Origin: Candidatus Nomurabacteria bacterium
GTDB lineage: Bacteria; Patescibacteriota; Minisyncoccia; Phycocordibacterales; CAIJYI01
Reading direction: 5' to 3'
NCBI GenBank assembly: GCA_943356445.1
Contig: CALREZ010000003.1
Location: forward strand, 6,125 to 70,124
DNA: 64,000 nt
In this document: positions 1-64,000 of the stretch, in pieces
How the letters are laid out: the number at the start of each line of letters is the position of its first letter
How positions within the stretch are numbered: the first letter of the stretch is position 1
The notes under the pieces: model-generated
Told to the model about the DNA's origin: nothing
The model's database searches: none
What the model saw: the letters and a program-made list of their open reading frames with translations, nothing else
Made by a program: the position numbers and the translations under genes

Positions 1-171
1 CCAATAGTTTACTCGGTCGCCCTTAATAACGGGTTCTCCGTGGCGGGCGTTGTAAGATCCAAGGATCTCTTTGAATTTGTTGCTCCGCGTGGCATTTTTG
101 GAATCGGTCAAAACCACCCGAAAAGAGGGGTCGTTCTTCCTTCCTACTCTCTGTAATCGTATTTTTAACAT
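1..171 (-). CDS. rpsP: 30S ribosomal protein S16, N-terminal 57 codons; C-terminus lies beyond the window start
   Basis: Minus-strand translation from the ATG at 171 gives MLKIRLQRVGRKNDPSFRVVLTDSKNATRSNKFKEILGSYNARHGEPVIKGDRVNYW, which matches the S16 N-terminus (RL.R.G.K..P.Y.VV..D.R..R.G.FIE..G.YNP). Missing from the ORF track because fewer than 60 codons fall in the window. Confidence 0.7.
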   Translation of the reverse strand, partial: MLKIRLQRVGRKNDPSFRVVLTDSKNATRSNKFKEILGSYNARHGEPVIKGDRVNYW

Positions 172-301
172 ACCGGTTATGTTAGCATAAAGAATTTCAA
201 AGTCAATCCTGGGCCTGGTTGTAGAGAAAAAACTTGATTTTTTCCAACAAATGTGATAGAATAATTTTACTAAGGTTAATTAGCTAATATATAAAGAATT
301 C

Positions 302-853
302 ATGAGAGATTCACACAGGGACAACAAAGGAGGATTCGGCGGAGGAAGAAGCTTCGGCGGAGACAGAGGAGGACGCGATTTTGGAAACCGCGGAGGATTT
401 AAGGGCGGTTTCGGAGGAGGAAAAGACCGCGGAGATCGCGAAATGCACCAGGCAACCTGTGCGAAATGCGGAAGATCTTGCGAAGTTCCCTTCCGACCGA
501 CCGGCGACAAACCGGTATACTGCAGCGATTGTTTCAAAAATAAAGACGGCATGAGCCCGCGAAGAGACGAAGGAAAAAGTTTTGATCGCCCTTCATTCAA
601 CGCCAGACCGGCCTTTACCGAGCACAACTACAAAGAAGAATTCAGAGCGCTCAACGACAAAATTGATAAGGTTCTGAAACTGCTTACCAAAGACGCCCCC
701 GCTCCGATTCCCGCTCCCAAAGCGGACAAACCGGAGGTAAAAGCGATGAAAGTCGCCGCCGTTGTGGAAGCTGCCGTTGGAAAAAAGATTTCCAAAAAGA
801 AAGAAACGGTTAAAGAGGTTGCCAAACCGAAAAAAGCCGCAAAGAAAAAATAA
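302..853 (+). CDS. CxxC-x17-CxxC zinc-ribbon protein with an N-terminal RGG/FGG glycine-arginine repeat region and a lysine-rich C-terminal tail; probable nucleic-acid-binding protein
   Basis: CAKC-(17 aa)-CSDC spacing read directly from the translation. The N-terminus carries repeated GGFGGGR/GGDRGGRDFGNRGG motifs and the tail is K-rich (KKAAKKK). A hairpin terminator follows. Confidence 0.6.
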   Translation: MRDSHRDNKGGFGGGRSFGGDRGGRDFGNRGGFKGGFGGGKDRGDREMHQATCAKCGRSCEVPFRPTGDKPVYCSDCFKNKDGMSPRRDEGKSFDRPSFNARPAFTEHNYKEEFRALNDKIDKVLKLLTKDAPAPIPAPKADKPEVKAMKVAAVVEAAVGKKISKKKETVKEVAKPKKAAKKK

Positions 854-865
854 GATCTGGACATA

Positions 866-899
866 AAAATTCCCCGATGAAAATCGGGGAATTTTATGT
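866..899 (+). terminator. Rho-independent terminator hairpin (AATTCCCCGAT-GAAA-ATCGGGGAATT followed by a T-run)
   Basis: Perfect 11-bp stem plus T tract immediately after the stop at 853. Confidence 0.6.
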
Positions 900-923
900 T
901 TAAAAAGTAATAACGTGATATCT

Positions 924-1271
924 TCAGTCCGTCACATATTTTACATATTCAAGCTGGATCCGAACAACTTCATCTTGATCTAAATGCCCTATTTTCTTTT
1001 GCAGTAAACTGGTGTCGGCAGCAAAAGATTGAGCCAAGAGAACATAAGAAATTATATTCAATCCATTGTCTGACGTCGGAGCAATTTCCACAACGTATTT
1101 CCGATAAAGCTTCTTTTGGGAAGTACAAGGAGCAACCGTAACAGTTTCGCCCGTTACTTGAGTAACAATAACATGGGGACGTATTCCGCTTTGAACATAA
1201 CCGACAGCATTGGAGTTTTCTATCAGATACACATCTCCTTTTTCTATTTTTTTAGGTGTTGTTTTTTGCAT
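924..1271 (-). CDS. Type II toxin-antitoxin toxin, MazF/PemK family endoribonuclease
   Basis: The KGDVYLIE...GYVQSGIRPHVIV...VAPCTS pattern is typical of PemK/MazF (GDI..V.F.P..G.E..G.RP.LV.S). Confidence 0.7.
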   Translation of the reverse strand: MQKTTPKKIEKGDVYLIENSNAVGYVQSGIRPHVIVTQVTGETVTVAPCTSQKKLYRKYVVEIAPTSDNGLNIISYVLLAQSFAADTSLLQKKIGHLDQDEVVRIQLEYVKYVTD

Positions 1272-1374
1272 GAAGAAGCGCTTGTTGTTGCAAAGCGATT
1301 TGTTTCCAAAACTGACGCTCTTGCGTCATTTTAGAAAGTGATGGTTTATAGTTTTTCTTTTCTGTGATTTTCAT
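1252..1374 (-). CDS. 40-aa micro-ORF upstream of and overlapping the MazF start by 20 nt; candidate cognate antitoxin
   Basis: Manual translation gives MKITEKKNYKPSLSKMTQERQFWKQIALQQQALLHAKNNT*. Its stop overlaps the MazF ATG, which is the typical antitoxin-toxin arrangement. No family was recognised. Confidence 0.25.
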   Translation of the reverse strand: MKITEKKNYKPSLSKMTQERQFWKQIALQQQALLHAKNNT

Positions 1375-1692
1375 ACAATGATAATAATACAAATTTTCGT
1401 ATTAAGCAAACAGTATTTTAAATGGACAAATCGGCAACAAAAAAAAGCTTGCCTTAAGACAAACTATTTTTTTGTCTTTGTTTCTTGTATCAAAACGCAT
1501 TACGCGCCCGATATATCCGGAAACAAATTTGGTCTCTTTTCCTTATTCACTCACACTCAGAGGAAAAGAGAAAATGAAAGTACTCTGCTCTTTTTTTATT
1601 ATACCTCACCCAAAAGCGCGAAATCAAGAATGTTTGTGGATAAAACCGTTTTTTTCATATACACAGGAGGCTTTTTGTGTTACTCTATTGAC

Positions 1693-3645
1693 ATGAAAAA
1701 TGAAAATGCAAACCACTTCGCGGAAGGGATGATCACGATTACGGCCAAAGGAATAGGCTATGTGAAAGTTGACGATTCCGAACAGGAAGATATAGAAATC
1801 GGGCAAATGTTTTTGAATACCGCGCTTCACGGCGATCGCGTACGGGTTTTTCTGCATCCGGAAAGAGAGGAACAACGGCAGACCGGCGAGGTGACCGAAA
1901 TTCTTTTGCGCGGAAAAATGACGTTTATCGGGAAAATTGAAAGAAAAGGAAATCTTGTTTTTCTCGTGGCCGATGACCGCCACATGTATACCGACATCTA
2001 TATTCCCCACGAAAAATCACAAGACGCGAAAAACGGACAGAAAGCTTTCGTCAGAATCGTTGAATGGAATAATCCGAAGAAAAATCCGTCGGGAGAAGTC
2101 ATAAAGATCATTGGAAATCCGGGCGAACACGAAACGGAAATTGAGGCCATCATTTTGGAAAAAGGTTTTGAACTCGGTTTTACTCCCGAAGTTTTGGCGA
2201 GCGCGGAAAGCGTCAGCGGAAAAATTACCGCAGAAGAGATTGCCAAACGGCGAGACATGAGAGGGGTTACCACTTTTACCATTGACCCGTTTGACGCCAA
2301 GGACTTTGACGATGCCATTTCTTTTGAAACGCTTCCGAACGGAGATTTTGAGATTGGCGTGCATATCGCCGATGTCTCCCACTTTGTCGTTCCCGGTACG
2401 GCTCTGGACAAAGAAGCGCGGCTCCGCGGAACTTCTGTTTACCTCGTTGACCGCTGTATCCCCATGCTTCCCGAACGCCTTTCCAACGACCTCTGCAGCT
2501 TGAAACCGAACGAAGACCGTCTGGCTTTTTCCGCTATTTTTACCGTGGACAAAAATTGCGTCAAAGAAGGAACGCATGTTGAAGTGAAGAAACAATGGTT
2601 CGGAAAGACCGTCATTCATTCCGACCGCCGTTTTACCTATGAGGAAGCGCAGGAAGTTTTGGAAGGAAAGCAGGGTGATTACCCGAATGAACTGCTCGCC
2701 TTGAATGCTATCGCAAAGAATATGACGAAGGCCCGCTACGAAGAAGGCGCCATCTCTTTTGAACAGGACGAAATAAAAATCATCTTGGACGAAAACGGCG
2801 TACCGGTAAAGATTCTCAAAAAACAACGAAAAGACGCGCATAAACTCGTGGAAGAATTCATGCTGCTCGCGAATAAAAAAGTGGCCGAATATATCGCGCA
2901 CATCGGGAAAGCGGAAGAAAAATTGTTCGTGTATCGCATTCATAATGAGCCGGACAAAGAACGTATCAGAACGCTGGCGGTGTTTTTGAAAACGCTTGGT
3001 TTCACTCTGAAATTAAACGAGGAGGGCAGCGTTTCCACCAAAGACCTGAACGATATTCTGAACGCGACCGAAGGCGGGCCATTCCACAATCTCGTGCACA
3101 CCTCGGCGCTCCGCACCATGTCCAAAGCGATCTACTCCACCAAAAACGTCGGACACTACGGCCTCGGTTTTGAGCACTACACGCACTTCACTTCCCCGAT
3201 CCGAAGATACCCGGACATTCTTTCTCACCGTCTGCTTTTCGCTCACCTTAAACAAGAAAATATCCCCGATGAAGCATGGCACGACTACGAAGCGATGCTC
3301 GTCTACGCGACCGAACGAGAGATATTCGCCACGGATGCCGAACGCGCATCTATCAAATGGAAGCAGGTGCAGTACATGGAAACCAAGGTCGGACAGGAAT
3401 TTGAAGCGACCATCACCGGCGTTACCGAATGGGGCATCTATGTGGAAGAAAAAGAAACGCGTTCCGACGGAATGATCCGCATGCGAGACCTCTCCGATGA
3501 CTTCTATATTTTAGATGAAAAGAATTACTGCCTTATCGGTAAAAACAAGAAAAAGAAATACGCGCTCGGCGATGTTCTCAAAGTAAAGCTGACAAAAGCG
3601 AATGTGGCGGACCGCCAATTGGACTTTGCCGTCGTCGCGGAGTAA
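1693..3645 (+). CDS. rnr: Ribonuclease R (VacB), RNB family 3-prime to 5-prime exoribonuclease with N-terminal cold-shock domain and C-terminal S1 domain
   Basis: The cold-shock-like segment GIGYVKVDD...DIEIG...GDRVRV, the RNB motifs (TIDPFDAKDFDDA, YRIH.EPD) and an S1-like C-terminus are all present. Start is uncertain: alternative ATGs at 1630 and 1378. Confidence 0.85.
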   Translation: MKNENANHFAEGMITITAKGIGYVKVDDSEQEDIEIGQMFLNTALHGDRVRVFLHPEREEQRQTGEVTEILLRGKMTFIGKIERKGNLVFLVADDRHMYTDIYIPHEKSQDAKNGQKAFVRIVEWNNPKKNPSGEVIKIIGNPGEHETEIEAIILEKGFELGFTPEVLASAESVSGKITAEEIAKRRDMRGVTTFTIDPFDAKDFDDAISFETLPNGDFEIGVHIADVSHFVVPGTALDKEARLRGTSVYLVDRCIPMLPERLSNDLCSLKPNEDRLAFSAIFTVDKNCVKEGTHVEVKKQWFGKTVIHSDRRFTYEEAQEVLEGKQGDYPNELLALNAIAKNMTKARYEEGAISFEQDEIKIILDENGVPVKILKKQRKDAHKLVEEFMLLANKKVAEYIAHIGKAEEKLFVYRIHNEPDKERIRTLAVFLKTLGFTLKLNEEGSVSTKDLNDILNATEGGPFHNLVHTSALRTMSKAIYSTKNVGHYGLGFEHYTHFTSPIRRYPDILSHRLLFAHLKQENIPDEAWHDYEAMLVYATEREIFATDAERASIKWKQVQYMETKVGQEFEATITGVTEWGIYVEEKETRSDGMIRMRDLSDDFYILDEKNYCLIGKNKKKKYALGDVLKVKLTKANVADRQLDFAVVAE

Positions 3646-3714
3646 AATAAAAATACTTTTTAGTCTCTTAAAAACTAACGAGAATGAAAATTCTTGCGAG
3701 TCTGCCGTACAATT

Positions 3715-4236
3715 ATGAAAGAAAAAAATAGTGAAGAAATAAAAATAGTATCGCCTTTGGAAGAAGCTTCCATAAAAGTAACGGCGTGGGTGGGTACGCC
3801 CGTTTCTGTCGTCATGCACACGATATTCTTCATCGGAATTTTTTCCCTGAAATGGTTCGGCATGCCTCTTGACCAAATACTTCTTGTTCTCACTACGGCA
3901 GTATCGTTGGAAGCGATTTATCTCGCGATTTTCATTCAGATGACCATCAACCGCCAAGAAGCAAAACTTCATGAAGTGCGCGAAGACATTGAAGAACTCG
4001 GTGAGGATGTTGAGGAGATCGGAAAGGATGTTGATGAGCTGTCGGAAGACCTTGAAGAAATCGGGAAGGACGTTGACGAACTCGGCGAAGACTTTGAAGA
4101 GATAACGGAAGATATGGAGGAAGAAGAAAAGAAAGAAGAGCAATATCGTTCAGAAAGAAACAAAAATCTGCAAAAAATAGAGACGACGCTCCAATCGCTT
4201 ATTGTGGAGTTGGAAAAGATGAAGGAGAAGAAGTAA
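3715..4236 (+). CDS. DUF1003-family membrane protein with a C-terminal acidic coiled-coil built from tandem 11-residue repeats
   Basis: LDQILLVLTTAVSLEAIYLAIFIQMTINRQEAK matches the DUF1003 core (..LSLEA......I.MSQNRQ). The C-terminus repeats EDVEEIGKDVDELSEDLEEIGKDVDELGEDFEEI. Confidence 0.55.
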   Translation: MKEKNSEEIKIVSPLEEASIKVTAWVGTPVSVVMHTIFFIGIFSLKWFGMPLDQILLVLTTAVSLEAIYLAIFIQMTINRQEAKLHEVREDIEELGEDVEEIGKDVDELSEDLEEIGKDVDELGEDFEEITEDMEEEEKKEEQYRSERNKNLQKIETTLQSLIVELEKMKEKK

Positions 4237-4240
4237 AAAA

Positions 4241-4302
4241 GAATAAAGCAAAAAGAAAAAAGAATGACGACGAGCGTTTCCTTTTTTCTTTTTGCTTTAT
4301 TC
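4241..4302. terminator. Perfect 22-bp inverted repeat (GAATAAAGCAAAAAGAAAAAAG ... CTTTTTTCTTTTTGCTTTATTC) between convergent genes; probable bidirectional terminator
   Basis: The palindrome was read directly; it sits between the DUF1003 stop at 4236 and the SMC stop at 4313. Confidence 0.5.
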
Positions 4303-4312
4303 TTTTTCCTTT

Positions 4313-6613
4313 TTATCGTGCCATCATTCCTTCGGCATCTTCAAATTTTATAGAGAGAATCTTGGAGATGCAGTCTATTCCGACGGTTACGCCGTAGATA
4401 ATTCCGGCGTGGGACATGGTTTCTCGATTATGCGTAATAATCGCGAGCTGAGAGGTTTTGGAAAGCGTTTCCAGCATCATGCCATATTTTTTGGAATTGG
4501 ATTCATCAAGAGCGGCATCGGTTTCATCAAGCACCAGGAATGGCGGAGGATTGACCTGTGAGACGGAAAAAAGCAGAGCAATGGAAGTGAGTGTCCTTTC
4601 GCCCCCCGAAAGCATCTGAATGCCCCGGAGACGCTTGTGCGGCAAAGAGATATTTATTTCCAAGCCCTCTTCCATCGCCTCGTCGTAGCCGAGGTCGGCG
4701 GAGGCGGGGTCCTCCAAGACAGATTCAAGACTCACGTCGCTTTCTTCTGTTTTTTTCTTTTTCGGAGGAAGCACGGTCTTAAGCGACGCAGTACCTCCGC
4801 CGAACAGCACCGTGAAAAATTCTTGGAATTGTTTGTTTATCTTTTCCAATCCGTCTTTGAATTCCGCCGCCAGCTTTTCTGAAAGTTCAAAAATGAGCTG
4901 ATGCAAAGATTCGGCGCTTTTTTCCAAATCGGTCAGTTCGCGGTCAAGAAAAGCATCGCGGTCAATCACCTCTTCGTATTCTTTGAGCACGTCTTCTCCT
5001 CCGCCGACACCGAGCTCTTCAATGCGAATCTTCATGCGTTCAACATTCTTTTTACGATTGCGCTGGACTTCGCGGTCTTCGGCAAAAGCTTCTTCTTCGT
5101 TTACAGACACTTTTCCGTAGTCCAAGATTTGAGAACCGACAAGAACGCCCGCCTCGCCGAGTTCGCTTTTAAAATCCTGTTCTTCCCTCTCTATTTCAAA
5201 ATGACGGGAACGGCAAGAATTTACTTTAAGCGCCGCCTCGCTTCTTTTGGACATCATGCCGAACAGTTCGCGTTCCGTGTCGCGCGTTGCATCTTTTTCT
5301 TTTTCCGCCGACGCTTTCATGGAAGTATACAGCGCTTGCACCCGTTCTTCCTCTTCATGAAGCGCGCGCATTTCCCTTTCAACTCCCTCTTTTTCTTCGC
5401 GGCGTTTCAAAAGCTCTGCCTCGCTTTCCGCAAGACCGGTATCTTCAATTGGGTGAACTTCCTCTTTAGATGAAGCTTGATCTATAAAACCATGAAGCAG
5501 CATTCTGATATTCGCCAGCGCTTCTTTTACCTGTCCGACGTCCTCCAAAGAATGAGCGGTCTGGATCATTTCGTCAGCCATCTGCACCATTTCACGAATA
5601 CGAGAAAGCGATACGGGAATATCTTTTGTTTCCGTATGATTTTTCTTTTCTTTTTCTCTCGCGATGCGACGAACTTCGGACTCTATCATTCCCTCCAGCC
5701 GTCCAAGCGCGCGAGAAAATTCATCTTTCTTGTTCCTCACGGAACGGATATCCGCTTCCAATTTTAAAATTTCCACAGAAAACTGGCTTTCCTTTCCGTC
5801 GGCGGCGATCGTTTCCCTCGCTTTTTGTATCTGTTCGTCCAAAACGCGCAATTCTTCTTTCGGCCCCTTCATCGCCTCTTCATTTTCCTTTTTTTGATGT
5901 TCCAAATACAGTTCCTCTCTTTTCAGGTATTCCGCATATACGCCGGCGAGTTCATCGCGCAATTTCTTGACGCGTTCAATTCTTTCTACCTGTTTTTTCA
6001 AAAAAGAAATGCGCGGAGCCAGTTCTTTCCGCAGGAGCGAAATTTCACGGACATTTTCTTCCGTTTTTTTAAGCTTTCGTTCGCTCTCGTTGATTTTGTA
6101 TTGGTAGATGCGCAAACCAAGCGCGTCTTCTATCATGATCCGACGTTCTTTAATGGAAGCAAAAAGGAATCGGTCGGTTTCGCCTTGAGAAATAATATGA
6201 TGGGCGGAAGAACCAATGTGCGCAGCCGAAAGTAATTCAACAATATCTTTCAAGCGAACCGCCGTACCGTTGATCAAGTATTCGTTCGTCCCGTCGCGAA
6301 AGACCTGCCGGCCGATGGTCACCTCATTGTAATCAAGATCAAAAACCCGGTCGGTATTATCAAAAGTGATAACCACGGTCGCCTGATTGGTTCGTCCCAA
6401 CGCTTTGGATCCGTTCCAGATAAGATCCTCGCCTCGTTTCCCTCGCAGTGATTTAATGGACTGCTCACCCAACACAAAACGCATCGCTTCCGCAACATTG
6501 GACTTGCCCGACCCATTGGGCCCGACAATGGCAGTAATAGGAGCGCTAAAATCCAGCACGGTCTTCTTCGCGAACGATTTAAAACCGGTGATCTCAATTC
6601 GTTTTAATCTCAT
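4313..6613 (-). CDS. smc: SMC-like chromosome-segregation ATPase of about 767 aa, with both head halves present but no recognisable hinge
   Basis: The N-terminus MRLKRIEITGFKSFAKKTVLDFSAPITAIVGPNGSGKSNVAEAMRFVLGEQS carries the Walker A. The C-terminus LSGGERTLTSIALLFSV...FLVLDETDAALDE carries the signature and Walker B. The middle is coiled-coil-like E/K/R-rich sequence with no glycine-rich hinge motif. Confidence 0.7.
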   Translation of the reverse strand: MRLKRIEITGFKSFAKKTVLDFSAPITAIVGPNGSGKSNVAEAMRFVLGEQSIKSLRGKRGEDLIWNGSKALGRTNQATVVITFDNTDRVFDLDYNEVTIGRQVFRDGTNEYLINGTAVRLKDIVELLSAAHIGSSAHHIISQGETDRFLFASIKERRIMIEDALGLRIYQYKINESERKLKKTEENVREISLLRKELAPRISFLKKQVERIERVKKLRDELAGVYAEYLKREELYLEHQKKENEEAMKGPKEELRVLDEQIQKARETIAADGKESQFSVEILKLEADIRSVRNKKDEFSRALGRLEGMIESEVRRIAREKEKKNHTETKDIPVSLSRIREMVQMADEMIQTAHSLEDVGQVKEALANIRMLLHGFIDQASSKEEVHPIEDTGLAESEAELLKRREEKEGVEREMRALHEEEERVQALYTSMKASAEKEKDATRDTERELFGMMSKRSEAALKVNSCRSRHFEIEREEQDFKSELGEAGVLVGSQILDYGKVSVNEEEAFAEDREVQRNRKKNVERMKIRIEELGVGGGEDVLKEYEEVIDRDAFLDRELTDLEKSAESLHQLIFELSEKLAAEFKDGLEKINKQFQEFFTVLFGGGTASLKTVLPPKKKKTEESDVSLESVLEDPASADLGYDEAMEEGLEINISLPHKRLRGIQMLSGGERTLTSIALLFSVSQVNPPPFLVLDETDAALDESNSKKYGMMLETLSKTSQLAIITHNRETMSHAGIIYGVTVGIDCISKILSIKFEDAEGMMAR

Positions 6614-6678
6614 TGTTTTTATTTTACAATTTTTTTCCCGATTACACAAAAAACCGGCCGAAGCCGATTTTTTATTTG

Positions 6679-6762
6679 TGCGCCGGGTTGGATTCGAACC
6701 AACGAAGGCGTAAGCCGCGAGATTTACAGTCTCGTGTATTAGACCACTCTACCACCGACGCG
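6679..6762 (-). tRNA. tRNA-Tyr (anticodon GTA) with a long variable arm
   Basis: Reverse-complement reading gives GCGTCGG..GAGACTGTAAATCTC..(long variable arm)..GGTTCGAATCCAACCGGCGCA. The acceptor stem is 7 bp and the anticodon loop is CTGTAAA. Confidence 0.8.
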
Positions 6763-6811
6763 ATATGAGCAGTATACCAGAAAATTTTGAAAAAGAAAGC
6801 TCGTAGTACGC

Positions 6812-6838
6812 CCGGTTCGGGGTTGTACCCCAAACCGG
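6812..6838. repeat. REP-like palindrome (CGGTTCGGGGTTGTACCCCAAACCGG)
   Basis: GC-rich hairpin. It is the inverted counterpart of the copy at 7487-7512 and resembles the copy at 6904-6930. Confidence 0.6.
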
Positions 6839-6903
6839 AACGTTTGGATAATTATATCTAAGTTTGTCTTAAAAATCCAAGTTTCCTTGATTATACAAAC
6901 GTT

Positions 6904-6930
6904 CCGGGCCGAGGTACAACCTCGGCCCGA
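6904..6930. repeat. REP-like palindrome variant (CCGGGCCGAGGTACAACCTCGGCCCG); forms an inverted doublet (REPIN-like) with 6812-6838
   Basis: Same stem-loop architecture with a TACAA core; it lies 65 nt from the first copy in opposite orientation. Confidence 0.55.
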
Positions 6931-6942
6931 CAACAAAAGAGA

Positions 6943-7446
6943 TCATTCATTCACATTATCAGATTTCAACTCGCAACTTTCATTTGCAGACGACCAGTAC
7001 CAAAAAGAGGCATCCGAAACATAATTCTTCCGAACAGGATTTTCTAAAATATAATTCAATTTTTGTTGAAAAACTTTTTCATATTCAAGGACAATCGGCA
7101 TATTCGTGTCTTGCCAAATAGAATAAGTTCCATCCTCTTCAACAAACATTTTTTCAATGTTAGGTTCTGTTATAACTACATTTTTATGTATTTCGCGAGA
7201 AGTGTACCTTTTAAAATCCCGAACAAAACCAGCGGCATCGGGAGATTCTACAATAAGATGGATATGGTTGAGCATAAAAACAAAACCGTAAAGTTTTAAG
7301 TTTTTATTTTTTCTGCAGTACTGAAGAGAATCGGCGATGATATTCCAACGATTATGCCGGTCAAAAATGTAATACCATTTTTTAGCGGTAAATGTGAGAA
7401 AATAGACGGACGAATTTAATTCTTTGGAAATTTTTTTAATAGACAT
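6943..7446 (-). mobile_element. REP-associated tyrosine transposase (RAYT), IS200/IS605-like Y1 HuH transposase
   Basis: HuH motif LNHIHLIV, a C-terminal Y motif KLNYILENP, a size of about 167 aa, and REP-like palindromes on both flanks. Start taken at MSIKKISK; the ORF extends to 7536. Confidence 0.7.
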
Positions 7447-7486
7447 AAATGGTACTATAACGAAGTTTTTTGACAGACACAAACAT

Positions 7487-7512
7487 TTCGGTTCGGGGTA
7501 CAACCCCGAACC
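7487..7512. repeat. REP-like palindrome (CGGTTCGGGGTACAACCCCGAACCG) immediately upstream of the RAYT gene
   Basis: Inverse complement of the 6812-6838 copy. Confidence 0.6.
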
Positions 7513-7559
7513 GGCGATAAAAGAAAGACCCGCCAAGGTGCGCTTGGCGGGTCGGGGTT

Positions 7560-7862
7560 TTATTCTCCAAAGTGAGAGTTCGGAACGAGGCTCCAGAGGC
7601 CGTTCATGGAAATGACTTTGGCGCGACGTTCGGCGAGATCCAAAATTTCATGGATTAAACGTGGCTCGCGGACAAAAAAGAGCAGATCGGAAACAAAAAC
7701 AATTTCACCGATAGTGAATCCGTCTTTCCGAAAAGCAGTCGATAGCTCTTGGAGAATTTCCAAAATATCTTTTTCTGTGGGAGCTCTATGCTGTCTTGTT
7801 TCGCTCGCCTTTTCCGTTAAGATACGAGCGTCGTATGCTTGGATAATTGCTTTTTTGTTCAT
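7560..7862 (-). CDS. Hypothetical small protein downstream of clpB, possibly co-transcribed
   Basis: ORF only, with start taken at MNKKAIIQ; no family recognised. Confidence 0.4.
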   Translation of the reverse strand: MNKKAIIQAYDARILTEKASETRQHRAPTEKDILEILQELSTAFRKDGFTIGEIVFVSDLLFFVREPRLIHEILDLAERRAKVISMNGLWSLVPNSHFGE

Positions 7863-7949
7863 GCCGTGTCTCCTTTTGAAAACAAGTTCCATATTTATAT
7901 AAACACAAAAAGAAAAGCGAGTCAACATGACTCGCTTTTCTTTTTGTGT

Positions 7950-10628
7950 TTATGCGGTAACTTTTTCTTTCTGCCCCTTCCCTACCGGTTTGCGTTTTAT
8001 TTTATCAGCGGTAATGGTGAGTTCGCCATTCTTCATTCCGACGGACACGACTCCTCCGAAGAGCATGCCTTTGGAGATCATCATCGTGGCGACAGGATTC
8101 AAGATCTTGTTTTGAATAAGCCGCTTCAGTGGTCTCGCGCCGTACTGAGGGTTGTATCCTTCTTTAGCAAGATATTCAAGAGCCGATTCAGAAACATTGA
8201 GAATAATCTCTTTTTCTTTCAATCGTTTCTGAACGATGGCAACCTGAAGACCGGCAATTTCTCTGACGGCTTCTTGGGAAAGAATATCAAAGATAAGAAT
8301 TTCATCCAAACGATTCAAGAATTCCGGACGGAAATAATTTTTGAGAGCCGCGGTCACTTTTTCTTTCGCTTCAGTATAATCCGCCGCATCGGTCGTATTG
8401 GAAAATCCGATAGACTTCATCCGATCAATGAATTCGGCGCCGATATTGGAAGTGAGAATAATGACGGTATTTTTAAAGTTGACCGTTCTTCCTTTTGCGT
8501 CGGTAAGGCGTCCGTTATCCAGCACCTGCAAAAGAATGTTGAAGACTTCCGGATGAGCTTTTTCTATCTCGTCAAACAAGAGAACGGAATACGGTTTATG
8601 ACGGACGAGTTCGGTGATATTTCCGCCCTCTTCATGTCCGACATATCCGGGAGGAGAACCGATGATTTTTGAAACCGAGTGCTTCTCCATGTACTCGGAC
8701 ATATCTATGCGGATGAGAGACTTCTCGTCATTGAACAAAAATTCCGCCACTGCTTTGGAGAGCTCGGTCTTTCCCACTCCGGTGGGGCCCAAGAAAAGGA
8801 ACGAACCGATCGGATGGTTCGGATCGGCAATGCCGACGCGAGAGCGTTTGATGGCATCCGAAATTTTCTCAATCGCGCTGTTCTGTCCGACGACGCGGGC
8901 GCGGAGACGATCTTCAAGCGTGCCGAGTTTCGCCGCTTCTTCTTCCAGCATTTTTGAAACGGGAATTCCCGTCCACTTGGAAACAATATCGGCGATTTCC
9001 GCTTCGGTGATTTCTTCTTTAAGAATTCTCTGCGCGCTTTTGAGTTTTTTCAAACGAAGGCTTTTGGAAGCAAGTTCTTTTTCCAGCGTCGGAATTTTTC
9101 CGTAGCGGATCTCGGCAACGGTGGCAAGATCGGTGCGAGCTTCGGCGGTTTCCGCTTCAAGACGAAACGCATCAAGCTGTTTCTTTATCTCGCGCATGGA
9201 AGTGAGAATTTCTTTCTCGTTTTTCCATCTCGTCTCCACGTCATGCGTTCTTTCGCGAAGGTCGGCAATCTCTTTATCAATATCTTTCATGCGGGATTTC
9301 GCGTTGTGTCCTTCATCCGTTCCCGCTTCTTTTTTGAGCGCTTCTTTTTCAATTTCCAAACGCATAATCTTGCGATGCGCATCTTCAAGTACCGCGGGTT
9401 TGGTTTCCAGCGAAATTTTCAGCATGGAAGCGGCTTCATCAATGAGGTCAACCGCCTTGTCGGGCAAGAACCGATCGCTGATGTAGCGTCCGCTCAAATT
9501 GACGGCGGAAAGAATGGCGTCATCGGTGATGCGTACCCCGTGATAGAGTTCGTATTTTTCTTTGAGTCCGCGAAGAATGGCGACCGCGTCGGGAATGGAA
9601 GGTTCGTTCACTAAAACCGGTTGAAAGCGGCGAGTAAGCGCGGGGTCTTTTTCAATATGTTTTTGATATTCTTTGAGTGTCGTCGCTCCGATAGCGCGAA
9701 GTTCTCCGCGAGCAAGCGCGGGTTTGAGCATGTTGGAAGCGTCCAGAGAACCGTCCGCTCCGCCGGCTCCGACAATCATGTGTATCTCGTCAATAAAAAG
9801 AATGATCTTCCCTTCGGAATGTTCGATCTCTTTCATAATCGCCTTCAACCGCTCTTCAAATTCTCCGCGATATTTCGTACCAGCGACGAGCGAACCGATA
9901 TCAAGGGAAACGAGTTCTTTGTCTTTGAGGGATTCGGGAACATCGCCTTTCGCCATGCGGATCGCAAGACCTTCAACGACGGCGGTTTTCCCCACGCCGG
10001 CTTCTCCGATCAAGATCGGATTGTTTTTGGTTCGGCGGGAAAGTATCTGCATGATGCGGGCAATCTCAACGTCCCGACCGATAACCGGATCAAGTTTGTC
10101 TTCGCTCGCGAGTTTTGTCAGGCTTCTCGTATAGCGCGAAAGCACTTTGGATTTTTTTGGAGCGCTGACATCGGTAATGTTTCCGTTTTTGAATTCCTGC
10201 AGAATGCGGAGCACTTCGTCTTTGGTAATTTTGAAACGGGCGAGAAGCTCGCGGGATGTCTGGGAAATTTCTATGAGGGAGAGAAAAATGTGTTCGGTGG
10301 AAATAAAGCTGTCGTTCAGGGATTGGGAAACCTTGGCGGAATTTTCCAGTACGTTGGCAATCTCAGGGGTCAGGTACATCTGGTACGACGGAGACATGGT
10401 GGTACTGTTCTCGTTCGTTTCAAGAACCGCAAGAAGAGAATCTATGAGAAGATTCTGATCCGTTTCCATTCGGTCTAAAATGGCAATAACCGGGCCTTCT
10501 TCCTGGAGAACGAGCGCGGCGAGAAGATGCAAAGAATCAACGTGGTTTTGTCCGCGTTCAATAGCCAATTCGTGAGCTCGGCGAATCGCTTCTTTTGCTT
10601 TAGTGGTAAAGTCTTTAAGTGGCGGCAT
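7950..10628 (-). CDS. clpB: ATP-dependent chaperone ClpB (Clp_N domain, two AAA+ modules, long coiled-coil M-domain)
   Basis: Clp N-domain repeats; GEAGVGKTA in AAA-1; [19 protein letters not shown] in AAA-2; a long middle coiled coil; sensor-2 GARPLKR. Confidence 0.9.
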
Positions 10629-10701
10629 ATATATTTAGATAAAAAAGAAAAACCAATAATGATTTTTCTTTTGTTTATGATACAAGAGTAGGTAAAGATT
10701 G

Positions 10702-11553
10702 TCAAATTCCCGGCAGAGCGCTCGGCAGAGCCTCTAGAGCAGCAGCTTGAGAAGCCGCCGATTTATCGGTTTTTGGCTTTTTATACTCGTTTATGGCGCT
10801 TTGAATTTGGGCCGAAGAAAGAGAAAAACCCTTGCCTTCCGCCGGAATCATATTGATTCCGATAACCCTTCCATCAACCCCGAATATCGGGCCTCCTCGG
10901 TCGGAAAGAGATAAAGAGAGAGAACTCAGTATCTGGGATTTTGTAATTTCCGAAACAATTCCTTGCGAGACGGCTCCGCCGCTTTTTCCTCCGAGAGAAA
11001 GAATGGTTTGTCCGAGTTTCGGATCCGAGAGAGAAAGAGGCGCCCCGCGAAGAGTGATAAGTTTTTTATCGTCAAACAGTTCCAAAAGCGCCACACCCGT
11101 TTTTTCATCAACAAAAACTTTTTTACCCGTATATGTTTTTCCATTCAGAAGAGTAACGGAAAATTCATTCCATTCGCCCAGAACGCCGGCATCGGTAGCC
11201 ACCACCCCGCCCCCGTCGGCAAGAAATCCAATCCCGCGTTTTTCCCCTTCGCTCGTTTCGGTTTTTGGAGTAAAGATGCTTGCCATGTAGGAAAGATTGG
11301 ATTGCACGGAAGCAACAATTTGGTCGTTCTCGGTTAAAACGGGAGCAACCGCCGGAACTTTAATAACCGAAGGCGTCGTTGTTCCGGTAACGACCCGTTC
11401 TATCGTTTTTTCCACAATGCGATTGAAGGTTTGAGAAATGACGGGCGTAGAATCGGTAAGCATGGATACGATAACGATACTCGTCGCCGTAGAAGCAACG
11501 AAACTTACCAAAAGATTCAAGAGCACTATTTGTTGTTTTGTGAGATCTTCCAT
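10702..11553 (-). CDS. Membrane-anchored trypsin-like (HtrA/S1 fold) protein, apparently catalytically inactive (pseudo-protease)
   Basis: S1-like blocks GFLADGGGVVATDAGVL, TGVALLEL and LSDRGGPIFGVDGRVIGIN align to TNNHV, DLALLK and GNSGGP. H, D and S are each replaced (G, G, R). The N-terminus has a TM helix. Start taken at MEDLTKQ. Confidence 0.55.
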   Translation of the reverse strand: MEDLTKQQIVLLNLLVSFVASTATSIVIVSMLTDSTPVISQTFNRIVEKTIERVVTGTTTPSVIKVPAVAPVLTENDQIVASVQSNLSYMASIFTPKTETSEGEKRGIGFLADGGGVVATDAGVLGEWNEFSVTLLNGKTYTGKKVFVDEKTGVALLELFDDKKLITLRGAPLSLSDPKLGQTILSLGGKSGGAVSQGIVSEITKSQILSSLSLSLSDRGGPIFGVDGRVIGINMIPAEGKGFSLSSAQIQSAINEYKKPKTDKSAASQAAALEALPSALPGI

Positions 11554-11634
11554 AAAACTATAATACCAAGAAAAAGAAAGAAAGTTAATATGAAAAATCG
11601 CCGGACAAAAATTGTCCGGCGGTTTGTTTATCAA

Positions 11635-12072
11635 TTACGATAACCCTAACGCTTTCGCTTGTTCTTGAGTAATAACGCGAACACCTTGTTTGATAAGAAT
11701 ATCTTTCAAAAGCGCCACCTGGCTTTCAAGATGAGTAATCTTGGCGTTCTTGCGAACCTGGTGTTCTTGAGCTTTTTCATACTGGAATAAAGACCACTCT
11801 TCAAGATCATAAATGTATCCGGTATTGTTACTATCTCTGGTCAGAACAAAACGATTGCCGTCCTTGTCTGACAAAACATAAGAATAATTCCAATTATCCG
11901 TAAACTTTTTTTCAACGATAGTAAAAATCGTTCTTAAAGGATATTTTGCCAAAGGAGAAATAGATTTTTCCCCAAAGCACACGCTATCAAGAATGACCAG
12001 TCTTCCGACTCCGCCCCTGCTATAAAGGGCTCCCAAAGAAATCTTTTCTCCGTCTTTATAATACTCTAACAT
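11635..12072 (-). CDS. Hypothetical protein
   Basis: ORF only; start ambiguous (MLEYYKDG chosen). Confidence 0.35.
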   Translation of the reverse strand: MLEYYKDGEKISLGALYSRGGVGRLVILDSVCFGEKSISPLAKYPLRTIFTIVEKKFTDNWNYSYVLSDKDGNRFVLTRDSNNTGYIYDLEEWSLFQYEKAQEHQVRKNAKITHLESQVALLKDILIKQGVRVITQEQAKALGLS

Positions 12073-12237
12073 TTTTATTCTCCTCTTTCGCCCGCAGTTC
12101 GGATTCGTCTCACTCATAAGAAGAGCGCGGCTTCCCGCAGACAAAGCTTTCGTGCGAAACCTGCACAAGGTATGACGTATAAAGCAAATTCAAAGAACCA
12201 TTTTGCTTATACTGCGTTTTATATTAATAGACGATGT

Positions 12238-12810
12238 TCAGTTTGTCAATCTCTCTTCCACCTCTTTCCAATCAATCGCGTCCCAGAAGGCTTTGAGGTA
12301 ATCGGCTCGTTTTAAACCGTAATCAACCATAAAAGCATGTTCAAAGACATCCATCACCAATATCGGAGTCGTTCCGACGAGAAGCCCGACATCATGTTCA
12401 TTGATCCATGTATTGAAGAGTCTTCCCTCTTTTTTGTCGTAGGCAAGAATAACCCAGCCGATGCCGCGCATGGCGCCGGTCGCCAGAAAATCTTTTTTCC
12501 AGTTTTCAAACGACCCGAATCGTTCGGATATTTTTTGATACAATTCGGAATTGCCGTTCACCGCGAGCGAGTCTTTCTTCATGTTGTCAAAATAAAGCTC
12601 ATGCAAATGCATGCCGTTCCACTCCCAAGCAAAACGTCGTTTCAGTTCCGCATATTCAATGGAACCTATTTCTGTCGTCTCCGCTTTTTCAGCAAATTTA
12701 TTAACGTTCGCGACATATCCCTGATAGAGAGTAAAGTGATTCTTCAGCAGAGTTTCGCTGAAGCCAGAAAGACCAATCAAATGATCGTAGTTTTTTGCTT
12801 CGTAAGCCAT
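12238..12810 (-). CDS. sod: Fe/Mn-family superoxide dismutase
   Basis: The C-terminal DVFEHAFM (D-x-W/F-E-H) metal-ligand motif, WEWNGMHLHELYF, and the overall length. Confidence 0.75.
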   Translation of the reverse strand: MAYEAKNYDHLIGLSGFSETLLKNHFTLYQGYVANVNKFAEKAETTEIGSIEYAELKRRFAWEWNGMHLHELYFDNMKKDSLAVNGNSELYQKISERFGSFENWKKDFLATGAMRGIGWVILAYDKKEGRLFNTWINEHDVGLLVGTTPILVMDVFEHAFMVDYGLKRADYLKAFWDAIDWKEVEERLTN

Positions 12811-12872
12811 AGTATTAATGGATTAAATTTTTAATCCTTTTAGTATAGCACAGACCGATAGTAAGGTCTTGC

Positions 12873-14039
12873 CTACCCGACAAACTTTGAAAGTTCGTTT
12901 ACGGTAAAAATGAGATCTTCTTTTTTAGTATCGCGTCCGAGGGTGAAGCGCAGAGAGCTTGCGGCGCGTTCTCTTCCGAAACCGAGCGCCTCTATGACGT
13001 GCGAGACTTTTCCGTCATGACCAATGTTGGCGCAGGCGGAACCGGTGGAGCAGGAGATACCGCGCGCATCCAGTTGGATAACGAGTTCTTCCGCATCGGT
13101 TCCGGGAATGGAAATGTTGACGTTGTTCGGAAGTCTTTTTTCCGCACTTCCGTTTAAGATAGCGCCGGGAATTTCTGAGAGGATTTCTTGTATGAAAAAG
13201 TCGCGAAGTTTTGCAAGCCGCGCCGATTCTTTTTCTTTCATTTGTTCCGCAACTTTCATCGCCTCCGCAAACCCCTTCAGCCCGGCGACATTTTCCGTTC
13301 CGCTCCTCGTTCCTTTTTCCTGTCCTCCGCCGAAAAGTATCGGGGAAATTTTTATTCCTCTTTTTACGAACAAAGCGCCGACGCCTTTCGGCCCGTAAAT
13401 TTTTGAAGCATTGAAGGTCATAAGGTCAACACCCAGACGAAGCACGTTCATATCCAAATAATTTGCTGCCTGGCACGCATCCGTGTGAAAAAGAGGTTTG
13501 CTTTTTGAGTGGCGAATGATTTTTGCTATTTCTGAAATCGGCTGTATTGTTCCGATTTCATTGTTGGCATACATAACAGAAACCAAAACCGTATTTTCTT
13601 TGATGGCTTCTTTCAGATCTTTCAGAGAAACCAATCCATCCTTATCAACGGGAAGATAGGTCACTTCCGCTCCGCGCTTTTCCAGCTCGCGCGCGCACTC
13701 CAAAACAGAAGCATGTTCAACGGAGCTGACAACAAGGTGAGATTTTTTCGGATCTTGCACGATGCCAAAAAGAGCAAGATTGTTTGATTCCGTTCCTCCG
13801 CCGGTAAAAATAATTTCATCGGGATTGGCGCCTATCGTCTCCGCAATATCTTTTCGTATTTCCAAAAGCGACTTTTTTGCCTCCACCCCTTCTTTATAGA
13901 GAGAACTCGGGTTGCCATATGATTCAGAACCAATCTTTTGCATAACAGAAAGAACCCCCTTATCCAAAGGAGTCGCAGCGGCATGATCCAGATAGATGCG
14001 TTTGTGTGCTGTTGACTTTTTGCTAATCATGTTATACAT
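12873..14039 (-). CDS. iscS: Cysteine desulfurase (class V aminotransferase, IscS/NifS-like)
   Basis: PLP lysine region FNASKIYGPKG, catalytic Cys loop SSGSACAN, and HAAATPL near the N-terminus. Confidence 0.85.
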   Translation of the reverse strand: MYNMISKKSTAHKRIYLDHAAATPLDKGVLSVMQKIGSESYGNPSSLYKEGVEAKKSLLEIRKDIAETIGANPDEIIFTGGGTESNNLALFGIVQDPKKSHLVVSSVEHASVLECARELEKRGAEVTYLPVDKDGLVSLKDLKEAIKENTVLVSVMYANNEIGTIQPISEIAKIIRHSKSKPLFHTDACQAANYLDMNVLRLGVDLMTFNASKIYGPKGVGALFVKRGIKISPILFGGGQEKGTRSGTENVAGLKGFAEAMKVAEQMKEKESARLAKLRDFFIQEILSEIPGAILNGSAEKRLPNNVNISIPGTDAEELVIQLDARGISCSTGSACANIGHDGKVSHVIEALGFGRERAASSLRFTLGRDTKKEDLIFTVNELSKFVG

Positions 14040-14107
14040 TAAAAATTGGATCTATTACGTTATTGGTTCTAGAAAATTCATCATAATACACAATTAAGGA
14101 GTTGGCA

Positions 14108-14683
14108 ATGACCATTGTCAAAGACAGCCATACGATAAAAGGCGTATTCATACGGATACGCCACGAAATACCGGAATTATTGCTTTTGGAACACAAGGTT
14201 CGCGAGGACACCGCCCCCCAAAAAAGAGGCGGGAAATTCAAAGAATGGCCCCGCTGGGGCTTTCCGGGCGGAAAAGTTGAGTCTGACGAAGACTTGATTC
14301 TCACCTTAATACGCGAAACATGGGAAGAGATACACCTTCCCCTGTCCGCCGAAATGTTCAACGAAGAGCACACCGTTCACTGCGAGGTAAAACCGTCGCT
14401 TCGCGCCGGTTATGACACGCATCAAGATCATTACAAGTTCGCCCTTCTTCCTCCGGAAACGGAAATAGCAGAAGTGGAGAGCGATAACGATGAGATCGTG
14501 CGAGGGCAATTCTTCCCTCTTGATAAGATACCAACGCCGGATGACCCGCTTCCTTTCACCAGAAATCAGCTTCGCGGACTCGTGGAAATGTTACGCCACT
14601 TAATCGGCAAAGTGGAAAATGCCGACAAATGGCTGGCAACCGTTGAGAAGTGGGCGTATCCCTACCTCGGATCAAGAAAATAG
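14108..14683 (+). CDS. NUDIX hydrolase
   Basis: Nudix box GGKVESDEDLILTLIRETWEEIHL (Gx5Ex7REUxEExGU). AAGGAG RBS at 14093-14098. Confidence 0.75.
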   Translation: MTIVKDSHTIKGVFIRIRHEIPELLLLEHKVREDTAPQKRGGKFKEWPRWGFPGGKVESDEDLILTLIRETWEEIHLPLSAEMFNEEHTVHCEVKPSLRAGYDTHQDHYKFALLPPETEIAEVESDNDEIVRGQFFPLDKIPTPDDPLPFTRNQLRGLVEMLRHLIGKVENADKWLATVEKWAYPYLGSRK

Positions 14684-14757
14684 AAAAAGAGTCACGGCCT
14701 CATAAAGAGGCCGTGTTTTTTGCATAATCTCGTTAATTGTTATATAATTGCCCGCAT

Positions 14758-15210
14758 ATGGATACAACCTCTCTTCTCTATGTTTTTATCGCGCTCGCCG
14801 TCATTCTTGTCATCTGGGTTATTCGCCTGGAAGTAAAAATGAGCCGGTTATTGGCCGGTCAGGACGGTAAAAGTTTAGAGACGAGCATTGTGACACTTAT
14901 CGGAAAAGTGGGAAAATTGGAGGGTGCCAGTATTGACGCGCATTCAAAAATAGCCGCTCTTCGCGCGCATTTAAGAAAGAGCGTTCAGCGTGTGGAAACA
15001 ATGCGGTTCAATCCGTTCAAAGGCACGGGCTCCGGCGGAAACCAAAGCTTTGTCACTTCTTTTTCGGACGAAGACGGAAACGGCGTGGTCATATCCGGAC
15101 TTTATGCGCGCGACGGCGTAAGCGTCTATGCAAAGCCGATCGCCAAATTCGCGTCCGAATACAATCTTTCCGAAGAAGAGAAGGAAATAATAGAAAAATT
15201 AAAACAATAG
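14758..15210 (+). CDS. DUF4446-family membrane protein
   Basis: An N-terminal TM followed by RFNPFKGTGSGGNQSF...GNGVVISGLYARDGVSVYAK, which I recall as DUF4446; this is from memory. Confidence 0.5.
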   Translation: MDTTSLLYVFIALAVILVIWVIRLEVKMSRLLAGQDGKSLETSIVTLIGKVGKLEGASIDAHSKIAALRAHLRKSVQRVETMRFNPFKGTGSGGNQSFVTSFSDEDGNGVVISGLYARDGVSVYAKPIAKFASEYNLSEEEKEIIEKLKQ

Positions 15211-15282
15211 AACCAAGAGCTGAGAATAAAAGGCGATGACCCTTTTATTTTTTATTCTTCGTTCTAGACCCTCAAAATAATT

Positions 15283-16818
15283 ATGCTACATATAACTAAC
15301 AAAAAACCGGCGCCCGTTTCCACCATCATGACCCGTCCGCCAATCGTTACCGTCATGGGACACATTGACCACGGAAAATCCACGCTTCTTGATTACATCA
15401 GGAAGGCGAACGTCGTAGGGGGAGAAGTCGGAGGAATTACGCAAAGACTTACGGCCTATGAAGCGACGCATAAAAACGAGAAAGGCGAGGAAAAGAAAAT
15501 AACATTCCTTGATACTCCCGGACATGAAGCCTTTTCCAAGATGCGTTCCAACAGCGCCGTCGCCGCAGATATTGCAATCCTCATTGTTTCCGCGGAAGAC
15601 GGAGTGAAAGCGCAGACCATTGAAGCCTACAAGGCGATAGACAGCTCCGGGATTCCCTTCGTCGTCGCCATCAACAAAATTGACCGACCGAATGCGGATA
15701 TTGAACGAACCAAACAAACACTCACGGAAAACGAAATATATCTGGAGGGGTTCGGAGGAAACACCCCTTGGGTTCCCATCTCCGCAAAGACCGGCGAAGG
15801 AGTCCCGGAACTTCTAGAAATGGTTCTTCTCATTGCCGAAATGGAAGACCTGAAAGGCGATACTTCTCTCAAAGCGGAAGGGGTTGTTCTTGAATCGCAC
15901 GTGGATGCCAAAAGCGGCGTTACCGCAACGCTTATCATCAAAGACGGAGTACTGAAAAAAGGAATGTACGTTACTTCCCGCGGAGACATCGCCCCGGTGC
16001 GTTCCATCGAAAATTTCCTCGGAAAAAAGATAGATCAAGCGCAATTTTCCATGCCGGTCAGTATTTCCGGATGGAGCGATCTTCCGAAATCAGGATCCGG
16101 TTTCAATTCTTTCCTCTCCAAAGCGGACGCAAAAAAATGGGTGGACGAATTCCGCGAGGCCAGCAGAGAAAACAATAAGAATCACAAAATAAACGAAGGA
16201 GCAAAAGCGGGAGTTCTCCGCATACCGGTTATCATTAAAGCCGACGCGCTCGGAGCCATTGATGCCATTCTGCATGAAATAAAAAAGATACAGGTTGAAA
16301 ATGTTGAAATAAAGATACTCGCGAGCGGAGGCGGTTCCATTACCGAGAATGATGTGAAGCTCGCCTCAAGCGACGGAAAAGGAATCGTGCTCGGTTTCGG
16401 CGTAGACGCGGACGCGAGCGCCCGATCATCGGCGGAACGTTTCTCGGTCACTATCGCCACGTTTGATATCATTTACAAAATGACCGAATGGCTCGCGGAA
16501 GAAATGGAAAAACGCCGCCCGAGACAAGAAGTGGAAGAAAGAATGGGTGCCGCAAAAATCATCCGTATATTCAATACCGAGAAAAATTCCCGCGTTGTCG
16601 GAGGAAAAGTTACCGAGGGGGTTATCAACGTCGGAGACAATGTGAAGATAATGCGAAGAGATTTTGAGATTGGAAGAGGAAAAGTCATAGAACTCCAGCA
16701 GCAAAAACTGAAGTCAAAGCAAGTAACGGAAGGACTGGAATTCGGAGCAAAGATTGACTCCAAACAAGAAATAGCGCAAGGAGACGTATTGGAAGCGTTT
16801 GAAGTAGTGAAAAAATAA
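15283..16818 (+). CDS. infB: Translation initiation factor IF-2, short form lacking the long N-terminal extension
   Basis: G-domain GHIDHGKSTLLD and DTPGHEAF, NKIDR, plus domain II and C-terminal blocks. Followed by rbfA as in the canonical operon. Confidence 0.9.
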   Translation: MLHITNKKPAPVSTIMTRPPIVTVMGHIDHGKSTLLDYIRKANVVGGEVGGITQRLTAYEATHKNEKGEEKKITFLDTPGHEAFSKMRSNSAVAADIAILIVSAEDGVKAQTIEAYKAIDSSGIPFVVAINKIDRPNADIERTKQTLTENEIYLEGFGGNTPWVPISAKTGEGVPELLEMVLLIAEMEDLKGDTSLKAEGVVLESHVDAKSGVTATLIIKDGVLKKGMYVTSRGDIAPVRSIENFLGKKIDQAQFSMPVSISGWSDLPKSGSGFNSFLSKADAKKWVDEFREASRENNKNHKINEGAKAGVLRIPVIIKADALGAIDAILHEIKKIQVENVEIKILASGGGSITENDVKLASSDGKGIVLGFGVDADASARSSAERFSVTIATFDIIYKMTEWLAEEMEKRRPRQEVEERMGAAKIIRIFNTEKNSRVVGGKVTEGVINVGDNVKIMRRDFEIGRGKVIELQQQKLKSKQVTEGLEFGAKIDSKQEIAQGDVLEAFEVVKK

Positions 16819-16822
16819 AATT

Positions 16823-17146
16823 ATGCCTAATTACGAAGAAAAAGCGGGAAATCTGTTCCGAAGACTCGCCGGCGAATTTATTGCCAGAGAATCGAATCGC
16901 ACGTCGCTCATTACGGTGACGAATGTTCTGGTGAGAGAAAACGGACGCGAGCTCGTCATATTTGTTACCGTTCTTCCGGACGCGGAAGAAGAGACCGCTC
17001 TTTCTTTCTTAAAAAGAAAACGCAGCGATTTTCGCGAATACATCAAAAAGAACACGCGCATCAAAACCATTCCCGTCGTTGATTTTGAGATAGATAAGGG
17101 AGAAAAGCACCGCCAAAGAATTGACGAGATATCGCAAGGGATATAG
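16823..17146 (+). CDS. rbfA: Ribosome-binding factor A
   Basis: Position after infB; about 107 aa; an RbfA-like KH fold pattern (RVTNVLVRENGRELVIFVTVLPDAEE). Confidence 0.75.
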   Translation: MPNYEEKAGNLFRRLAGEFIARESNRTSLITVTNVLVRENGRELVIFVTVLPDAEEETALSFLKRKRSDFREYIKKNTRIKTIPVVDFEIDKGEKHRQRIDEISQGI

Positions 17147-17165
17147 TATAGATGAGTGCGAAACC

Positions 17166-17237
17166 GGCCTGGTAGCCAAGTGGTAAGGCGAAGCTCTGCA
17201 AAAGCTTTATGCGGGAGTTCAATTCTCCCCCAGGCCT
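17166..17237 (+). tRNA. tRNA-Cys (anticodon GCA)
   Basis: Acceptor GGCCTGG/CCAGGCC, anticodon stem-loop AGCT-CTGCAAA-AGCT, T-arm GGGAGTTCAATTCTCCC. Confidence 0.75.
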
Positions 17238-17337
17238 CAAGAAATATAACCGGAAAATCCGGTTTTTATTTTACTAATTATGGTACAGGTAAAGTTATAC
17301 ACTTCCTTATGTGTATACCTTATAGTATAATCATACA

Positions 17338-17823
17338 ATGAGGAACAAAAGCTGGACAAAAGAACAACTTTCTCTTGCTGTTGAAAAATCAAAAAGCGTT
17401 AGGGGCGTCATAAAAGCGCTTGGCTTAGTTCCAGCAGGAGGCAATTATGAGCAGATTAAACGATATATTGCGGAGTATGACCTCAATACAAAACACTTTA
17501 CAGGAATGACATGGAATAAAGGAATGAGAGGAATCGGCATTCCACGGATTCAACTTTCAGACATTCTGAAAAAGGATAGCAACTATCAAAGCTTCAAATT
17601 AAAAAAACGCCTTTACTCCGCCGGAATTAAAAAACCGAGTTGCGAAGAATGCGGTTGGTCAAAAGTTACAAAAGATGGTAGAATACCGTTGGAGTTAGAT
17701 CATATAAACGGAAATCATCACGATAATCGCTTAGAAAACTTAAGAATCCTCTGCCCCAACTGCCACAGTCTCAAGCCAACCCATCGCGGTTTAAACAAAT
17801 ATAAAAACATGCCTGAGTGTTGA
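17338..17823 (+). CDS. Stand-alone HNH endonuclease embedded in the tRNA cluster; its last 13 nt overlap the tRNA-Leu 5-prime end
   Basis: HNH motif CEECGW...LELDHINGNHHDNRLENLRILCPNCHS. The stop codon TGA lies inside the tRNA-Leu acceptor/D region. Confidence 0.75.
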   Translation: MRNKSWTKEQLSLAVEKSKSVRGVIKALGLVPAGGNYEQIKRYIAEYDLNTKHFTGMTWNKGMRGIGIPRIQLSDILKKDSNYQSFKLKKRLYSAGIKKPSCEECGWSKVTKDGRIPLELDHINGNHHDNRLENLRILCPNCHSLKPTHRGLNKYKNMPEC

Positions 17824-17894
17824 AATTGGTATACAAGCGACACTTAAAATGTCGTGGGCGTAAGCTCATGTGGGTTCGACCCCCACCTCAGGCA
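17811..17894 (+). tRNA. tRNA-Leu (anticodon TAA) with a long variable arm
   Basis: Acceptor GCCTGAG/CTCAGGC, anticodon stem-loop CGACA-CTTAAAA-TGTCG, long variable arm, T-arm GTGGGTTCGACCCCCAC. Confidence 0.75.
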
Positions 17895-17916
17895 CAAAAA
17901 ATATCTTTAATAAAAT

Positions 17917-18393
17917 ATGAAAAATAAAAAAGCAATAATAGCCATAGTTATCATTACCTTTATTGCTGTGGCCATAGTTTTTGCATGGTTCAACCAAAAA
18001 ACTGACCAAGCTCAGGCACCAGTTAATTGGAAAACGTACACGAGCGCGTCATATGGTATTTCTGTTAGTATACCAAATGACTGGAAAGATGAATGGCCGG
18101 CAGACCAAAGTCTGCACGCGTTAGAAAGGATAGAAGACTATACGATAATTTCTTCACCCGATAGGAAAGAGTCAATGGTCTTTTTAACAAAACCGGTTGA
18201 TTTCAACGGAAGCGATTGCCAAAAAGAAAAACTGGAAGTTAATGGAAACAGGGCTACAAAAATCACCTGCAACACGGCGGAAAATAATACTATCCCCGGG
18301 AAAATAAACTACGAGTTTTCCGATAAAAATCTATTTATCGTCTTTGATCAAAACACTGAGACGATAAGCAAAATACTCTCGTCTATCAAATAA
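17917..18393 (+). CDS. Hypothetical secreted or membrane-anchored protein
   Basis: N-terminal TM/signal-like segment (KKAIIAIVIITFIAVAIVFAWF); no family recognised. Confidence 0.5.
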   Translation: MKNKKAIIAIVIITFIAVAIVFAWFNQKTDQAQAPVNWKTYTSASYGISVSIPNDWKDEWPADQSLHALERIEDYTIISSPDRKESMVFLTKPVDFNGSDCQKEKLEVNGNRATKITCNTAENNTIPGKINYEFSDKNLFIVFDQNTETISKILSSIK

Positions 18394-18442
18394 ACAAAAA
18401 GCATGCCGGGTAAAATTCCGTATTCCAAAAGCGTCTTTGAAT

Positions 18443-18471
18443 TTTCTTTCACATGTGATATAGTCTGAAAT
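18443..18471 (+). promoter_or_regulatory. Sigma-70-like promoter (TTGAAT-N17-TATAGT) for tRNA-Pro
   Basis: The -35 and -10 hexamers were read 20 nt upstream of the tRNA 5-prime end. Confidence 0.4.
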
Positions 18472-18491
18472 ATGGACGAAGCGCAGAGCTT

Positions 18492-18565
18492 CGGGATGTA
18501 GTATACCGGTAGTACATACGATTCGGGTTCGTATAGACCGGGTTCGATTCCCGGCATCCCGACCA
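18492..18565 (+). tRNA. tRNA-Pro (anticodon CGG) with encoded CCA
   Basis: Acceptor CGGGATG/CATCCCG-A-CCA, anticodon stem-loop TACGA-TTCGGGT-TCGTA, T-arm CCGGGTTCGATTCCCGG. Confidence 0.75.
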
Positions 18566-18830
18566 TATTAAAACAACCTTCAATTACGAAGGTTGTTTTA
18601 ATATGGTCGGGATGAGCGAGTGACCTGCGTCACTCGCGTCCGGAAATCGAAGATGTTGAGCCTGTCGCAGTGAGCCGGAGAGGCGAAACGAGACGCGAAA
18701 CATGTACCGTCCATGTAATGGAAGATATCCCGGCATCCCGACAATTTGAATATCACTCGCGCGGCTCGCTCTGCGTCTGATGAAAACCTACGGTTTTCAT
18801 ACTTTCCCTTGCCTGACCTCAGGCACGGTT
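18566..18830. repeat. Highly structured region downstream of tRNA-Pro. It holds a 27-bp inverted repeat incorporating the tRNA 3-prime end, a second GC hairpin, a 15-nt direct copy of the tRNA-Pro 3-prime end at 18731-18745, and an 11-nt copy of the tRNA-Leu acceptor end at 18806-18816
   Basis: CCCGACCATATTAAAACAACCTTC-AATTAC-GAAGGTTGTTTTAATATGGTCGGG. GAGCGAGTGAC-CTGC-GTCACTCGCGTC. TCCCGGCATCCCGAC repeated. ACCTCAGGCAC repeated at 17885-17895 and 18806-18816. Confidence 0.5.
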
Positions 18831-18872
18831 ATATGGTATACTAAATACTAATACTAGATTAAATACGTTTCT

Positions 18873-19553
18873 ATGCTTTTCAATCTTTCGCAAAAAAAAC
18901 TTGTTTTCGCTTCCCTGTTTTCCGCAGCGATTTTAATTCTGCTGACGTGGCTGGTAAAAACTTCTCCCGCGCTGCAAAACTTTGATAATCAGGCGCTTGC
19001 TTTTTTTGCGCAGGCGCGCTGTCCTTTTTCCAATGCGTTCTTTCGCGCCATAACTTTTTTGGGCGACGAAAAAACCCTCATTACGACAACTGTTCTTTTG
19101 AGCGTCGTTTTCTACTTCTATAAAAAGATGGCATACTATGTTCTTTTTATCGGAATGATGATCGGCAGTTCGGCTTTTGTTTACCTGCTCAAAGACTTCG
19201 TAATGAGACCGCGTCCAAGCTTGATTGCGCCGGTCATTACGGAAACTTCGGCTTCTTTCCCGAGCGGACACGCGGCGCTCTCTGTTGTTTTCTACGGACT
19301 TATCGCTTATCTTTTCGCAAGGAGATCAAAGAACGAACAAACGCAAAAAAATATCGCCGCCGTATGGATCCTTGTTTTTATCCTCATCGGGTCGTCGCGT
19401 TTGCATCTCGGCGTTCATTTCGTTAGCGATGTCATCGCCGGATATGCGACAGGATTTTTCTGGCTCTCTCTCGGAATACTTCTTTTTGAACAGCTTATCT
19501 CGGAAGAAACGCCCTGGTGGAAAAAATGCTGGAACAAAATGAAACAGCGATAA
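18873..19553 (+). CDS. PAP2-family phosphatase (undecaprenyl-diphosphatase-like)
   Basis: The PAP2 motifs KDFVMRPRP, PSGHA and SRLHLGVHFVSDV, with several TM helices. Confidence 0.8.
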   Translation: MLFNLSQKKLVFASLFSAAILILLTWLVKTSPALQNFDNQALAFFAQARCPFSNAFFRAITFLGDEKTLITTTVLLSVVFYFYKKMAYYVLFIGMMIGSSAFVYLLKDFVMRPRPSLIAPVITETSASFPSGHAALSVVFYGLIAYLFARRSKNEQTQKNIAAVWILVFILIGSSRLHLGVHFVSDVIAGYATGFFWLSLGILLFEQLISEETPWWKKCWNKMKQR

Positions 19554-19565
19554 ATTTGCAAAAAA

Positions 19566-19598
19566 ATAATCCCGCGAATTCGCGGGATTATTTTTTTT
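19566..19598 (+). terminator. Rho-independent terminator (AATCCCGCGAATTCGCGGGATT followed by a T-run)
   Basis: Perfect hairpin plus T8 after the PAP2 stop. Confidence 0.6.
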
Positions 19599-19804
19599 AC
19601 TTGATATATGACGAAAGGTGAATGAAAGTGTCGGAGGTTTCGGCGTGAACATAAGCGACGGAAAACCAAACAACGAACGCAACGTATACCGCTCCAAGAA
19701 GGAGGACGTTTCTTCTTTTTTCCATTTGTGTAAAGAGATAAAAAATTAAAGGTAAAAAAACGATAAGAGAAGTATAGCAAGTTTTTTCAGAATTGCAATG
19801 CTTT

Positions 19805-20557
19805 TTATCCCCTTGCCGCCTCTATGAATTTTTCAAAAAGAATTTTGTTTTCCGGATGTTTTTCCGTCAGCATTTCCGGGTGCCACTGAACGCCCAATAT
19901 CCACCGAGTATCCATATCTTCCGATTCTATCGCTTCCGCAATTCCGTCCTCCGCGCGGGCGCAGATACGAAGCCCTGCGCCGATATCTTTTACCGCCTGA
20001 TGATGGAGGCTGTTTACAGTAATTCTGGAAAGAGGAAGAAAAGAAGCGAGCGCGGTATTTTCCGAGATAATCACCCTGTGTATCTCTTTCGGGAAGTATT
20101 CAGCCAAAGATACTTGTTTATCGTATTCGTGGTGAATTTCCGTTTCAACTTCGCTTTGAATATCTTGATGCAGTGTTCCTCCCATCGCAACATTGATAAT
20201 CTGCGCGCCGCGGCAAACGCCAAAAATCGGTTTTCTTTTTTCAATAAAAATTTTCGCGAGAGAAAGTTCCAGTTCGTCTCTTTCATCGGAAATATCAACG
20301 ATGCTTTCATGAGCATTAGAAGCACCGTACTGTTTCGGGTTGATGTCCGCACCGCCGGGAATAAAAAGACCTTGGGCTTTATCGGCGAGCGATTCCAGTT
20401 CATTTTGAGAGAGCCCGAGGGGTACGATAAGAGGAGTAGCTCCGCAAGTGCTCAAAACATCAAGATAAGAAGCATCAACCGACACAGTAGAAAAAGAGCC
20501 ACCTTTCGGAGAAGGGATGCGAAGCGAAGTGATAAAGATGATAGGCTTCTGTTCCAT
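19805..20557 (-). CDS. Class I glutamine amidotransferase-like protein, peptidase C26/gamma-glutamyl-GABA hydrolase family
   Basis: GVCRGAQIINVAMGGTLHQDI (the catalytic Cys in GxCxG) and a later H...E pair (WHPE). Confidence 0.75.
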   Translation of the reverse strand: MEQKPIIFITSLRIPSPKGGSFSTVSVDASYLDVLSTCGATPLIVPLGLSQNELESLADKAQGLFIPGGADINPKQYGASNAHESIVDISDERDELELSLAKIFIEKRKPIFGVCRGAQIINVAMGGTLHQDIQSEVETEIHHEYDKQVSLAEYFPKEIHRVIISENTALASFLPLSRITVNSLHHQAVKDIGAGLRICARAEDGIAEAIESEDMDTRWILGVQWHPEMLTEKHPENKILFEKFIEAARG

Positions 20558-20623
20558 ATGTATATATTATACCACTATTTTAATCATTTGTACAGAAAAT
20601 ACTCTTCATGGTATTATAAAGAC

Positions 20624-21778
20624 ATGGATACTGAACAGCTTGTTAAAGAGATCTTTAATCAGGAAGATTATCGCAAAATACGCGACGACTTGGAAAAGGC
20701 GGGGGTATTAAAAGACCGCATATCAAAACTTCGCGAAAAGTACGCGAAGCGATTTGATGAAATACATTTTGAACCGGAGGAAAAAATATGGGAAATGATG
20801 GCGGTGGAAGACCTCTACGACACTATGACCTTCAAACACAGCGTTCGCGTTTCCGAACTGGCTTATAAAATTATTACGAAAAAACTTATTGCTCCGAACA
20901 AAGAGAGTTTGGTACTGCAGACGTTTGTTGAAAAGAGTGGGGTAAGTCTCTATCAGATCACCGCAGCGGCTCTCGGACATGACATCGGAAAAATAAAAAT
21001 ACCGTTAGAAGTTCTGCACAACTCGCTCGGCGACCAAGAGATGAATCAGATCCTTATTGGAATGATCCATCGAGGAATACGAAAAAAAGAAGTTTTTGAG
21101 AGGATCGGTTTTAAAGAAGACGACCAGAAAAGCGACGAAGAAATTTTGGCGCAACTTTACCGCAAAGGTCTTCGCGCAGTAAACGTTGTTCCCCTATCCG
21201 AAGCATTTCCCGAAGAAAAGCATCCGGGGTTTTCAGAAATTTTAAAGAAACGCGGTTTTTCCCCAGAACAAACGATAAAGCAAATCGCCGTATCTCACGA
21301 GTCGGCAGGACAAAAGATTTTTGAAGCGCTGGACGAACCGATTATCGCCGACCTCGTGGGAAATCACCACAACTATAAGAAAAAAGGCGACGGAGAAATG
21401 AAATACAAAATGAATATCCCCGCCCTTCATTCGGAAGGTGAAAGCGACAAATTCGGAGTCTGCAATATCATTACCATTGCCGACCAGTTGGATTCCCTCC
21501 AAAGCTCTCGCCCCTACAAGAAAGCGATGACCAGACTCGCGGCTCTCGCCGAACTCACTCACCAGGCGGATACCGGACGCATAAACAAAAGGCTTCTCTA
21601 TCTTTGGATAGATAATGAATACAAAGAGTTGAAAGAAAAAATGGATAATGGTTCTCTTGATCCGATAACATGGGAACAGGAACAAAAAAGCCTTGAGCAA
21701 GTAAAAGAATTTTTGGAGAAAACAAAAAAGATATTCAAAAAGAAATTTTCTTTTTTTTCATTCTTCCAAAAAAAGTAG
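20624..21778 (+). CDS. HD-domain phosphohydrolase, possibly a degenerate HD-GYP-like enzyme
   Basis: H...LGHDIGK and ADLVGNHHNYKKKGDGE motifs. The upstream part of the long ORF (19793 onward) is antisense to the amidotransferase and was discarded. Confidence 0.65.
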   Translation: MDTEQLVKEIFNQEDYRKIRDDLEKAGVLKDRISKLREKYAKRFDEIHFEPEEKIWEMMAVEDLYDTMTFKHSVRVSELAYKIITKKLIAPNKESLVLQTFVEKSGVSLYQITAAALGHDIGKIKIPLEVLHNSLGDQEMNQILIGMIHRGIRKKEVFERIGFKEDDQKSDEEILAQLYRKGLRAVNVVPLSEAFPEEKHPGFSEILKKRGFSPEQTIKQIAVSHESAGQKIFEALDEPIIADLVGNHHNYKKKGDGEMKYKMNIPALHSEGESDKFGVCNIITIADQLDSLQSSRPYKKAMTRLAALAELTHQADTGRINKRLLYLWIDNEYKELKEKMDNGSLDPITWEQEQKSLEQVKEFLEKTKKIFKKKFSFFSFFQKK

Positions 21779-21782
21779 CAAC

Positions 21783-21833
21783 AAAAAATCCGCGGTGAGC
21801 GGATTTTTTGTTGTGCCCAGGGGCAGAGTTGGT
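21783..21833. repeat. Direct copy of the tRNA-Phe 3-prime end (17 nt) plus its downstream terminator hairpin; a 51-nt duplicate of 21958-22008
   Basis: AAAAATCCGCGGTGAGCGGATTTTTTGTTGTGCCCAGGGGCAGAGTTG occurs twice. This copy serves as the terminator for the HD gene. Confidence 0.7.
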
Positions 21834-21989
21834 CACAGATAAATTTTTGTTCCGACAAAAATTTTCCGCGACCCCGTCTCGCCTGTCCCTGCGGGGGACA
21901 TGGCTCCGACTTTCAACTCCGCACGCAAGACAAGCAGTTGTCTTGCTCCCTGGGTACAAAAAAAATCCGCGGTGAGCGGATTTTTTGTT

Positions 21990-22063
21990 GTGCCCAGGGG
22001 CAGAGTTGAACTGCCGACCCTTGGTTCTTCAGACCAATGCTCTAACCAACTGAGCTACCTGGG
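21990..22063 (-). tRNA. tRNA-Phe (anticodon GAA)
   Basis: Reverse complement GCCCAGGTAGCTCAGTTGGTTAGAGC..CTGAAGA..GGTCGGCAGTTCAACTCTGCCCCTGGGCA. Confidence 0.85.
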
Positions 22064-22155
22064 CGTTTTCTTAAAATTTTGTTCTCTATGTCTTTCTAGC
22101 CAAAACAGTCACTGACTATTGTCTATTTATACTCGTTTTTGACCCTTTTGTAAAG

Positions 22156-22395
22156 TTACGGTTTCAGTCCGGAAATCATGCCGGAAATGTTTTTATAGGT
22201 CTTCAAAAGAGACTCTATATATGGCTGTGCATAATAGTACGATCCCACCATCAAACCAAGAATAAGCGTCCAGTAAAAGATGCGGAATATCCTTCCCCAC
22301 CACATGCTGCGATAGAGCGTCTGGAGCATTTCGTTGTTCTCCTTCTCTATCTTGTAAGTTTCTTCCAAGAGCTTTTCTTCTTTTGGTTCCAACAT
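22156..22395 (-). CDS. Small hypothetical membrane protein
   Basis: One TM helix (IFYWTLILGLMVGSYYY); ORF only. Confidence 0.4.
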   Translation of the reverse strand: MLEPKEEKLLEETYKIEKENNEMLQTLYRSMWWGRIFRIFYWTLILGLMVGSYYYAQPYIESLLKTYKNISGMISGLKP

Positions 22396-22469
22396 ACTGC
22401 CATACTACCAAAAAATAGACGAGAAATCAATTTTTGATATAAATAAGAAATAAGGATATAATCACCTCT

Positions 22470-23318
22470 ATGATAATAAACGGAAAACAAATCGCGCAGG
22501 AAATAAAAGACGCGCTTAAAAAAGAAACGGCGATGCTTCCTCGAAAGTTGCGCCTTGATATTGTCTATGCCGGAACTGATCCGGTTATTGAAAACTTTCT
22601 TGGAATGAAAATCCGAGTCGGGGAGGAAATAGGAATAGATACTATCGTGCACCGTTTTCCGGAATCTATTTCGCAAGAAGAACTGATCATACAGATAAAA
22701 AGCATGGCTCAAAATTCTGCGGTTGACGGAATGCTCGTTCAACTCCCTCTGCCAAAAGGAATGGATATTCAAGAAATTCTGAACACCGTACCTCCTAAAA
22801 AAGATGTTGATGTTCTCTCAGACCCCGCACTCAAGTTATTTGCAGAAAACAAAACGGAAAATATCTCCCCGGTTGCTGGAGCGTTTATGGAAATACTCAA
22901 AAGGAATAATGTTTCTTTGAAAGATAAAAAAGTTGTCATCTTGGGACGAGGACGCCTCGTAGGAAAACCGTTCGCCGTTTGCGCGGAAAGAGAAGGCTCA
23001 GATGTTACCTGTCTCAACAGTACTACGGGAGATCCTCTTCCGTATCTTTTAACGGCAGACATCATTGCTATCGGCATAGGAAAACCTCATTTCATCAAAC
23101 CCGAAATGATACGAGAAGGCGTGATAATTTTAGATGGAGGAACATCAGAAAAAGACGGAAAGATTGTCGGAGACGCCGACCCGTCCTGCGCAGAAAAATG
23201 CAGCATCTTCACCCCAGTCCCTGGAGGCATCGGGCCGATTACGGTGGCTTTGATCTTTAGGAATCTTTTGAACTCTGTAAAAGAAATAAACAATGCTCTC
23301 AAATCCCCACTGAAATAA
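22470..23318 (+). CDS. folD: Bifunctional methylenetetrahydrofolate dehydrogenase/cyclohydrolase
   Basis: MIINGKQIAQEIKD..., VILGRGRLVGKP, TPVPGGIGPITVA. Confidence 0.9.
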   Translation: MIINGKQIAQEIKDALKKETAMLPRKLRLDIVYAGTDPVIENFLGMKIRVGEEIGIDTIVHRFPESISQEELIIQIKSMAQNSAVDGMLVQLPLPKGMDIQEILNTVPPKKDVDVLSDPALKLFAENKTENISPVAGAFMEILKRNNVSLKDKKVVILGRGRLVGKPFAVCAEREGSDVTCLNSTTGDPLPYLLTADIIAIGIGKPHFIKPEMIREGVIILDGGTSEKDGKIVGDADPSCAEKCSIFTPVPGGIGPITVALIFRNLLNSVKEINNALKSPLK

Positions 23319-23853
23319 TATAATTATCCTGATTTTTGTCTTCTGCCGGATTTAAAAAGGAAAAAGTATATATCCAACTTTCATTTGAAAATCCTATTGT
23401 TTCAGAACCTTCACGGTATCCACGATCTTTTGCTGAATATAAATCCTTTATATTCATAAGTGTTTGTTTATCAAAAACAGCATACGAATCTTTTCTTATT
23501 TTAACTGAACCAGAAGATTGAATTGAAAGAAAATAAGAAATATCATTCATAAGTTTTTCAGTTTCCGTTGTTGGTTTTTCCCGCTTTTTCACGCATGATA
23601 TTTCCAAATCTGAATCAGGCATATCCTTACCGACTATTATTCTTCCTTGTCGCGCCCCTGTATTATTTGAAATATCCGTTTTTACCAAGTCAACAGTCTT
23701 AACAACAACAGTAACTCCGCACAAAGGCAGGGTGTAAATCTTATTATTTAAAGAAAGTCCGGGTACTGGTTCTTTTTTTCTAACTAATGAAAAATATCCG
23801 ACCAACCCTACAAGTAAAACAATAAAAAGTATTAAAAATCTTTTTTGTTTCAT
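23299..23853 (-). CDS. Hypothetical secreted protein or lipoprotein
   Basis: N-terminal signal/TM MKQKRFLILFIVLLVGLVGYF; no family recognised. Confidence 0.45.
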   Translation of the reverse strand: MKQKRFLILFIVLLVGLVGYFSLVRKKEPVPGLSLNNKIYTLPLCGVTVVVKTVDLVKTDISNNTGARQGRIIVGKDMPDSDLEISCVKKREKPTTETEKLMNDISYFLSIQSSGSVKIRKDSYAVFDKQTLMNIKDLYSAKDRGYREGSETIGFSNESWIYTFSFLNPAEDKNQDNYIISVGI

Positions 23854-23863
23854 TTTAATTTAT

Positions 23864-24085
23864 GTTTTATAGTGTCCTCGGCAGGAATCGGAACTGCATC
23901 AGCTCGCCCCGTTACAAATTGTCCTCTTGGCAGGAATCGGACCTGCATCAGCTCGTTAGGAGTGAGCTATTCTATCCATTGAACTACAAGAGGAAAATTT
24001 GTAACGGGGCGAGTTACGAGTGAGCTATTCCCCGCCCCGACTGAACGATAATATCAGTCGTTCGGGCGGGTATCCATTGAACTAC
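23864..24085. repeat. Intergenic array of nested direct and inverted repeats: two 33-35-nt direct repeats, a 16-nt long-range inverted repeat, a split second repeat pair, and a GC hairpin
   Basis: GTCCTC(T)GGCAGGAATCGGA(A/C)CTGCATCAGCTCG occurs twice. CGCCCCGTTACAAATT pairs with AATTTGTAACGGGGCG. GAGTGAGCTATTC...CCATTGAACTAC occurs twice. Hairpin CCGCCCCGACTG...CAGTCGTTCGGGCGG. Confidence 0.55.
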
Positions 24086-24125
24086 GAAGGCATAAAATAT
24101 CGGGCTTGCCCGATATTTTTTCTTT

Positions 24126-24365
24126 CTAGAGTCCGAGAGAGCTGACAAGTCTCGGTTTGTCAAAACCGATTACCGGCTCTGTTTCCCCTTCTACCGTAAT
24201 GACGGGAACCCCCATCTGTCCGGTAAGTTCCAGCATTTCTTTTCTTTTTTCAATGTCCGTCCCGACGTTATACTCCTCAAAAGGTACATTATTGGCGGTG
24301 AAAAAATCTTTCGCCATTTTGCAGTACATGCACGTTGAAGTGGTATATATTTTTACTTTTTTCAT
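24126..24365 (-). CDS. Glutaredoxin/NrdH-like thioredoxin-fold protein
   Basis: CMYC active-site motif near the N-terminus, 79 aa, and the GVPVI cis-Pro region. Confidence 0.75.
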   Translation of the reverse strand: MKKVKIYTTSTCMYCKMAKDFFTANNVPFEEYNVGTDIEKRKEMLELTGQMGVPVITVEGETEPVIGFDKPRLVSSLGL

Positions 24366-24492
24366 AAAACCTTTACATTATTGAATAACATACGCAGTAT
24401 AGCATAAGAACACTCATTTGAAAATTTGCGCGGTTTTGGAGGATATGATACTCTGCCCGTAGAAGATACGTTCAAAGAAAAGGAGAAAGGAG

Positions 24493-24930
24493 ATGGAAAA
24501 AGCGAAGATAGATGCCGTGGCGTACCATGAAGCGGGACACGCTTTTGTCGCTGTTATGACGGGAAAGATACGCGTCAAAAAAGTTTTTTATGACGGCGCC
24601 GACGGATATACGGAAACGGAGTGGCTTTCGGGAAATATAAATTTTGAGAAACTTTGCTTTTTCCTCGCCGGAGAAATCACTGAATACCGGTTGTCAGAAA
24701 ATTTTTCGGAAATCAATTCCGGGACAGATCGGAAAAACACGGAAGACGTTCTTTTTCTTATCTCGGGAAATCGCAACGAGCAATATGCCGTCTGGCGAAA
24801 AGCGATACAGACCGTGAATGAATGGATTGATGATCCGAAAAATGAGGAAAAGATAAAAAAGATTTCGGAAGAGCTTATGTTAAAAACGGCGCTTTCAGAA
24901 GAAGATATTTGCGCGATAGTGAAAGAATAA
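24493..24930 (+). CDS. Stand-alone FtsH-like M41 zinc-peptidase domain protein (HEAGH) lacking the AAA and membrane parts
   Basis: AVAYHEAGHAFVAVMTG matches the FtsH protease block TAYHEAGHALV. The downstream LAGEITEYRL aligns with LLGGRAAEE. Only 145 aa. Confidence 0.55.
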   Translation: MEKAKIDAVAYHEAGHAFVAVMTGKIRVKKVFYDGADGYTETEWLSGNINFEKLCFFLAGEITEYRLSENFSEINSGTDRKNTEDVLFLISGNRNEQYAVWRKAIQTVNEWIDDPKNEEKIKKISEELMLKTALSEEDICAIVKE

Positions 24931-24967
24931 GCAAGACCCCGCGCGATAAAACGCGCGGGGTATTATT

Positions 24968-25633
24968 TTACTGCTTCTTCGGCAAGAAACGATAGCCTTC
25001 CGGAACAATAAGAGACTCCGGATCTTTTCCGTCCCATGATATTTTTTCGTGGATTACCATGTCGGTAATAACCCACTGAAAAAGGTGCTCAAACCCTTTT
25101 ACCCTTTCCTGCAATATCTCCGGCGTGTCGGTCGGATAGACTGGAACCGGATATTCAAAGAATACCGGGCCTTTGTCGTATTCGTCCGTGACAAAGTGCA
25201 TAGACACTGCCGTGTCTTTAATGAGACCTTTTTGATACGCATCAATAACCGCCCGATGAACATGTATTCCGTACATTCCGCGACCTCCGAAAGCAATCCT
25301 TGCGGGATGGATGTTGAAAGTCGTTTTCGGATTAAGCCATTTTGTTTTTTTGAGCCAGCCGGAAAAAGCAATCCAATCGGCTTTTGTTTCTCTTAGGATA
25401 TAACGAGAAAGCAAAAGTTCATGCAAAGGGGAAAAGTAAAAAAAGGGAATACTGTGTTTTTCGGCAATCTTTCTTACTCCCCCGCATGAGTGTTGAGAAA
25501 CCGCCCCAACAATATCCGCATCAAGCATTCCGCACTCTTGCGCTTCAATAAGCGTTTCAAAACCGCTTCCCCCGCCGTCTTTTGTTCCCGAAGCAAAAAC
25601 AAGCAGTCTTGGTCTTATTTCTTTTTTATCCAT
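24968..25633 (-). CDS. purN: Phosphoribosylglycinamide formyltransferase
   Basis: LVFASGTKDGGGSGFETLIE and NIHPARIAF...HFVTDEYDKGPV (formyl-transferase N-domain motifs). Confidence 0.8.
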   Translation of the reverse strand: MDKKEIRPRLLVFASGTKDGGGSGFETLIEAQECGMLDADIVGAVSQHSCGGVRKIAEKHSIPFFYFSPLHELLLSRYILRETKADWIAFSGWLKKTKWLNPKTTFNIHPARIAFGGRGMYGIHVHRAVIDAYQKGLIKDTAVSMHFVTDEYDKGPVFFEYPVPVYPTDTPEILQERVKGFEHLFQWVITDMVIHEKISWDGKDPESLIVPEGYRFLPKKQ

Positions 25634-25707
25634 TCATTCCTCCTGTAAAAAAACTCCAGATTTCTTTATAGCACACAAAGCAAAAAATCGCCACAAGGCG
25701 ATTTTCT

Positions 25708-25781
25708 TGGTGCGAGTAGGGAGAATCGAACTCCCGCCCACTGCTTGGGAAGCAGCAGTTCTGCCACTAAACTATACTCGC
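25708..25781 (-). tRNA. tRNA-Gly (anticodon CCC) with encoded CCA
   Basis: Reverse complement GCGAGTATAGTTTAGTGGCAGAACTGCTGCTTCCCAAGCAGTGGGCGGGAGTTCGATTCTCCCTACTCGCACCA. Confidence 0.8.
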
Positions 25782-25880
25782 AGGACGATGATTTAAGACT
25801 TACGATTTAAGATTTATGAAAAAAACGCAAACTTCGTATTCTTAAATCCTAAATCATGAATTATGAATCACTTATTCATA

Positions 25881-26258
25881 TTACCTGAAAAAATTTAAAA
25901 ATCTAGACCATGCGGATGGCTCGGGAATCGCGGGTTTAGTGGTGGTGGCCTCCGGCGTATCAACGACGAGAATAACCCCTTCCCCCTCCTTTCCCACCAT
26001 AAACTTTTCGCGAATCTCGGATTCTTGCCCTCTTTCTGTTTTCAAAAAATTCACTCGTTTTTCAAGATCGGTTTTTCTCTCCTCTAAACTGTGAAGTTCA
26101 GCTCTTGCTTCATCAGCTTTCCGAACCGCCTCCTGATTCGTTTGATACAATCCCCAAATTCTGCTTGCAAAAAACAAGAAAACCACACCCAAAAAAATCA
26201 GTACCGGAGTGGAGTACATGAACCGCCTCGTCTTTTGTTTTTCTTTAAAATCCAGCAT
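25881..26258 (-). CDS. ftsB: Septum formation initiator family protein (FtsB/DivIC-like)
   Basis: An N-terminal TM plus coiled coil (AELHSLEERKTDLEKRVNFLKTE) and a FtsB-like C-terminus. Confidence 0.6.
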   Translation of the reverse strand: MLDFKEKQKTRRFMYSTPVLIFLGVVFLFFASRIWGLYQTNQEAVRKADEARAELHSLEERKTDLEKRVNFLKTERGQESEIREKFMVGKEGEGVILVVDTPEATTTKPAIPEPSAWSRFLNFFR

Positions 26259-26298
26259 CTTGTTTTTGATATTCTCTAATGATATGATACCTCATATG

Positions 26299-26409
26299 GC
26301 ATTCTTCAGCAAAAAAAATAAGAAAAAAGTGGAGTTCGTTTGGGCAATCGTCAGCGTTCTGGTCGCTGTCAGTATGGTACTCTTATACATGCCAAGCTTG
26401 TTCCAATAA
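26299..26409 (+). CDS. Possible 36-aa small membrane protein
   Basis: MAFFSKKNKKKVEFVWAIVSVLVAVSMVLLYMPSLFQ: a lysine-rich N-terminus plus one TM; followed by the terminator CAAAAAAGACCCCGATGGGGTCTTTTTT. Confidence 0.3.
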   Translation, partial: AFFSKKNKKKVEFVWAIVSVLVAVSMVLLYMPSLFQ

Positions 26410-26469
26410 ATAATTACCAAAAAAGACCCCGATGGGGTCTTTTTTAAATAAGCAACACTCCACAGGACA

Positions 26470-26597
26470 AGACGGGATTTTTCGTTGAGATTTGCTTTAT
26501 TTTCCGAGGAGGCCGGCGGGGCTGTAGAAGCCTACTGCCCCGCGGCCCCCGCAGAAAAATAAAGCGAAGATCACGAAAAAGACGGCTTGTCCTATTG
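26470..26597. repeat. Copy 1 of a dispersed roughly 125-nt palindromic element: conserved 34-nt and 33-nt termini that are imperfect inverted repeats of each other, flanking a variable GC-rich hairpin
   Basis: AGACGGGATTTTTCGTTGAGATTTGCTTTATTTT...GC hairpin...AAAAATAAAGCGAAGATCACGAAAAAGACGGCT. Second copy at 44455-44593. Confidence 0.7.
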
Positions 26598-28400
26598 TTT
26601 CATCATCTTTAAGAACACCTCATGGGGTATATTTACCTTCCCTCTCGTTTTCATTTTTTTCTTTCCTTTTTTCTGTTTTTCCAAAAGTTTCATTTTTCTC
26701 GTGATGTCGCCTCCGTACAGATATCCGGTTACGTCTTTTCTCATGGCGGAAAGCGAACGAGAGGAGATGATTCTTCCCAGCGCTTGCGATTGAATTTTTA
26801 CGACAAACAATTGTCTTGGCAAGATATTATGCAATTTCTCCACGGCGTCTTCGGCTTCTTCTTGGATTCGTTTTCTTGAGACGACACGGGTGAAAGCGAC
26901 CACAGGTTCTTCGGCGACCAAAATATCCAAACGGGCGACATCGGCCGGACGCATGCCGGTGATTTTGTAGGAGAGCGAAGCATATCCGGAACTCGCGCTT
27001 TTGAGTTTATCAAAAAATCCGCGCATGAGTTCGCGAAGCGGCATGTCCACTTCAATGGAATTGCGGTTCTCTCCAAAAACTTCCGACGCGCCTACCTCCC
27101 CTTCATGGTCATAAAGAAGCGTTATGATATTCCCGACATATTCCGGAGGCGTAATGATTTTTGCTTTCACCCACGGTTCGGCTACGGATTTGTATGAACC
27201 ATAATCAGGAAACAATGCGGGCGAGTAGATCATTTTTTTCTCGCCGTTCGGATATTCCACTTCGTACGTAATGGAAGGAGTCGCGATGATCATGTCCAAG
27301 TTGAATTCGCGATGTAAACGTTCGGTGATAATTTCCAAATGGAGCATTCCCAAAAATCCGCAGCGAAAACCGCGGCCGAGAGAACCGGAAGTTTCTTCTT
27401 CGTAAGAAAGCGATGCGTCGGTAAGGCGAAGTCGTCCAAGCGCCTGCTTCAAAAGATTAAAGTCATCCTGTCCTTCCGGATAAACAGACGCCCACACAAC
27501 CGGCGCAGGATTCATATATCCGGGAAGCGCGGGACTCGGATGTTTCGCGGAAGTAACCGTATCTCCAACGGAAGCAATACCCGGCTGTTTGATGCCAGTA
27601 ACGATGTAGCCAATCTCGCCTGCTTTAAGCGAATCTTGAGGAACTTGACCCGGGTGAAAAATACCGACTTCCAGAGCGATGAACTTTTCATTCGCCGCGC
27701 TGAACAAAAGCGTATCGTTCTTTTTCACTTCGCCGTTGAACATGCGGACATACACAATCACCCCGCGATGGGTAGAGTATTCAAAATCAAACACGAGTGC
27801 GCGAGGAGAATCTTCTCCGAAGGTTGGACCTTCGTTTTCAACTTTTGGGGGTTGTATTTTTTCAATGACGGCGCGCAGGACTTCATCTACGCCTTCTCCC
27901 GTTTTTCCGGAAACAGCAAGAACGTCATCTACTGAGCAATTGAGCAGCTGGGCGACTTCTTCTTTTACCTCTTTTGTTCGCGCGATCGGCGAGTCAATTT
28001 TGCTGACAACGGGGATAATCGTAAGGCCCGATTCGCGCGCCATTTCAAGCGTGGTAAGTGTTTGAGCTTGCACGCCCTGCGTCGCGTCTACAAGCAAAAT
28101 AGAGCCTTCTACGGCTTTCAGAGCGCGAGATACTTCATAGGAGAAGTCTATGTGTCCGGGAGTATCAATCAAGTTGAGCACATACGGCTCGCCCTGGTAT
28201 TCGTATTCCATTCTGACCGGCTGCATTTTGATGGTAATCCCGCGTTCTCGTTCAAGTTCCATGGAATCAAGCACCTGCGCCATCATTTTGCGCTTCTCTA
28301 TCGTGTGCGTAATCTCCAACATCCGGTCGGCCAGTGTGGATTTTCCGTGATCAATATGAGCAATAATGCTGAAATTTCTAATGTTTTTTCTCTCTAACAT
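26592..28400 (-). CDS. lepA: Elongation factor 4 (LepA)
   Basis: IRNFSIIAHIDHGKSTLADR, DTPGHIDF and the characteristic LepA C-terminal domain. Confidence 0.9.
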   Translation of the reverse strand: MLERKNIRNFSIIAHIDHGKSTLADRMLEITHTIEKRKMMAQVLDSMELERERGITIKMQPVRMEYEYQGEPYVLNLIDTPGHIDFSYEVSRALKAVEGSILLVDATQGVQAQTLTTLEMARESGLTIIPVVSKIDSPIARTKEVKEEVAQLLNCSVDDVLAVSGKTGEGVDEVLRAVIEKIQPPKVENEGPTFGEDSPRALVFDFEYSTHRGVIVYVRMFNGEVKKNDTLLFSAANEKFIALEVGIFHPGQVPQDSLKAGEIGYIVTGIKQPGIASVGDTVTSAKHPSPALPGYMNPAPVVWASVYPEGQDDFNLLKQALGRLRLTDASLSYEEETSGSLGRGFRCGFLGMLHLEIITERLHREFNLDMIIATPSITYEVEYPNGEKKMIYSPALFPDYGSYKSVAEPWVKAKIITPPEYVGNIITLLYDHEGEVGASEVFGENRNSIEVDMPLRELMRGFFDKLKSASSGYASLSYKITGMRPADVARLDILVAEEPVVAFTRVVSRKRIQEEAEDAVEKLHNILPRQLFVVKIQSQALGRIISSRSLSAMRKDVTGYLYGGDITRKMKLLEKQKKGKKKMKTRGKVNIPHEVFLKMMKQ

Positions 28401-28444
28401 AGGTGTGATAATACCTCAAAAACAGGAAAAGAGGAAGAGAGAGT

Positions 28445-30124
28445 TTAAATCTCTTCCTGTCCAGGCGATACCGGTTTTGCTTTCCAGAATTTGTGATGAA
28501 GCTCCGCTCTTACGGTTTCAAATTCGGGATTCTTTAAAAGAATGAGTACGATTACTCCGGCGGCTATTCCTGAAATTCCGGCTAAAAATCCCTGAAAGAA
28601 AACTCCTAAAAATTTATTTTGATCAAAAACGAGAGCGAAGATATTCAGACCTTCGTAGGCGATAAACCCCATCGCGAATGAGGCGGTGAGACTGTGCCAA
28701 AAGGCTTGGGAAATGTCTTTGGTCATTCCCTTGGCAAATTCCCTTTCAAACGCGACCCAATGCATAAGAGCGTTCAGAATAGTACCGATGCTGTACGCAA
28801 GCGGAAGCGCTATAACGCCGGCGCCCTCTATGCCTTGTATTTTAAGAACCGATTCCAAGAAAATGCGAAAATCGCTTTGTCCGGCAAAAATGCGAATAAA
28901 GAAGAAAGCGAGAACGATAATGAGTACCGCGCAGAAGAAATTCATGACGAGCGGTTTTTTGGTATTTCCGGTGGCATAATATCCGCGAGTAAAAAGCAGA
29001 ATAAGCCCTTGCGCGACGAGAGAGATCGTAAAGAGAGCGAGCGCCGCGGCGGTCAAGCGCGTGTCATTCCAGCTGAAACGACCCGAGCCTAAAATGACGC
29101 GGACGATCTGCGCGCGCAAAACGATAAAGAGAAAGATAACGGGGAGCGACCAGAAGATAATGTGCTTGGCGGCGTTGGTGATCTGCGCGGCGAATTTCTT
29201 TTTTTCTCCGTTCGCAAAAAGACGCGCCATCGTCGGGAACGCCGCGACGGAATATGAAACGCCGATAATGGAAAGAGGGACGGATTGGAGATTGTACGAA
29301 AACTGAAAAATGGAAATGGAACCAACAGAGATAAGAGAAGCGAAAGTGATGAGAATGAGAACAGAGATATTATTGATAGACATCGCGAGAGTTCTCGGTA
29401 AAGAAAGCAGAGTTACTTTTCGCACGCTTTTCCAGTCAACGGAAGCGGAAAATTTCGGGAAGAAATCTTCTTTGAGAATGACCGGCAGCTGAATGATGAG
29501 GTGGAAGAAAGCGCCGATGACGACACCAAGAACTATTCCAAGAAGGCCGAATACCGGATACAGAAAAATGATGCCGATAATGATGCCGAGATTATAGAGC
29601 ACCGGGCTCAAAGCGAAAACGAAAAATTTATTAACCGATTGAGTGATGCTTCCGACAAGGTTGGAAAGGCCAAGGAGAAACGGAGAAAGAAGCAGAACGC
29701 GAGCGAGAAAAACGACTTCATTTTGGTCGACGCCGGAGAAGCCCGGAACGACGTACGGGGCGAGAAACGGCATCAAGAAAAACACGACAAGAGAAGCCGT
29801 CGCCATCGCAACAAAAAACAGCGTAAAAATATCATTCAAGAATTTCTTCGCTTCGCTATGCCCTTTCTCCGCTCGCTCTATAAAAAAAGGAACGATGGCA
29901 GTTGCGGAAGCAAACGAAGCGATGGAGACAAAAAGAAAATCGGGAATCCTGAAAGCGGCATAGTACATATCCAGCAAATGCGACGCGCCGAACGAATGAG
30001 CAAGCAAACGGTCGCGAACCAGACCGAGCACCTGCGATAAAAGCGCAAAGATAGCCAAAAGATAGGCTGCCTCATGCAAGGCGCCAAATTCTTTATGGAA
30101 AATTTTTAATATCCTGCGAACCAT
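28445..30124 (-). CDS. murJ: Lipid II flippase MurJ (MviN)
   Basis: 14-TM MOP-superfamily pattern; LSQVLGLVRDRLLAHSFGAS at the N-terminus. Start taken at MVRRILK. Confidence 0.8.
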   Translation of the reverse strand: MVRRILKIFHKEFGALHEAAYLLAIFALLSQVLGLVRDRLLAHSFGASHLLDMYYAAFRIPDFLFVSIASFASATAIVPFFIERAEKGHSEAKKFLNDIFTLFFVAMATASLVVFFLMPFLAPYVVPGFSGVDQNEVVFLARVLLLSPFLLGLSNLVGSITQSVNKFFVFALSPVLYNLGIIIGIIFLYPVFGLLGIVLGVVIGAFFHLIIQLPVILKEDFFPKFSASVDWKSVRKVTLLSLPRTLAMSINNISVLILITFASLISVGSISIFQFSYNLQSVPLSIIGVSYSVAAFPTMARLFANGEKKKFAAQITNAAKHIIFWSLPVIFLFIVLRAQIVRVILGSGRFSWNDTRLTAAALALFTISLVAQGLILLFTRGYYATGNTKKPLVMNFFCAVLIIVLAFFFIRIFAGQSDFRIFLESVLKIQGIEGAGVIALPLAYSIGTILNALMHWVAFEREFAKGMTKDISQAFWHSLTASFAMGFIAYEGLNIFALVFDQNKFLGVFFQGFLAGISGIAAGVIVLILLKNPEFETVRAELHHKFWKAKPVSPGQEEI

Positions 30125-30289
30125 AAGTTTGAAATTTCTTCGTCCGTCATTGCGGGCCAAGACCCGCAATCTGAGACGTTTGACGAACATGGATCCCGAG
30201 TCGCGGCCCGGGATGACAGCAAGTCTATTATATCCTCTTTCTCCTCATAATTACAGGAAAAAACGGCTTGCGCCGTTTCTCCTTTAAAA

Positions 30290-31321
30290 TTATTTTTTCT
30301 TTTTCTGATAGTTCTGATTGGCGACAACGGGAAGATGATTTCTTTTGTATTCTTCTACGACAACCAAAAGCGGGCTGGCAAGGAAGATGGAGGAATAGGT
30401 TCCCATGGTTACGCCGATCAGGAGGATAAGCGCGAAGTTGTAGGTGGAAGCGGGGCCGAAGACGAGGAGCATAACCAGTACCAAGATGAGGGTCAAAGAA
30501 GTGTTGACTGAACGAACAAAAGTCTGCTGGAGAGAAGCGCCGACCACTTTTTCAAAATCCAGAGAAATTTTGTTTTTCAAGTTTTCGCGAATTCGGTCAA
30601 AGACAACAATCGTATCGTGAACGGAAAATCCGAGAATGATGAGGAGGGCGGTGACAAAAAGAATGTCGGCTTCAAAGGAGGGGTTGAAATGTCCAAGAAT
30701 TGCCAACGCCCCCGTCGGAATGATGACATCGTGCATCAAAGAGATGACCACCATGATCCCGTATTTTGAAGAGGAAACCGGCACGGATACTTTTCGGAAA
30801 GCGAAAGCGATAAAAAGCATGATGGCGAGAATGACGCCGCCGACGGCAACGAATGCCTTGGAACGAAGTTCGGAACCCATGACCGGGCCGATGGAAGTAA
30901 ATCTTTTTTCAACGACCTGCTGCGTACCCCCGAAAGAAAGCGCCTCAAGAAGTTTGGTGTGTTCCGCATCGCTCAAAGTTTTGGTGCGGATGATATAACC
31001 GCTTTTTCCGGTTGACTGAACGATGGCATCAGTGATTCCGTCTTTGACCAAAGTTTCTTTAACTTCCGACATTTTCGGAAGGGTTGTAGCGGCGACAGGA
31101 GCAGCGGCATTTTCTGAAACCGGCGCGACTTCCACTCCTTCCGATACGATTATCGGAGCGGTGGCAGACGGAGTTTTCAGAGAGTATTCCGCCTCAAGCA
31201 AGCTTCCTCCGGTAAAATCAATACCGTAACGGATTCCGAAAACATACATGCTCGCAAAAGAAAGCGTAACGAGCAGGGCGGAAATGCCGATGAATATATA
31301 TTTGTGTTTGATGATAAACAT
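30290..31321 (-). CDS. secF: Protein-export membrane protein SecF
   Basis: GIDFTGGSLLE at the N-terminus, a SecF TM bundle, and position downstream of secD. Confidence 0.85.
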   Translation of the reverse strand: MFIIKHKYIFIGISALLVTLSFASMYVFGIRYGIDFTGGSLLEAEYSLKTPSATAPIIVSEGVEVAPVSENAAAPVAATTLPKMSEVKETLVKDGITDAIVQSTGKSGYIIRTKTLSDAEHTKLLEALSFGGTQQVVEKRFTSIGPVMGSELRSKAFVAVGGVILAIMLFIAFAFRKVSVPVSSSKYGIMVVISLMHDVIIPTGALAILGHFNPSFEADILFVTALLIILGFSVHDTIVVFDRIRENLKNKISLDFEKVVGASLQQTFVRSVNTSLTLILVLVMLLVFGPASTYNFALILLIGVTMGTYSSIFLASPLLVVVEEYKRNHLPVVANQNYQKKKK

Positions 31322-31338
31322 AAAGATTTTTTGTGCGA

Positions 31339-32781
31339 TTAATTTTTCGCTCCGCTTCCGAAGAGGAACTTGGTAAACTTTGAATCCCCGTCAACGCCGA
31401 TAGCCAAAAGCAAAGTGCGAGTAACGGTAAGCGCGGTAAACATGGAAACGAGAACACCGATACCGAGAACGAGAGCGAATCCTTTGATCATGGAAGTTCC
31501 GAACCAGAAGAGGATGACGGCACTAATGATAGTGGAAAGATTACTGTCGCGGATGGAAGTCCAAGCGCGGGCGAATCCTTCAAGGATAGCATCATGAATT
31601 CCGCGTCCTTTTGCAAGCTCTTCTTTCATGCGGGCAAAAATGAGGATGTTCGCATCAACGGCCATACCGATAGTGAGGATAAACCCTGCGATACCCGCGG
31701 CGGTCATCGTAACGGGAAGCGTCTTGAAGATGGCAATCATAATCGCTGCGTAGATGGAAAGAGAAATCGTTGCGATAAGTCCCGGGAAACGATACCAGAG
31801 CAACATGAAAAGCGCGACGATAAGGAATCCGTACAAACCGGCAAGCAAGATGGAAGAGTATGCCTCGCCACCGAGAGAGGATCCGACCGATTGAGTGGAG
31901 AGAAGTTCAATGGAAACGGGAAGCGCTCCGGAGTTCAAACGTCCGACGAGCGTCTTTGCTTCGTCGACAGTGAAAGAACCGGAAATAACGGCATTACCCG
32001 AATCTATTTCTTCATTGACCCTCGGCGCGGAAATAGGAGAACCGTCAAGATAGATGGCAACGGTCTTTCCCACATTTTCTTTTGTGATTTTGGCAAAGAG
32101 ATCTTTTCCTTGCGCGTTGAATTCAAGAGCGACTTTCGGCTCGCCGAACTGACTCAGATCAAGAGATGATTTTTTAAGGAATTGCCCGGTGAGTTCCGTG
32201 GAAGCGTAAACATCTTCCAAAGCCAAAGGATTGATCTTGGATTGGTCAACTTTCGTTCCGTTCTTCTGCGCTTCCAGAGCCAGCTTCTGATAATCTTCTT
32301 TTGCTTTCGTTATGGCATCCATTTCCGCTTTCGGACGTTCCACTTTGAATTCCAAAATAGGGGTCGCGCCGATCATTGCCACGGCTTTCTGAACATCGGT
32401 TACTCCCGGAAGTTCAACAATAAGACGCTGTTGCTGTCCGCCTTCCGTAAAAGCGCTTGATTGCTCCACCTGCACGAGCGGTTCCGCTACGCCAAAAAGA
32501 TTGACGCGGCGTTCAATAACATCGCGAAGAGAGTTCATGGAAGTGTTCACCTCAGTCGCGCCGGTACCCACCAATTTGCTGGTGTTAGCCTTGTAAACAA
32601 GGTGCGTCCCGCCTTGGAGATCCAGACCAAGCTTAAGAGAAAACTTCTGGAGAGAGGCTTTCGGGCTGATATTTACTTTGTCTAATATCGCGAAATGCTT
32701 TGATTCTGACGCGAAGTCAAAATATGCGAGTCCGAGGCCGCAGAGGACCAATAAGACCGCCAAAAATCTGGTTTTTTTCAT
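31339..32781 (-). CDS. secD: Protein-export membrane protein SecD
   Basis: LGLDLQGGTHLVY, a periplasmic domain and C-terminal TM bundle, and position upstream of secF. Confidence 0.85.
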   Translation of the reverse strand: MKKTRFLAVLLVLCGLGLAYFDFASESKHFAILDKVNISPKASLQKFSLKLGLDLQGGTHLVYKANTSKLVGTGATEVNTSMNSLRDVIERRVNLFGVAEPLVQVEQSSAFTEGGQQQRLIVELPGVTDVQKAVAMIGATPILEFKVERPKAEMDAITKAKEDYQKLALEAQKNGTKVDQSKINPLALEDVYASTELTGQFLKKSSLDLSQFGEPKVALEFNAQGKDLFAKITKENVGKTVAIYLDGSPISAPRVNEEIDSGNAVISGSFTVDEAKTLVGRLNSGALPVSIELLSTQSVGSSLGGEAYSSILLAGLYGFLIVALFMLLWYRFPGLIATISLSIYAAIMIAIFKTLPVTMTAAGIAGFILTIGMAVDANILIFARMKEELAKGRGIHDAILEGFARAWTSIRDSNLSTIISAVILFWFGTSMIKGFALVLGIGVLVSMFTALTVTRTLLLAIGVDGDSKFTKFLFGSGAKN

Positions 32782-32936
32782 AAGTACAAGAAATTATATG
32801 CTTTTTACGCGATTTTGCAACGGTTGCAAAAAAGTCGGCGTTCACGTTCAAGGTTGATTTGACATGTTTATTTACGTGTGATATTATAAAGTCCGACATT
32901 TCAGTTCCTTTCCATATTCAAACCAAGGAGAGCGTT

Positions 32937-33572
32937 ATGCTTATTTGGGCCCTTACCAGAGCGATTCCTTTGTTTTTTCTCTTTTTCTTTTTAAGAAGAA
33001 ACCGCAAAACAGACTTAGACAAAAAAGAACAGTCTTTGAAACCGGATGTTGCGGCGAGCAACGAAGGAAACAAGTTCGCTCCTACGGAAGAGAACGAACA
33101 AACCAGAAGAAGACTCGGCGCAATCATAATTGACATGCAAGATTATTTCATGGACGAAGAAAAACTAAAAATGGCGAAAGCTCAGATTCCGGTTATTTCT
33201 TTTTGCAGAAAAAATGATATCCCGATTGCGATTATAAATTATTGCGACTGCGGCCCAATCATAGCATCGCTTGCCGAGGAAACGTCCGGTTTGCCCATCT
33301 TTGAAAAAAACAGAGACGATGCGTTTTCTCAAAAAAAATTCCAAGAATGGATTGAAGAAAACCAAGTGGAATCGTTAATAATCATGGGAGTGAATGCCTG
33401 CGCTTGTGTTTTTGAGACAGCAAACAGCGCTCTCAAAAATGGATACCAAGTTATAACGGACCACAAAATAATTGGCGGGTACTGCGGTTGTTCCGACTGT
33501 ACGGGAGGAAAACCGGAATGGTATGACAAAAACACCATTCCCCTTAAAAGTATTTTGAGAGTTGACGATTAA
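32937..33572 (+). CDS. Membrane-anchored isochorismatase-family cysteine hydrolase
   Basis: GAIIIDMQDYF and IIMGVNACACVFETANSALKNGYQV (the catalytic Cys context of the isochorismatase family), with an N-terminal TM. Confidence 0.65.
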   Translation: MLIWALTRAIPLFFLFFFLRRNRKTDLDKKEQSLKPDVAASNEGNKFAPTEENEQTRRRLGAIIIDMQDYFMDEEKLKMAKAQIPVISFCRKNDIPIAIINYCDCGPIIASLAEETSGLPIFEKNRDDAFSQKKFQEWIEENQVESLIIMGVNACACVFETANSALKNGYQVITDHKIIGGYCGCSDCTGGKPEWYDKNTIPLKSILRVDD

Positions 33573-33635
33573 ACCCAAATGCCACCGAATGAAATCGGTG
33601 GCATTTTACATTATGCATTTAAGAGAGACTCAACG

Positions 33636-34808
33636 CTAATTTTTTAAAATCTTATCAATTCTTCCCGCCAGTTTAATCATATCTTTTTCCTTGGCTCCGC
33701 GGGTGGTTTCGGCGGCAGTTCCGAGTCGGATGCCGGACGGATCAAAGGGTTTTCTCGTATCAAAAGGAATGGCGTTTTTGTTGACGATAATTCCCTCTTT
33801 CTCCAAACGTTCGCTCGCTTCTTTGCCGGTAATCCCCTTGCCATCAAGCCATGTATCCACGAGAATCAAGTGAGAATCTGTTCCTCCGGAAATAATTCTC
33901 CACCCTCGTTTTTTCAGTTCCGCCGCCAGTGTCTGCGCGTTTTTTATCACCTGCTTTGCGTACGTTTTGAACGCAGGAGTATCCGCTTCTCCGAGCGCCA
34001 CCGCCACCCCGGCGATCGCATTCATATGAGGCCCGCCCTGCAATCCGGGAAATACGGCTTTGTCTATTTTTTCCGGAAAGCATCGGTCGTCTCTTTTTGA
34101 AAAGATAAGCGCCGCTCTGGGTCCGCGCAAAGTTTTGTGCACGGTAGTAGTAACCACATCGGCGTATTTGAACGGCGACGGATATTCTCCGCCCGCCACC
34201 AGCCCCGCAAAGTGAGACATATCTACCATGAGAATTGCTCCGGAAAGATCGGCGATATTGCGGAATTTTTTGAAATCAATTTTTCGCGGATAGGCGGTGA
34301 AGCCGGCGACGATGATGTCGGGCTTGTCTATCATCGCCCGTGTGAGAAGTTCTTCGTAATTGATCCGCTCCGTTTTTTTATCCAAACCAAACGGGATTCC
34401 TTTCCATGCGTTGCCAGTAAAAGAAACTTTTTGTCCATGAGTGAGGTGTCCGCCGTGTGCCAGTGACATTCCCATTATTTTTTTCCCCAAAGGGATAAGC
34501 GCTGAATAGACCGAGAGATTGGCGGGAGAACCGGAAAGCGGCTGAACATTCACCGCCCAGTTTTTCGGATTGAGTTTAAAAAGTTTGAGCGCGCGTTTTT
34601 GGCAAAGCATTTCCACTTCATCAATAATTTCATTTCCTCCATAATATCTCTTGCTCGGATACCCTTCGGCGTATTTATTCGTCAGTTCCGAACCAAGCGC
34701 GGCAAGCACATCCGCCGAAACAAAATTCTCGGAAGCGATCAAATTAACGACTTTCGCCTGCCGTTCCTTTTCTTTCTTTATAAGTTTTTCTATTTCTTTG
34801 TCTTTCAT
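33636..34808 (-). CDS. glyA: Serine hydroxymethyltransferase
   Basis: LIASENFVS, TTTVHKTLRGPR (the PLP lysine), and overall length. Confidence 0.9.
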   Translation of the reverse strand: MKDKEIEKLIKKEKERQAKVVNLIASENFVSADVLAALGSELTNKYAEGYPSKRYYGGNEIIDEVEMLCQKRALKLFKLNPKNWAVNVQPLSGSPANLSVYSALIPLGKKIMGMSLAHGGHLTHGQKVSFTGNAWKGIPFGLDKKTERINYEELLTRAMIDKPDIIVAGFTAYPRKIDFKKFRNIADLSGAILMVDMSHFAGLVAGGEYPSPFKYADVVTTTVHKTLRGPRAALIFSKRDDRCFPEKIDKAVFPGLQGGPHMNAIAGVAVALGEADTPAFKTYAKQVIKNAQTLAAELKKRGWRIISGGTDSHLILVDTWLDGKGITGKEASERLEKEGIIVNKNAIPFDTRKPFDPSGIRLGTAAETTRGAKEKDMIKLAGRIDKILKN

Positions 34809-34811
34809 AGG

Positions 34812-35846
34812 TCAATATAATAGCATACCGTCGCCGAAAGAGAAAAAACGAAAATCTTTTTTCATAGCCTCCCGATAAAGTTCAAAAAGTTTCTCGTGGC
34901 CGACAAAAGCCGCGACGAGCATAAGAAGCGAGGACTTCGGTACATGAAAATTCGTGATCATTCCGTCAATAAAGTTAAACTTATCACCCGGACGAATAAA
35001 TAACCGAGTTTCGCCGGAGCCGGCTTTTCCTCGTGATTGTTCCAAAGTACGCACGGCCGTTGTTCCAACAGCGATGATTAGTCTTCCTCCTTTTTTGGCT
35101 TGCATGAGAGCCTTTGCCGTTTTTTCCGGAATCTCGTACCATTCTTTGTGAAGCTTTCCTGTTTTCAGCGCTTCTTCAGTAAGAGGAGCGAATGTACCAA
35201 GATTTACGTGAAGCGTTACAAACTCAATCTGAATTCTCTGCTTTTTTAATTTCTCAAGCAACCGTTTGGTGAAATGAAGCGATGCTGTCGGCGCCGCAAC
35301 CGATCCGGTCTTCTTTGCAAACACCGTCTGATATTTTTCCCGCAATTGCGTTTCCGAAAGCTTCGTATTTTTTATGTACGGCGGAATCGGCGTCTCCCCG
35401 TATTTCATAAAAATTTTCTGCACGTCTTTTATAGGGAATGACGGCTTCAACGTATAAATTTTATCTTCCTTTCCGAGACATTCAAACCAAATTTTTTCAG
35501 TCAAAAAAACTTTTTCGCCCGCTTCAAGAAAGTGATTCGTGATTGCCAAAATGTTTCCCCTTTTTTCTCCAACATAAAAAACTTCCACCTTTCCTCCGGT
35601 CTTTTTTTTCGCATGCAATCGCGCCGGAAATACCTTCGTATCGTTCAAAACCAAAACCGTTCCTTTCGGAAGATATTTCCCAATGTTCGCAAACGTATCA
35701 AAAAAAGTGATATTATCTGATTTTTTGTACACCAACAATTTCGCCGAATCCCGCGGCGAAGCCGGCTCGGCAGCAATGAGCGCCGGGTCAAATTCATAGT
35801 CGTATTCAGCTAATGTTTCTTCAAAGGATTTCATTGAATTACTCAA
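34812..35846 (-). CDS. queA: S-adenosylmethionine:tRNA ribosyltransferase-isomerase
   Basis: IAAEPASPRD, GTTAVRTLE, PPYI and other QueA blocks. Confidence 0.85.
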   Translation of the reverse strand: MSNSMKSFEETLAEYDYEFDPALIAAEPASPRDSAKLLVYKKSDNITFFDTFANIGKYLPKGTVLVLNDTKVFPARLHAKKKTGGKVEVFYVGEKRGNILAITNHFLEAGEKVFLTEKIWFECLGKEDKIYTLKPSFPIKDVQKIFMKYGETPIPPYIKNTKLSETQLREKYQTVFAKKTGSVAAPTASLHFTKRLLEKLKKQRIQIEFVTLHVNLGTFAPLTEEALKTGKLHKEWYEIPEKTAKALMQAKKGGRLIIAVGTTAVRTLEQSRGKAGSGETRLFIRPGDKFNFIDGMITNFHVPKSSLLMLVAAFVGHEKLFELYREAMKKDFRFFSFGDGMLLY

Positions 35847-36399
35847 AATTTGCCTTATTTATGCCATTCCAGACATGTAATTCCCACTCCGAAATAGTTG
35901 CAAATTTTTCATAAGTTGTAACCCGAGCGGCAACATCAAGACAATTCTCATAATCATTCTTATTCAACCTTTTTGTCCATGAAGATGTTAAATTACTATT
36001 ATTAAGCTGTTTATACTTTTTTTCCTTTAGCTTTTTTAACACAATACTGTCAAAAGGACAATGTGGTGGTATCGAAAAATCTTTACAAATCCAGAGATAT
36101 TTCAAAAAAAGATTAAGCAATTTTTGAGCTGTTCCAAAATTTAAATTATCTTTAAAACCCTCGATTGAGCAGATCCCTTTTTGGAATTTCTCAATCTCAT
36201 TTATGTGTTCCTTAGAGTTTGTCCGCTTTTCTTTGTTGTATCCCTTCAAATAATATGAAAGCAGTAGTATTTTTAATTCACACCGAGCACTTTCTCTTTC
36301 TTTGGTGTTTTTAGTTGAATACACAGGATTCATCATAAACCCCGCACGAATGGTGGAATCCATAATTTCACTTAAAATAAACCTTTCTTTTTCATTCAT
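35839..36399 (-). CDS. Hypothetical protein, AT-rich, co-oriented with and 4 nt downstream of the macro-domain gene
   Basis: ORF only; low GC relative to neighbours; overlaps the queA start by 8 nt. Confidence 0.45.
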   Translation of the reverse strand: MNEKERFILSEIMDSTIRAGFMMNPVYSTKNTKERESARCELKILLLSYYLKGYNKEKRTNSKEHINEIEKFQKGICSIEGFKDNLNFGTAQKLLNLFLKYLWICKDFSIPPHCPFDSIVLKKLKEKKYKQLNNSNLTSSWTKRLNKNDYENCLDVAARVTTYEKFATISEWELHVWNGINKANFE

Positions 36400-36403
36400 A
36401 TAT

Positions 36404-36922
36404 TTATGGGATATTTTTTATTTCATTATAAATGATCTCATCATCATCTGAAAAAACAACGAAGATGATTTCTTTTAAAGACGTTTCTGTTTCTCTCAAA
36501 TAGTTCCGAATGGAAGAGAAAGCGATTTTCGTAGCCTCTCTTTTAGGGTAGCCGTATATGCCGGTGGAAATTGAAGGTATAGCAATGACTTCAAAGTTGT
36601 TTTCCATCGCAACACGAAGAACATTCTGATAACACGATCGTAAAAGTTCTTCCTCTTTTCCATTTTCACAAAAGTACTTCGGACCAACAGTATGAATTAC
36701 AAATTTTGAAGGAAGATTATATGCTTTTGTGATCACGGCTTCACCTTTTTTACATTCACCAAGTGTTCGGCATTCTTTTTCAAGTTCCAATCCTGCAGCT
36801 CTATGTATCGCCCCACAAATACCGCCACCAGCAAGTAATGATGGATTTGCGGAATTTATAATCGCGTCCACAGAGAGAGAACAAATGTCCGCTTTGATAA
36901 TTTTTATAGAAAAATCATTCAT
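36404..36922 (-). CDS. Macro-domain protein (ADP-ribose or O-acetyl-ADP-ribose processing, YmdB-like)
   Basis: VDAIINSANPSLLAGGGICGAIHRAAG and VIHTVGPKY are classic macro-domain motifs. Confidence 0.8.
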   Translation of the reverse strand: MNDFSIKIIKADICSLSVDAIINSANPSLLAGGGICGAIHRAAGLELEKECRTLGECKKGEAVITKAYNLPSKFVIHTVGPKYFCENGKEEELLRSCYQNVLRVAMENNFEVIAIPSISTGIYGYPKREATKIAFSSIRNYLRETETSLKEIIFVVFSDDDEIIYNEIKNIP

Positions 36923-36951
36923 TGTATTTTTACAATACCACACCACAAAAA

Positions 36952-38088
36952 TTAAATTTGTCCCTTTCTAATTTTTTCTCTAAATTCTGCTGCGAGGTTG
37001 TTTAAATAGTATAGATTATGAAAGGTCACCAAATGCATGCCGGTATACTCTCCGGCGCGGTAGAGGTGGGCGAGGTAGGATCGGGTGTAATTTTTGCAGA
37101 CGTAACAGCCGCATTTCGGGTCAAGCGGTTTTTTCTCTTTTAACAAACTGGTTTTCTTCATGTAGATCCTTCCGCCGCTGGTGAACGCGGTGCCGTGTCT
37201 CGCGTAATGGGTCGGAGCGATGCAGTCAAAGGTGTCTACCCCAGCGCGAATCATGTATTCAAAATCTTCGGGGTGGCCGACGCCGAGGAGGTGTCTGGGC
37301 TTTTCATCCGGCAATTCATCAAGAGTACTTCGCAGCATTTTTTCCATCTCTTCTTTTTCGTAGCCAAACTCACCGCCGATAGCAAAACCGTCAAAAGGCA
37401 TGGCGCCGATCGTATGAGCGCATTCTTTTCGCAGATCTTCCCACTTTCCGCCTTGGACGATTCCATACATGGCTTGCTTCTTGTTTTTCTTCGCATCCAA
37501 ACAAATCTTCGCCCAGCGATGCGTTCTCGCTATGGAGGTTTTCATGTATTCATAATCCGCGAGCGGTGACGGACACTCGTCAAAAGCGAGAATGATATCC
37601 GCGCCGATTTTTTCTTGTATCGCGATGGATTCCTTCGGGCCGAGAAATAATTTCGCGCCGTCAACCGGAGAACGGAATTCCACGCCCTTTTCCGTGATTT
37701 TTATTTTCTGCGGCTGCATTCCCTCTTCTATCGTCCGTTCTTCTCCTTTCTTCAAAATTTTCCCCACGCCATGATCCGTTCCGAAGCCGAGCGAAAAAAC
37801 CTGAAATCCGCCGGAGTCGGTCATCATCGGTCGTTTCCAACCCATAAATTTATGCACACCGCCGTGTCCTTTTACCAAAGCTTCGCCGGGTCGCAAATGC
37901 AAATGAAACGTGTTGGAGATAAGCATCTGCGTGCCCGTTCTTTCCACATCCTCGGTTGAGAGCGTTTTGATGGTCGCTTTGGTCGCCACGCCGACAAAGG
38001 CCGGCGTTTCCACGACACCGTTCGCCGTTTTCAGCAGCCCTAAACGAGCCTTTGATTTCTTTGATTTTTTAAGTATTTGAAATTCCAT
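36952..38088 (-). CDS. tgt: Queuine tRNA-ribosyltransferase
   Basis: ETPAFVGVATKA and FDCIAPTHYARHG, with the zinc site C-x-C-x2-C...H (CGCYVCKNYTRSYLAHL). Confidence 0.9.
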   Translation of the reverse strand: MEFQILKKSKKSKARLGLLKTANGVVETPAFVGVATKATIKTLSTEDVERTGTQMLISNTFHLHLRPGEALVKGHGGVHKFMGWKRPMMTDSGGFQVFSLGFGTDHGVGKILKKGEERTIEEGMQPQKIKITEKGVEFRSPVDGAKLFLGPKESIAIQEKIGADIILAFDECPSPLADYEYMKTSIARTHRWAKICLDAKKNKKQAMYGIVQGGKWEDLRKECAHTIGAMPFDGFAIGGEFGYEKEEMEKMLRSTLDELPDEKPRHLLGVGHPEDFEYMIRAGVDTFDCIAPTHYARHGTAFTSGGRIYMKKTSLLKEKKPLDPKCGCYVCKNYTRSYLAHLYRAGEYTGMHLVTFHNLYYLNNLAAEFREKIRKGQI

Positions 38089-38124
38089 TTCTAGACATTA
38101 CACTACTTTTGTGTTTTTGTGAAT

Positions 38125-38153
38125 GTTGACATTAAACATACTTCGTGCTAAAT
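38125..38153 (+). promoter_or_regulatory. Sigma-70-like promoter (TTGACA-N17-TAAATT) for the 38188 operon
   Basis: Consensus -35 TTGACA followed by an AT-rich -10. Confidence 0.4.
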
Positions 38154-38187
38154 TAATAACTGGATAAACAAACAACAGGAGTAAAAA

Positions 38188-38424
38188 ATGAAATTCCAAT
38201 TCGAAATAGAAGTAAACGAACTTCCCGATTTTCTGGAAGGCAAATCGGTAACATTGCACGGATATTGCGAGGATAAGAAAATAATCAGAGTGGAACTTGG
38301 CGACAGAGAAGTCGTCATTACCCGCAAAAAAATTCGCGATTCGTTTTTCGGAACATTGATAGCTTTAAAGGAAGCGAAACCGCAATGGGAAAAATATAGT
38401 TTTCCGGATATTAAAAAGTCATGA
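38188..38424 (+). CDS. Hypothetical small protein; overlaps the downstream UbiA-family gene by 4 nt
   Basis: ORF only; an ATGA start/stop overlap suggests translational coupling. Confidence 0.45.
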   Translation: MKFQFEIEVNELPDFLEGKSVTLHGYCEDKKIIRVELGDREVVITRKKIRDSFFGTLIALKEAKPQWEKYSFPDIKKS

Positions 38425-39320
38425 ACGTATTTCTCCAAAGCCTCAGGGCTCCGTTCGTATCGGTTACTCTTTCGGGGGTTTTGCTCGGTACGGCAACGGC
38501 TTTCTTTGTATCGGGAACGGCGGATATAACATCTTTTCTTGTCGTCGTCTTTGTAACGATAAACGGCCACATTTCCGCAAATCTTTTCAATGATTATTTT
38601 GACCACCGCTCGGGAAACGACGTGATAAACAAAAACATCACTCCGCTTTCCGGCGGCAGCCGCGCGATACAAGACGGCGGACAGAGCGTTTCAATGGTGC
38701 TGCTTTCAGCCTGTCTGTTTCTCGCATTAAGCGTGTTTGCGGGGTGCTGGTTCGTTTACGCGAAACAAAATATCAATCTTGCGTACTTCGGATTGGCCGG
38801 ACTGGTTCTGGGATATGCGTATACCGCTCCCCCGTTCAAACTCGTCTATCGCGGACTCGGCGAACTGACCATTATTATCACCTTCGGTCTGTTCATCGTC
38901 GGAGGAGCCTATCTCGCACAGACGGGAAATATCACCAGTTCGGCAATAGCGGCATCTTTGCCGGCAGGATTGCTAACGGCTGTTATTTTGATCGTCAACG
39001 GTTTTCCTGATCGTATTGCCGATGAAGCTTCCAACAAAAGAACGTTCGTCGTTCGCTTCGGAAAAGAAATAACGATACTGTTGATAAAAAGATTCGTTCT
39101 GCTTTCTTATCTCGTAATCGTCGGCGGAATAATGTTTAATGTTCTGCCTCTCGGCGCTCTCGTCAGTCTTTTTTCTCTTCCGACAGCCGTTCGGTTTTTC
39201 AAAAAAGTTGATCGCATTGAAGAAGATTTTTTACCGGCCGGCATTGCGGCAATTGTCTTGCAAATATCCTTTGTCCTTTCAACCGCTCTCGGAATCGCGA
39301 TAAGCGCTTTCCTCGCGTAA
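38421..39320 (+). CDS. UbiA-family polyprenyl-phosphate transferase
   Basis: NDYFDHRSGND (the NDxxDxxxD Asp-rich motif), 8-9 TM helices, and genomic context next to a glycan-biosynthesis cluster. Confidence 0.7.
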   Translation: MNVFLQSLRAPFVSVTLSGVLLGTATAFFVSGTADITSFLVVVFVTINGHISANLFNDYFDHRSGNDVINKNITPLSGGSRAIQDGGQSVSMVLLSACLFLALSVFAGCWFVYAKQNINLAYFGLAGLVLGYAYTAPPFKLVYRGLGELTIIITFGLFIVGGAYLAQTGNITSSAIAASLPAGLLTAVILIVNGFPDRIADEASNKRTFVVRFGKEITILLIKRFVLLSYLVIVGGIMFNVLPLGALVSLFSLPTAVRFFKKVDRIEEDFLPAGIAAIVLQISFVLSTALGIAISAFLA

Positions 39321-39375
39321 AAAACATCCCCGTCTCATTTTCATGAGGCGGGGATTTTTAACAACCATACCAAAA

Positions 39376-40302
39376 CTAATCGGCGATACCAAATATCTTT
39401 TTGAGTTCGGCAATCCCTTCTTCAAACGAGACTTGCGGTTCCCAACCGAGCAATTGTTTGGCAAGAGAGTTATCCGCCAATGTATCATGCGGTTCCAAAC
39501 GCGGAGCGATATGGAGAATCTCCCCGCCCATGAGTTCGGCAAGATATTTTATGGTATGACTTTTCCCTGAACCGATATTTATCACTTCGCCTTTTCCGAC
39601 CGTGTCACTTTCTGCGGCGAGGATATTGGCGCGCACCACATCGCGAACGTGGGTCATGTCGCGCGTTTGCATTCCGTCTCCCGTTACCGTCAGAGGTTTC
39701 CCTTCCATGCGAAGACGCAAAAACAAGCCGAATGCGAGAGCGTATGCGCCGTTCGGATCTACTTTTGGTCCATACACATTAAAGTATCGGAGAGAAACAG
39801 TGGAGAGTCCGTATATTTCACTCCAAAGACGACAATAGAGTTCGCCGATATATTTATGCAGTCCGTAAGGACTTTTCGGATTGGCGGGCATTTCTTCGCG
39901 AAGAGGCATTATCGCCTGATCGCCGTATGCGGAACTGGAAGCGGAAAAAACGACTTTTTTTACGCCCGCTTCATGAGCCGCTTTCAATATGTTTAAAGTG
40001 CCTCCGACATTCACCTCATTTGCCACTATGGGATGTTCAATGGAGAATTGCACGCGAGGAAGCGCGGCAAGGTGAAAAACGTAATCCGCCCCCTCAAGAA
40101 TAACATGCATGTCTTCCAGATTGCGAATATCTTTTTCATGAAAAACCGCGTTCGGATGGACGTTTTCACGGTGTCCCGCGACAAGATTATCAATCACGTG
40201 CACCTCCCAGCCTTTTTCTGCCAAAGCGTCAACAAGATTGCATCCGATAAACCCCGCGCCTCCGGTAACGACTGCTTTTATTGGTTTGTTTGGTTCTTGC
40301 AT
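39376..40302 (-). CDS. NAD-dependent epimerase/dehydratase (GalE/UXS-like SDR)
   Basis: VVTGGAGFIGCNLVDAL Rossmann motif; YxxxK (YGLHKYIGE). Confidence 0.8.
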   Translation of the reverse strand: MQEPNKPIKAVVTGGAGFIGCNLVDALAEKGWEVHVIDNLVAGHRENVHPNAVFHEKDIRNLEDMHVILEGADYVFHLAALPRVQFSIEHPIVANEVNVGGTLNILKAAHEAGVKKVVFSASSSAYGDQAIMPLREEMPANPKSPYGLHKYIGELYCRLWSEIYGLSTVSLRYFNVYGPKVDPNGAYALAFGLFLRLRMEGKPLTVTGDGMQTRDMTHVRDVVRANILAAESDTVGKGEVINIGSGKSHTIKYLAELMGGEILHIAPRLEPHDTLADNSLAKQLLGWEPQVSFEEGIAELKKIFGIAD

Positions 40303-40309
40303 ACATATA

Positions 40310-41368
40310 TTACGGCTTAACAAATTGCATATACCTTCCCTCTTTTTTTATGAAGGCTTCTTTGGATGGATATTTGTAGATGTAGCCGGTCATACGGGTA
40401 AGTTTTGAACCGTCAACAGCAATGGGATATGAATAGGATTTCCATCCACCTTTTGAGGTTGGGACTTTCCCGCGAGAAATATGCCACATAACAAAGAACA
40501 CGACTCTGATAAGATATGGATTAACGCGAATCGCTTTTTTCCCGACAGCCGCCGCCATATCTTTCCCAGTCACAACATCGCCCGGCGGACAGATATTGAA
40601 AGCTTCATATTTCCCGGGAAGTTCTTTAAAAGCAAGAAGTTCTATAATGTCCGTCACATCGTCCTCGTGTATAAACTGCCGGCACCATTTTTTTGTAATC
40701 GGGACAAAAGAAACCATCGCGGAAATGAGACGATGTATGGGGGTTTCTTTGAGCTGTCCGGAAAGCGCGGCTTGGAGCCCGAAACGAATCCGAGAATATC
40801 TTCCTCGGGGACCGGTAATGGCGGCGGGCCGAACGATAAACACCTGCGGCATTTTTGTGTTTGATCTCTCATGAGATGCGTAAATCTCTTCAAGCCGTTT
40901 CTCCGCTATTCGTTTTTCTTCCGCGTATAAGTAATCGCTTTTTCTGAACGGTTCCGTTTCAACAAAACGGTGTTCAATGGTATTGCTTGGAAAAGCTCCA
41001 TACGAAGCAACAGTTGAAAAATGTATGAATTTTTCAACGGACGGAACGAAAAAAGCGAATTCAAAAACTTTCTCTGAACCGGTAACGTTCCATTTCCACT
41101 GAAGCGCTTTCTGTCCGTACATTTCACGAATCTGCCACGCGGTGTGGATGACAATGTCAGGATTATATTTTTGGACTTCATTTTCCCATTCGTCGCCGGT
41201 GTTTTTTTGTACCCAAACAAAATTCGGAATGTTTTTCAGAAGTTCCGGCAATGGCTCTTTATCCAGACCGATAATTTTTTCAACGTCTTCGCGAGAGGAA
41301 AACTGTCGGACAAGCATGACCCCAACGTACCCCGCGGCTCCGGTTATAAAGACAATGTGTTTTTTCAT
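40310..41368 (-). CDS. NAD-dependent epimerase/dehydratase family protein
   Basis: [13 protein letters not shown] Rossmann motif and extended-SDR architecture. Confidence 0.7.
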
Positions 41369-41378
41369 AAAAGTTTAA

Positions 41379-42719
41379 TTATTTTCCCGCTCGAGAAAGA
41401 AGGATGGCGATGGTCTGAAGAGCGATTTTGAAATCCAAAAGGAATGAACGGTGTTTAATATAGTAGAAGTCGTAGGCCAAACGCAATTTTGTTTCTTCCA
41501 GCGACTGCGGCGGATTTTCTTGCTTGATCTGCGCCCACCCGGAAAGGCCGGGCTTAATGATGTTGCGTATAGTATAATACGGAATCTCTTTGGAAAGTTT
41601 CATTCCGAGATCGTAGATATCGGGACGAGGCCCGACCAAAGACATGTCTCCCTTGATAACGGAAAGAAGCTGAGGCAGTTCATCTACACGGGAACTCCTT
41701 AAAAATCTTCCGACGCGAGTGATGCGGGTATCTCCTTCTTTGACCCAGACACCCGAGTCGCTGGCTTTCATGCTTCTGAATTTTAAAATCTTTATGATTT
41801 TATTATCTTTCCCCACACGTTCCTGAACAATAAATACCGGCCCGCCGTCGTTTATTTTTATTGCCAACCAGACAAACGGATACAACAAAAAAGAAATGAG
41901 TCCGAGAGGTAAAGAAATAACAATATCCATCACTCTCTTGAGCGCGTCATAAGCAAGATGGGAAGAAACGGATACATTTTGCAAAAACCAGCGATAGTGA
42001 AGAAGAGAAAGGGGAACTCGGTCAAAAATATCTTCATAGAGCGTATGCATTTCTGCGAATCGAACATTGGAGAAGATAAGATTATACAAATGAGGAAAAA
42101 TCATTTCCATTTTTTTGTTGGCCATATCCGCAACAATGACGGAAAAATTCCGAGCAGAGAGAGTTTTCAGAAAGTCCTCTTCAAATCCGGGTTCGTCCGC
42201 TTTTGAAAGATCAACTACCGAAACAAAAGAAAGAGCATAGCGCCTGTTGTGATTCACTTCTTCAAAAAGTTCTTTCATTTCTCTTCCCTCTCCGATAAGA
42301 AGCGCATTCTGTTTTTTTCTGAAACCGAGAAAAACAGAAAGACGAGTTCTCCAAATGAGAATGAGCGTAAAAGAGAAAACAAGGTAAAGGAAAAGCGTGA
42401 CTTTCGGGGTTATGGAAAGATAAGGAATAAAATAAAAGAATAAGACCGCAATTCCGCTATTTATGATTTGAGTCCGAAGAATCAAAGACGGGAGCCGACT
42501 TTTAAAAAGAAGCGTATTTTTTCCATAAAGGCCGACGATAAAAAAACTAATGACCCAAACAACAAAAAGGAAAGAAAAGGGGATGAGATGAGAGACGAGG
42601 ATATCTCTGGGTGGAATCTGCATGAAACGAACAAAAAGCGTCAACCATAAGGCCACCGCAAAAAAGAACACATCCCCGGCAAAAAGGACTAACGTCTCTT
42701 TTTTGTTATAAATCTTCAT
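41379..42719 (-). CDS. Polyprenyl-phosphate hexose-1-phosphate transferase (bacterial sugar transferase, WbaP/WcaJ-like initiating enzyme)
   Basis: C-terminal DELPQLLSVIKGDMSLVGPRP and N-terminal TM helices. Confidence 0.8.
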   Translation of the reverse strand: MKIYNKKETLVLFAGDVFFFAVALWLTLFVRFMQIPPRDILVSHLIPFSFLFVVWVISFFIVGLYGKNTLLFKSRLPSLILRTQIINSGIAVLFFYFIPYLSITPKVTLFLYLVFSFTLILIWRTRLSVFLGFRKKQNALLIGEGREMKELFEEVNHNRRYALSFVSVVDLSKADEPGFEEDFLKTLSARNFSVIVADMANKKMEMIFPHLYNLIFSNVRFAEMHTLYEDIFDRVPLSLLHYRWFLQNVSVSSHLAYDALKRVMDIVISLPLGLISFLLYPFVWLAIKINDGGPVFIVQERVGKDNKIIKILKFRSMKASDSGVWVKEGDTRITRVGRFLRSSRVDELPQLLSVIKGDMSLVGPRPDIYDLGMKLSKEIPYYTIRNIIKPGLSGWAQIKQENPPQSLEETKLRLAYDFYYIKHRSFLLDFKIALQTIAILLSRAGK

Positions 42720-42740
42720 AAGATATAGTATAATGGAAAA

Positions 42741-43913
42741 ATGACCAATATCCAAGACCCGCAAACTCAAAACAAAAAAACAAAAATCCTCTATGTTATT
42801 ACTAAATCCAACTGGGGAGGAGCGCAAAAGTATGTCTATGACCTTGCGACGCATATTTCTCCCTTATTTGAAACGGCCGTTATTTTGGGGGGGGACGGCC
42901 CACTCGAAGAAAGACTTGAGGAAAAAGGAATTCGCGTTATTTCCCTTCCATTTCTTTCTCGCAATATCAACCCTTTCTCGGATATAAAAACTTTTATTTC
43001 GCTTTTCAAGATCTTTACGTCGGAGCATCCCGACATCGTTCACTTGAACAGTTCAAAAATCGGGCTCATAGGAGCTCTGGCAGCAAAAAAGGCAAAAGTT
43101 CCGCGCATTATTTTTACCGCGCACGGCTGGGCTTTTAATGAAAATAGGAGCTGGCTCGCAAAAAAGATATTTTGGTTTTTCCACTGGATAACGATTATTC
43201 TTTCTCACCAAACGATTGCCGTATCAAAGGCGGTAAAACGCGACATGAAAAGCGCGCCCTTTGTAAAAAATAAAATAAGCGTAATTCAAAATGGAATAGA
43301 AAAAATTTCGTTCAAAACAGAAGAAGAGGCGAGGGATCGGCTTCTTCCCGAAAAGACGTACCATTCGCTGCCGCCAAAAACTTTCTGGATAGGAACAATT
43401 TCCGAGCTTCACAAAAACAAAGGACTTGAATATGCGATTCGCGGGGTGGCAAAATTAAAAAGCCTGCGGCCGGACTTTTCTTTTGTTTTTGTAATTATAG
43501 GGGAGGGGGAAGAACGCAAATACCTGGAGAAACTTATTAAGGAATTACGATTAGAACAAGTTGTTTTCTTGGCCGGGTATATAGAAAATGCTCCATCGCT
43601 TCTCTCTGCTTTTGATATTTTTTTGCTTTCCTCCACTACCGAGGCGCTGGCTTTTGTCGTTCTTGAAGCGGGAATGGCAAAACTGCCGGTGGTCGCTTCG
43701 GGAGTTGGAGGAGTTCCGGAAATTATAAAAGATATGGAGTCCGGAATTTTAGTACGACCAAAAAACTCTGAGGAGATAGCGAAGGCGCTGGAATTCCTTA
43801 TTTCTCACAAAGAAAGATCTGAGGATTTTGGAAAAAAACTGAAAGACACAGTCAAAAAAAATTTCTCTCTCAAAAAAATGCTCGCGGAGACGGTTGCGGT
43901 TTATAAAAAATAA
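42741..43913 (+). CDS. GT4-family glycosyltransferase (glycosyl transferase group 1)
   Basis: C-terminal E-x7-E region (SSTTEALAFVVLEAGMAKLPVVAS); divergent from the sugar-transferase gene with only a 21-nt spacer. Confidence 0.8.
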   Translation: MTNIQDPQTQNKKTKILYVITKSNWGGAQKYVYDLATHISPLFETAVILGGDGPLEERLEEKGIRVISLPFLSRNINPFSDIKTFISLFKIFTSEHPDIVHLNSSKIGLIGALAAKKAKVPRIIFTAHGWAFNENRSWLAKKIFWFFHWITIILSHQTIAVSKAVKRDMKSAPFVKNKISVIQNGIEKISFKTEEEARDRLLPEKTYHSLPPKTFWIGTISELHKNKGLEYAIRGVAKLKSLRPDFSFVFVIIGEGEERKYLEKLIKELRLEQVVFLAGYIENAPSLLSAFDIFLLSSTTEALAFVVLEAGMAKLPVVASGVGGVPEIIKDMESGILVRPKNSEEIAKALEFLISHKERSEDFGKKLKDTVKKNFSLKKMLAETVAVYKK

Positions 43914-43924
43914 ACAAAGATAAA

Positions 43925-43955
43925 ACCCGCGCCGAAGTCTCGGCGCGGGTTTATT
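43925..43955. terminator. Bidirectional terminator hairpin (AAACCCGCGCCGAAGTCTCGGCGCGGGTTT)
   Basis: Perfect 11-bp GC stem flanked by A and T runs between convergent genes. Confidence 0.6.
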
Positions 43956-43956
43956 T

Positions 43957-44361
43957 TTAGTTCGCTTTTTTCTTGGGGACAACCGGAGCAAGAACCATAT
44001 TGATAAGATATGTAATATCTTTCAAATCTTCGGTTTTGTCGGCAAACTCCTTCGGAACGAAAGCGACATACTCTACTTGCCGAGGAAAAGAACGGAGGAA
44101 CTCGGCGTTGATGCTGTCGTTGTAATGCAGACCGTTATACTTCTCGTGCGTATGGCCTTCAATATATAAATATCCTTCATACCCGATTCCATCGCTTCTC
44201 ATGCGATAGATCCCTACCGTATCAGCAAGGCATCCTTGGCCCGGAGTTTTTCCCACCGCCATCACGGTTTTTCCACCGCCGTCTTCCGCCAAAGCCAAAA
44301 AGAGCCGTTCTTGGGGGTTCCCCGGAATAATATCTTCCCCGATTCGTTTGATAAGTAACAT
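43957..44361 (-). CDS. Hypothetical protein
   Basis: ORF only; an EGHTHE..HYNDS patch is noted, but no family could be assigned. Confidence 0.4.
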   Translation of the reverse strand: MLLIKRIGEDIIPGNPQERLFLALAEDGGGKTVMAVGKTPGQGCLADTVGIYRMRSDGIGYEGYLYIEGHTHEKYNGLHYNDSINAEFLRSFPRQVEYVAFVPKEFADKTEDLKDITYLINMVLAPVVPKKKAN

Positions 44362-44454
44362 GATATTCACTCCTGTAAGCAACTGAATTTCCGAAATGAA
44401 TTATATCACATTTTATTGAAAAAGCAAACTCCTCGCCAAGAAATGGTCTGGGAA

Positions 44455-44593
44455 TTAGAGACGGGATTTTTCGATGAGATTCGCTTTATTTTTTTTACCG
44501 GCGTGCCGAAGCGGGCTGTATATCAATACAGCCCCGAGGTCGCCGGTAAAAAATAAAGCGAAGAACACGAAAAAGACGGCTCGGCTCAATCTG
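44455..44593. repeat. Copy 2 of the dispersed roughly 125-nt palindromic element (see 26470-26597)
   Basis: AGACGGGATTTTTCGATGAGATTCGCTTTATTTT...hairpin GGGCTGTATATCAATACAGCCC...AAAATAAAGCGAAGAACACGAAAAAGACGGCT. Confidence 0.7.
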
Positions 44594-44597
44594 TACA

Positions 44598-45728
44598 CTA
44601 TCCTACTCCGAGGAATTCGTGGCGCAGATCATCGCGATGAGCGGCGCGGTTGTATCTTCTCATTCCCATCAAAATTCCCAAGCCGGTAAATTCGGTCAAC
44701 AAGTGCGAACCGCCATAGCTCATAAAAGGTATGGTAATTCCCGTTACCGGCAAAAGACCGATATTCATTCCGACATTGACCACGAAGTGACTGATAAAAT
44801 AGATGGCGAGACCCATGCCAAAAAGTATTTCAAAATTCGTTTCGCCGAGCAGCGCGTTATGCAAAATCCTCCAGATAAGAATGGCAAAAAACAGGAAGAG
44901 GAGCATTACTCCGACAAAACCCCATTCTTCGGAAAAAGCCGCGAAGATAAAGTCGGTCTGGTATTCGGGAAGAAAATTCAAACGGGACTGTGTTCCATAC
45001 CCGACGCCTTTGCCGAAAATTCCGCCCGAGCCGATGGCGATGGTGGACTGAAACGAATTGTATCCCGCTCCGCGGATATCCGCCAGCGGATGAATGAAGG
45101 TCATGATACGCTGTTTTTGATACGGTTCAAAAACAAAATTCCAGAGACCGCCGAAAGAAATAACACCGAGGGTAAAAACCAAAATGATGTGTTTTTTTGA
45201 AATGCCGGACACGAAGACCATTCCGAGCCAGATAAAAAGAAAGATAATGGCGGAACCAAAGTCCGGCTGAGCGGCAACCAAAACAAAAGGAATGAAAGCG
45301 TAAATTCCCGATACGATAATATGGCGGATATTCGCAATCTCAATATGACGGCGGGAAAAATATTTTGTGAGAACCAGAATGATAACCAGCTTCATCACAT
45401 CGGCCGGCTGAAAAGCGGCAAAGCCGACATTGAACCAGCTCTGGGCTCCCTTATAGACGCTTCCCACTGCGGCAAGTACCAAAAGCACGAAACATCCGCC
45501 TAAAAACAAAGTAACGATAACCCAAGTTCGGCGGAGAAATCGGAAGTCAATAAAGCTCAAACCAAAAAAAATGGCGAAGGAAATAGCAATCCAAAGAAGC
45601 TGCCTCATGGCAAAATTCCCTTTTCCGCCGAACGATCCCATGGTAATAACCCCCGCAAAGAGTATGGGGAAAGTGGAGAAAAAAAGTATCCAATCAATGT
45701 TGAAGGTTCGTTTCAGGTGAGTGATCAT
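44598..45728 (-). CDS. ftsW: SEDS-family peptidoglycan glycosyltransferase (FtsW/RodA)
   Basis: 10-TM SEDS pattern; PEYQTDFIFA and GGSHLL motifs. Confidence 0.85.
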   Translation of the reverse strand: MITHLKRTFNIDWILFFSTFPILFAGVITMGSFGGKGNFAMRQLLWIAISFAIFFGLSFIDFRFLRRTWVIVTLFLGGCFVLLVLAAVGSVYKGAQSWFNVGFAAFQPADVMKLVIILVLTKYFSRRHIEIANIRHIIVSGIYAFIPFVLVAAQPDFGSAIIFLFIWLGMVFVSGISKKHIILVFTLGVISFGGLWNFVFEPYQKQRIMTFIHPLADIRGAGYNSFQSTIAIGSGGIFGKGVGYGTQSRLNFLPEYQTDFIFAAFSEEWGFVGVMLLFLFFAILIWRILHNALLGETNFEILFGMGLAIYFISHFVVNVGMNIGLLPVTGITIPFMSYGGSHLLTEFTGLGILMGMRRYNRAAHRDDLRHEFLGVG

Positions 45729-45742
45729 GAAGAAAAAAGGGG

Positions 45743-46513
45743 CTATCGTACTGGCACTTCAAACGGGTCTACGCGAGGAAGAACTTCAACTCTTTTTGGA
45801 GAAGAAGGAAAAGGAACGGGCCAAGTGAAGACCACTTCGGAAGACGATTCAGCAGGAATGGAATCCACTGCTGATGCGCTGGCCGCCATCGCATTGTTAT
45901 CTTTATCGTACACAACGGCAACCACGCGTATGTCTTGAACGCTGAGATTGTCTTTATTCGTGAGAGAAACGCTCACGCTCGGCGTCGGGCCGGTTTCAGG
46001 TATCGGAGCTTTGACGGAGATATCGGGCTTTTGACCTTCAATTTTTATCCAGTCGGAAAAAGAAAGAAATTCAAAAAAAGTTCTCTTGGGAATGCGCTCG
46101 CCAACGGGAATGCGCGGTTCAAAAATGGCGAATTGTTCGTTGGGTCTGATATACGTTTTCCCGACGCGTTCAAGAATGAAAACGTCGTTCTGGTCATAGA
46201 GTTTGAAACGGTATACCGCCTCCCTCACGCCGAGATTCGGGTTTGGATTTTCTATGTACGCCACGGCATTATAAGCTCCCTTTCCGCTTTCAAAAGAACG
46301 CGACCACGAGATAATCGGTTGCGTAACCTGCGCGGCGCAAACCACCGAGCACGGGCCGCCGCAGTCAGGGCCGTTTTCTCCTTGATTTTGAATTTTATCG
46401 GAGCAAGAAGGCGGCTGATAGTATTTGGTCATATAGACGACGCCCGCGATAAGCGCGAATACCGCCAAAATGCCGAATATAAAAAACAATCTTCTTTTTG
46501 TTGACCAAAGCAT
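45743..46513 (-). CDS. Hypothetical membrane-anchored protein upstream of ftsW
   Basis: An N-terminal TM and a cysteine-rich stretch (CSDK...CGGPCSVVCAAQ); no family recognised. Confidence 0.5.
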   Translation of the reverse strand: MLWSTKRRLFFIFGILAVFALIAGVVYMTKYYQPPSCSDKIQNQGENGPDCGGPCSVVCAAQVTQPIISWSRSFESGKGAYNAVAYIENPNPNLGVREAVYRFKLYDQNDVFILERVGKTYIRPNEQFAIFEPRIPVGERIPKRTFFEFLSFSDWIKIEGQKPDISVKAPIPETGPTPSVSVSLTNKDNLSVQDIRVVAVVYDKDNNAMAASASAVDSIPAESSSEVVFTWPVPFPSSPKRVEVLPRVDPFEVPVR

Positions 46514-46636
46514 ACCGACAGTATATCAAAAAAAGAGAGGGGCGAGAATAGGACAAAAACCTATTGCAGAAGCAATAGGTTTTCGGATCTTATTTTTTTC
46601 TTTCTCCGTAGGGTTTGCCGGTTATTTTCCCATACA

Positions 46637-46999
46637 TCATTCGCGCAAAATTCTGTACTGAGCGAGCTTGTCGCCCCATCTTTCCTGGTATTCTTTCTGT
46701 TGCGCTTCGCGTTTGGCTTGTTCTTCCAATTCTTTTTTTCTTTTCGCTTCGGCGAGTTCGGCTTCCACTTCCTCTTTTGTTTTTCCGATATTGATATGTT
46801 CGCGGTAAAAAGCGGCCGCTTCGGAAGGCAGGATAACTTTTTTCACCGGTTCCATTCGGACATCAAAATTCGCCGGCTCGGTTTTCTCCGAAGACATTCT
46901 CTCAAAAAGCTCTTTGTCGTTCGCCATATTGGCGGCATTTATTCCCGCACCTCCGGTAACCTTTTTCGGTACCGGTTTAAATTCGTAAGTTTCTTTCAT
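46637..46999 (-). CDS. Hypothetical charged/coiled-coil protein
   Basis: ORF only; the C-terminal half is E/K-rich. Confidence 0.4.
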   Translation of the reverse strand: MKETYEFKPVPKKVTGGAGINAANMANDKELFERMSSEKTEPANFDVRMEPVKKVILPSEAAAFYREHINIGKTKEEVEAELAEAKRKKELEEQAKREAQQKEYQERWGDKLAQYRILRE

Positions 47000-47133
47000 A
47001 AAGTTTCCTTTATTTTATACCGTAATCTTGCATACAGCAAATATCGTTTCCCGAGAAAATTGACAAATGTGTGTATTTTGTGCTATTGTAAACATCAGAG
47101 AAACAATCATTTCACGAACAAGGAGAGAAAATT

Positions 47134-47337
47134 ATGAGTCTCTTTAGTCTCTTTTCAAAAAAACCGAAGGTAAAAAAATTCACATTCGCCTATCAGCAAT
47201 TCCCGTTCGGCGAGTGGCATGAATTTACCGTCTGCGCCCTTGATGAAAAAACGGCCTGTCAATCAGCTACCGAAGTTTTTCAAAAAATGTTTGATGAGAA
47301 AAAGACCGTCATGACCACTTTCTATCTCAAAAAGTAA
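47134..47337 (+). CDS. Hypothetical small protein
   Basis: ORF with a downstream terminator (AAGCCGGCATTTCTGCCGGCTTTTT). Confidence 0.35.
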   Translation: MSLFSLFSKKPKVKKFTFAYQQFPFGEWHEFTVCALDEKTACQSATEVFQKMFDEKKTVMTTFYLKK

Positions 47338-47386
47338 ACGCAAAAAAGCCGGCATTTCTGCCGGCTTTTTCTCTTTGAGTTTTTTG

Positions 47387-47495
47387 TTCTGGCGGCTACC
47401 TACTCTTCCCCCGAAGGAGTACCATCGGTACTACGGCGCTTAACTGCTGAGTTCGAAATGAGATCAGGTGTGACCACCGCGTCAAGCCACCAAAA
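47387..47495 (-). rRNA. rrf: 5S ribosomal RNA
   Basis: Reverse complement TTTTGGTGGCTTGACGCGGTGGTCACACCTGATCTCATTTCGAACTCAGCAGTTAAGCGCCGTAGTACCGATGGTACTCC...GGGAAGAGTAGGTAGCCGCCAGAA, with helix I termini pairing. Confidence 0.85.
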
Positions 47496-47749
47496 CAAAA
47501 AACTCAAAGAGTTTTTCGGAGAAAAAAGTTAAAAGCAGAAAGTTGAAAGTGACGAAATCGTCGGACTTTTTACTTTTACCTTTTTTCTTTTTATTTATAT
47601 TATTTACAGAATCGTTTCGCAAGCATTTTAATCAAAAGACGTAAGTAGAAAGTTAAAAATAAAAAGATAAAAGTAATGCCGTCGCCGGACTTTTTACTTT
47701 TAACTTTCTACTTTTTTCTTCATGTGTGATTTTCAACTTTCCTAATAGG

Positions 47750-51145
<3,396 letters not shown>

Positions 51146-51726
51146 GGAAAGTTAAAAACCACGAAATCGTTTTTCCACCGCTGGACCAAACGACTTCTAC
51201 TTTTATACTTACTTTTTTTGATTTACCTGCTCCGTCTGCCGTCTCTTATAAGAACGGCGACGGGCTTGCTTGTCCCCCATAGCTCTTTGAAAAAGAGCGA
51301 CGGGGGACGCTGTCTGCGACCCGAAAAGACCCGACCGAGAAACTTGCGTCTCCCGGCTATTGTCTAAAAGTCGCGACAGGATTCTGTTGTCAAATTGCTT
51401 ATCAGTCTCAGTCAACTTTCTAAAAAGTCGCCCCAAGGCGACCATGACGACAATGAATGTCATCCAAGTCACCTATGAAAAATCAACTTTCTTTTCCATA
51501 CAACGTGCTACCCATTATATACAAAACAAATTCCATGTCAACCATTCTTTCCACGGCTCTATTACAGGGTAATTTGGGGGTTCAAAAAACGGGTGGAGAA
51601 AAGAGCGGGAATGATTTTGAAAGAAAAAATAATTTTTTCGGACATTCCCCTCATGCTTTCCAACGGACTGTTATACGCCGCTTATGATCAGCCAAAAAAT
51701 CAAAAAGCGGAGACCGACATCTTCGC

Positions 51727-51755
51727 GAGCTTGCTTTCTTTCTCAAAACTGATAT
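51727..51755 (+). promoter_or_regulatory. Sigma-70-like promoter (TTGCTT-N16-TATAAT) for secG
   Basis: The -35/-10 hexamers sit about 10 nt upstream of the ATG at 51766. Confidence 0.4.
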
Positions 51756-51765
51756 AATCGGAGTA

Positions 51766-51999
51766 ATGAATTTCATCGCAAACATTTTACCGTGGGCTCA
51801 GATCGTACTGTCTGTCCTTATGACCGGTCTTATCCTCCTTCAAAGGAGCGACGCCAGCCTTGGCAGCGCTTTTGGCGGATCTGACAGCGCTTCCATGTAT
51901 ACGAGACGCGGAGCGGAAAAGATTCTCTTCAACATCACTATTGCCGTAGCGGTACTCTTTACCCTGTCTGCCCTTCTCGCTCTTGCCGTTTCCTCATAA
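51766..51999 (+). CDS. secG: Preprotein translocase subunit SecG
   Basis: 77 aa, two TM helices, and the LLQ...G.G.AFGG signature (ILLQRSDASLGSAFGGSDS). Confidence 0.7.
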   Translation: MNFIANILPWAQIVLSVLMTGLILLQRSDASLGSAFGGSDSASMYTRRGAEKILFNITIAVAVLFTLSALLALAVSS

Positions 52000-52175
52000 T
52001 ATCTCAAATTCGTAAAAGTATTCATACTTTCCATTCGTTCATCAATATATTGAACATTTTTTTGTTCACGTTTTTATCAATCCAATCTATAACCTGAGAA
52101 CCTGCCCATTTGGACGAGGCGACATGAAAGCCCTGAGCCTTCAATCTATCTCTCTTTCGTTGAATCCATAGCGTT

Positions 52176-53999
52176 ATGGAGTCACGCCCGAAAAGCACGT
52201 TCTTTTCATTTTTTGTGGAAGAAACCAACGACATCGTACAAAAGATCCGAGCGAGAAGATCGCAGTTTTATTCGCTGAGAGAAAAACTATCGCTCGTTAT
52301 CCATTCCTTTTCGCGAAAAGAAAAAATGCTTTTCGGTTCTTTCTTGGTTGTCGCGGCCATAAGCGCCATAGCCATCTTTTCTCTCGTGAGCCAATCATAC
52401 ATGGTAACTGAACCGGCATATGGCGGTTCTTTCTCTGAGGGTATCGTCGGGACGCCGAGGTTTATCAATCCGGTGCTCGCCCTCTCTGATTCCAGTTCGG
52501 AAAAAGATCTGGTGGAACTCATTTATTCGGGACTGCTTCGCGCGGGAGCGAACGGAGAGCTCAAACCGGATCTCGCGGAAAAATATGTCATTTCCGAAGA
52601 TAATCTTGAATATACGTTTACACTCAAGAAAAATCTTGAATGGAGCGACGGCAAACCGATTACCGCGGACGATGTCGTCTTTACCATACAAACGATACAG
52701 AATCCGGCAATCCGCAGTCCGAAGAAAAGTTCTTGGGACGGAGTGACGGTAGAAAAAATTGATACCGACACAATAAAGTTCGCGCTGAAACGCCCTTACG
52801 CGCCTTTTCTTGAAAATCTCACTATCGGAATTCTCCCGAAACACCTCTGGGGAGATCTCGCTCCGGAACAATTCGTGTACAGTTCCTACAATAACAACCC
52901 GATCGGTTCCGGGCCTTTTAAAATTAAAACGATAACGCAAAACAATTCGGGAATTCCCGAAAGCTATACGCTTGAACCTTTTGAAAAATTCGCTTTGGGC
53001 AAACCGCATCTCGGGAATATCACCCTCCGTTTCTATCCGAATTACGAAGCGCTGATTGCGGGATACAAATCGGGAGAAGTTTCTTCCCTTGCCGCGCCTT
53101 CGCCGGAGAATGTCATGAATTTGAAAAATTCGGGGAACTATATAAAAGCGACGCCTCTTCCGAGAATTTTTTCCGTCTTTCTCAACCAAAACCAGCAGCA
53201 GCTTTTCGTGGACAAAACCGTCCGCAAGGCGCTGGATACCGCGGTTGATAAAGACAAAATTATCAGCGACGTACTTTTGGGATATGCGACAAAAATAGAC
53301 GGGCCGCTTCCTCCGGGGGTGGTCGGGTCATTGGAAGACGACAGCGCCAGCACGGCAAGCGCCGATGAACGGATTGGATCGGCAAAAAATATCCTCCTGA
53401 AAGACGGTTGGAAATTGAATGCCAAAACCGGCGTTATGGAAAAAGCGGTGAAGAAAAAACCCACGCAGACTCTGCAATTTTCTCTCGCCATTTCTCAAGA
53501 TGAAGAACTCAAGAAAATCGCCGAAATGATGAAGAAAGACTGGGAAAAGATCGGAGCGAAAGTGGAGATTAAAATATATGAAGAAGGAGATCTGATTCAG
53601 ACGGTTATCCGCCCGAGAAGTTACGACGCTTTGCTCTACGGCGAAATCGTCGGACGGGATCCCGATCCGTATTCCTACTGGCATTCTTCGCAGCGTTTCA
53701 ATCCCGGGCTCAACATCGCGCTGTATGCGAACGTAACCACCGACAAGCTCCTGGAAAAAGCGCGGGAAGAATCCGACCGAGATAAACGCTCCGACCTCTA
53801 TCAAAAATTCCAAAAAGAAGTCATGCGCGACGACCCCGCGATATTCCTTTACAGTCCGAATTTCATTTATCTCCTGCCGAACAATATCCAGGGAGTAAAT
53901 CTTTCCGGAATGGCCGTCCTTTCAGATCGCTTCGTCAACGCCAACCAATGGTACGCTCGCACTCAAAAAGTTTGGAAGATATTTGCGGGGACAAAATAA
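52176..53999 (+). CDS. ABC transporter substrate-binding protein, family 5 (oligopeptide/nickel type); orphan, with no permease genes nearby
   Basis: An N-terminal TM/signal and SBP_bac_5-like blocks across about 550 aa; start uncertain. Confidence 0.7.
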   Translation: MESRPKSTFFSFFVEETNDIVQKIRARRSQFYSLREKLSLVIHSFSRKEKMLFGSFLVVAAISAIAIFSLVSQSYMVTEPAYGGSFSEGIVGTPRFINPVLALSDSSSEKDLVELIYSGLLRAGANGELKPDLAEKYVISEDNLEYTFTLKKNLEWSDGKPITADDVVFTIQTIQNPAIRSPKKSSWDGVTVEKIDTDTIKFALKRPYAPFLENLTIGILPKHLWGDLAPEQFVYSSYNNNPIGSGPFKIKTITQNNSGIPESYTLEPFEKFALGKPHLGNITLRFYPNYEALIAGYKSGEVSSLAAPSPENVMNLKNSGNYIKATPLPRIFSVFLNQNQQQLFVDKTVRKALDTAVDKDKIISDVLLGYATKIDGPLPPGVVGSLEDDSASTASADERIGSAKNILLKDGWKLNAKTGVMEKAVKKKPTQTLQFSLAISQDEELKKIAEMMKKDWEKIGAKVEIKIYEEGDLIQTVIRPRSYDALLYGEIVGRDPDPYSYWHSSQRFNPGLNIALYANVTTDKLLEKAREESDRDKRSDLYQKFQKEVMRDDPAIFLYSPNFIYLLPNNIQGVNLSGMAVLSDRFVNANQWYARTQKVWKIFAGTK

Positions 54000-54250
54000 A
54001 CTCAACTACAAAAAACTATTACTTAACAAATCATGAAAGAGGTGTTCCAAAGCACCAAATAAAAAAATCACAAGTTCCAACAAATCACAAAATAAAAAAA
54101 TAATAAAATATATTTAAGATTTTTATTTTTGAAAATTAAAATTTATTTGGAGCTTGAGGTTTTGAATTTGAGATTTTGATTCACCAAAAAGCATGAGCTA
54201 ATTCAAGAGAAAGAAAAGATTTATTATCTTTCCTTTGCAAAATATAATAT

Positions 54251-56329
54251 ATGCAGGAAGAACAGAACAAGAAGAATCCGCCGTCGGGAACGAATCCGTT
54301 TCAACGGCCGGTACGGCAGGGTCCTCCGCGAAAATTGCCGCCGATGAAAAGACGGCCGAAGACTTCGGTGGGAGAACCGATGCGGCACGAACAGATGCGC
54401 CGCCCGGATTTTCCGCAGGCAAACACGCCAACGAATGCGCCGCAGCAAAAACCGCAGGCTCGCAGAAACCAAAAAATGTTCCGGCAGGGAGCGCAAAATT
54501 CGTCCGGAAATAAAACGGCGCCGGCAGACGGCGGGCATTTTTCAAAACCGAAAAGCCGGATGAACCCGGGAAAAGGATTGCGCAATCCCGGCAAACGCCC
54601 CGCGCCGAAAGAATCATCCGCGCCCTCGCCGAGAATGGGAACCCGCATTCCCGAAGTAAAAGAAGATACGATCCGCATCATTCCCTTGGGCGGAGTGGAA
54701 GAAATCGGAAAAAATCTCACCGTTTTTGAAACCAAAGACGATATTTTCGTCGTTGATATGGGACTGCAGTTCCACGACGAAGAAACGCCGGGGGTTGATT
54801 TCATTCTTCCGAACACCCGTTATCTTGAAGAAAGAAAAGACAAAATTCGCGGAGTCTTCATTACGCACGGACACTTGGATCATATCGGAGCAATTCCCTT
54901 TATCATGCCGAAGATCGGCAATCCGCCTTTGTACGCCCGAAACCTGACCGCCGTTCTCATTCAAAAAAGACAGCTGGAATTCCCGAACTTCCCTGCGCTG
55001 GATATTCGCATCGTTGAAAAGAATGACCGAATAAAAGTCGGGCAATCGCATATTGAATTCTTCGCCGTCAGCCACTCCATTCCCGATGCGATGGGAGTTA
55101 TCTTCAATACGAACCACGGCGATGTCGTCTTCACCGGAGACCTTCGCGTGGATAACGATGCCGGCGTACCGACCGAAGCCGAAGTGGAAGTATTCTCGCG
55201 ATTCAAAGACCGCCGCCCGCTGCTTCTCCTTTCCGATTCCACCAATGCCGACTCTCCGGGTTTTTCCCTTTCCGAAAAAGTCGTTCTCAAAAACATAGAA
55301 GAGATCATCCGCGAAACCCGAGGACGTCTCATTATCGGAACATTTTCCTCGCAGCTGGAACGCATCATTAAGATCATCAAAGTCTGCGAAGCCTTCGGCA
55401 AAAAAATCGTCATTGAAGGACGAAGCATGAAGGTGAATATAGAAGTCGCGAAAGAAGTCGGGTTGCTTCAAATAAACAAAGACACGATTATCGGCTCAGA
55501 CCAGATGGAACAATATCCGGCGAATAAGATCGTCGCCATCGTGACCGGTTCGCAGGGCGAAGAATTCGCCGCGCTCATGCGCATGTCCAATAAAACCCAC
55601 AAGCATTTCAAGATCACCAAAAGCGATACCGTGCTGCTTTCCTCTTCCATCATTCCGGGCAACGAAATGGGCGTACAAAAAATCAAAGACAACCTTTCCC
55701 GCCAAGGCGCAAGGATCATTCACTCCAAAATGTCGGATGTCCACGCTTCCGGCCACGCGAACGGCGACGAAATCGGCTGGTTGCATCGCCAAATCGGAGA
55801 AAAATTCTTTATTCCGATTCACGGATTCCACTACAAACTCCGCTCCAACGGCGACATCGCCATCGCGGCGGGAGTTCAGGAACAGAACGTCGTCATTCCC
55901 GACAACGGAATGATTATAGAAATAGAACGCGGAGAAAAAATTCACGCCATCAAAGAGAAAGCGGTTTCCGGACTCGTGCTCGTTGACGGATTTTCCATCG
56001 GCGACATGCAGGAAGTCGTCATGCGCGACCGCCAGATGCTCGCCCAAGACGGCATGTTCATCATCGTCGCCGTCGTAGACATCGCCACCAAAAAACTCCG
56101 AAAATCCCCCGACATCCTCTCCCGAGGTTTCGTCTATCTCAGAGAATCCCAAGACCTCCTCCGCCAATCCCGATACATCATCAAAAAAACAATAGAGGAT
56201 TCCATAGAATCCATGAACCCTATCAACTTTGATTTCGTAAAAGCCACGGTCACAGACAGCACAGCAAGGTTCCTCTTCCAACAGACTGCCAAGAGACCGA
56301 TAATTCTCCCAGTAATTCTGGGGGTGTAG
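54251..56329 (+). CDS. rnj: Ribonuclease J (metallo-beta-lactamase/beta-CASP) with a roughly 140-aa basic, low-complexity N-terminal extension
   Basis: IIPLGGVEEIGKNLTVFE, HGHLDHIG, beta-CASP motifs and an RNase J C-terminal domain. The N-terminal 140 aa are Q/P/R/K-rich. Confidence 0.85.
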   Translation: MQEEQNKKNPPSGTNPFQRPVRQGPPRKLPPMKRRPKTSVGEPMRHEQMRRPDFPQANTPTNAPQQKPQARRNQKMFRQGAQNSSGNKTAPADGGHFSKPKSRMNPGKGLRNPGKRPAPKESSAPSPRMGTRIPEVKEDTIRIIPLGGVEEIGKNLTVFETKDDIFVVDMGLQFHDEETPGVDFILPNTRYLEERKDKIRGVFITHGHLDHIGAIPFIMPKIGNPPLYARNLTAVLIQKRQLEFPNFPALDIRIVEKNDRIKVGQSHIEFFAVSHSIPDAMGVIFNTNHGDVVFTGDLRVDNDAGVPTEAEVEVFSRFKDRRPLLLLSDSTNADSPGFSLSEKVVLKNIEEIIRETRGRLIIGTFSSQLERIIKIIKVCEAFGKKIVIEGRSMKVNIEVAKEVGLLQINKDTIIGSDQMEQYPANKIVAIVTGSQGEEFAALMRMSNKTHKHFKITKSDTVLLSSSIIPGNEMGVQKIKDNLSRQGARIIHSKMSDVHASGHANGDEIGWLHRQIGEKFFIPIHGFHYKLRSNGDIAIAAGVQEQNVVIPDNGMIIEIERGEKIHAIKEKAVSGLVLVDGFSIGDMQEVVMRDRQMLAQDGMFIIVAVVDIATKKLRKSPDILSRGFVYLRESQDLLRQSRYIIKKTIEDSIESMNPINFDFVKATVTDSTARFLFQQTAKRPIILPVILGV

Positions 56330-56345
56330 AAACAATTAGACAATC

Positions 56346-56375
56346 AAATAAAAAAACCGGCAACGCCGGTTTTTT
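56346..56375 (+). terminator. Rho-independent terminator (AAAAACCGGCAACGCCGGTTTTTTT)
   Basis: Hairpin plus T-run after the rnj stop. Confidence 0.6.
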
Positions 56376-56385
56376 TATTTCATCG

Positions 56386-56649
56386 TTAGTTTATTACCTC
56401 TATATTATCGGGATCAACCGCTTTTATATTTAAAATATCTTCAGTTTTTATATCCCGATAATCATTAAGGACTTTATTTTCAGAACTAAACATAACCCGA
56501 ATCAAATCATCACTTTCTTCAAGAAGCACACCAAAGCATTTATAGATGTGGCAATTTTCTGTCTTTTCAGCACTCAAGACAAAAGAAACTTCTACAAAAA
56601 GATTGTGTGGTTCATTTCCAGAATAAAATTTTGGTATCAATTGGTTCAT
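56386..56649 (-). CDS. Hypothetical small protein (AT-rich island)
   Basis: ORF only; 4-nt gap to the upstream ORF. Confidence 0.4.
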   Translation of the reverse strand: MNQLIPKFYSGNEPHNLFVEVSFVLSAEKTENCHIYKCFGVLLEESDDLIRVMFSSENKVLNDYRDIKTEDILNIKAVDPDNIEVIN

Positions 56650-56652
56650 AAA

Positions 56653-57153
56653 TTATTTTACTTCCTTTACCTCCAAAACAACTGATTTCGGAATAATCCA
56701 ATATTTTTCATCACTATTATGATGCCTCCTTTCAGGAAGGGGTTGCATGCGAGTCGTTTTAGAGTTTTTTAAAACAAGACGATCTTCTTCGTTCTTTTCT
56801 AAAATACCTTCCGTTATCATAATTGAAGGATTAGGAAGTTTTGTGTTATCAACAAAAACAACATCGCTCCATTTTATGGATATTTTTGAAAAAGCCCGCA
56901 GTCCATCAAAAAGATTATGATCAAATTTTTTACTCTCGGAGACTAAATTAGTTTTCGGTATAATGAGTCCCTGAACAAGATTACCGGGATTATCAACTTC
57001 TGAAGATACTCCTTTTATAAACCGTACGACAACCATCTGGTCGCGCTTTTCAGCCCACCCAAAGGCACGATGGACCGGCAATTCAGTATCCTGAATCTGT
57101 TCATCATTATAAGAGTAGGCATCAACGAATCTTACGACGCTAAGTTTTTCCAT
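56653..57153 (-). CDS. Hypothetical protein (AT-rich island)
   Basis: ORF only. Confidence 0.45.
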   Translation of the reverse strand: MEKLSVVRFVDAYSYNDEQIQDTELPVHRAFGWAEKRDQMVVVRFIKGVSSEVDNPGNLVQGLIIPKTNLVSESKKFDHNLFDGLRAFSKISIKWSDVVFVDNTKLPNPSIMITEGILEKNEEDRLVLKNSKTTRMQPLPERRHHNSDEKYWIIPKSVVLEVKEVK

Positions 57154-57603
57154 ATAGGTATATGTTATATTAAATTAAAAACACAGGCAAACGATTTTCA
57201 TTTGTCTGTGTTGGCGTTGAAGCGCGTTGTTATCCGTTACCGCCAAAAAAACGCGAGATGTTTGCGAGAACGCCGTTGTCGTCACTCCATCTTTTTTCAA
57301 GAGCCTCGCGATCTTTTATGAGAGGTTTCCCGTTCGTTTCAGGGTCTCCGCGAGTGAAATTTGTTTCGGAATCTTTTTCAGCATGGTCACGAGCCATGTG
57401 TTTTGCCGCAGATGTCCTGCTTGTCGTTTCGCCAGTTTCTTCAGCATCTTCTTCTATGTCTCTTCTGCTCACTTGTCTTCTCCTTAAAAAAGAACAATCA
57501 TTGTCATAAATTGACAACTTTTCAAATCTAGCACACAACCAAAATTGTGTCAAAAAACAGAACAAAGGCGAACATTGCAAAAAGGAACCAACAAAAGAAA
57601 CAA

Positions 57604-57672
57604 AATCGGGTCAATTCCCCCTATTTGACCCGATTGGGTTTAGAAAAACCGGCTATTTTTAGCCGGTTTTTT
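57604..57672. repeat. Left 70-bp direct repeat bounding the R-M cassette; consists of two hairpins (AATCGGGTCAA...TTGACCCGATT and AACCGGCTA-TTTT-TAGCCGGTT followed by a T-run)
   Basis: About 88 percent identical to 61092-61161 by eye, with the same two-hairpin architecture. Confidence 0.7.
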
Positions 57673-57681
57673 GTGTTTATA

Positions 57682-58032
57682 TTACTTCTTTTTTGAAACA
57701 GCTTCCTTACTACTCGCGTTATCTTTTTGGATCACAGTTATATGTTTCCCATTTTTTAAAAATGGAAATGAGTATTTCTCTTTTTTAGATTCGTCTGTCA
57801 TCGTTAAAATCGACGCATCAATAACTGATACAATATCTAAAGACTTTTGCTGAATAGATTCACTTGTGCTTATAGCCGTCAACCGCAACGACATCTCTTT
57901 TAACGCGCCAAGGTTGTATTCTAACCATTTTTCTTTTGAGCGCTTATCTATCCATTGAAAGACAACGACAAGAGAAAGAATGATATTAAATGTTTCAGAA
58001 TATGTAGTGAAAAATGTAGTAATTTTTTCCAT
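57682..58032 (-). CDS. Hypothetical protein inside the cassette
   Basis: ORF only; one N-terminal hydrophobic helix. Confidence 0.4.
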   Translation of the reverse strand: MEKITTFFTTYSETFNIILSLVVVFQWIDKRSKEKWLEYNLGALKEMSLRLTAISTSESIQQKSLDIVSVIDASILTMTDESKKEKYSFPFLKNGKHITVIQKDNASSKEAVSKKK

Positions 58033-58080
58033 AATTTCATTTTATAAATTAAAGTATTCTCCTTCTTATTGGTTCGTTTG

Positions 58081-58782
58081 TTACGGCTTTTTTTCTTCAT
58101 CCGGCATGTCCTGTAACAACTTTTCAGTTAATTTATCTGCTTCTATCCATCTTATCGTAAGTTCTATTAAATCTTTAAGGTCTTTTACATCTTTATTAAC
58201 CCACTTTCGTTCATAGTGTGTCTCATCATTCCCAAGCCAAGCAGCACGTTTAGTAACAATTTTTAATTGTTGCTGATCAACTCTCTTTTCTATAGTATTT
58301 CCTAAAAATTCCTTTTTAATATCTTCTGCCTCGGCTATATTTTTAGAAATAAGATAATCTTTAATAAGAAATTCAAGAGCTTTACGGTAGCCAGGACCAC
58401 ACACCATGTCTAATTCATTTTGTTCTGCAAAATACGATTGATTGTAAATTTTCTCAAATTCAGAAGAAACTTGCTGGATGATTTCAGAAAATTGACGAGT
58501 GGTATTTTTAACTGGTAATGATTTCTTTAAATAAAAAAATTGTGGAGTTCCAGAATATAATCCTAAAAAAATATTCTGACATTTTTCACTCGGACACCTA
58601 AAAACAATCTGAAGGCCTGTTTCATCATATACACCCTCTTTATAAAATCCTTGACCTATATTTGGAGTGATTTGTTTATGGCAAACAGGACATAAATCAG
58701 GTCTTTTATCATATTTTGCCACCACGTTTGAACCATTTTGGTGTATTGCTTGTATATTAAACATGTTACTTTTAAATTCCAA
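58081..58782 (-). CDS. Zinc-ribbon protein with a DUF4145-like C-terminal region; candidate defence-associated protein
   Basis: CPVCHK...(22)...CPSEKC four-Cys ribbon. The C-terminal RAAWLGNDETHYERKW...LIELTIRWIE resembles the DUF4145 xGNxxxH block; this is from memory and uncertain. Confidence 0.45.
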   Translation of the reverse strand: MEFKSNMFNIQAIHQNGSNVVAKYDKRPDLCPVCHKQITPNIGQGFYKEGVYDETGLQIVFRCPSEKCQNIFLGLYSGTPQFFYLKKSLPVKNTTRQFSEIIQQVSSEFEKIYNQSYFAEQNELDMVCGPGYRKALEFLIKDYLISKNIAEAEDIKKEFLGNTIEKRVDQQQLKIVTKRAAWLGNDETHYERKWVNKDVKDLKDLIELTIRWIEADKLTEKLLQDMPDEEKKP

Positions 58783-58880
58783 TAACCTTTTTATTATAAA
58801 AACTTTTTTGTGGATAACTTTTTGATTTTCTATTTTTTTTCTATTATACTATTTCTATAAATACAAAGTCAACAAACACA

Positions 58881-60389
58881 ATGCTCACAAAACGACCGAA
58901 AGAAGTTCTTGATTTTATTAAAGAGTACTCAAAAAAGAAAGGGTATGCCCCCTCTTTGGAGGAAATCCAACGAAAGTTAAAACTTGCGTCAGTCTCTACT
59001 GCTCATTTTCACGTAACCAAACTTAAAGAAGGAGGCTATTTAGATAAAGTTGGAAATAAAGCTCGTGCAATTAGTCTTACCTCCAGTGAACGATTAGTAA
59101 AAATCCCCCTCTTAGGAATAATAGTTGCGGGCTTTCCGATAGAAACGATTTCCGAAAAGGAGACAATCGCTATTCCTCAAAGCAAAGTACCAAAACAAGG
59201 TTCTCTCTTTGCTCTAAAAGTGATGGGAAATAGCATGATAGAAGAAAATATAAATGACGGAGATATTGTTTTAATAAAACAACAATCCGTAGCGGAAAAT
59301 GGCGAAAAGGTTGTGGCTTTGGTAAATAATTACGAAACGACATTAAAAAAGTTTTACCAAGAAAAAAATTGCATTCGTTTAGAGCCGGCGAACAGAAAAA
59401 TGGATTCCATTATTATTTCCAAGAATACTCCGTTTGAAATTCAAGGCATTGTCACCGATATTATCAAAAGCGAAGAAAATACCGATTACAATACTTTCAT
59501 TTCAAGAAATCTTGTTTCAAGAGAAAAAAAGTTACCATTGAATAAAATTATTCTCAATGACGCGGTTGAAGAATTAAGAAAATTACCAAGCGAAAGCTGT
59601 GATGTTATAATCATTGATCCGCCTTACAACATAGGGAAAGATTTCGGGAATAATTTTGATAAAAGAGAAATGTCCGAATATGTAAAATGGTCAAAAAGCT
59701 GGATTGAAGAATCTATCAGGATTATGAAACCAACAGGAACATTATTCATTTATGGATTTAGTGAAATACTCGCACATCTTTCTGTTGAAATTTCTCTTAA
59801 TAAAAGATGGCTTATTTGGCATTACACCAATAAAAATGTCGCCTCTTTGCAGTTCTGGCAGAGAAGCCATGAATCAATAATTTGCGCTTGGAAAAATAGG
59901 CCTATTTTTAATCGTGACGAAGTGAGAGAACCTTACACGGAGGGTTTTTTAAATGGAGCTGCCGGCAAAGTAAGAAAGGGGACAATCGGCCGTTTTAGCA
60001 AAAATGGAAAAGAAACCGTTTATAATGCGCATGAAGGAGGTGCATTACCGAGAGATGTTATAAAAATACCAGCACTTGCCGGAGGTGCAGGAATGAACGA
60101 AAGATGGTTCATTTGCAAAACATGCAAAAACAATGTGTTTTCTCCAAGAGAGCTCAAACAGCATGCTGATCACGATGTAATGAAACACCCGACTCAAAAA
60201 CCAATTGAACTTTGTAGAAAGCTCATTAAATCCGCAATGCCAAAAAATGGCGGTGTCGTTCTCGTACCTTTCGTCGGAACCGGCTCTGAATGTCTCGCGG
60301 CAAAAGAACTTGGCAATGACTATATCGGTTTTGAAATCAATCCGGATTATATAAAGATCGCAGAGAAAACGATCTCATCATTAGATTAA
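58881..60389 (+). CDS. Fusion protein: a complete LexA-like repressor (winged HTH plus S24 autopeptidase) joined to a beta-class DPPY DNA methyltransferase (N6-adenine or N4-cytosine)
   Basis: Residues about 1-200: PSLEEIQRKLKLASVSTAHFHVTKL (HTH), IPLLGIIVAGFP (Ala-Gly cleavage site), LKVMGNSM (catalytic Ser) and TTLKKF (catalytic Lys). Together these align block-for-block with LexA. Residues about 215-502: IIIDPPYN (motif IV) precedes VPFVGTGSE (motif I), which is the beta-class order, plus HPTQKP. Confidence 0.8.
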   Translation: MLTKRPKEVLDFIKEYSKKKGYAPSLEEIQRKLKLASVSTAHFHVTKLKEGGYLDKVGNKARAISLTSSERLVKIPLLGIIVAGFPIETISEKETIAIPQSKVPKQGSLFALKVMGNSMIEENINDGDIVLIKQQSVAENGEKVVALVNNYETTLKKFYQEKNCIRLEPANRKMDSIIISKNTPFEIQGIVTDIIKSEENTDYNTFISRNLVSREKKLPLNKIILNDAVEELRKLPSESCDVIIIDPPYNIGKDFGNNFDKREMSEYVKWSKSWIEESIRIMKPTGTLFIYGFSEILAHLSVEISLNKRWLIWHYTNKNVASLQFWQRSHESIICAWKNRPIFNRDEVREPYTEGFLNGAAGKVRKGTIGRFSKNGKETVYNAHEGGALPRDVIKIPALAGGAGMNERWFICKTCKNNVFSPRELKQHADHDVMKHPTQKPIELCRKLIKSAMPKNGGVVLVPFVGTGSECLAAKELGNDYIGFEINPDYIKIAEKTISSLD

Positions 60390-61000
60390 ATTTCTCCGAT
60401 TGTTTTGATATTTTTTAAAGTAATATAATTAGAGAGTTTTTTGTTATAAACAGACAGCTGTTGTAAAACGTCTTTCTTTTCTCTTCCTGGTGGAATTATC
60501 ACGATAAATCCCCATTCTATTAATTTTTCTATCGTGACATTTTGAGTTGAACGACTTCCATCTTTTCTTTGTGTGACTCTTTCCAAAAGATATTGTCCCA
60601 ATTTTTTATTTTGCCCAAAAACAAGAAACTGTAAATCGCTCGCCCCTTTCCAGACAGCAACTACGGTAAATAGCTTTTTATCAGAAAAAGCTTTTGCTTT
60701 TTCTTCGTTTGTATCATTCCATGTCCCACCCCATCTTTTAGAAGATAAACTACACTGTTTTACCTCAAGAAATTCCCCTGTTGAACTTCTTTTAGCATCA
60801 AAACCGTGCTTTTCGGTATTAACCAAATCAAAACCCAAATAACCCGCAACGATAGTATCTCTTATTGAATTTATTGTTGTATCGGTATCGTATATTTCAA
60901 ATTTATCTTGAAATTCTGACAATTGTTGCAAAGCTAATAATCCCAATTGTTTGAATTCGTTTGAAAGCGGTTTAAAATTTCCCTTTTCAAAAATGTTCAT
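60386..61000 (-). CDS. Putative type II restriction endonuclease (PD-(D/E)XK-like), convergent with and overlapping the methyltransferase gene by 4 nt
   Basis: Position opposite the MTase, and GFDAK-(x9)-EFLEVKQ fits D...(D/E)xK. No family was recognised, so this is inference. Confidence 0.4.
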   Translation of the reverse strand: MNIFEKGNFKPLSNEFKQLGLLALQQLSEFQDKFEIYDTDTTINSIRDTIVAGYLGFDLVNTEKHGFDAKRSSTGEFLEVKQCSLSSKRWGGTWNDTNEEKAKAFSDKKLFTVVAVWKGASDLQFLVFGQNKKLGQYLLERVTQRKDGSRSTQNVTIEKLIEWGFIVIIPPGREKKDVLQQLSVYNKKLSNYITLKNIKTIGEI

Positions 61001-61091
61001 AAAGTAATTTTATTACCACACTAATACCCCAAGTATCTCTCTACTCTACCACGGAGGAGTTTCAAAAACAAAGGCTGTCCCCAAGAGAACG

Positions 61092-61161
61092 AATCGGGTC
61101 ATTTGCTCCTATTTGACCCGATTGTGGGTTGGAAAAACCGGCTGTTTTTGGCCGGTTTTTA
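61092..61161. repeat. Right 70-bp direct repeat bounding the R-M cassette
   Basis: AATCGGGTCATTTGCTCCTATTTGACCCGATTGTGGGTTGGAAAAACCGGCTGTTTTTGGCCGGTTTTT against the left copy at 57604-57672. Confidence 0.7.
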
Positions 61162-61178
61162 GGGTATTCGAGTGCTGG

Positions 61179-61604
61179 TTATTTTCCTCTCAGTTTTATG
61201 GATTTATAGAGGACGATTATAAGGGAAATGATGATGAAGACGGCAGACGTGAGAAAAGCGACGACCTGCTTGTCTATGAGCGAGGGCATGTAGCCGCCGG
61301 ATTGACCGTCGGGGGTGATGAGGACGAGAAGCATGGACATGGGTACCCACCATTTTGCAAAACGAAGCCATGAACGGAAAGTTTCTTCGCGGAGAGGGTA
61401 GGTGATGAGAGAGAAGATCGTGATAGGTAAAAATGACAAAAACATCAATTCAATTAAATACAAAACGTCCATACATGGGTAAATATTACCGTCAAGATAA
61501 CCTATCGTTGTACAAAGTTTAGTATTACCCAGATTGTCGGCTATCAGTAAAACTATTGATATAAGTATAGAAATACTTAATACTTTTCCCTTTGTTAATT
61601 TCAT
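61179..61604 (-). CDS. Hypothetical integral membrane protein
   Basis: Three or four predicted TM helices; ORF only. Confidence 0.45.
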   Translation of the reverse strand: MKLTKGKVLSISILISIVLLIADNLGNTKLCTTIGYLDGNIYPCMDVLYLIELMFLSFLPITIFSLITYPLREETFRSWLRFAKWWVPMSMLLVLITPDGQSGGYMPSLIDKQVVAFLTSAVFIIISLIIVLYKSIKLRGK

Positions 61605-61651
61605 ACCTCAAAAATTAATTTCTAACCACTCCATTATACCACACCTTATCC

Positions 61652-64000
61652 CTACCACTTCCATATTATCCACAACGCGCCCCCGACAAAAGAAACGAGG
61701 AGAATTCCTTCAGCGGCTTTTGTTTTGGGGAAGAATGGGGTGGCGAGGAGAGAGGAGGATTGGATTGATGGAGTTGTGGTTGGGACGACGACGGACGACG
61801 TGGATTCCGGCTCAGGGCCGGAATGACGGGGGACGGGAGATGTGTTTATTGCCGTTTCGTTATTATTGCGAATGACAAACGAAGGATTCTGAGAAAGTAC
61901 CACTCCTTCCCCAAGGTCTCCCCTTTCCCCGTCGCTTTGCTCCTCCTTAAGGGAAGACCTTGGGGAAGGAATCACGTTTTGTGAAAGAAACAACACGGGG
62001 ACAGCGCCGGAAACGACGGGTTTTGATTCTTCTTTTTTGGGACTCAAATCGGGGAGTACTGTTTCTCCCGCTTTCGGAGAGAGTGTGAATTCCAAAATGC
62101 CGTCGCCGTTTTCGTCTACCAATAAAGGCGATAGGTTTGATATTTCTCCACCCGCAGAGATATTCATGGTTGCGGTCGTGTTTTCATTACTCGGTATTCC
62201 GGCGAAAGAAGAGGAAGAAAGAACGGTATCGCCGCTGACGGTTTCCACCTCAAGGGTGAACGAGCCTTCTTCGTAGCCATCTAGAAAAAGACGAACGTTT
62301 GCAGTACTGGGGATGCTGACGTATTTCACTTCGCCGAAAGTCATGTACCTGCTGCCGGGGATGTTTTCTTCTGTTTGGTTTGTCGTAGTGGAAACGCCGG
62401 TGTGGTTGCCAAGATTGTCGTAGAAATCAATAGTAAGAGGAGAATGGAGGGTAAAACGGAGACGAACATCATTTTCGTTTCCTTGTGGAGCAAGAGTTGA
62501 AACATATTGAACGGCAGAAGAGCTATTACGAGTCACAATACCTCTAACAAAAGTAAGAAGTTCTGGAACTTCAAAAATATCTGAGTGATGTCTTCCAAGA
62601 GGAGCGGAAATAACATGTTCTTTATTATACTTTCTCAAATCCACCCAATACTTCCTCGCTCCGCTCGTCCAGAGCGCGCTGCTCGTCACGACCGTTCCAT
62701 CTCCGTCTATCGTCATGACCGGACGGAATTCCAACGCGGGGTCGGTATGGCAGGCTTCCAGGGTTGCTACGGTTTTGCAGCCGGTTTTTGAACCTTGATA
62801 ATACTCAATCGTCTTCAGCGTTTCTTCTCCCCAGCCGGCGATTTCGGTGAGTTCCACTCCGGTCGGAGGCGCCCAAGCGTCAAGGGTATTATGCAAAAGT
62901 GCGGCGTTATCAAAAAGTGCCGTATTCCCTTTCCATGGGTTTTTCAAATCGTCGTTCACTGCCAGAGCTTCCCGATTTTGGTCGGTCATAAAATTCCGCA
63001 ATCTTTCTTCGGAGCGTATCGTCGTTCCGTATTTTGCGCGCCAGTCGGCGAGCAAAGGAAAATCACCGAACTTGATAACCGGGTCATCGGTGTACGTAAA
63101 GTAATTTGCGGACGGCAGTAATCCGTAAGCGCTCGGCATGTTGTTGGCGAGGGTTCTTGCCTCCGACGGCGTAATGATATTGTTGAGCCAGTTATCAAAC
63201 GGGAGGCCTTGCTGGAAACCGTGCAGAATCGCTCCGACCGCGGACGGCGTTCCCGATTGAGGAGAAGCGACGAAAATCATTTGATCGGTGAGTTTGGAGG
63301 CGTCATCTCCCAATTTTATCGTTAATTCTTTTGCCACCAAACCGCCGTTGGAGTGCGCGATGATCGTCACTTTTCCCGTGTCCGAAGTTTCGGCGAGCGC
63401 GCGATATTTTTGCACCATCGCATCATCTACGGTATCAACCACAGAGTATCGCCAGTCATATGGGAATGATTGCCAGTTATGTATCGTTCCGTCGGTTTTC
63501 AGGTCATTCATTTTTCCCATGAACGACTGATAGATATTTCCTTTTACCGGCGCATAGGCGTTATCAATAATATCGCCGGCATATATTCCCGAGAGTATGG
63601 AAGTTCCGTCGCTGTTCATATAGAGATGCGAGTTGTCGTGGAGAATTTCCGGTTCCCACAATCTCGTGCCATCCAAACGATACAATCGGCTCGCTTCCAA
63701 CCCCGGCAAAAACGCCACGTTGGAATATCCGGCAGTAAATGAAAGTTCCCCGCTTGCCGGAAATCGCAACGTTCCGCCGTTCGCTTCAAAGTGATATCCG
63801 TAATGGCCTTTCGGGAAAGTTTGAACGAGAGAATATGCGCCGTTATCCAAAGCGAGTGAATAATGACTGGTCGCATTTCCATCATTCGTCCAAAGCATTA
63901 CATCGCTTGGCGCTGTTCCCGTGTAAGAAACGCCGAAAGTGAATTTCGTTTTATCGGCAACGCCTTTCGCATCTTGCCATCCGTCGTCCTCCGTTTCGGT
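61652..64000 (-). CDS. Large secreted alpha/beta-hydrolase (lipase/PGAP1-like, GHSxG-type AHSNGG nucleophile elbow) with a Pro/Ser/Thr-rich stalk and C-terminal TM anchor; the N-terminus lies beyond the window end
   Basis: TIIAHSNGGLVAKEL nucleophile elbow; C-terminal PEPESTSSVVVPTTTPS linker plus ILLVSFVGGALWIIWKW anchor. The reading frame stays open through 64000. Confidence 0.6.
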   Translation of the reverse strand, partial: TETEDDGWQDAKGVADKTKFTFGVSYTGTAPSDVMLWTNDGNATSHYSLALDNGAYSLVQTFPKGHYGYHFEANGGTLRFPASGELSFTAGYSNVAFLPGLEASRLYRLDGTRLWEPEILHDNSHLYMNSDGTSILSGIYAGDIIDNAYAPVKGNIYQSFMGKMNDLKTDGTIHNWQSFPYDWRYSVVDTVDDAMVQKYRALAETSDTGKVTIIAHSNGGLVAKELTIKLGDDASKLTDQMIFVASPQSGTPSAVGAILHGFQQGLPFDNWLNNIITPSEARTLANNMPSAYGLLPSANYFTYTDDPVIKFGDFPLLADWRAKYGTTIRSEERLRNFMTDQNREALAVNDDLKNPWKGNTALFDNAALLHNTLDAWAPPTGVELTEIAGWGEETLKTIEYYQGSKTGCKTVATLEACHTDPALEFRPVMTIDGDGTVVTSSALWTSGARKYWVDLRKYNKEHVISAPLGRHHSDIFEVPELLTFVRGIVTRNSSSAVQYVSTLAPQGNENDVRLRFTLHSPLTIDFYDNLGNHTGVSTTTNQTEENIPGSRYMTFGEVKYVSIPSTANVRLFLDGYEEGSFTLEVETVSGDTVLSSSSFAGIPSNENTTATMNISAGGEISNLSPLLVDENGDGILEFTLSPKAGETVLPDLSPKKEESKPVVSGAVPVLFLSQNVIPSPRSSLKEEQSDGERGDLGEGVVLSQNPSFVIRNNNETAINTSPVPRHSGPEPESTSSVVVPTTTPSIQSSSLLATPFFPKTKAAEGILLVSFVGGALWIIWKW

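Follow-up and report, generated by a model that had tools for sequence, protein, structure and literature searches.

A locus in the window, by which we mean the whole 64-kb stretch of DNA analysed here, is very probably a REPtron, in which a single-copy RAYT/TnpA_REP gene of class 2 (Y1 HUH) stands among its cognate REPs and REPINs. One REP lies upstream of the gene and an inverted doublet of REPs lies downstream, which is the REPtron arrangement, and the features of the locus are as follows.

6943 to 7446, minus strand: RAYT gene (TnpA_REP-like HUH/Y1 single-strand-DNA endonuclease/transposase), 167 aa, intact, identified by family models, motifs and predicted fold.
7480 to 7518, plus strand: REP upstream of the RAYT start, CAAACATT-TCGGTTCGGGG-TACAA-CCCCGAACCGG-CGAT, with its hairpin at 7489-7513.
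6896 to 6934, plus strand: REP just 3' of the RAYT stop, the inner half of the doublet, with the variant stem CGGGCCGAGG/CCTCGGCCCG.
6808 to 6846, minus strand: inverted REP, the outer half of the doublet, with its hairpin at 6812-6838 and one G.T pair.
6808 to 6934, no strand assigned: REPIN-like inverted doublet of two REPs, CAAACGTT ends inward, 92 nt centre to centre.

The initial annotation had described a 167-aa minus-strand protein with the motifs LNHIHLIV and YILEN and had assigned it to the RAYT class of HuH/Y1 enzymes, and both the protein and its assignment stood up. The protein begins with MSIKKISKELN, carries LNHIHLIV and NYILENP, and is encoded once in the window. Its ATG at 7446 lines up with M1 of 35 homologues. 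A longer TTG-start ORF (6943-7536, 197 aa) was not taken as the gene because the ATG matches the first residue of the homologues, all of which begin there; the extension would also cross the upstream REP. A profile search against Y1_Tnp and the RAYT family, which the initial annotation had proposed, gave 27.3 bits for Pfam Y1_Tnp (PF01797, cut-off 23) and 85 bits for NCBIfam NF047646, REP_Tyr_transpos (REP-associated tyrosine transposase, cut-off 80). NF047646 was matched by all 36 aligned family members, and the IS200/IS605 model NF033573 was not passed by the RAYT protein (20.7 against a cut-off of 55). In the 36-sequence alignment the protein keeps 25 of the 25 invariant family columns, including N60, H61, W111, Y132, N136 and P137. 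The HUH metal-binding motif is N60-H61-I62-H63, in which N60 and H61 never vary and at least 90% of the family have H63, and W111-Q112 is likewise conserved. Class 2 (TnpA_REP-like) enzymes carry the signature Y-x3-N-P, whereas class 1 IS200 transposases carry Y-x3-Q (PMC6006769); here the class 2 form is present as Y132-ILE-N136-P137 and is invariant in the family alignment. The margin by which the protein clears the curated family cut-offs is narrow.

An AlphaFold model of the protein (pLDDT 89.4) had E. coli TnpA_REP (PDB 4ER8) as its top Foldseek match (E = 6.5e-7, TM 0.68), with the IS200, IS608 and ISDra2 transposases ranking after it, and the same E. coli enzyme was the sole match in a phmmer search against the PDB (E = 0.012 over 59 residues). 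In the phmmer register Y132 falls on the catalytic Y115 of 4ER8; counting on from that register, N136 falls on the metal ligand N119 and W111/Q112 on W94/Q95. H61 and H63 lie outside the phmmer-aligned stretch and are paired with H59 and H61 of 4ER8 through the HUH motif alone. By the same count, the GTAG-reading residues E100, H101 and R104 of the E. coli enzyme are not conserved here, and its metal ligand H123 corresponds to K140. These replacements of GTAG-reading residues fit a different DNA foot in the REPs of this locus, and judging from the residues compared, details of DNA recognition may differ from those of the E. coli enzyme.

Mutually inverse palindromes flanking the gene, a third variant palindrome read as the partner in an inverted REPIN doublet, and an adjoining tRNA-Tyr had all been pointed out before, and each was found again. 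The upstream hairpin (7489-7513) reads CGGTTCGGGG-TACAA-CCCCGAACCG with a perfect 11-bp stem, and the REP around it agrees with the 72-copy consensus given below. Its inverted-repeat partner is the outer downstream REP, such that 6812-6846 and 7480-7514 form 35-nt inverted repeats that are 91% complementary. The inner downstream hairpin (6905-6929, CGGGCCGAGG-TACAA-CCTCGGCCCG) also has a perfect 11-bp stem, of a sequence unlike the upstream one, and its loop and 5' flank CAAACGTT are the same as in the upstream copy; the variant stem recurs in the orthologous copy of loci L041/L008. Together, 6813-6852 and 6890-6929 make an inverted doublet of 40 nt per arm; the arms are 37 nt apart and the hairpins 66 nt, a geometry matched in relatives. 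The tRNA-Tyr gene occupies 6678-6761 of the minus strand, and 50 nt separate it from the nearest hairpin.

Folded as DNA, the single hairpins reached -13.6 to -15.6 kcal/mol (z = -3.2 to -7.2) and the doublet -35.3 kcal/mol (z = -7.2). The hairpin core GGTACAACC occurs three times in the 64 kb, every time at the RAYT locus, against 0.14 expected, and three occurrences were reached in 0 of 100 shuffles. Allowing up to three mismatches, the 25-mer has two sites, at 6813-6837 and, on both strands, at 7489-7513, and none in shuffles. The remaining 63 kb of the window holds no further REP copy or remnant, and no Rfam family matches the hairpins at the gathering threshold.

The REP unit was defined over 72 unique copies. 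It is about 38 nt long, with the consensus CAAACGTT(T/C)CGG-NNN-GGGG-TACAA-CCCC-NNN-CCGGCGA(C). Its hairpin of 11-12 bp combines a fixed apical GG-TACAA-CC and a fixed 3-bp G-C foot with three freely covarying middle pairs, and the single-stranded flanks CAAACGTT and GCGAC are conserved. Even the flanking CAAAC and GCGA, which lie outside the search pattern, are 78-99% conserved across the 72 copies. For a check of covariation, 56 copies were picked by the pattern alone; at the three stem positions that the pattern leaves free, 151 of 168 cells were Watson-Crick, against 73 +/- 5 in shuffles, with up to four pair types per position. In a second alignment (A2) 97.1% of cells pair and 69 cells had changed on both sides, which 0 of 500 shuffles reached, and slid controls collapsed in the same pairing test. 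Such covarying stems indicate that the hairpin itself is under selection. The foot of the stem is not the canonical one. Canonical REPs are defined by a 5' GT[AG]G tetranucleotide at the hairpin foot, which the E. coli enzyme needs (PMC6006769), whereas at this point the 72 copies have GTCG(C), or CAAACGTT when read from the opposite strand. We also considered the CGTC-tagged REPs (Di Nocera 2013), which have a terminal CGTC, an 8-9-bp stem starting with A-T pairs, a 4-5-nt loop and a CCA tail and were reported without a transposase. That family was dismissed on stem length, stem composition and tag conservation, since the stem here is 11-12 bp and begins C-G/G-C, there is no CCA tail, and while GTCGC is conserved, just 35 of 72 copies have a C in front of it.

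The copies in relatives came from a scan of GTDB representatives with the pattern TTNYGGNNNGRGGTACAACCYCNNNCCR, which returned 53 loci and reached sister species of the window's organism. Three Paceibacterota/Parcubacteria MAGs, which also carry the closest orthologues of the RAYT gene, supplied 42 of the 53; counted within the scan loci, they hold at least 28, at least 26 and at least 16 REP copies. A RAYT gene was present in 4 of these 42 loci and the hairpins stood without it in the other 38. By a crude ORF proxy 61 of the 72 copies are intergenic, in all gene orientations, and 9 of 72 lie between divergent genes. The density in relatives is about 1 per 40-50 kb as a lower bound, so the absence of dispersed copies from the window is unsurprising.

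Including the window's own, there are 18 inverted doublets, all 18 in one orientation with the CAAACGTT ends inward, and 16 of the 18 are spaced 88-92 nt; the 17 from related MAGs contribute 15 at that spacing, centre to centre. The sister genomes therefore hold dispersed, gene-less copies with a fixed doublet geometry, and identical or near-identical REP units recur at unrelated loci within single genomes. The spacers of the doublets at L014, L031, L033 and L055, which are unrelated loci of one MAG, are homologous. That homologous spacers recur at unrelated loci of one genome indicates that copying involves the doublet as a whole, the behaviour that defines a REPIN. The spacer of the window doublet is itself homologous to those of a RAYT-flanking doublet (L041) and a dispersed doublet (L020), both of the related MAG JAPLYL01. 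The window doublet thus has the geometry of a REPIN, its multi-copy status being seen in relatives only, and a REP population elsewhere in the window's own genome would be an extrapolation from the sister species. A blastn comparison of the 42 REP-bearing loci of relatives with the window gave no clean insertion or empty site; collinearity of L033 and L015 with the window extends as far as a REPIN that is absent from the window, and both loci stop before the far flank.

Close orthologues of the RAYT protein (73-86% identical) are encoded in other gene contexts together with the same hairpins. The neighbours are ClpB/SMC in the window, UvrD/KsgA in L003, GrpE/SMC in L008 and others again in L005 and L023. 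Read on the gene strand, the loop is GTTGTAC before the gene and GTACAAC after it, and in L005 the stem sequences differ. Further away, analogous hairpins, with GG-T(T)TGCAA-CC loops, are found at a Moranbacteria locus and in Methylobacter luteus (56% identity), which also has the AAACGTT flank. At least one such hairpin, and often several, lies within a few hundred bases of the gene in 68 of 80 metagenomic family loci. Across phyla the protein is 53-60% identical. Related genomes have one or two RAYT copies, which are diverged: one MAG and one 998-kb contig carry two paralogues each, only about 73% identical, and L023 has a 5' RAYT fragment upstream of the full gene. The largest contig for a RAYT-bearing relative is 998 kb.

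Judged by its homologues, E. coli TnpA_REP and the TnpA of IS608 and ISDra2, the enzyme would bind REP hairpins where the DNA is single-stranded, the lagging-strand template being one such place. A metal bound by the HUH motif (H61/H63, with N136) and Tyr132 would then cut beside a conserved flank, giving a 5'-phosphotyrosine intermediate, and rejoining of the strands would allow REP doublets to be excised or copied to new intergenic sites as REPINs. The gene itself would not be multiplied, the doublets being its non-autonomous passengers. Catalysis, the cleavage site and the strand recognised are here predictions, as is mobility in this genome at the present day.

Could the locus instead be an autonomous insertion sequence of the IS200/IS605 type, in which the gene and two subterminal hairpins move as a unit with the hairpins as left and right ends? 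The block of hairpin, gene and hairpin does occur in different neighbourhoods (the ClpB/SMC, UvrD/KsgA, L005 and L023 settings), the gene stands between 35-nt inverted repeats, one MAG and one 998-kb contig have two paralogues each, L023 has its 5' fragment, and the fold is common to the IS200 and IS608 TnpA proteins. However, the protein fell well short of the IS200 model, its tyrosine motif is that of class 2 rather than the Y-x3-Q of class 1, and the flanking hairpins are inverted, unlike the same-strand ends of the IS608 type. No tnpB-like neighbour was found among the ORFs around the gene, and paralogues at about 73% identity are not fresh copies. Moreover, the hairpins far outnumber the gene, which is missing from 38 of 42 loci. 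The evidence against such an element is stronger than the points in its favour, and we regard it as unlikely. A domesticated relic, that is, an enzyme kept for a host function such as the processing of structured single-stranded DNA or RNA, with the REPs as old, immobile copies of mRNA-stabilising or terminator-like use, is improbable as well. Such a relic would agree with the strong conservation of the protein across phyla, with a single-copy, chromosomal gene, with the lack of dispersed REP copies in the window and with the mostly intergenic position of REPs, and RAYTs have been argued to behave like housekeeping genes (PMC5581495). Against it stand the near-identical REP units, and the doublets with homologous spacers, at unrelated loci within single genomes, and the loci of relatives that align to the window and carry REPs while the window has none beyond its three. 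Near-identical dispersed copies, together with REPs missing from the aligned window, point to movement since the species diverged. Hairpins without T-tracts, 9 of the 72 between divergent genes, where a terminator would be of no use, also speak against such a function.

The initial annotation had taken the palindromes to be more than simple terminators, and this was upheld. The alternative, that they are plain intrinsic terminators or arose by chance without any relation to the gene, might be suggested by their intergenic position at gene ends and by a consensus scan that lists 7513-7489 as terminator-like. The upstream 122-aa ORF, however, is already ended by a separate canonical terminator (7527-7553) with a T-run, so the palindromes are not needed as terminators; loop and both flanks are conserved in 72 copies while the stems covary, the hairpins accompany the gene across phyla, the doublet geometry is fixed, and the core would be expected only 0.14 times per window. 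We therefore consider this explanation refuted, with next to no probability left to it.

The initial annotation had also suggested that the system may be a recent acquisition, which our results do not support. In JAPLYL01 the RAYT gene, the REPIN, tRNA-Tyr and SMC occupy the same position, with 83% identity across a single 2.3-kb alignment, which is ordinary divergence. The gene has a G+C of 0.33 vs 0.44, but an offset of 5-11 points was found in every lineage examined, Methylobacter included, and a foreign origin was dismissed since the offset is family-wide. Carriage on plasmids or phages as a sign of recent transfer was dismissed too: there were 4 distant RAYT-family matches among 72,556 plasmids, and the phages searched gave none. 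The family is chromosomal. Nor is it rare in CPR bacteria, as had been implied, since the homologue search matched 842 sequences and, among the 120 listed, most named entries are Patescibacteria, many of them already labelled RayT or transposase by NCBI and JGI.

The closest characterised relative is the REPtron of E. coli (TnpA_REP = RayT/YafM, PDB 4ER8, with REP/BIME repeats), which belongs to Quentin subclass 2.2 and Bertels Group 2. Both have a Y1 HUH enzyme of about 165 aa with Y-x3-N-P, which is the best structural match, a low-copy gene (one in the window, one or two in relatives) flanked by its own inverted hairpin repeats, and repeats scattered through intergenic DNA, in many cases as inverted doublets. 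Sequence similarity to the E. coli enzyme is nevertheless marginal, at 15% identity in the structural alignment, and E100, H101, R104 and H123 are replaced, as counted from the alignment register. The REPs also differ, having a foot that is not GTAG, a near-perfect hairpin with the conserved apical loop GG-TACAA-CC, and conservation of both flanks. Their density in relatives is far below that of the classic Pseudomonas or E. coli systems.

Going by motifs only, NH[ILV]H, WQ and YI(H/L)xNP fit best with subclasses 2.4/2.6 of Quentin et al. 2018 (Bertels Groups 4/5). Members of Groups 4 and 5 occur as single copies and evolve slowly (PMC5581495). The three G-C pairs at the stem foot resemble subclass 2.4 REPs, and genes of subclass 2.6 have 'atypical' hairpins on their flanks, with further copies elsewhere in the genome. 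In contrast, subclass 2.4 has GT[AG]G REPs and common REP insertions inside the gene, neither of which is found here, and at 167 aa the protein is shorter than the median of either subclass (194 and 179 aa). The Quentin 2018 and Bertels group studies used complete genomes and do not mention Patescibacteria. Like the REPINs of Pseudomonas fluorescens SBW25 (Bertels and Rainey 2011), the doublets consist of two inverted REPs with a short spacer of fixed length, are repeated whole at unrelated intergenic sites and also flank the RAYT gene; unlike them, they are of unrelated sequence, number tens rather than hundreds per genome and reside in far smaller host genomes. With the TnpA of IS200/IS605 elements (IS608, ISDra2) the protein shares the HUH/Y1 fold and, by analogy, probably the recognition of subterminal hairpins in single-stranded DNA. 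It differs from them in the failed IS200 model, in its tyrosine motif, in a gene that is not multi-copy, in having no tnpB, and in the orientation and distribution of the hairpins.

RAYTs and REPINs as such are already well described, being the best-studied case of a transposase and non-autonomous repeats that persist by vertical descent, with the benefit to the host debated. The system here, an intact RAYT copy among its own REPs in a tiny CPR genome, is ordinary in kind; its interest lies in the ultra-small host genomes and in a non-canonical REP code conserved across phyla. Full-text literature searches found no paper on RAYT/REPIN systems in Patescibacteria or CPR bacteria, and the REPs are apparently undescribed in this bacterial group. 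The known host range is thus extended to Patescibacteria, which have some of the smallest and most streamlined bacterial genomes, and this compact setting lends itself to testing the host-benefit hypothesis. A REP without GTAG but with a conserved loop and two conserved flanks also offers a second recognition code to set against the E. coli structure.

REP-like hairpins of the GG-T(A/G)CAA-CC type were found in Paceibacterota, Methylococcales, Rhodospirillales, Hyphomicrobiales and Zixibacteria. We suggest tentatively that the subfamily of 167-aa RAYTs and its AAACGTT-flanked REPs with the GG-T(A/G)CAA-CC loop might be a REP/RAYT lineage of its own, with a recognition code preserved across phyla. 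If so, a lineage with small REPIN populations would persist even in episymbiont genomes of roughly 1 Mb. Published work describes RAYT-bearing genomes as larger than average; a lineage at home in ~1-Mb genomes would contradict that trend and would argue that the RAYT/REPIN pair benefits its host and is not tolerated junk. On a practical note, short-read assemblies of CPR MAGs may break at such REPs, and it is worthwhile to mask or annotate them.

A related MAG and a metagenomic contig each carry two diverged paralogues of the REP-associated tyrosine transposase (RAYT): the genome JALNYN01 (loci L038 and L016) and, likewise, the 997,691-nt contig Ga0074195_1000003 (L074 and L080). In JALNYN01 the hairpin stems that flank the paralogues differ, CGGTTCGGGG versus CGGACGGCAG/CGAACGGGGG, such that each gene has its own stem, which hints that each RAYT enzyme is paired with its own REP subfamily. 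A further relative, JBAYGK010000139.1 (L023/L067), has at positions 7-165 a RAYT fragment corresponding to the first ~53 residues, with 66% identity. This fragment lies directly upstream of a REP that is followed by the full-length RAYT gene, an order that suggests a REP-associated partial duplication.

The RAYT gene is also distinct in base composition. In every lineage examined, comprising the window copy (6943-7446, minus strand) and its orthologues, its G+C content is 5-11 points below that of the surroundings, for example 0.33 versus 0.44 in the window and 0.47 versus 0.55 in Methylobacter.

The conserved 5' flank of the REP, AAACGTTT, is itself an 8-nt palindrome in most copies, and therefore the same motif is found on both strands next to the REP hairpin. 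Examples in the window are:

6838-6846, REP 5' flank
6896-6904, REP 5' flank

REP-like hairpins were also seen within a called gene and in other phyla. At the L003/L070 locus, the hairpin CGGACAGGGG-TGCAA-CCCCAGTCCG (10868-10892) falls within a called KsgA/RrnaAD gene (10589-11464) that is apparently undisrupted by it, and may represent an intragenic REP. The REP apex GGGGTACAACCCC is shared by hairpins in distant phyla, some of which have AAC(C/G)GTT-like flanks beside them; no RAYT gene was found in these loci of 2-8 kb each:

L021, L049, L054, L058 and L062, Ignavibacteria/Zixibacteria
L028 and L052, Rhodospira/Roseospira
L050 and L053, Hyphomicrobiales
L044, Methylocucumis

Elsewhere in the window, a perfect 60-nt palindrome with a 27-bp stem begins within the 3' end of tRNA-Pro; it might represent either an atypical terminator or a scar left at an integration site:

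18492-18565, tRNA-Pro
18555-18614, palindrome

In the 47387-51145 region, the Rfam match to 23S rRNA spans 3405 nt versus a 2925-nt model, and the additional ~480 nt may reflect an intron or insertions. The 23S rRNA is followed by a 5S rRNA. Since Rfam gave no 16S rRNA match anywhere in the 64-kb window, the rRNA genes appear to be unlinked.

Upstream of the RAYT gene, a perfect palindrome, 55 nt long with a 26-bp stem (7899-7953), immediately follows the stop codon of clpB, for which it probably serves as the terminator. The annotated start of a 122-aa ORF (7560-7928) falls within this palindrome, and an internal Met is more likely to be its true start.

Follow-up and report, generated by a model that had tools for sequence, protein, structure and literature searches.

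The Correia/NEMIS, RUP, and BOX elements are palindromic repeats of 100-150 nt that are co-transcribed with neighboring genes; their RNA hairpins, like those of other bacterial MITEs, are cut by RNase III or alter mRNA stability. ERIC elements also have effects on flanking mRNA, which depend on their orientation. The RNase III signals of phage T7, intercistronic hairpins that immediately follow stop codons, have a conserved internal loop and provide the upstream message with a protective 3′ hairpin. In Vibrio, the VCR/attC sites are about 120 nt long and lie downstream of an ORF, with the folding strand opposite the coding strand. REP/REPIN, ERIC, and other families of stem-loop repeats have been described (PMC3733652, PMC2267715, PMC3116915). 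REP units are 20-40 nt long with 8-9 bp stems, are species-specific, and occur in tens to hundreds of copies; as head-to-head dimers they fold into hairpins of about 100 nt (PMC3733652, PMC3116915). They follow the upstream ORF closely, and the interval to the next gene varies (PMC3733652).

The window analyzed here (the whole 64-kb stretch of DNA) contains two imperfect palindromes of about 118-123 nt, each folding as a single long hairpin. The sequence-only reading had put a pair of elements at these places, just downstream of the stop codons of two minus-strand genes, and both are present there: copy 1 overlaps the lepA stop codon by 1 nt, and copy 2 is 17 nt from that of an FtsW/RodA family gene. 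The features of the two loci are:

26465..26592, + strand: full hairpin of copy 1, with the closing helix GGACAAG/CTTGTCC (133.1 bits)
26470..26503, + strand: conserved left arm of copy 1, AGACGGGATTTTTCGTTGAGATTTGCTTTATTTT
26518..26541, + strand: conserved apical hairpin of copy 1, GGGGCTGTAG-AAGC-CTACTGCCCC, with a conserved T.T mismatch
26555..26587, + strand: conserved right arm of copy 1, AAAAATAAAGCGAAGATCACGAAAAAGACGGCT, with the partner GA dinucleotides at 26569-26570 and 26581-26582
26592..28400, − strand: lepA (EF4), 602 aa, whose TAG stop codon (26592-26594) overlaps the foot of the copy 1 hairpin
26417..26447, no strand assigned: canonical intrinsic terminator (A-tract, GACCCC/GGGGTC hairpin, T-tract), 22 nt beyond copy 1
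26296..26409, + strand: conserved 37-aa small membrane ORF (MAFFSKKNKKKVEF...), convergent with lepA
44454..44586, + strand: full hairpin of copy 2 (conserved block 44459-44581; 125 bits)
44598..45728, − strand: FtsW/RodA/SpoVE-family gene, 376 aa, with a TAG stop codon at 44598-44600
44400..44439, − strand: promoter-like region of the next gene (ATG at 44362), TTGGCG-18-TAAAAT with an extended −10, TGTGATATAAT

The strand given for copy 1 is the orientation of the sequence-only reading (from here on, the reading orientation), which is also the better-folding strand; lepA transcription runs in the opposite sense. The conserved blocks span 26470-26587 and 44459-44581; counting the additional closing pairs, the hairpins extend over 26465-26592 and about 44458-44584. 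Each terminus pattern matches only these two sites in the window, against shuffle expectations of 0.01 (left) and 0.00 (right), and in a covariance-model search of the window with filters off, copy 1 scored 133.1 bits and copy 2 125 bits, the next-best match reaching 15.6 bits. The left arms of the two copies are 94% identical and the remaining 97 nt 73% identical, the cores being different. The termini are imperfect inverted repeats, as had been described, and in addition AGACGG occurs as a direct repeat at both element ends. In the left arm of copy 1, the GA at 26476-26477 and that at 26489-26490 form tandem G.A/A.G mismatches with the right arm.

Calculated RNA folding energies are −72.3 kcal/mol for copy 1 and −65.0 for copy 2 on the + strand, and −69.9 and −57.4 kcal/mol, respectively, on the − strand; relative to shuffles, z is between −8 and −9.7 (about −9) for both copies. 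With DNA parameters the energies are −43 and −41 kcal/mol. Of the earlier description of the core as variable and strongly structured, the strong hairpin stands; free variability does not, since the apical hairpin is shared and the helix below it comes in about three recurrent subtypes.

In the reading orientation, the consensus of the family is cg-AGACGGGAUUUUUCG-AUGAGA-UUCGCUUUAUUUU-(middle helix)-GGGGCUGUA-N4-6-UACUGCCCC-(middle helix′)-AAAAUAAAGCGAA-GAUCG-CGAAAAAGACGGCU-cg, with a length of about 118-135 nt. The apical hairpin GGGGCUGUA-N4-6-UACUGCCCC (GGG(G)CTGTA...TAC(T/A)GCCC(C)) is conserved across the family, including its U.U mismatch, as are the two arms, two purine-rich 2x2 internal loops (tandem G.A/A.G on the strand of the reading orientation), a G.G, a bulged A, and a U.G. 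The arms differ from each other at fixed positions in every copy. The middle helix is the part that varies: the GC-rich subtype A is found in copy 1, L007, and L020; subtype B (GCGTGCCGAAGCGGGC...GCCCCGAGGTCGC in copy 2) in copy 2, L016, L019, L022, and L035; and the AT-rich subtype C in L005, L013, L015, L017, L021, and L023, with a similar AT-rich helix in the lepA-site copies L029, L031, and L032. In most copies the foot is closed by 3-7 additional base pairs of non-conserved sequence. Three copies (L015, L017, and L030) have an extra hairpin inserted exactly at the AUGAGA inner loop, giving a three-way junction, and four (L006, L022, L026, and L033) are incomplete, through truncation or internal deletion.

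About 20 further copies or remnants were found, in Paceibacterota/Parcubacteria MAGs and in metagenome contigs; complete ones are L005, L007, L013-L017, L019-L023, L029-L032, and L035. The window itself is from an uncultured bacterium of the Paceibacterota/Parcubacteria (CPR); contigs with an identical lepA are found in ENA metagenome assemblies, and the closest named relatives are “Candidatus Parcubacteria/Paceibacterota” MAGs. A scan of one genome per species with an exact 19-base left-arm pattern found complete copies at L005 and L007 and a left-arm-only copy at L006, the rest being chance matches; JGI metagenomes, scanned with a right-arm pattern, added ten real loci. In both scans the arm that was not searched for proved to be conserved too. 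Loci fetched through homologues of lepA and RodA, without use of the element itself as query, gave six more copies or remnants of this family (family 1) at the same two sites. With so many relatives, the pair in the window is no chance similarity of two terminators, an outcome for which the sequence-only reading had allowed. A second hairpin family (family 2), of about 180 nt, was met in passing.

Searches beyond this lineage were negative. In viral contigs, the left-arm pattern had two chance matches, neither fitting the covariance model; phage, plasmid, and E. coli collections gave no match to the element. Scans of the window, copy 1, L013, and family 2 against Rfam 15, at gathering and at permissive thresholds, placed none in a family at threshold: the only matches were to generic long hairpins (miRNA precursors), far below threshold (for copy 1, at best 32.7 vs. 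77.5 bits). A search of the literature on repeats and ncRNA hairpins in CPR/Patescibacteria/Parcubacteria found no description of the element. The two window copies are real members of a previously undescribed family of conserved, structured intergenic elements in the CPR (Paceibacteria), and the preferred reading takes this family to be specific to the Paceibacterota/Parcubacteria lineage.

The helices are maintained by compensatory change. In an alignment of seven gap-free copies (A5), 97.7% of the pairings at 55 proposed pairs are canonical, and 20 of these 55 pairs have changed on both sides, with 0 one-sided changes. None of 500 shuffles reached any of these measures, and when the partner was shifted by 1-3 columns pairing fell to 44-50%. 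Compensatory substitution beyond relatedness, as looked for in a structured RNA or single-strand element, is therefore present. Individual comparisons agree: L005 and L017, which adjoin permeases with only 71.8% protein identity, differ at about eight positions besides the inserted hairpin, six of them forming three compensatory pairs; lepA-site copies show G-C/A-U and U-A/C-G swaps; and among elements beside lepA orthologues a C-G to G-C swap occurs in an otherwise invariant UUUUUCG/CGAAAAA helix. The intergenic DNA around orthologous elements is unalignable, the elements being far better conserved than their surroundings. From this covariation and orthologous conservation it follows that the element is constrained, or at least actively kept palindromic. 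Changes in the AT-rich helix, A-U/U-A flips among them, are without exception Watson-Crick on both sides and show no G.U intermediates; this would also fit correction of a quasi-palindrome at the DNA level by template switching, in which case the mismatched loops would be held by selection.

In every evaluable copy, a gene on the opposite strand has its stop codon 0-25 nt from the right end (in the reading orientation). Nine unrelated genes occupy this upstream position: lepA, RodA, MreB, GrpE, ATP synthase beta, an Asp-Al_Ex permease, a response regulator, an Ig/dockerin protein, and a 15-aa micro-ORF (itself conserved in L021 and L023). A single orientation at nine unrelated genes has a chance probability of about 2^-8. 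The distance to the next gene is variable, from 0 to 400 nt. A single copy, that in L019, has no adjacent gene; it is flanked by a pair of inverted perfect DnaA boxes.

Beyond the element, read in the direction of the upstream gene, comes either a canonical terminator (copy 1 and L029; probably bidirectional in both) or directly the promoter of the next gene, with no terminator between (copy 2 and L005); for copy 2, neither a terminator scan nor the sequence shows one before the promoter-like region at 44400-44439. Since the element precedes the terminator or the next promoter, its anatomy indicates that it is part of the upstream gene's transcript. Transcription of lepA ends at the terminator at 26417-26447, as does, probably, that of the convergent 37-aa ORF. 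This small membrane ORF is kept in L026, L029, L030, and L031, and is called as a 37-aa gene in the last of these; since it is convergent with lepA, copy 1 lies between convergent genes. Several other copies are inside apparent operons, e.g., after the ATP synthase beta gene.

The stop codon beside the element is TAG for six of eight independent genes, against a background of about 26%; no weight is given to this, because the choice of TAG or TAA varies among orthologues. Translation past the stop codon into the element was also rejected, as at lepA there are in-frame stops within a few codons. Coding potential was rejected by eye: the ATG in GATGAGATT opens short frames (e.g., MRFALF...) with differing ends, that of L013 stopping after 7 codons, and copy lengths differ by non-multiples of three.

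By this anatomy the mRNA strand is the reverse complement of the reading orientation, and it is not the strand that folds best. The opposite (antisense) strand is more stable by 1-15 kcal/mol in 12 of the first 13 copies, and also in all five scored later; it has the advantage with DNA parameters as well. The conserved loops are tandem G.A/A.G, G.G, and U.G on the antisense strand, and pyrimidine mismatches in the mRNA. G.U pairs outnumber A.C pairs by 30 to 5 when read on the antisense strand (by hand count, about 11 to 4 without invariant and doubtful positions), and one B-core position reads G-C, G.U, and A-U there in different copies. Family 2 has the same antisense geometry in three of four cases, with an asymmetry of 30-35 kcal/mol. 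At least three scaffold families (families 1 and 2, and a family 3) share the rod-like long-hairpin architecture, and family 3 has the AUGAGA/GAUCG loop in common with family 1; a common protein would be a candidate partner for this loop. Readings of the loop as a K-turn, box C/D, hammerhead, or loop E were worked through by hand and rejected, as its strand geometry fits none of them. SRP RNA and 6S RNA were rejected by eye: the element has no domain IV motif, is multi-copy, and is without a large central bubble. Neither family appears in the permissive Rfam listings.

Orthologous sites give some of the history. Besides the window, relatives whose lepA is 94% (L030, which is chimeric), 92%, 91%, and 87% identical carry the element at the lepA site; in another relative with 94% identical lepA (L026), only a 23-nt hairpin resembling the foot of the element is left (ATCGCGAGG-TTTTA-CCTCGCGAT), and the element is absent in another 87% relative and in an 82% one. 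The RodA site carries the element in the window and in an 80% relative (L035), where the core is of the same B type; in a 98% relative (L033; GAGCCGAGCCG-CCACC-AAAAATCCCGGCTCT) it is reduced to two fused termini, and an 87% relative does not have it. In relatives further off, the sequence at the site is unrelated. No clean empty site was found in relatives lacking the element at either place. The pattern is one of vertical descent with repeated internal deletion, and not of insertion polymorphism. Since close relatives have lost it, the element is not essential.

Compared with the known systems, ERIC/IRU elements (imperfect palindromes of about 127 bp) are like it in size and in folding as a single long imperfect hairpin, as well as in their low to moderate copy number, their location in transcribed intergenic regions, and their conservation between species. 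They differ in having no sequence similarity to it (copy 1 had no blastn match, at word size 11, in 5,426 complete E. coli genomes), in occurring in both orientations, whereas this element was found in one only and right behind stop codons, and in belonging to a different phylum from its CPR hosts.

In placement the element is like REP/BIME/REPIN: less than about 20-25 nt separate it from the 3′ end of the ORF upstream, its distance to the downstream ORF varies, and the genes on either side are unidirectional or convergent. Both also lack target-site duplications and have CGTC at the hairpin foot on one strand. The earlier suggestion of a REP-like element is borne out to this extent, with many copies in related genomes and REP-like placement (PMC3733652). 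Unlike REPs, however, the element is one unit of 118-135 nt, with few copies, conserved where neighboring proteins are only 72-80% identical. It has no GTAG; its CGTC is at both feet, on the minus strand; its arms are not self-contained 8-9 bp stem-loops like the published REPs (PMC3733652); and there is no RAYT gene in the gene tables of the loci.

Correia/NEMIS, RUP, and BOX have clear terminal inverted repeats, TA or other target duplications, many near-identical copies, and insertion polymorphism, none of which were found in the loci covered here. The 123-126-bp Vibrio cholerae repeats (integron attC) are similar in length, in being imperfect palindromes in a fixed orientation directly downstream of an ORF, in having conserved ends and a variable center, and in that the noncoding strand folds better and carries conserved unpaired bases. 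The element differs in its ends, AGACGGG...GACGGCT, without RYYYAAC/GTTRRRY core sites; it is not in a cassette array, the gene tables of its loci list no integrase, and the genes upstream of it are syntenic housekeeping genes. The phage T7 RNase III signals have no sequence relation to it, and its strand asymmetry points the other way. By kind, then, the element belongs with REP/REPIN, ERIC, and the other stem-loop repeats, but it lacks the specific diagnostic features of each, and likewise those of MITEs, terminators, and attC sites.

The explanation that we prefer, tentatively and by analogy, is a co-transcribed 3′-UTR or intercistronic hairpin acting on mRNA stability or processing. To judge from its anatomy, the mRNA of the upstream gene would include the element, in its 3′ UTR or as an intercistronic segment, and there the element would form one long rod-like hairpin. 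Compensatory change maintains the helices of this rod, and in its two internal loops and apical hairpin the sequence itself is conserved. Such a hairpin might block 3′-5′ exonucleases, as a 3′-end or intercistronic structure, and/or be where a double-strand-specific nuclease or another conserved protein processes or binds the RNA; it could in this way determine how stable the upstream message is compared with the downstream one. By analogy with REP, ERIC, Correia, and the phage T7 RNase III sites, a post-transcriptional role seems the most likely one. Copies would be inherited vertically at each site and lost by internal deletion, and the element would be useful but dispensable, not an active transposon.

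Several of the observations above do not sit easily with a hairpin in the 3′ UTR. The mRNA strand is the poorer folder, which counts against it and keeps alive a reading in terms of folded single-stranded DNA; the conserved loops and the excess of G.U are on the strand opposite the mRNA, and family 2 has the same antisense geometry. The strictly Watson-Crick changes in the AT-rich helix fit DNA-level palindrome maintenance too, and the element has been lost in close relatives.

A second possibility, which we consider rather unlikely, is accordingly that the antisense strand is the functional one, as a folded single-strand DNA site recognized strand-specifically by an HUH (Y1) transposase or a tyrosine recombinase. 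Parallels would be REP-RAYT, the ends of IS200/IS605, and the bottom strands of integron attC sites, and the copies would be non-autonomous or now-immobile relics. The consistent strand asymmetry, with the conserved mismatches and bulges on the antisense strand, would be explained, as would the geometry shared with Vibrio VCR/attC sites, the dispersal behind unrelated genes, the truncated and internally deleted copies (L006, L022, L026, and L033), and the Watson-Crick compensation without G.U intermediates. GACG (+ strand; CGTC on the other) is found in direct orientation at both hairpin feet, and the lack of target-site duplication is what HUH-type insertion predicts. However, no transposase or recombinase adjoins any copy in the gene tables of the examined loci; there is neither a GTAG tag nor an attC core site, and the units are unlike the published CGTC-REP format (8-9 bp stem, 4-5 nt loop). 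The carriers are syntenic housekeeping genes, not cassettes, and copies persist at orthologous sites through long divergence. Finally, judging by gene and rRNA orientation and GC skew, the folding strand would be the leading-strand template, and so less exposed.

In a more general form, the elements would not be 3′-UTR hairpins but strand-specific folded sites on the antisense strand, belonging either to a CPR-specific system of folded-DNA recognition or, as RNA, to a ribonucleoprotein; this we also regard as doubtful. Such a recognition system might resemble attC or REP-RAYT but be attached to housekeeping genes.

The antisense strand might instead be transcribed independently, as a small RNA convergent with the neighboring gene and antisense to its 3′ end. 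An ncRNA module had been suggested at the outset, and several observations favor it: the purine-rich conserved loops, the excess of G.U, and the better fold are all on that strand, the covariation is typical of structured RNA, and the extra hairpin of L015, L017, and L030 sits exactly at the inner loop, where it makes a three-way junction. Against it, there is no −10-like box at a fixed distance upstream of the element or inside it (L016 is the only copy where an apparent −35-like TCGAAA in the arm has a −10 in register), and in five loci (copy 1, L006, L020, L029, and L032) the terminator of a convergent gene ends 3-55 nt before the element, abutting the would-be 5′ end and leaving no room for a promoter. 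Nor is there a U-tract or terminator at the 3′ end, so that such a transcript would run into the coding region of the neighbor. A separate small RNA is thus very unlikely.

Quite improbable, too, is a functionless selfish MITE in the strict sense (terminal inverted repeats and target-site duplication, mobilized by a DDE transposase), as had also been proposed, with the apparent conservation due to recent spread or gene conversion. Size, palindromic shape, and dispersal behind unrelated genes fit a MITE, as do the core subtypes shared between genomes and the degenerate copies. But no target-site duplication, a feature that the sequence-only reading had named as a check, was found at the element flanks: the flanking bases are mutually complementary (ca/tg, ag/ct, cg/cg, gg/ct) and extend the hairpin, and are not direct repeats. 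The two copies in this 64 kb of the genome are not near-identical, differing strongly in the core, and the arms differ at fixed positions in every copy; orthologous copies stand out from much less conserved surroundings, and the differences between them are compensatory pairs. Element-less sites keep deletion remnants instead of being cleanly empty, no transposase was seen beside the copies, and there are no matches in the phage, plasmid, and viral collections.

Least probable of all is the transcription terminator module, intrinsic or bidirectional, that was also suggested initially: its position is where one would be expected, and copy 2 and L005 have no other hairpin between the stop codon and the next promoter, but whichever strand is read, the GC hairpin has the U-tract on its 5′ side and the A-tract on its 3′ side, the scan for terminators picks up the canonical one beside copy 1 but neither window element, canonical A-tract/hairpin/T-tract terminators are common elsewhere in the same window (one directly after copy 1), and several copies lie within apparent operons.

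The genomes of CPR/Patescibacteria are tiny and compact, and their non-coding elements are almost wholly uncharted. The element described here has been kept across a divergence at which neighboring proteins are only 72-80% identical, with covarying helices, invariant loops, and strict placement. Should it be only a decaying REP-like repeat, it would still document a repeat class in a phylum for which no published description was found. The antisense-strand signal, if real, could point to an unrecognized DNA- or RNA-binding system. The covariance model from this analysis can be used directly for annotating the family in metagenomes, and the combination of conservation, covariation, and strict placement makes the element a good handle on mRNA 3′ ends or operon stoichiometry in the CPR.

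Besides the palindromic element itself (family 1), there is a second conserved family of long hairpins, with a unit of about 180 nt, at several of the related Paceibacterota/Parcubacteria loci fetched for comparison (L numbers):

L021 3775-3939, - strand, copy of the ~180-nt hairpin family
L026 18970-19150, - strand, copy of the same family
L034 2140-2320, - strand, copy of the same family
L035 14160-14340, - strand, copy of the same family
L028 4458-4509, partial copy

The core reads ...AAGAUUUGAUUUUUUCGAUUGAGUAAA...GAUUUGCGAUUGAGAAAAAAUCAAAGAUU..., and the hairpin is closed by a basal helix of 16-27 bp. Its strand asymmetry is very large (-101.5 vs. -66.3 kcal/mol; -93.7 vs. -59.8 kcal/mol), and it lies antisense to flanking genes in three of four cases. 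The family has no Rfam match, and no copy within the 64-kb window.

The internal loop module of family 1, GG-AUGAGA-UUCGCG ... CGCGAA-G(A/G)UCG-CC, recurs in a third hairpin family:

L015 5795-5880, + strand, copy of the third family
L032 21070-21216, + strand, copy of the third family
L027 14680-14810, - strand, copy of the third family

This family differs from family 1 in its outer helix (CUUACGCACUUGG/CCAAGUGCGUAAG), and also in its apical parts. At the L015 copy, as with family 1, a convergent gene has its stop codon right next to the hairpin.

Six of the eight independent genes preceding a family-1 element end in TAG (those at window 26592 and 44598 and in L005, L007, L015, and L016), vs. 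about 26% TAG among the long ORFs of these contigs. Orthologues of these genes vary between TAG and TAA, so this excess may mean nothing.

Small ORFs also occur beside family-1 copies:

window 26296-26409, + strand, 37-aa ORF (MAFFSKKNKKKVEFVWAIVSVLVAVSMVLLYMPSLFQ), convergent with lepA
L021 ~160-240 and L023 ~160-245, 15-aa micro-ORF (MKLREGDSIASLVCL), in the right flank of the element, on the opposite strand

The first, kept in L026, L029, L030, and L031, probably encodes a genuine small membrane protein. The micro-ORF is preceded by AGGAG and ends 4-8 nt before the element; its peptide is the same in both organisms, although their DNA differs by six synonymous or stop-codon changes.

The window has other local hairpins and repeats, several of them linked to tRNA genes. 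A 27-nt inverted repeat (23903-24013; 96% complementary) surrounds the tRNA at 23922-23993, resembling an rRNA processing stem, while a perfect 27-bp hairpin (18555-18614) begins inside the 3′ end of the tRNA at 18492-18562. An exact 49-nt duplicate (21783-21831 and 21960-22008) takes in a terminator together with the neighbouring end of a tRNA gene (21991-22064). A 78-nt two-hairpin module occurs twice (57595-57672 and 61083-61160; 72% alike).

The window also holds rRNA genes:

47387-47494, - strand, 5S gene
47741-51145, - strand, 23S rRNA match

The 23S match is 3405 nt long vs. 2925 nt for the model, implying about 480 nt of inserted sequence; it contains an inverted repeat (49215-49239/49328-49352). 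Another, of 27 nt (47371-47397/47485-47511), encloses the 5S gene, and the 5S-23S spacer holds two tandem A/T-rich long hairpins (47520-47592 and 47644-47716; 78% alike). An Rfam scan at the gathering threshold gave no SSU rRNA match in the whole 64 kb, and the 16S gene therefore appears to be unlinked.

The intergenic region between lepA and DivIC holds clusters of short GTCCATAAAGTC-type repeats (L027 11832-11880; L029 3505-3590); relatives having them there either lack the family-1 element or carry both. L019 has three perfect DnaA boxes (TTATCCACA) in a stretch of 530 nt (8829-9355); two of these are inverted and stand immediately on either side of the family-1 copy at 8849-8969. Nine boxes of at most one mismatch occur at this locus vs. 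2.3 expected, and it may be an oriC region.

Follow-up and report, generated by a model that had tools for sequence, protein, structure and literature searches.

In E. coli, the extragenic palindromes termed REP and BIME act as terminators or as mRNA stabilizers. The locus described here, which resides in a 64-kb stretch of DNA (‘the window’), carries two direct-repeat modules that resemble both these elements and tandem or bidirectional Rho-independent terminators, in that stable extragenic hairpins with A/T runs are located directly 3′ of genes as similar copies able to work in either direction. However, REP/BIME elements number in the hundreds per genome, whereas there are two modules in 74 kb (the window plus a 9-kb extension), and the window lacks a RAYT gene. 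Moreover, the two hairpins of each module form one fixed 80-nt unit, and hairpin 1 has identical stems across distant CPR lineages. Integron attC sites and the att sites of genomic islands are likewise hairpin-forming direct repeats around AT-rich accessory genes. In contrast to attC cassettes, which hold one promoterless ORF, the repeats at this locus enclose four genes on both strands, no integrase was found, and comparative data show that the four did not arrive together by one insertion.

The enclosed genes also have described counterparts. Type II methyltransferases of the SsoII and EcoRII classes carry an N-terminal HTH domain for self-regulation. Together with C-protein-controlled restriction-modification (R-M) systems such as PvuII (PMC2175313), they resemble the present locus in their convergent methyltransferase and nuclease genes, an attached DNA-binding domain and a PvuII-like nuclease fold. 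These known systems differ from ours in that the DNA-binding part here is predicted to be a complete, apparently self-cleaving LexA, and the partner nuclease is TaqI-like in some relatives. HEPN (DUF4145) proteins have been linked to R-M operons (Anantharaman et al., 2013, PMC3710099), and a 233-aa protein with a zinc-ribbon plus HEPN-like architecture is encoded beside the R-M pair, although its Pfam DUF4145 match is below threshold and no canonical Rx4-6H motif is apparent.

Most likely, the locus represents a duplicated terminator module beside a resident type II R-M pair, in a small defense-gene hot spot, and is mostly ordinary. The repeats are probably paralogous ~80-nt tandem intrinsic-terminator modules that joined a pair already in residence and that would not delimit a mobile unit. 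The relevant features are as follows.

56350..56376 (+), RNase J terminator AAAAAAACCGGCAACGCCGGTTTTTTT, sharing its A-tract/CCGGC/T-tract design with hairpin 2, conserved in L037
56376..58809, block truly different from the sister species (blastn map, gene tables), GC 0.34
57595..57678 (-), left module copy, hairpin 2 spanning 57644-57671, hairpin 1 spanning 57604-57635
57682..58032 (-), 116-aa ORF, no Pfam, PADLOC or NCBIfam match, GC3 0.33, absent from L037
58081..58782 (-), gene for the 233-aa protein; N terminus, zinc-ribbon beta domain with four cysteines; C terminus, helical domain that is HEPN-like (DUF4145-like)
58808..58880 (+), conserved methyltransferase upstream region, TGTGGATAAC then TTTTCTA-N4-6-TTCTAT(T/A)ATA
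58881..60389 (+), LexA-methyltransferase, 502 aa, wHTH and S24 autopeptidase, then beta-class N6/N4 DNA methyltransferase
60386..61000 (-), nuclease candidate, 204 aa, PD-(D/E)XK, PvuII-like fold, type II restriction endonuclease candidate
61083..61166 (-), right module copy, hairpin 2 spanning 61133-61160, hairpin 1 spanning 61092-61123
61179..61604 (-), 141-aa membrane protein gene, last gene of an LCAT-like operon, with the right module after its stop codon

An initial annotation of this DNA had described two ~70-nt direct repeats, ~88% identical, each built from two stem-loops and together bracketing four genes. All of these features were recovered. Positions 57604-57671 align with 61092-61160 by blastn-short (88.4% over 69 nt, one 1-nt indel, E 1e-13), the two copies being 12% diverged from each other; two stem-loops are present in each copy, and exactly four ORFs lie between them. 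Because a fainter likeness continues ~9 nt leftward of the 69-nt match, we define the unit as the ~80-nt modules listed above (n = 2, 88% identical), beyond which the flanks exhibit no similarity above shuffled controls. A hairpin pattern search of the 64 kb with up to 3 mismatches returned only the two module sites, where shuffled sequences predict 0. A covariance model assigns 105 bits to the left copy and 93 bits to the right copy, whereas no other hairpin of the window or the 9-kb extension scores above 22 bits, and the 74 kb thus searched hold no other module copies. No Rfam model matched the repeats at gathering thresholds in a scan of the window and 16 related loci. No tRNA or tmRNA was predicted by a tRNA scan in the vicinity of either repeat, and therefore a tRNA-type att site is not present.

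Hairpin 1 has the form AATCGGGTCA(A)-loop-(T)TGACCCGATT and hairpin 2 the form AAAAACCGGCT.TTTT.AGCCGGTTTTT. The modules fold stably on either strand (z-scores -3.6 to -7.1), and hairpin 2 has five G-C pairs with T5-T6 after the stem on either strand. When transcribed from the minus strand, a module would present a short CCGGC-stem hairpin with A/T runs, then an 11-bp-stem hairpin. Of the three known copies, two have T-rich sequence after the latter. On the minus strand of the left copy, T5 follows hairpin 2 and TTTTGTTTCTTTT follows hairpin 1 (as read from the sequence); the tail behind hairpin 1 of the right copy is only weakly T-rich. Hairpin 1 is a 32-nt palindrome with identical stems and varying loops across CPR lineages, and its stems, with related loops, recur in many metagenome-assembled CPR genomes. 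Its 8-mers occur at 6 sites outside the repeats, approximately the number estimated by chance for 64 kb, and hairpin 1 was rejected as an over-represented word of the DNA-uptake type. A template-switch variant, observed as strain-level variation, is offered as direct evidence of hairpins forming in vivo.

Differences between the repeats in the second hairpin had been described as compensatory-looking, which is not borne out. The left and right copies of hairpin 2 differ at two positions, both A-to-G on the plus strand. These changes create G-U wobbles in plus-strand RNA and C-A mismatches in minus-strand RNA, the latter being the RNA that the upstream genes would produce across the modules, and therefore they are not compensatory. 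A four-sequence alignment yields consensus helices without covariation, and its sole true double change, from A-T to C-G at the innermost pair, is in the copy from another genome (L008).

The placement of the modules is consistent with a role in termination. Hairpin 2 starts 10 nt past the stop codon of the minus-strand 116-aa ORF in the left copy, 18 nt past that of the minus-strand 141-aa gene in the right copy, and 12 nt past the ileS stop codon in the third full copy, which is carried by L008 from a related, metagenome-assembled Parcubacteria genome. Thus, all three known full copies share one orientation, each starting 10-18 nt past a minus-strand stop codon. The module supplies a G+C-rich stem-loop and a T run just 3′ of a gene, as in an intrinsic terminator. 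A terminator scan flagged the left copy as terminator-like on the plus strand and did not flag the right copy because its T run pairs with an A run. The design of hairpin 2 is shared with other terminators in the window, namely the RNase J terminator and a hairpin at 6644.

If the modules do serve as terminators, the right copy would end the LCAT-like/141-aa operon and would protect the nuclease promoter, which comes immediately after it on that strand, against read-through. This module is located upstream of the nuclease promoter region (about 61040-61055), and a conserved -10-like element for the nuclease gene, TGGTA(G/T)AGT, is present between the module position and the gene start in both species. 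The left copy would end the operon of the 233-aa gene and the 116-aa ORF, the latter probably being its second gene. The modules would have reached the locus after the methyltransferase/nuclease pair, and the duplication might have arisen by local copying or gene conversion, or the left copy may have come with the incoming 233-aa and 116-aa genes. Several observations sit uneasily with this terminator function, among them the scan flag on the left copy alone, the weakly T-rich tail in the right copy and a comparable pair of repeats around AT-rich DNA in a second CPR genome (L028). In addition, two copies within 3.5 kb, with none elsewhere in 74 kb, are unlikely to result from random dispersal, and therefore the pair should have a locus-specific cause. 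Furthermore, module identity of ~85-90% between genomes whose comparable-locus proteins are ~78% identical is unexpected for an ordinary terminator, which implies extra constraint or mobility.

The history of the locus is most readily seen by comparison with a sister species (L037/L038), which carries the genes for RNase J, the LexA-methyltransferase, the 204-aa nuclease and the 141-aa homologue in the same order as the window, with 93% amino acid identity for the methyltransferase and 97% for the nuclease. There is no module copy at this locus in L037/L038, and the L037 spacer orthologous to the right copy holds a different hairpin, AAAAAATCCCCAAC-ATAA-GTTGGGGACTCTTTT. Because the sister species has the same R-M genes in the same place without the repeats, we interpret the repeats as terminator copies rather than as insertion scars. 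In addition, dS for the methyltransferase is 1.01, which matches that of the flanking core genes (0.95 for RNase J, 1.09 for the 141-aa gene), and therefore the pair was inherited with its flanks and predates the species split. By synteny and synonymous divergence, the methyltransferase and nuclease genes are older than the repeats.

These findings contradict the proposal that the repeats mark the acquisition of a cassette. The sister species carries two of the four genes without repeats and in conserved synteny, an arrangement that the initial annotation had itself named as contrary to its proposal, and the methyltransferase dS is at odds with its acquisition together with the repeats. The expected insertion edges are also misplaced, as evident by the fact that the variable DNA is bounded by 56376 and 58809 and not by the repeats; homology to the sister species resumes exactly at the methyltransferase upstream region. 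Three ORFs (87 aa, 166 aa and 80 aa) and the 116-aa and 233-aa genes share the block with the left module, such that the left repeat is internal to it and not at its edge. In place of the block, L037 has a 586-aa AAA_15/AAA_21 ATPase gene (Pfam). The DNA that turned over would be this block, leftward of the methyltransferase promoter. As had been claimed, the DNA between the repeats is AT-rich (GC 0.34 versus 0.44 for the window; GC3 0.21-0.33 versus 0.47-0.60 for flanking genes), but the AT-rich tract starts at 56376, such that 1.2 kb of it precede the left repeat. The suggestion of a variable locus fares better: relatives differ both in this block and in the DNA beside the 141-aa homologues. 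In L034 through L037, synteny of the 141-aa/LCAT-like genes is kept and the downstream DNA is different in each, with a Y1_Tnp gene downstream of the 141-aa homologue in L034 and L035 and paralogues in L036. When an empty site was sought through homologues of the 141-aa protein, none of the three relatives consulted had syntenic DNA downstream. In general, direct repeats around AT-rich defense genes are insufficient to infer insertion.

Several other explanations were weighed against the terminator interpretation. The module might be a low-copy mobile intergenic element comparable to REP/BIME or MITE sequences, possibly mobilized by a hairpin-1-recognizing Y1 (IS200/RAYT-like) transposase, with independent insertions that double as terminators. 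We consider this unlikely, even though mobility would fit with the sharp module boundaries, the near-identical unit that another genome carries at a housekeeping site unrelated to this locus, the swapping of the terminator after the 141-aa gene in every relative examined, and the recurrence of hairpin-1 stems in CPR genomes. Also, the Y1_Tnp genes of L034 and L035, with a perfect palindrome before each, are exactly at the 141-aa downstream position. However, tblastn searches with the relatives' Y1_Tnp proteins reveal no such gene in the window, the palindromes beside the relatives' Y1 genes differ in sequence, no target-site duplication is visible, and copy number is low, with two in 74 kb and, in L008's genome, one full module copy and one exact hairpin-1 match in a scan of genome representatives. 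A JGI metagenome scan with the two-hairpin pattern gave one match, attributed to chance in high-GC coding DNA, and a viral-contig scan for hairpin 1 gave no matches. It is very unlikely that hairpin 1 is instead an operator or roadblock site for the LexA domain of the methyltransferase or for a conserved CPR winged-helix protein. The invariance of its stems with varying loops, its location within or just 3′ of one HTH gene family in nine loci, and the presence of a minus-strand gene downstream of each window copy (the nuclease gene in one case, the 80-aa ORF in the other) are as expected for a binding site, but that HTH gene has no homologue in the window, and in L008 the palindrome is located between two convergent genes with no promoter there to control. 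Binding by the LexA domain was set aside as unlikely, given that hairpin 1 is missing near the LexA-methyltransferase genes of five other loci, where TGTGGATAAC is the shared upstream element instead.

The least probable reading, to which we give very little weight indeed, is that the repeats are attL/attR-like junctions or single-crossover products from an integrated circular four-gene cassette. That the repeats are direct and precisely enclose four AT-rich genes invites this idea, as does a parallel in L028, a complete CPR chromosome (OY969557.1) with an independent pair of 119-nt repeats, 88% identical and with the same hairpin stems, that flank an AT-rich 197-aa ORF. Single copies of the L028-type module are present in L027 and L029, in the latter beside the same kind of HTH gene. 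For the methyltransferase/nuclease pair, however, this reading is contradicted by the module-free sister locus and by the dS data, and the variable block and AT-rich tract start well outside the left repeat. Moreover, the module is absent at five other loci with the pair, the full arrangement is present in all four metagenome contigs of this organism, and no recombinase domain was detected in seven proteins scanned with Pfam, PADLOC and NCBIfam (the four bracketed and three neighboring small left-flank ORFs). Neither an empty site with coinciding edges nor a nearby integrase or recombinase was found, and inspection revealed no RYYYAAC/GTTRRRY attC core, the closest being GTTGGAA in the right-copy linker only. 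A broader idea, that hairpin 1 (AATCGGGTCA...TGACCCGATT) is a CPR-wide recombination or insertion site whose modules capture or seed accessory genes rich in AT, with ~88%-identical direct repeats left behind, is quite improbable. If true, it would represent a hairpin-targeted cassette system without a recognized integrase; such a route for the methyltransferase/nuclease pair in the window is excluded by the comparative data.

The genes make up an R-M-like defense cluster, as had been proposed: a LexA-S24-N6_N4 methyltransferase, a convergent PD-(D/E)XK nuclease and a zinc-ribbon/HEPN (DUF4145-like) protein. The methyltransferase matches PF01726, PF00717 and PF01555 and has catalytic motifs, and its gene overlaps by 4 nt that of a nuclease with a restriction-enzyme fold, as in type II R-M systems. 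The 204-aa protein was rejected as a divergent RE_TaqI, as it shows no sequence similarity and has the PvuII-like fold. The hallmarks of a LexA repressor are present in the N-terminal part, which combines wHTH and S24 domains with a TIGR00498 (lexA, NCBIfam equivalog) score of 176.6 bits (cut-off 110.95) and with an Ala-Gly site and Ser/Lys dyad, where VAG, GNSM and TLKK align with A84-G85, S119 and K156 of E. coli LexA. The 120 best homologues listed are 69-93% identical, ~500 aa and of the same architecture throughout, and belong to Patescibacteria/CPR wherever the source is named; in total, 5609 proteins match at E<=1e-10, a number that may include single-domain proteins. The TGTGGATAAC and TTTTCTA-N4-6-TTCTAT(T/A)ATA elements are upstream of all five LexA-methyltransferase genes examined. 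TCGA is depleted eightfold (observed/expected 0.12) across the window and relatives, and homologous methyltransferases are paired with RE_TaqI in relatives, from which we infer that TCGA is the likely target of the methyltransferase/nuclease pair. The depletion points to long residence of such an R-M system. We found no description of the LexA-methyltransferase fusion in the searchable literature. The fusion is widespread in CPR with varied nuclease partners and strong TCGA avoidance, which suggests that R-M may be coupled to the SOS response in these organisms.

Neither the 233-aa nor the 166-aa protein had a relative in the viral contigs searched. The 233-aa protein is a candidate abortive-infection RNase, and its residues W182, N185, D186 and H189 are conserved.

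The initial annotation described two direct repeats of about 70 nucleotides and ~88% identity, and alignment bears this out. The left (57604-57672) and right (61092-61161) copies are 88.4% identical over 69 nucleotides with a single 1-nucleotide indel (E value of 1e-13), and a weak similarity continues for ~9 nucleotides further to the left. Because the flanks outside 57595-57678 and 61083-61166 are no more alike than shuffled sequences, the module is a discrete unit of ~80 nucleotides. The two stem-loops assigned to each repeat are likewise present in both copies. Hairpin 1 has a 10- to 11-bp stem, AATCGGGTCA(A)/(T)TGACCCGATT, with a loop of ~10 nucleotides, and hairpin 2 has the form AAAAACCGGCT-N-TTTT-N-AGCCGGTTTTT. 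Folds of either strand are far more stable than those of shuffled sequences. When three mismatches were allowed, a pattern search returned the two module sites as the sole matches in 64 kb and returned none in shuffles. A covariance model derived from the copies assigns 105 and 93 bits to the two modules, and nothing in the rest of the window or in the 9 kb on its right (locus L001, from the same organism) exceeds 22 bits.

The copies do bracket four open reading frames, whose identities justify the label of a restriction-modification-like defence cluster:

57595-57678, left module copy
minus strand, 116-aa ORF, with no relatives detectable in the libraries searched
minus strand, 233-aa zinc-ribbon/HEPN-like gene
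58881-60389, plus strand, LexA-methyltransferase of 502 aa, a complete LexA fused to a beta-class N6/N4 DNA methyltransferase (PF01726, PF00717, PF01555)
minus strand, 204-aa nuclease gene
61083-61166, right module copy

The repeats had been suggested to delimit a cassette acquired by insertion. The closest relative available, a sister species represented by loci L037 and L038 (from ENA sample ERZ27249449 and a JGI metagenome), does not support this. Here the gene order is SecG, substrate-binding protein, RNase J, a 586-aa AAA_15/AAA_21 ATPase, LexA-methyltransferase, 204-aa nuclease, homologue of the 141-aa membrane protein and LCAT-like gene, and the methyltransferase and nuclease are 93% and 97% identical in amino acid sequence to those of the window. 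These two genes occur in conserved synteny without the repeats, an outcome that the initial annotation itself had named as counting against its proposal.

Blastn matches between the window and sister-species locus L037 (nucleotide identity)
window 51422-56375, L037 3-6108, 74-83%
window 58810-61011, L037 7929-10131, 87%
window 61179-61643, L037 10272-10730, 71-79%

The region 56376-58809, which carries three small ORFs, the left repeat and the 116- and 233-aa genes, has no counterpart in L037, where the ATPase gene occupies this position. The spacer with the right repeat also lacks a counterpart, and a different hairpin, AAAAAATCCCCAAC-ATAA-GTTGGGGACTCTTTT, is found there. The covariance model detects zero modules in L037, L038 and five further loci carrying the methyltransferase/nuclease pair. 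Between the window and the sister species, dS is 0.95 for RNase J, 1.01 for the LexA-methyltransferase, 1.09 for the 141-aa gene and 0.48 for the nuclease. Since the methyltransferase value is like those of the flanks, this gene was inherited together with them since the species split. Moreover, the copies differ by only 12% and the sister species is without them, which makes the repeats more recent than the gene pair's presence at this locus. Scans of seven proteins from the cassette and the flank to its left returned no recombinase domain. The notion of a hot spot survives in part, but the variable block is 56376-58809 rather than the interval between the repeats.

Base composition leads to a similar adjustment. 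The interval between the copies is indeed AT-richer than the window (GC of 0.34 versus 0.44), but the AT-rich tract, as judged by GC3 per gene, spans 56376-61011 and so begins outside the left repeat. The GC content of the gene pair is low in every host examined (0.33-0.41). Low GC is therefore a property of the family, and the AT-richness of the pair is no sign of recent arrival.

The best explanation for the modules, and one we consider probable, is that they are duplicated (paralogous) copies of a tandem, partly bidirectional intrinsic terminator/insulator. The three known full copies share one placement and orientation on the minus strand, with hairpin 2 coming 10-18 nucleotides past a stop codon and hairpin 1 next. 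Two of them follow the 116-aa ORF and the 141-aa gene, and the third follows ileS in L008, a locus of a related Parcubacteria metagenome-assembled genome. The L008 module separates two convergent housekeeping genes, and no island is present there, in a genome that encodes a 141-aa homologue of ~80% identity. The design of hairpin 2 (A run, CCGGC stem, T run) is common to other terminators in the window, such as that of RNase J, and on the minus strand a T5 run follows hairpin 2 and T-rich sequence follows hairpin 1 in two of three copies. The right copy sits between the 141-aa gene and the -10-like element of the nuclease gene (TGGTAGAGT, kept in L037 as TGGTATAGT). It is this shared 3′ placement, the terminator design, the T runs and the position of the right copy that lead us to read the module as a terminator. 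As a strong double terminator, the right copy would keep transcripts of the upstream operon from running on into the nuclease gene, which would be a sensible need for a restriction system and one that L037 may satisfy with its different hairpin.

Differences between the copies in hairpin 2 had been regarded as compensatory, a view that the sequences do not sustain. They are two A-to-G transitions at mirrored positions, which yield G-U pairs only in plus-strand RNA and cause C-A mismatches and a shorter stem in minus-strand RNA, the product expected from the upstream genes. There is no covariation in the consensus helices across the available copies; the L008 copy carries one true double change, from A-T to C-G. 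A strain variant (L002/L003) differs across 6.4 kb solely by a cluster at 57636-57658 (L002 1829-1848). This cluster turns the 5′ arm of left-copy hairpin 2 into the perfect complement of the 3′ arm plus flank (AACACAAAAAACCGGCTA / TAGCCGGTTTTTTGTGTT), generating a perfect 18-bp palindrome with the 3′ flank. Such a change is typical of template-switch mutation at a quasi-palindrome, and it offers a separate line of evidence for hairpin 2 forming in vivo. Dense SNP clusters relative to L002, at 56121-56296 (RNase J 3′ end) and 62690-63067 (LCAT-like gene), flank this tract, which is otherwise identical between the two metagenome assemblies. This pattern suggests that the whole locus was recently exchanged via homologous recombination in flanking core genes; an artefact of strain mixing close to the ends of contigs would be another explanation.

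Copy number appears low: the 74 kb examined here contain two copies, the related genome with L008 contains one exact hairpin-1 match, and the JGI metagenomes scanned contain none. Chance alone is thus unlikely to have placed two copies 3.5 kb from each other. The three possible origins are local duplication or gene conversion, a left copy that was a native terminator carried in with the 233- and 116-aa genes, and a small mobile hairpin element. The last of these corresponds to the main rival explanation, a REP/MITE-like mobile origin, which we judge unlikely. Past the 141-aa gene, the DNA has turned over in each of the relatives. In two relatives (L034 817-875, L035 756-813) the 141-aa gene is followed by a Y1_Tnp (IS200/RAYT-like) gene with its own long, perfect palindrome before it (ACACAGGGTAGTCCTGTGT|ACACAGGACTACCCTGTGT in L034). 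This arrangement resembles REP-RAYT, here in Parcubacteria. In another relative, L036, paralogues of the 141-aa gene lie downstream of it. This position is therefore a hot spot, both of rearrangement and of hairpin elements.

Insertion targeted by the hairpin itself is a minority reading that we regard as improbable, and it draws on the occurrence of hairpin-1 stems elsewhere. These stems recur with related loops in many metagenome-assembled CPR genomes, and at nine loci they are found within, or immediately after, genes of a single winged-helix family. In four of these (L007 5470-5501, L021 7845-7876, L022 4992-5023, L030 705-736), a 32-nucleotide palindrome, AATCGGGTCAATTA-NNNN-TAATTGACCCGATT, is within the coding sequence for the disordered N-terminal part of a ~200-aa winged-helix protein, which is >80% identical among genomes labelled Gracilibacteria and Saccharibacteria. 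Its loop is inverted between copies (ACCCCT versus AGGGGT). In the other five, the palindrome is just 3′ of a homologous gene. A complete chromosome (L028, OY969557.1) has a 119-nucleotide direct repeat of 88% identity (48-166 and 745-863), carrying the same AATCGGGTCA/TGACCCGATT hairpin and an upstream direct copy of the arm. The repeats enclose 580 nucleotides of 29-33% GC with a 197-aa ORF, directly 3′ of the conserved winged-helix gene, and L027 and L029 hold this module in single copy. The recurring stems and the duplicated module around an AT-rich ORF leave room for targeted insertion, but such parallels are unable to account for how the methyltransferase/nuclease pair reached its place in the window. 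Our literature search found no description of a palindrome conserved across CPR lineages.

The repeat finding as originally stated holds little that is new. More interesting leads are this conserved palindrome and the combination of a LexA-methyltransferase fusion with avoidance of TCGA, which we found described nowhere in the literature searched. The LexA part scores above the NCBIfam LexA equivalog cut-off and retains the Ala-Gly cleavage site and Ser/Lys dyad. The best 120 homologues listed (69-93% identical, ~500 aa) all combine a full, apparently self-cleavable LexA with an N6/N4 DNA methyltransferase, and come from Patescibacteria/CPR wherever the source is named; several are annotated by NCBI merely as ‘transcriptional repressor LexA’. 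The partner in the loci examined is a convergent nuclease, either PvuII-fold or RE_TaqI, and RE_TaqI nucleases accompany homologous fusions (71-81% identical) in L039 and L041.

The sequence TGTGGATAAC, identical to the DnaA-box consensus, followed by TTTTCTA-N4-6-TTCTAT(T/A)ATA, precedes five of five LexA-methyltransferase genes examined, and is a candidate operator and promoter:

window 58808-58860
L037 7927-7975
L039 7950-8000
L041 7928-7975
L044 ~10140-10190, reverse strand

In L037, a second GTGGATAACTTTT at 10254 creates a 28-nucleotide direct repeat (79% identical) on either side of the gene pair. The slot directly upstream of the fusion gene holds defence-type genes that differ by genome, namely the AAA_15/AAA_21 ATPase in L037 (6123-7883), HEPN_Swt1, DUF5343 and a faint GIY-YIG match in L041 (5871-7907), and the zinc-ribbon/HEPN protein in this window.

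The window contains 33 copies of TCGA, the TaqI site, where 270 are expected (ratio of 0.12), an approximately eightfold depletion. Of the 33 survivors, the 5S-23S rRNA stretch (47387-51145) holds ten, and tRNA genes hold at least four others. Ratios are 0.05-0.17 in L001 and six relatives’ loci (L008, L034-L037 and L039); depletion is weaker in three more distant pair-bearing loci and absent from an unrelated CPR chromosome. From this depletion and the pairing of homologous fusions with RE_TaqI, we infer TCGA to be the target of the system and its action on the lineage to be of long standing. AATATT is likewise depleted in the window (5 versus 39). The 23S rRNA match (47741-51145) spans 3405 nucleotides versus a 2925-position model, and therefore includes ~480 extra nucleotides, an intervening sequence or intron; a 23S_rRNA_IVP-domain gene (L001 11916-12263) is found ~8 kb beyond the right end of the window.

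Follow-up and report, generated by a model that had tools for sequence, protein, structure and literature searches.

A LexA-type repressor module fused to the DNA methyltransferase of a Type II restriction-modification system in Patescibacteria

The stretch of Candidatus Nomurabacteria DNA analysed here (64,000 nucleotides, hereafter the window) contains a gene whose product was described, in a sequence-only reading, as a LexA-type repressor joined to a DNA methyltransferase. What could a repressor of SOS type do on a methylase? To our knowledge, the control of restriction-modification (R-M) systems is currently explained by C-proteins, helix-turn-helix (HTH) domains fused to the methylase, antisense RNA and promoter methylation; these mechanisms do not respond to the cellular state. 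With an SOS-type proteolytic sensor, a methylase would give R-M a direct input from DNA damage, self-inflicted damage included, and such an input bears on how bacteria avoid the autoimmunity of restriction enzymes. The best explanation as a whole, to which we assign a probability of about 60%, is that of an autoregulated, damage-responsive and self-cleaving methylase belonging to a Type II R-M module. The features of the locus are collected in Table 1.

Table 1. Features of the fusion gene, its control region and its neighbours (positions in the window).
Feature	Position	Strand	Basis or remark
Divergent upstream gene, 233 aa, Cys-rich N-terminus	58081..58782	-	weak DUF4145 match, E 0.052
DnaA-box-like element TTATCCACA (+ strand TGTGGATAA)	58809..58817	-	identical to consensus DnaA box; conserved upstream
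Promoter P_M of fusion gene: -35 TTGATT, 17-nt spacer, -10 TATACT	58822..58850	+	consensus scan
Candidate LexA operator: two direct repeats TTTTCTAT, 11-bp period	58826..58844	+	in P_M spacer, abutting -10
Reverse promoter P_rev: -35 TTGACT, 18-nt spacer, -10 TATAAT	58843..58872	-	11/12 positions, consensus scan
LexA-methyltransferase fusion gene	58881..60389	+	502 aa, ATG start, one uninterrupted frame
LexA winged HTH (wHTH), residues 2-63	58884..59069	+	Pfam PF01726; helix co-variation with operator
Recognition helix of the wHTH, ASVSTAHFH, residues 36-44			
S24 autopeptidase and dimerisation domain, residues 76-191	59106..59453	+	Pfam PF00717
Scissile Ala83-Gly84	59127-59132	+	alignment to E. 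coli LexA
Catalytic Ser118	59232-59234	+	alignment to E. coli LexA
Catalytic Lys156	59346-59348	+	alignment to E. coli LexA
Linker S24/methylase, residues 197-220	59469..59540	+	poorly conserved
Beta-class N6-adenine DNA methyltransferase domain, residues 241-496	59601..60368	+	Pfam PF01555
DPPY of methylase, residues 246-249	59616-59627	+	
C412xxC415...H428..H431..H436 cluster in methylase domain	60114-60188	+	
FxGxG of methylase, residues 464-468 (in FVGTGS, residues 464-469)	60270-60284	+	
Convergent restriction endonuclease partner, 204 aa	60386..61000	-	3' end overlaps fusion 3' end by 4 bp

Architecture and distribution of the fusion protein

The three Pfam matches of the protein all exceed the curated cut-offs, with 56.5 bits for LexA_DNA_bind (cut-off 23.7), 94 bits for Peptidase_S24 and 130 bits for N6_N4_Mtase. 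The LexA equivalog TIGR00498 of NCBIfam is recognized with 176.6 bits (cut-off 110.95), over residues 2-196 only. The BLASTP alignment with the E. coli LexA (29% identity, E 5e-26) pairs VAAGEP with IVAGFP, GMSM with GNSM and TVKR with TLKK, and thus places Ala83-Gly84, Ser118 and Lys156 in the columns of the scissile bond and of the catalytic residues. The profiles and the alignment therefore agree with the sequence-only reading, in which a complete set of LexA elements was followed by a methylase in a single open reading frame. The assignment of the latter to the beta class of amino-methyltransferases is also retained, as DPPY precedes FVGTGS in the motif order of this class. The methylase part corresponds to MTase_II of PADLOC (E 4e-47) and its relatives in the PDB include M.RsrI, M.MboIIA and CcrM.

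The same 502-residue protein is encoded, identical and intact, on contigs of separate assemblies, and the best 120 of 5646 database matches all display the three-domain architecture, with a length of approximately 505 residues. Relatives were detected in 294 of the 185,579 species-representative genomes; in the best 80 of these 294 genomes, mostly from Patescibacteria, the architecture is full-length and uninterrupted. Since separate assemblies agree and the best matches share the architecture, a frameshift or an assembly error joining a lexA-like gene to a separate methylase gene is ruled out, and its probability is negligible. A methylase isoform devoid of the LexA part, expressed from an internal promoter-like site (59583-59611), was also considered and is unlikely because no in-frame start that keeps DPPY is found downstream of this site.

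The LexA-methylase design is common in Patescibacteria (CPR). This corrects two points of the sequence-only reading: the fusion, regarded there as a rarity, represents a widespread family, and the remark that LexA is unusual in CPR is not supported, this fusion by itself already being common there. The SOS network of Patescibacteria is said to be the subject of a study by Sanchez-Osuna et al. from 2017. The view that the architecture is new has held so far: no published description was found in the full-text literature searched, the coverage of which excludes this 2017 paper, and the design is apparently undescribed. The homologs of the fusion carry the NCBI label "transcriptional repressor LexA". 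The family is large and comes from a third of bacterial diversity that is still poorly understood, and a plain LexA annotation would mislead the surveys of SOS regulation in Patescibacteria.

All of the 82 orthologs keep the scissile Ala-Gly, the Ser/Lys dyad, DPPY and FxGxG unchanged. The mean identity to the window protein among orthologs is 30% in the linker versus 81% in the methylase domain, and the residue preceding the scissile Ala is Val in the window protein and Ala in most orthologs. The S24 Ala-Gly and Ser/Lys residues are likewise invariant in 42 of the 43 long LexA-methylase representatives, 20 of which are confirmed by Pfam and include several methylase classes, while the sequence around these residues diverges to 53-62% in the fusion relatives. 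The same LexA cassette is joined to alpha-, beta- and gamma-class methylases and is also found standalone, adjoining a DpnI-type enzyme, a range that escaped the sequence-only reading; on these grounds it resembles a control unit that can be carried between restriction systems. A carriage of the fusion by plasmids, phages or viral contigs was rejected: none of the 72,556 plasmid records and none of the 50,697 phage records contains a place covering at least 80% of the protein, and in the best 80 relatives from IMG/VR the similarity is confined to the methylase half.

Restriction-modification context

A convergent endonuclease gene, overlapping at the 3' end, adjoins the fusion gene in 82 of 85 loci, and the modules sit in otherwise unrelated neighbourhoods. 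The endonuclease belongs to the RE_TaqI family in 71 of the 85 related loci. The partner found in the window belongs to an unannotated family, for which a structure model displays a PvuII-like fold; this model needed an alignment, the single-sequence model reaching a pLDDT of only 37. A diverged RE_TaqI was considered for this partner and rejected (BLASTP E above 1, no Pfam match at E 10, PvuII-like fold). In the window, the site TCGA is depleted 8-fold (observed/expected 0.12), the lowest value among the 16 four-base palindromes. The convergent endonuclease, the fold of the partner and the avoidance of TCGA support the proposed membership of an R-M module; the module is mobile and of Type II, and the fusion provides its modification subunit. 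It most probably methylates N6-adenine and is specific for TCGA, a specificity suggested by the family of the partners and the avoidance of the site.

The system resembles the TaqI R-M system by its RE_TaqI partners in related loci and by TCGA as the most avoided site. M.TaqI is a gamma-class methylase not known to have a regulatory domain, whereas the methylase of the fusion is of the beta class, and the endonuclease of the window belongs to an unrelated family. The endonuclease gene of the window has its own promoter, without a copy of the TTTTCTAT operator, and its 5' neighbour is a hydrophobic open reading frame of 141 residues, probably a membrane protein. No gene of a C-protein (HTH_3 controller) was found upstream of the endonuclease gene in the window. 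The relatives L004, L008 and L014 do possess such a controller at this place.

In C-protein systems, a dedicated small regulator sets the timing between methylase and endonuclease, and several relatives of the module display the order M -> <- R <- C. Convergent systems of this kind include Esp1396I, Kpn2I and Csp231I (PMC6237814, PMC8053105 and PMC9757035). Unlike these systems, the window lacks a C gene and the methylase gene would be controlled by its own fused LexA module; C-proteins are not known to possess a cleavage switch.

Control region of the fusion gene

The arrangement of P_M recurs in related loci. The candidate operator repeats in its spacer give a single match in 64 kb: neither the region ahead of the endonuclease gene nor any other part of the window contains a further copy. 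The direct repeats recur in 52-56 of 83 loci. Among the 77 classified loci, both repeat copies change together between lineages, in step with residues 41 and 43 of the recognition helix; the operator sequence also differs between two modules located on one contig. The position of the repeats and this co-variation argue strongly that the LexA part binds an operator overlapping its own promoter, and very probably the LexA domain autorepresses the fusion gene. The regulatory role ascribed to the LexA part in the sequence-only reading gains support from the same co-variation. These operator/helix pairs constitute a natural data set on the evolution of LexA specificity and might provide orthogonal repressors inducible by damage.

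A palindromic LexA box was rejected: the inverted repeat TATACT-N3-AGTATA corresponds to two facing -10 hexamers, the operator being a direct repeat. This geometry matches that of the alphaproteobacterial LexA box GTTC-N7-GTTC. With the LexA SOS repressor (S24; TIGR00498), the fusion shares the wHTH, the Ala-Gly bond, the columns of the Ser/Lys dyad and an operator over its own promoter. In contrast to this repressor, it covalently bears a DNA methylase of 300 residues and is accompanied by an endonuclease gene within a mobile module, and no sign of a repair regulon is seen around it in the 64-kb window. A general SOS repressor with an incidental methylase, controlling a chromosomal repair regulon, would agree with the TIGR00498 cut-off being passed, with the name given by NCBI and with the few closest standalone LexA relatives that are traceable, which come from non-CPR bacteria. 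We nevertheless consider it as highly improbable, since a single operator copy exists in 64 kb, at the promoter of the fusion itself, since its specificity varies between lineages and even between the modules sharing a contig, and since the fusion has a patchy distribution (294 of the 185,579 species representatives), accompanies an endonuclease gene and changes neighbourhood from locus to locus.

The -10 hexamer of P_rev overlaps that of P_M, and P_rev is directed at the divergent upstream gene. A reverse promoter with at least 10 of 12 positions is present in 52 of 82 loci versus 9 of 456 control windows. The element TGTGGATAA is present in 3 copies in the window for 0.3 expected. In 63 of 83 loci (58 forward, 5 reverse), the 130 nt preceding the fusion gene contain an exact copy, and across the loci 62 copies are inside promoter windows for 15 elsewhere in 670 kb. 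This element was discarded as the LexA operator, because it is constant while the recognition helix varies and its distance to the repeats is variable. It was also discarded as terminal inverted repeats, the inverted copy at 61666 being lineage-specific and absent from the other loci.

SsoII-type methylases have an N-terminal HTH region that binds near their own promoter. As in M.SsoII and M.Ecl18kI, the methylase itself would be the transcription factor of the R-M system through its N-terminal DNA-binding domain. The SsoII type combines a C5-cytosine methylase, a short HTH, an inverted-repeat site and a divergent endonuclease gene, and has neither a protease domain nor a known signal input, whereas the fusion combines an amino-methylase (DPPY), a module of autoproteolytic type, a direct-repeat operator and a convergent endonuclease gene. 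The fusion may thus resemble SsoII in its autorepression, yet it is not a member of this type.

In one alternative, the LexA module would be only a dimeric DNA-binding autorepressor, timing the methylase on entry into a new host without any cleavage signalling, in the manner of the SsoII-type N-terminal HTH domains and of the C-proteins. The position and co-variation of the operator indicate a DNA-binding role for which cleavage is not needed, some relatives retain a C-protein gene of classical type in front of that of the endonuclease, and methylases with a fused regulatory HTH are already known (M.SsoII, PMC6100179). However, a simple HTH would suffice for autorepression, whereas the S24 domain is retained in its entirety, with Ala-Gly and Ser/Lys residues that are invariant in spite of the divergence around them. 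Selection for cleavage is hard to avoid as an explanation of this invariance, and we regard an autorepressor deprived of cleavage as unlikely.

Proposed mechanism and comparison with known damage responses

In the self-cleaving methylase that we favour, a dimer mediated by S24 would bind, through its wHTH, the two TTTTCTAT direct repeats, 11 bp apart, across its own promoter. When enough methylase is present, its own synthesis would be repressed, as LexA does at its own promoter and as the SsoII-type methylases do. Self-cleavage is expected from the strict conservation of the Ala-Gly bond and of the Ser/Lys dyad: once activated, by analogy through RecA bound to single-stranded DNA, the repressor would sever its DNA-binding domain from the S24-methylase body. 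The trigger would be DNA damage, including the double-strand breaks made by the endonuclease of the module when methylation lags. Cleavage would release the promoter, and the resulting burst of methylase would restore protection, the net effect being a damage-sensing homeostat analogous to restriction alleviation.

We infer DNA binding and autorepression strongly. Homology and the invariance of Ala-Gly, Ser and Lys more weakly suggest self-cleavage, its triggering by RecA and the direction in which the physiology would shift. Several points weigh against this reading. The Val before the scissile Ala departs from most orthologs, and neither recA nor any other SOS gene was detected within the 64-kb window. 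The constancy of the catalytic residues is also compatible with a different trigger from RecA, or with a turnover that is slow and spontaneous. As hemimethylated DNA is usually spared by Type II enzymes, it is not obvious what would be gained from a burst of methylase after damage.

The effect of cleavage could also be the opposite one. In E. coli, ClpXP and Lon degrade the fragments of cleaved LexA, and the new C-terminus of the cleaved fusion (...IAA or ...IVA) resembles degradation signals. Cleavage would then inactivate or destabilise the methylase, and upon damage or phage attack the endonuclease would kill the cell, as an abortive-infection or addiction switch. The location of the fusion modules among defence genes speaks for such a switch, and R-M modules are known to act as addiction systems (reviewed in PMC3874152). 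However, the sequence gives no sign of an unstable S24-methylase fragment, and cleavage would at the same time lift the repression of the gene, with the opposite effect. This switch appears to us quite unlikely, more so than autorepression without cleavage.

In the alleviation of Type I restriction after DNA damage, HsdR is lost in a ClpXP-dependent manner. The logic proposed for the fusion is similar, damage shifting the balance from restriction to the protection of the host chromosome; the two differ in that a host protease degrades the restriction subunit in the former, versus a putative self-cleavage of the methylase-fused repressor in the latter. The S24 repressors of phages and mobile elements (lambda CI type, SetR) are, as the LexA module would be, autocleaving LexA-like repressors recruited by a mobile element for damage sensing. 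Unlike it, they are free-standing, control genes of lysis or transfer, and are not known to be fused to an enzyme or to control restriction. The predictions of the self-cleaving reading are readily testable in vitro and in E. coli.

More tentatively, and with somewhat less than even chances in our estimation, this portable LexA-based cassette would be the usual regulator of the restriction systems of Patescibacteria, providing a response to DNA damage or self-restriction. The cassette would consist of the TGTGGATAA element, the lineage-specific direct-repeat operator, the two overlapping divergent promoters and the self-cleaving LexA module, fused to alpha-, beta- or gamma-class methylases or placed before the methyl-directed DpnI-type enzyme. 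Orthogonal operator/helix pairs would evolve and let several modules coexist, and variable defence genes transcribed from the reverse promoter would possibly be damage-responsive too. The cassette would then represent a new class of control of R-M and defence, where a proteolytic input replaces or supplements the C-proteins. The divergent gene of the window, which may or may not be part of the R-M system, occupies the variable "cargo" slot downstream of P_rev; the upstream neighbour of the fusion is divergent in 69 of 81 loci, and many of these neighbours are defence genes.

The fused protein and its family

The ORF encodes a single protein in which the sequence-only reading had placed a LexA module ahead of a DNA methylase, and profile searches confirmed both halves. 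On its own, the stretch of residues 1-196 scores 176.6 bits with the NCBIfam LexA equivalog model, above the cut-off of 110.95. In the alignment with E. coli LexA, the scissile Ala-Gly (A83-G84), the nucleophilic Ser (S118) and the general-base Lys (K156) fall in the correct columns, as that reading had proposed, and the methylase motifs follow the order DPPY then FxGxG, which upholds its assignment to the beta-class. The frame is genuine and not an artefact of a frameshift or of assembly, since the identical 502-aa protein is encoded on contigs of separate assemblies. A cluster CxxC...H..H....H, localized between the catalytic and AdoMet motifs of the methylase, may bind zinc as part of the target-recognition region.

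Among 5.8 billion proteins searched, 5646 matched the fusion protein. The best 120 of these are all of about 505 aa, are 69-100% identical to the query and display the same three domains; where NCBI gives a name, it is "transcriptional repressor LexA", in Patescibacteria lineages. With one genome per species, a relative is encoded in 294 genomes. The best 80 of these contain full-length fusions (63-81% identity), in Paceibacterota/Parcubacteria, Falkow-, Jorgensen-, Nomura-, Kaiser-, Taylor-, Yanofsky-, Magasanik- and Dojkabacteria and others. The LexA-methylase fusion is a large family and no curiosity: it is widespread, mis-annotated and open to direct testing. Across 82 orthologs, the residues A83, G84, S118, K156, DPPY and F464/G466/G468 are invariant, as is the cluster C412xxC415...H428/H431/H436, and the mean identity to the window protein is 58% for the wHTH, 62% for S24, 30% for the linker and 81% for the methylase. 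This conservation indicates that both enzymatic halves are under purifying selection. No full-length fusion protein was found in plasmid or phage records, and the best 80 viral-contig relatives contain the methylase half only. Such methylase-only relatives (49-57% identity) are frequent on viral contigs of IMG/VR (L095-L174), many of which are labelled giant-virus MAGs (GVMAG).

Features in the window and in related loci
Feature	Locus	Position	Strand	Remark
LexA-methylase ORF	window	58881..60389	+	502 codons, uninterrupted
LexA_DNA_bind	window	residues 2-63		far above curated cut-off
Peptidase_S24	window	residues 76-191		far above curated cut-off
N6_N4_Mtase	window	residues 241-496		far above curated cut-off
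Cys/His cluster	window	60114-60188		residues 412-436
Sigma-70-type methylase promoter	window	58822-58850	+	TTGATT-17-TATACT
Direct repeats TTTTCTAT	window	58826-58833; 58837-58844		11-bp period, over promoter spacer and -10
Third TTTCTAT copy	window	58852-58858		14-15 bp past second repeat, just downstream of -10
Near-consensus reverse promoter	window	58843-58872	-	in methylase-gene leader; -10 faces methylase-promoter -10
Divergent upstream gene	window	58081-58782	-	reverse promoter points at it
TGTGGATAA	window	58809-58817; 1635-1643; 61666-61674
TGTGGATAA	related loci L004-L094	~50-85 nt upstream of fusion ATG
TGTGGATAA	L175 (standalone LexA)	~1041-1049; 1107-1115
TGTGGATAA	L179	~3934-3944; 3987-3997
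Third-family partners	L039; L068; L081; L087	5521-6267; 5547-6200; 5513-6148; 5549-6232	-
Broken RE_TaqI gene (apparent)	L010, L011 (Kuenenbacteria)	7531-8135		33-aa and 168-aa ORFs
Two LexA-methylase modules	L064 (Falkowbacteria)	875-3461; 3900-6214		adjacent
Standalone LexA and endonuclease	L175	1125-2551

Endonuclease partners and probable specificity

In seven diverged contexts, the fusion gene has a single conserved neighbour, which is convergent with it and overlaps it with its 3' end; all other flanking genes are different and of ordinary housekeeping type. Such a partner is present in 82 of the 85 loci. It belongs to the RE_TaqI family in 71 cases (120.9 bits for one tested), to a second family that includes the partner of the window in 7, and to a third family in 4. 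The proteins of this third family (211-248 aa) share the motifs ISAKSG, SSxRLT, YLCxAR and KMSNQLW, and the three members tested gave no Pfam match; their genes occupy the endonuclease slot beside the same methylase. Thus, three endonuclease families without sequence relationship to each other occur alongside one conserved methylase.

The sequence TCGA is the TaqI site. It occurs 33 times in the window, where about 270 copies are expected from a Markov model and about 455 from dinucleotide shuffles, and no other four-base palindrome is avoided as strongly, with O/E 0.12 for the window and 0.45 for the related loci pooled together. These two independent lines of evidence, partner families and site avoidance, make it very probable that the module is a Type II system with TCGA specificity, in which the endonuclease was replaced at least twice and the methylase was kept. 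In Kuenenbacteria, an apparently broken RE_TaqI gene accompanies an intact LexA-methylase gene, and this locus may be decaying to an orphan methylase.

Promoter region and proposed regulation

The comparison of the upstream regions of 83 loci revealed three common elements: a sigma-70-type methylase promoter, two direct repeats at an 11-bp period that cover its spacer and -10 and, further upstream, the box TGTGGATAA. The TTTTCTAT pair is the only one in the 64 kb of the window. The repeats vary by lineage, both copies always together (TTTCTAT, TTTCGG, GTTCGG, GCTCGG, TTTAGG, TTCTAG), and they co-vary with the recognition helix. Residue 43 is F, Y or H in 56/56 loci with TAT-type repeats and E or Q in 20/21 loci with GG-type repeats, and residue 41 is mostly A with TAT-type repeats, and I or V with TTCGG repeats (Fisher's test p 1e-17, uncorrected for relatedness; 57 clusters of loci at 90% identity). 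The direct-repeat LexA box GTTC-N7-GTTC established for Alphaproteobacteria (PMC4951493) has a geometry equal to that of these repeats. Operator position, helix co-variation and this geometry are strong indirect evidence for the prediction that the LexA domain of the fusion occupies the repeats as the repressor of its own gene. The third TTTCTAT copy is found in this lineage only. At a few loci (L054, L055, L056 and L080), the operator repeats contain TCGA (TTTCGAT, TTTCGAC and twice AATCGAAAG), therefore methylation by the module could affect the binding of its own repressor.

The box TGTGGATAA has exactly the sequence of the consensus DnaA box TTATCCACA. An exact copy lies upstream of the fusion gene in 63/83 loci, and 62 copies fall in promoter windows versus 15 in the rest of the 670 kb. 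The distance between box and operator is not constant, and the box shows no co-variation with the LexA helix; at the loci of the standalone LexA and of the gamma-class fusion, the promoter has a copy on either side. DnaA or a different host factor may recognise the box, and this would couple the expression of the methylase to replication. The reverse promoter scores at least 10/12 in 52/82 loci versus 9/456 controls. The upstream gene is transcribed divergently in 69/81 loci and differs greatly between loci (61 clusters among 79), with many known or candidate anti-phage defence genes: Pycsar cyclase (PycC), PDC-S19, PD-T7-4, ThsB-TIR, HEPN, Schlafen (SLFN_AlbA_2), SMODS, LmuA, HNH nucleases and trypsin-like proteases. 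The reverse promoter may serve only to interfere, by competition, with the promoter of the methylase; alternatively, this variable defence cargo may also be under the control of the LexA operator.

Beyond the anatomy, the conservation, the restriction-modification context and the position and co-variation of the operator, all established by computation, good support exists for a model where the S24 domain would mediate dimerisation, the dimer would sit on the direct repeats and the accumulated methylase would shut off its own promoter. By homology with LexA, the protein would on activation cut itself at A83-G84, and the departure of the 83-residue DNA-binding fragment would open the methylase promoter. 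The same homology designates RecA on single-stranded DNA as the most plausible activator; the 64-kb window contains no recA. We prefer to read the system as a homeostat, in which breaks caused by DNA damage, or by its own endonuclease if methylation lags, would lead to more methylase. One main rival is that the protein only autorepresses and self-cleavage is irrelevant, against which the invariant catalytic residues speak; the other is that cleavage would cause loss of the methylase and cell death. A role as general SOS repressor is unlikely because of the patchy distribution, the mobile module and an operator present once in the window.

Known systems and other contexts of the LexA cassette

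The fusion resembles LexA by its sensor and predicted autorepression, SsoII-type methylases by a methylase predicted to act as its own transcription factor and, in several relatives, C-protein systems by the convergent M/R/C layout; no C gene is present in the window. Its amino-methylase, full protease module, direct-repeat site and convergent endonuclease gene set it apart from the SsoII type. It falls among restriction-modification systems whose methylase bears the regulator, here one predicted to have a proteolytic signal input. A full-text search found no published LexA-methylase fusion; a 2017 paper on Patescibacteria SOS networks, outside its coverage, could touch on it. "LexA" has zero occurrences in a 2025 review of restriction-modification biology, as have "LexA", "S24", "fusion" and "fused" in a 2026 survey of CPR methyltransferases.

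With the LexA half as query against 1.84 billion cluster representatives, most of the nearest relatives proved to be long proteins of 380-890 aa whose residues 1-200 are the LexA part, and ordinary LexAs of about 200 aa come up mostly at identities of roughly 44% or less. Each of the 20 long relatives that were analysed combines LexA with a DNA methylase, of differing classes: beta-class N6_N4 with various target-recognition regions, permuted N6_N4, gamma-class N6_Mtase/Eco57I/TaqI_C and alpha-class D12. Of 43 long representatives, 42 retain the four cleavage residues of LexA. On the Falkowbacteria contig, one module associates a LexA-SPPY methylase with an MvaI/BcnI endonuclease in convergent orientation and the other is of the TCGA type with RE_TaqI; their unlike recognition helices (STAHHH and STVHEH) and unlike operators suggest selection for orthogonal repressor/operator pairs. 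The gamma-class fusion from Nealsonbacteria shares the promoter plan and has a partner in convergent orientation and upstream genes that are divergent. Among standalone LexA proteins, the closest relative (L175; 213 aa, 56% identity) is encoded 14 bp upstream of an endonuclease of the methyl-directed DnpI-like DpnI family, a system without a methylase to fuse to, and its promoter region shows the box, the repeats and the facing -10 elements of the fusion loci; it looks like a LexA-controlled solitary restriction enzyme. From the several methylase classes fused and these three contexts, which support the portability of the LexA cassette, this LexA clade appears to be dedicated to restriction systems.
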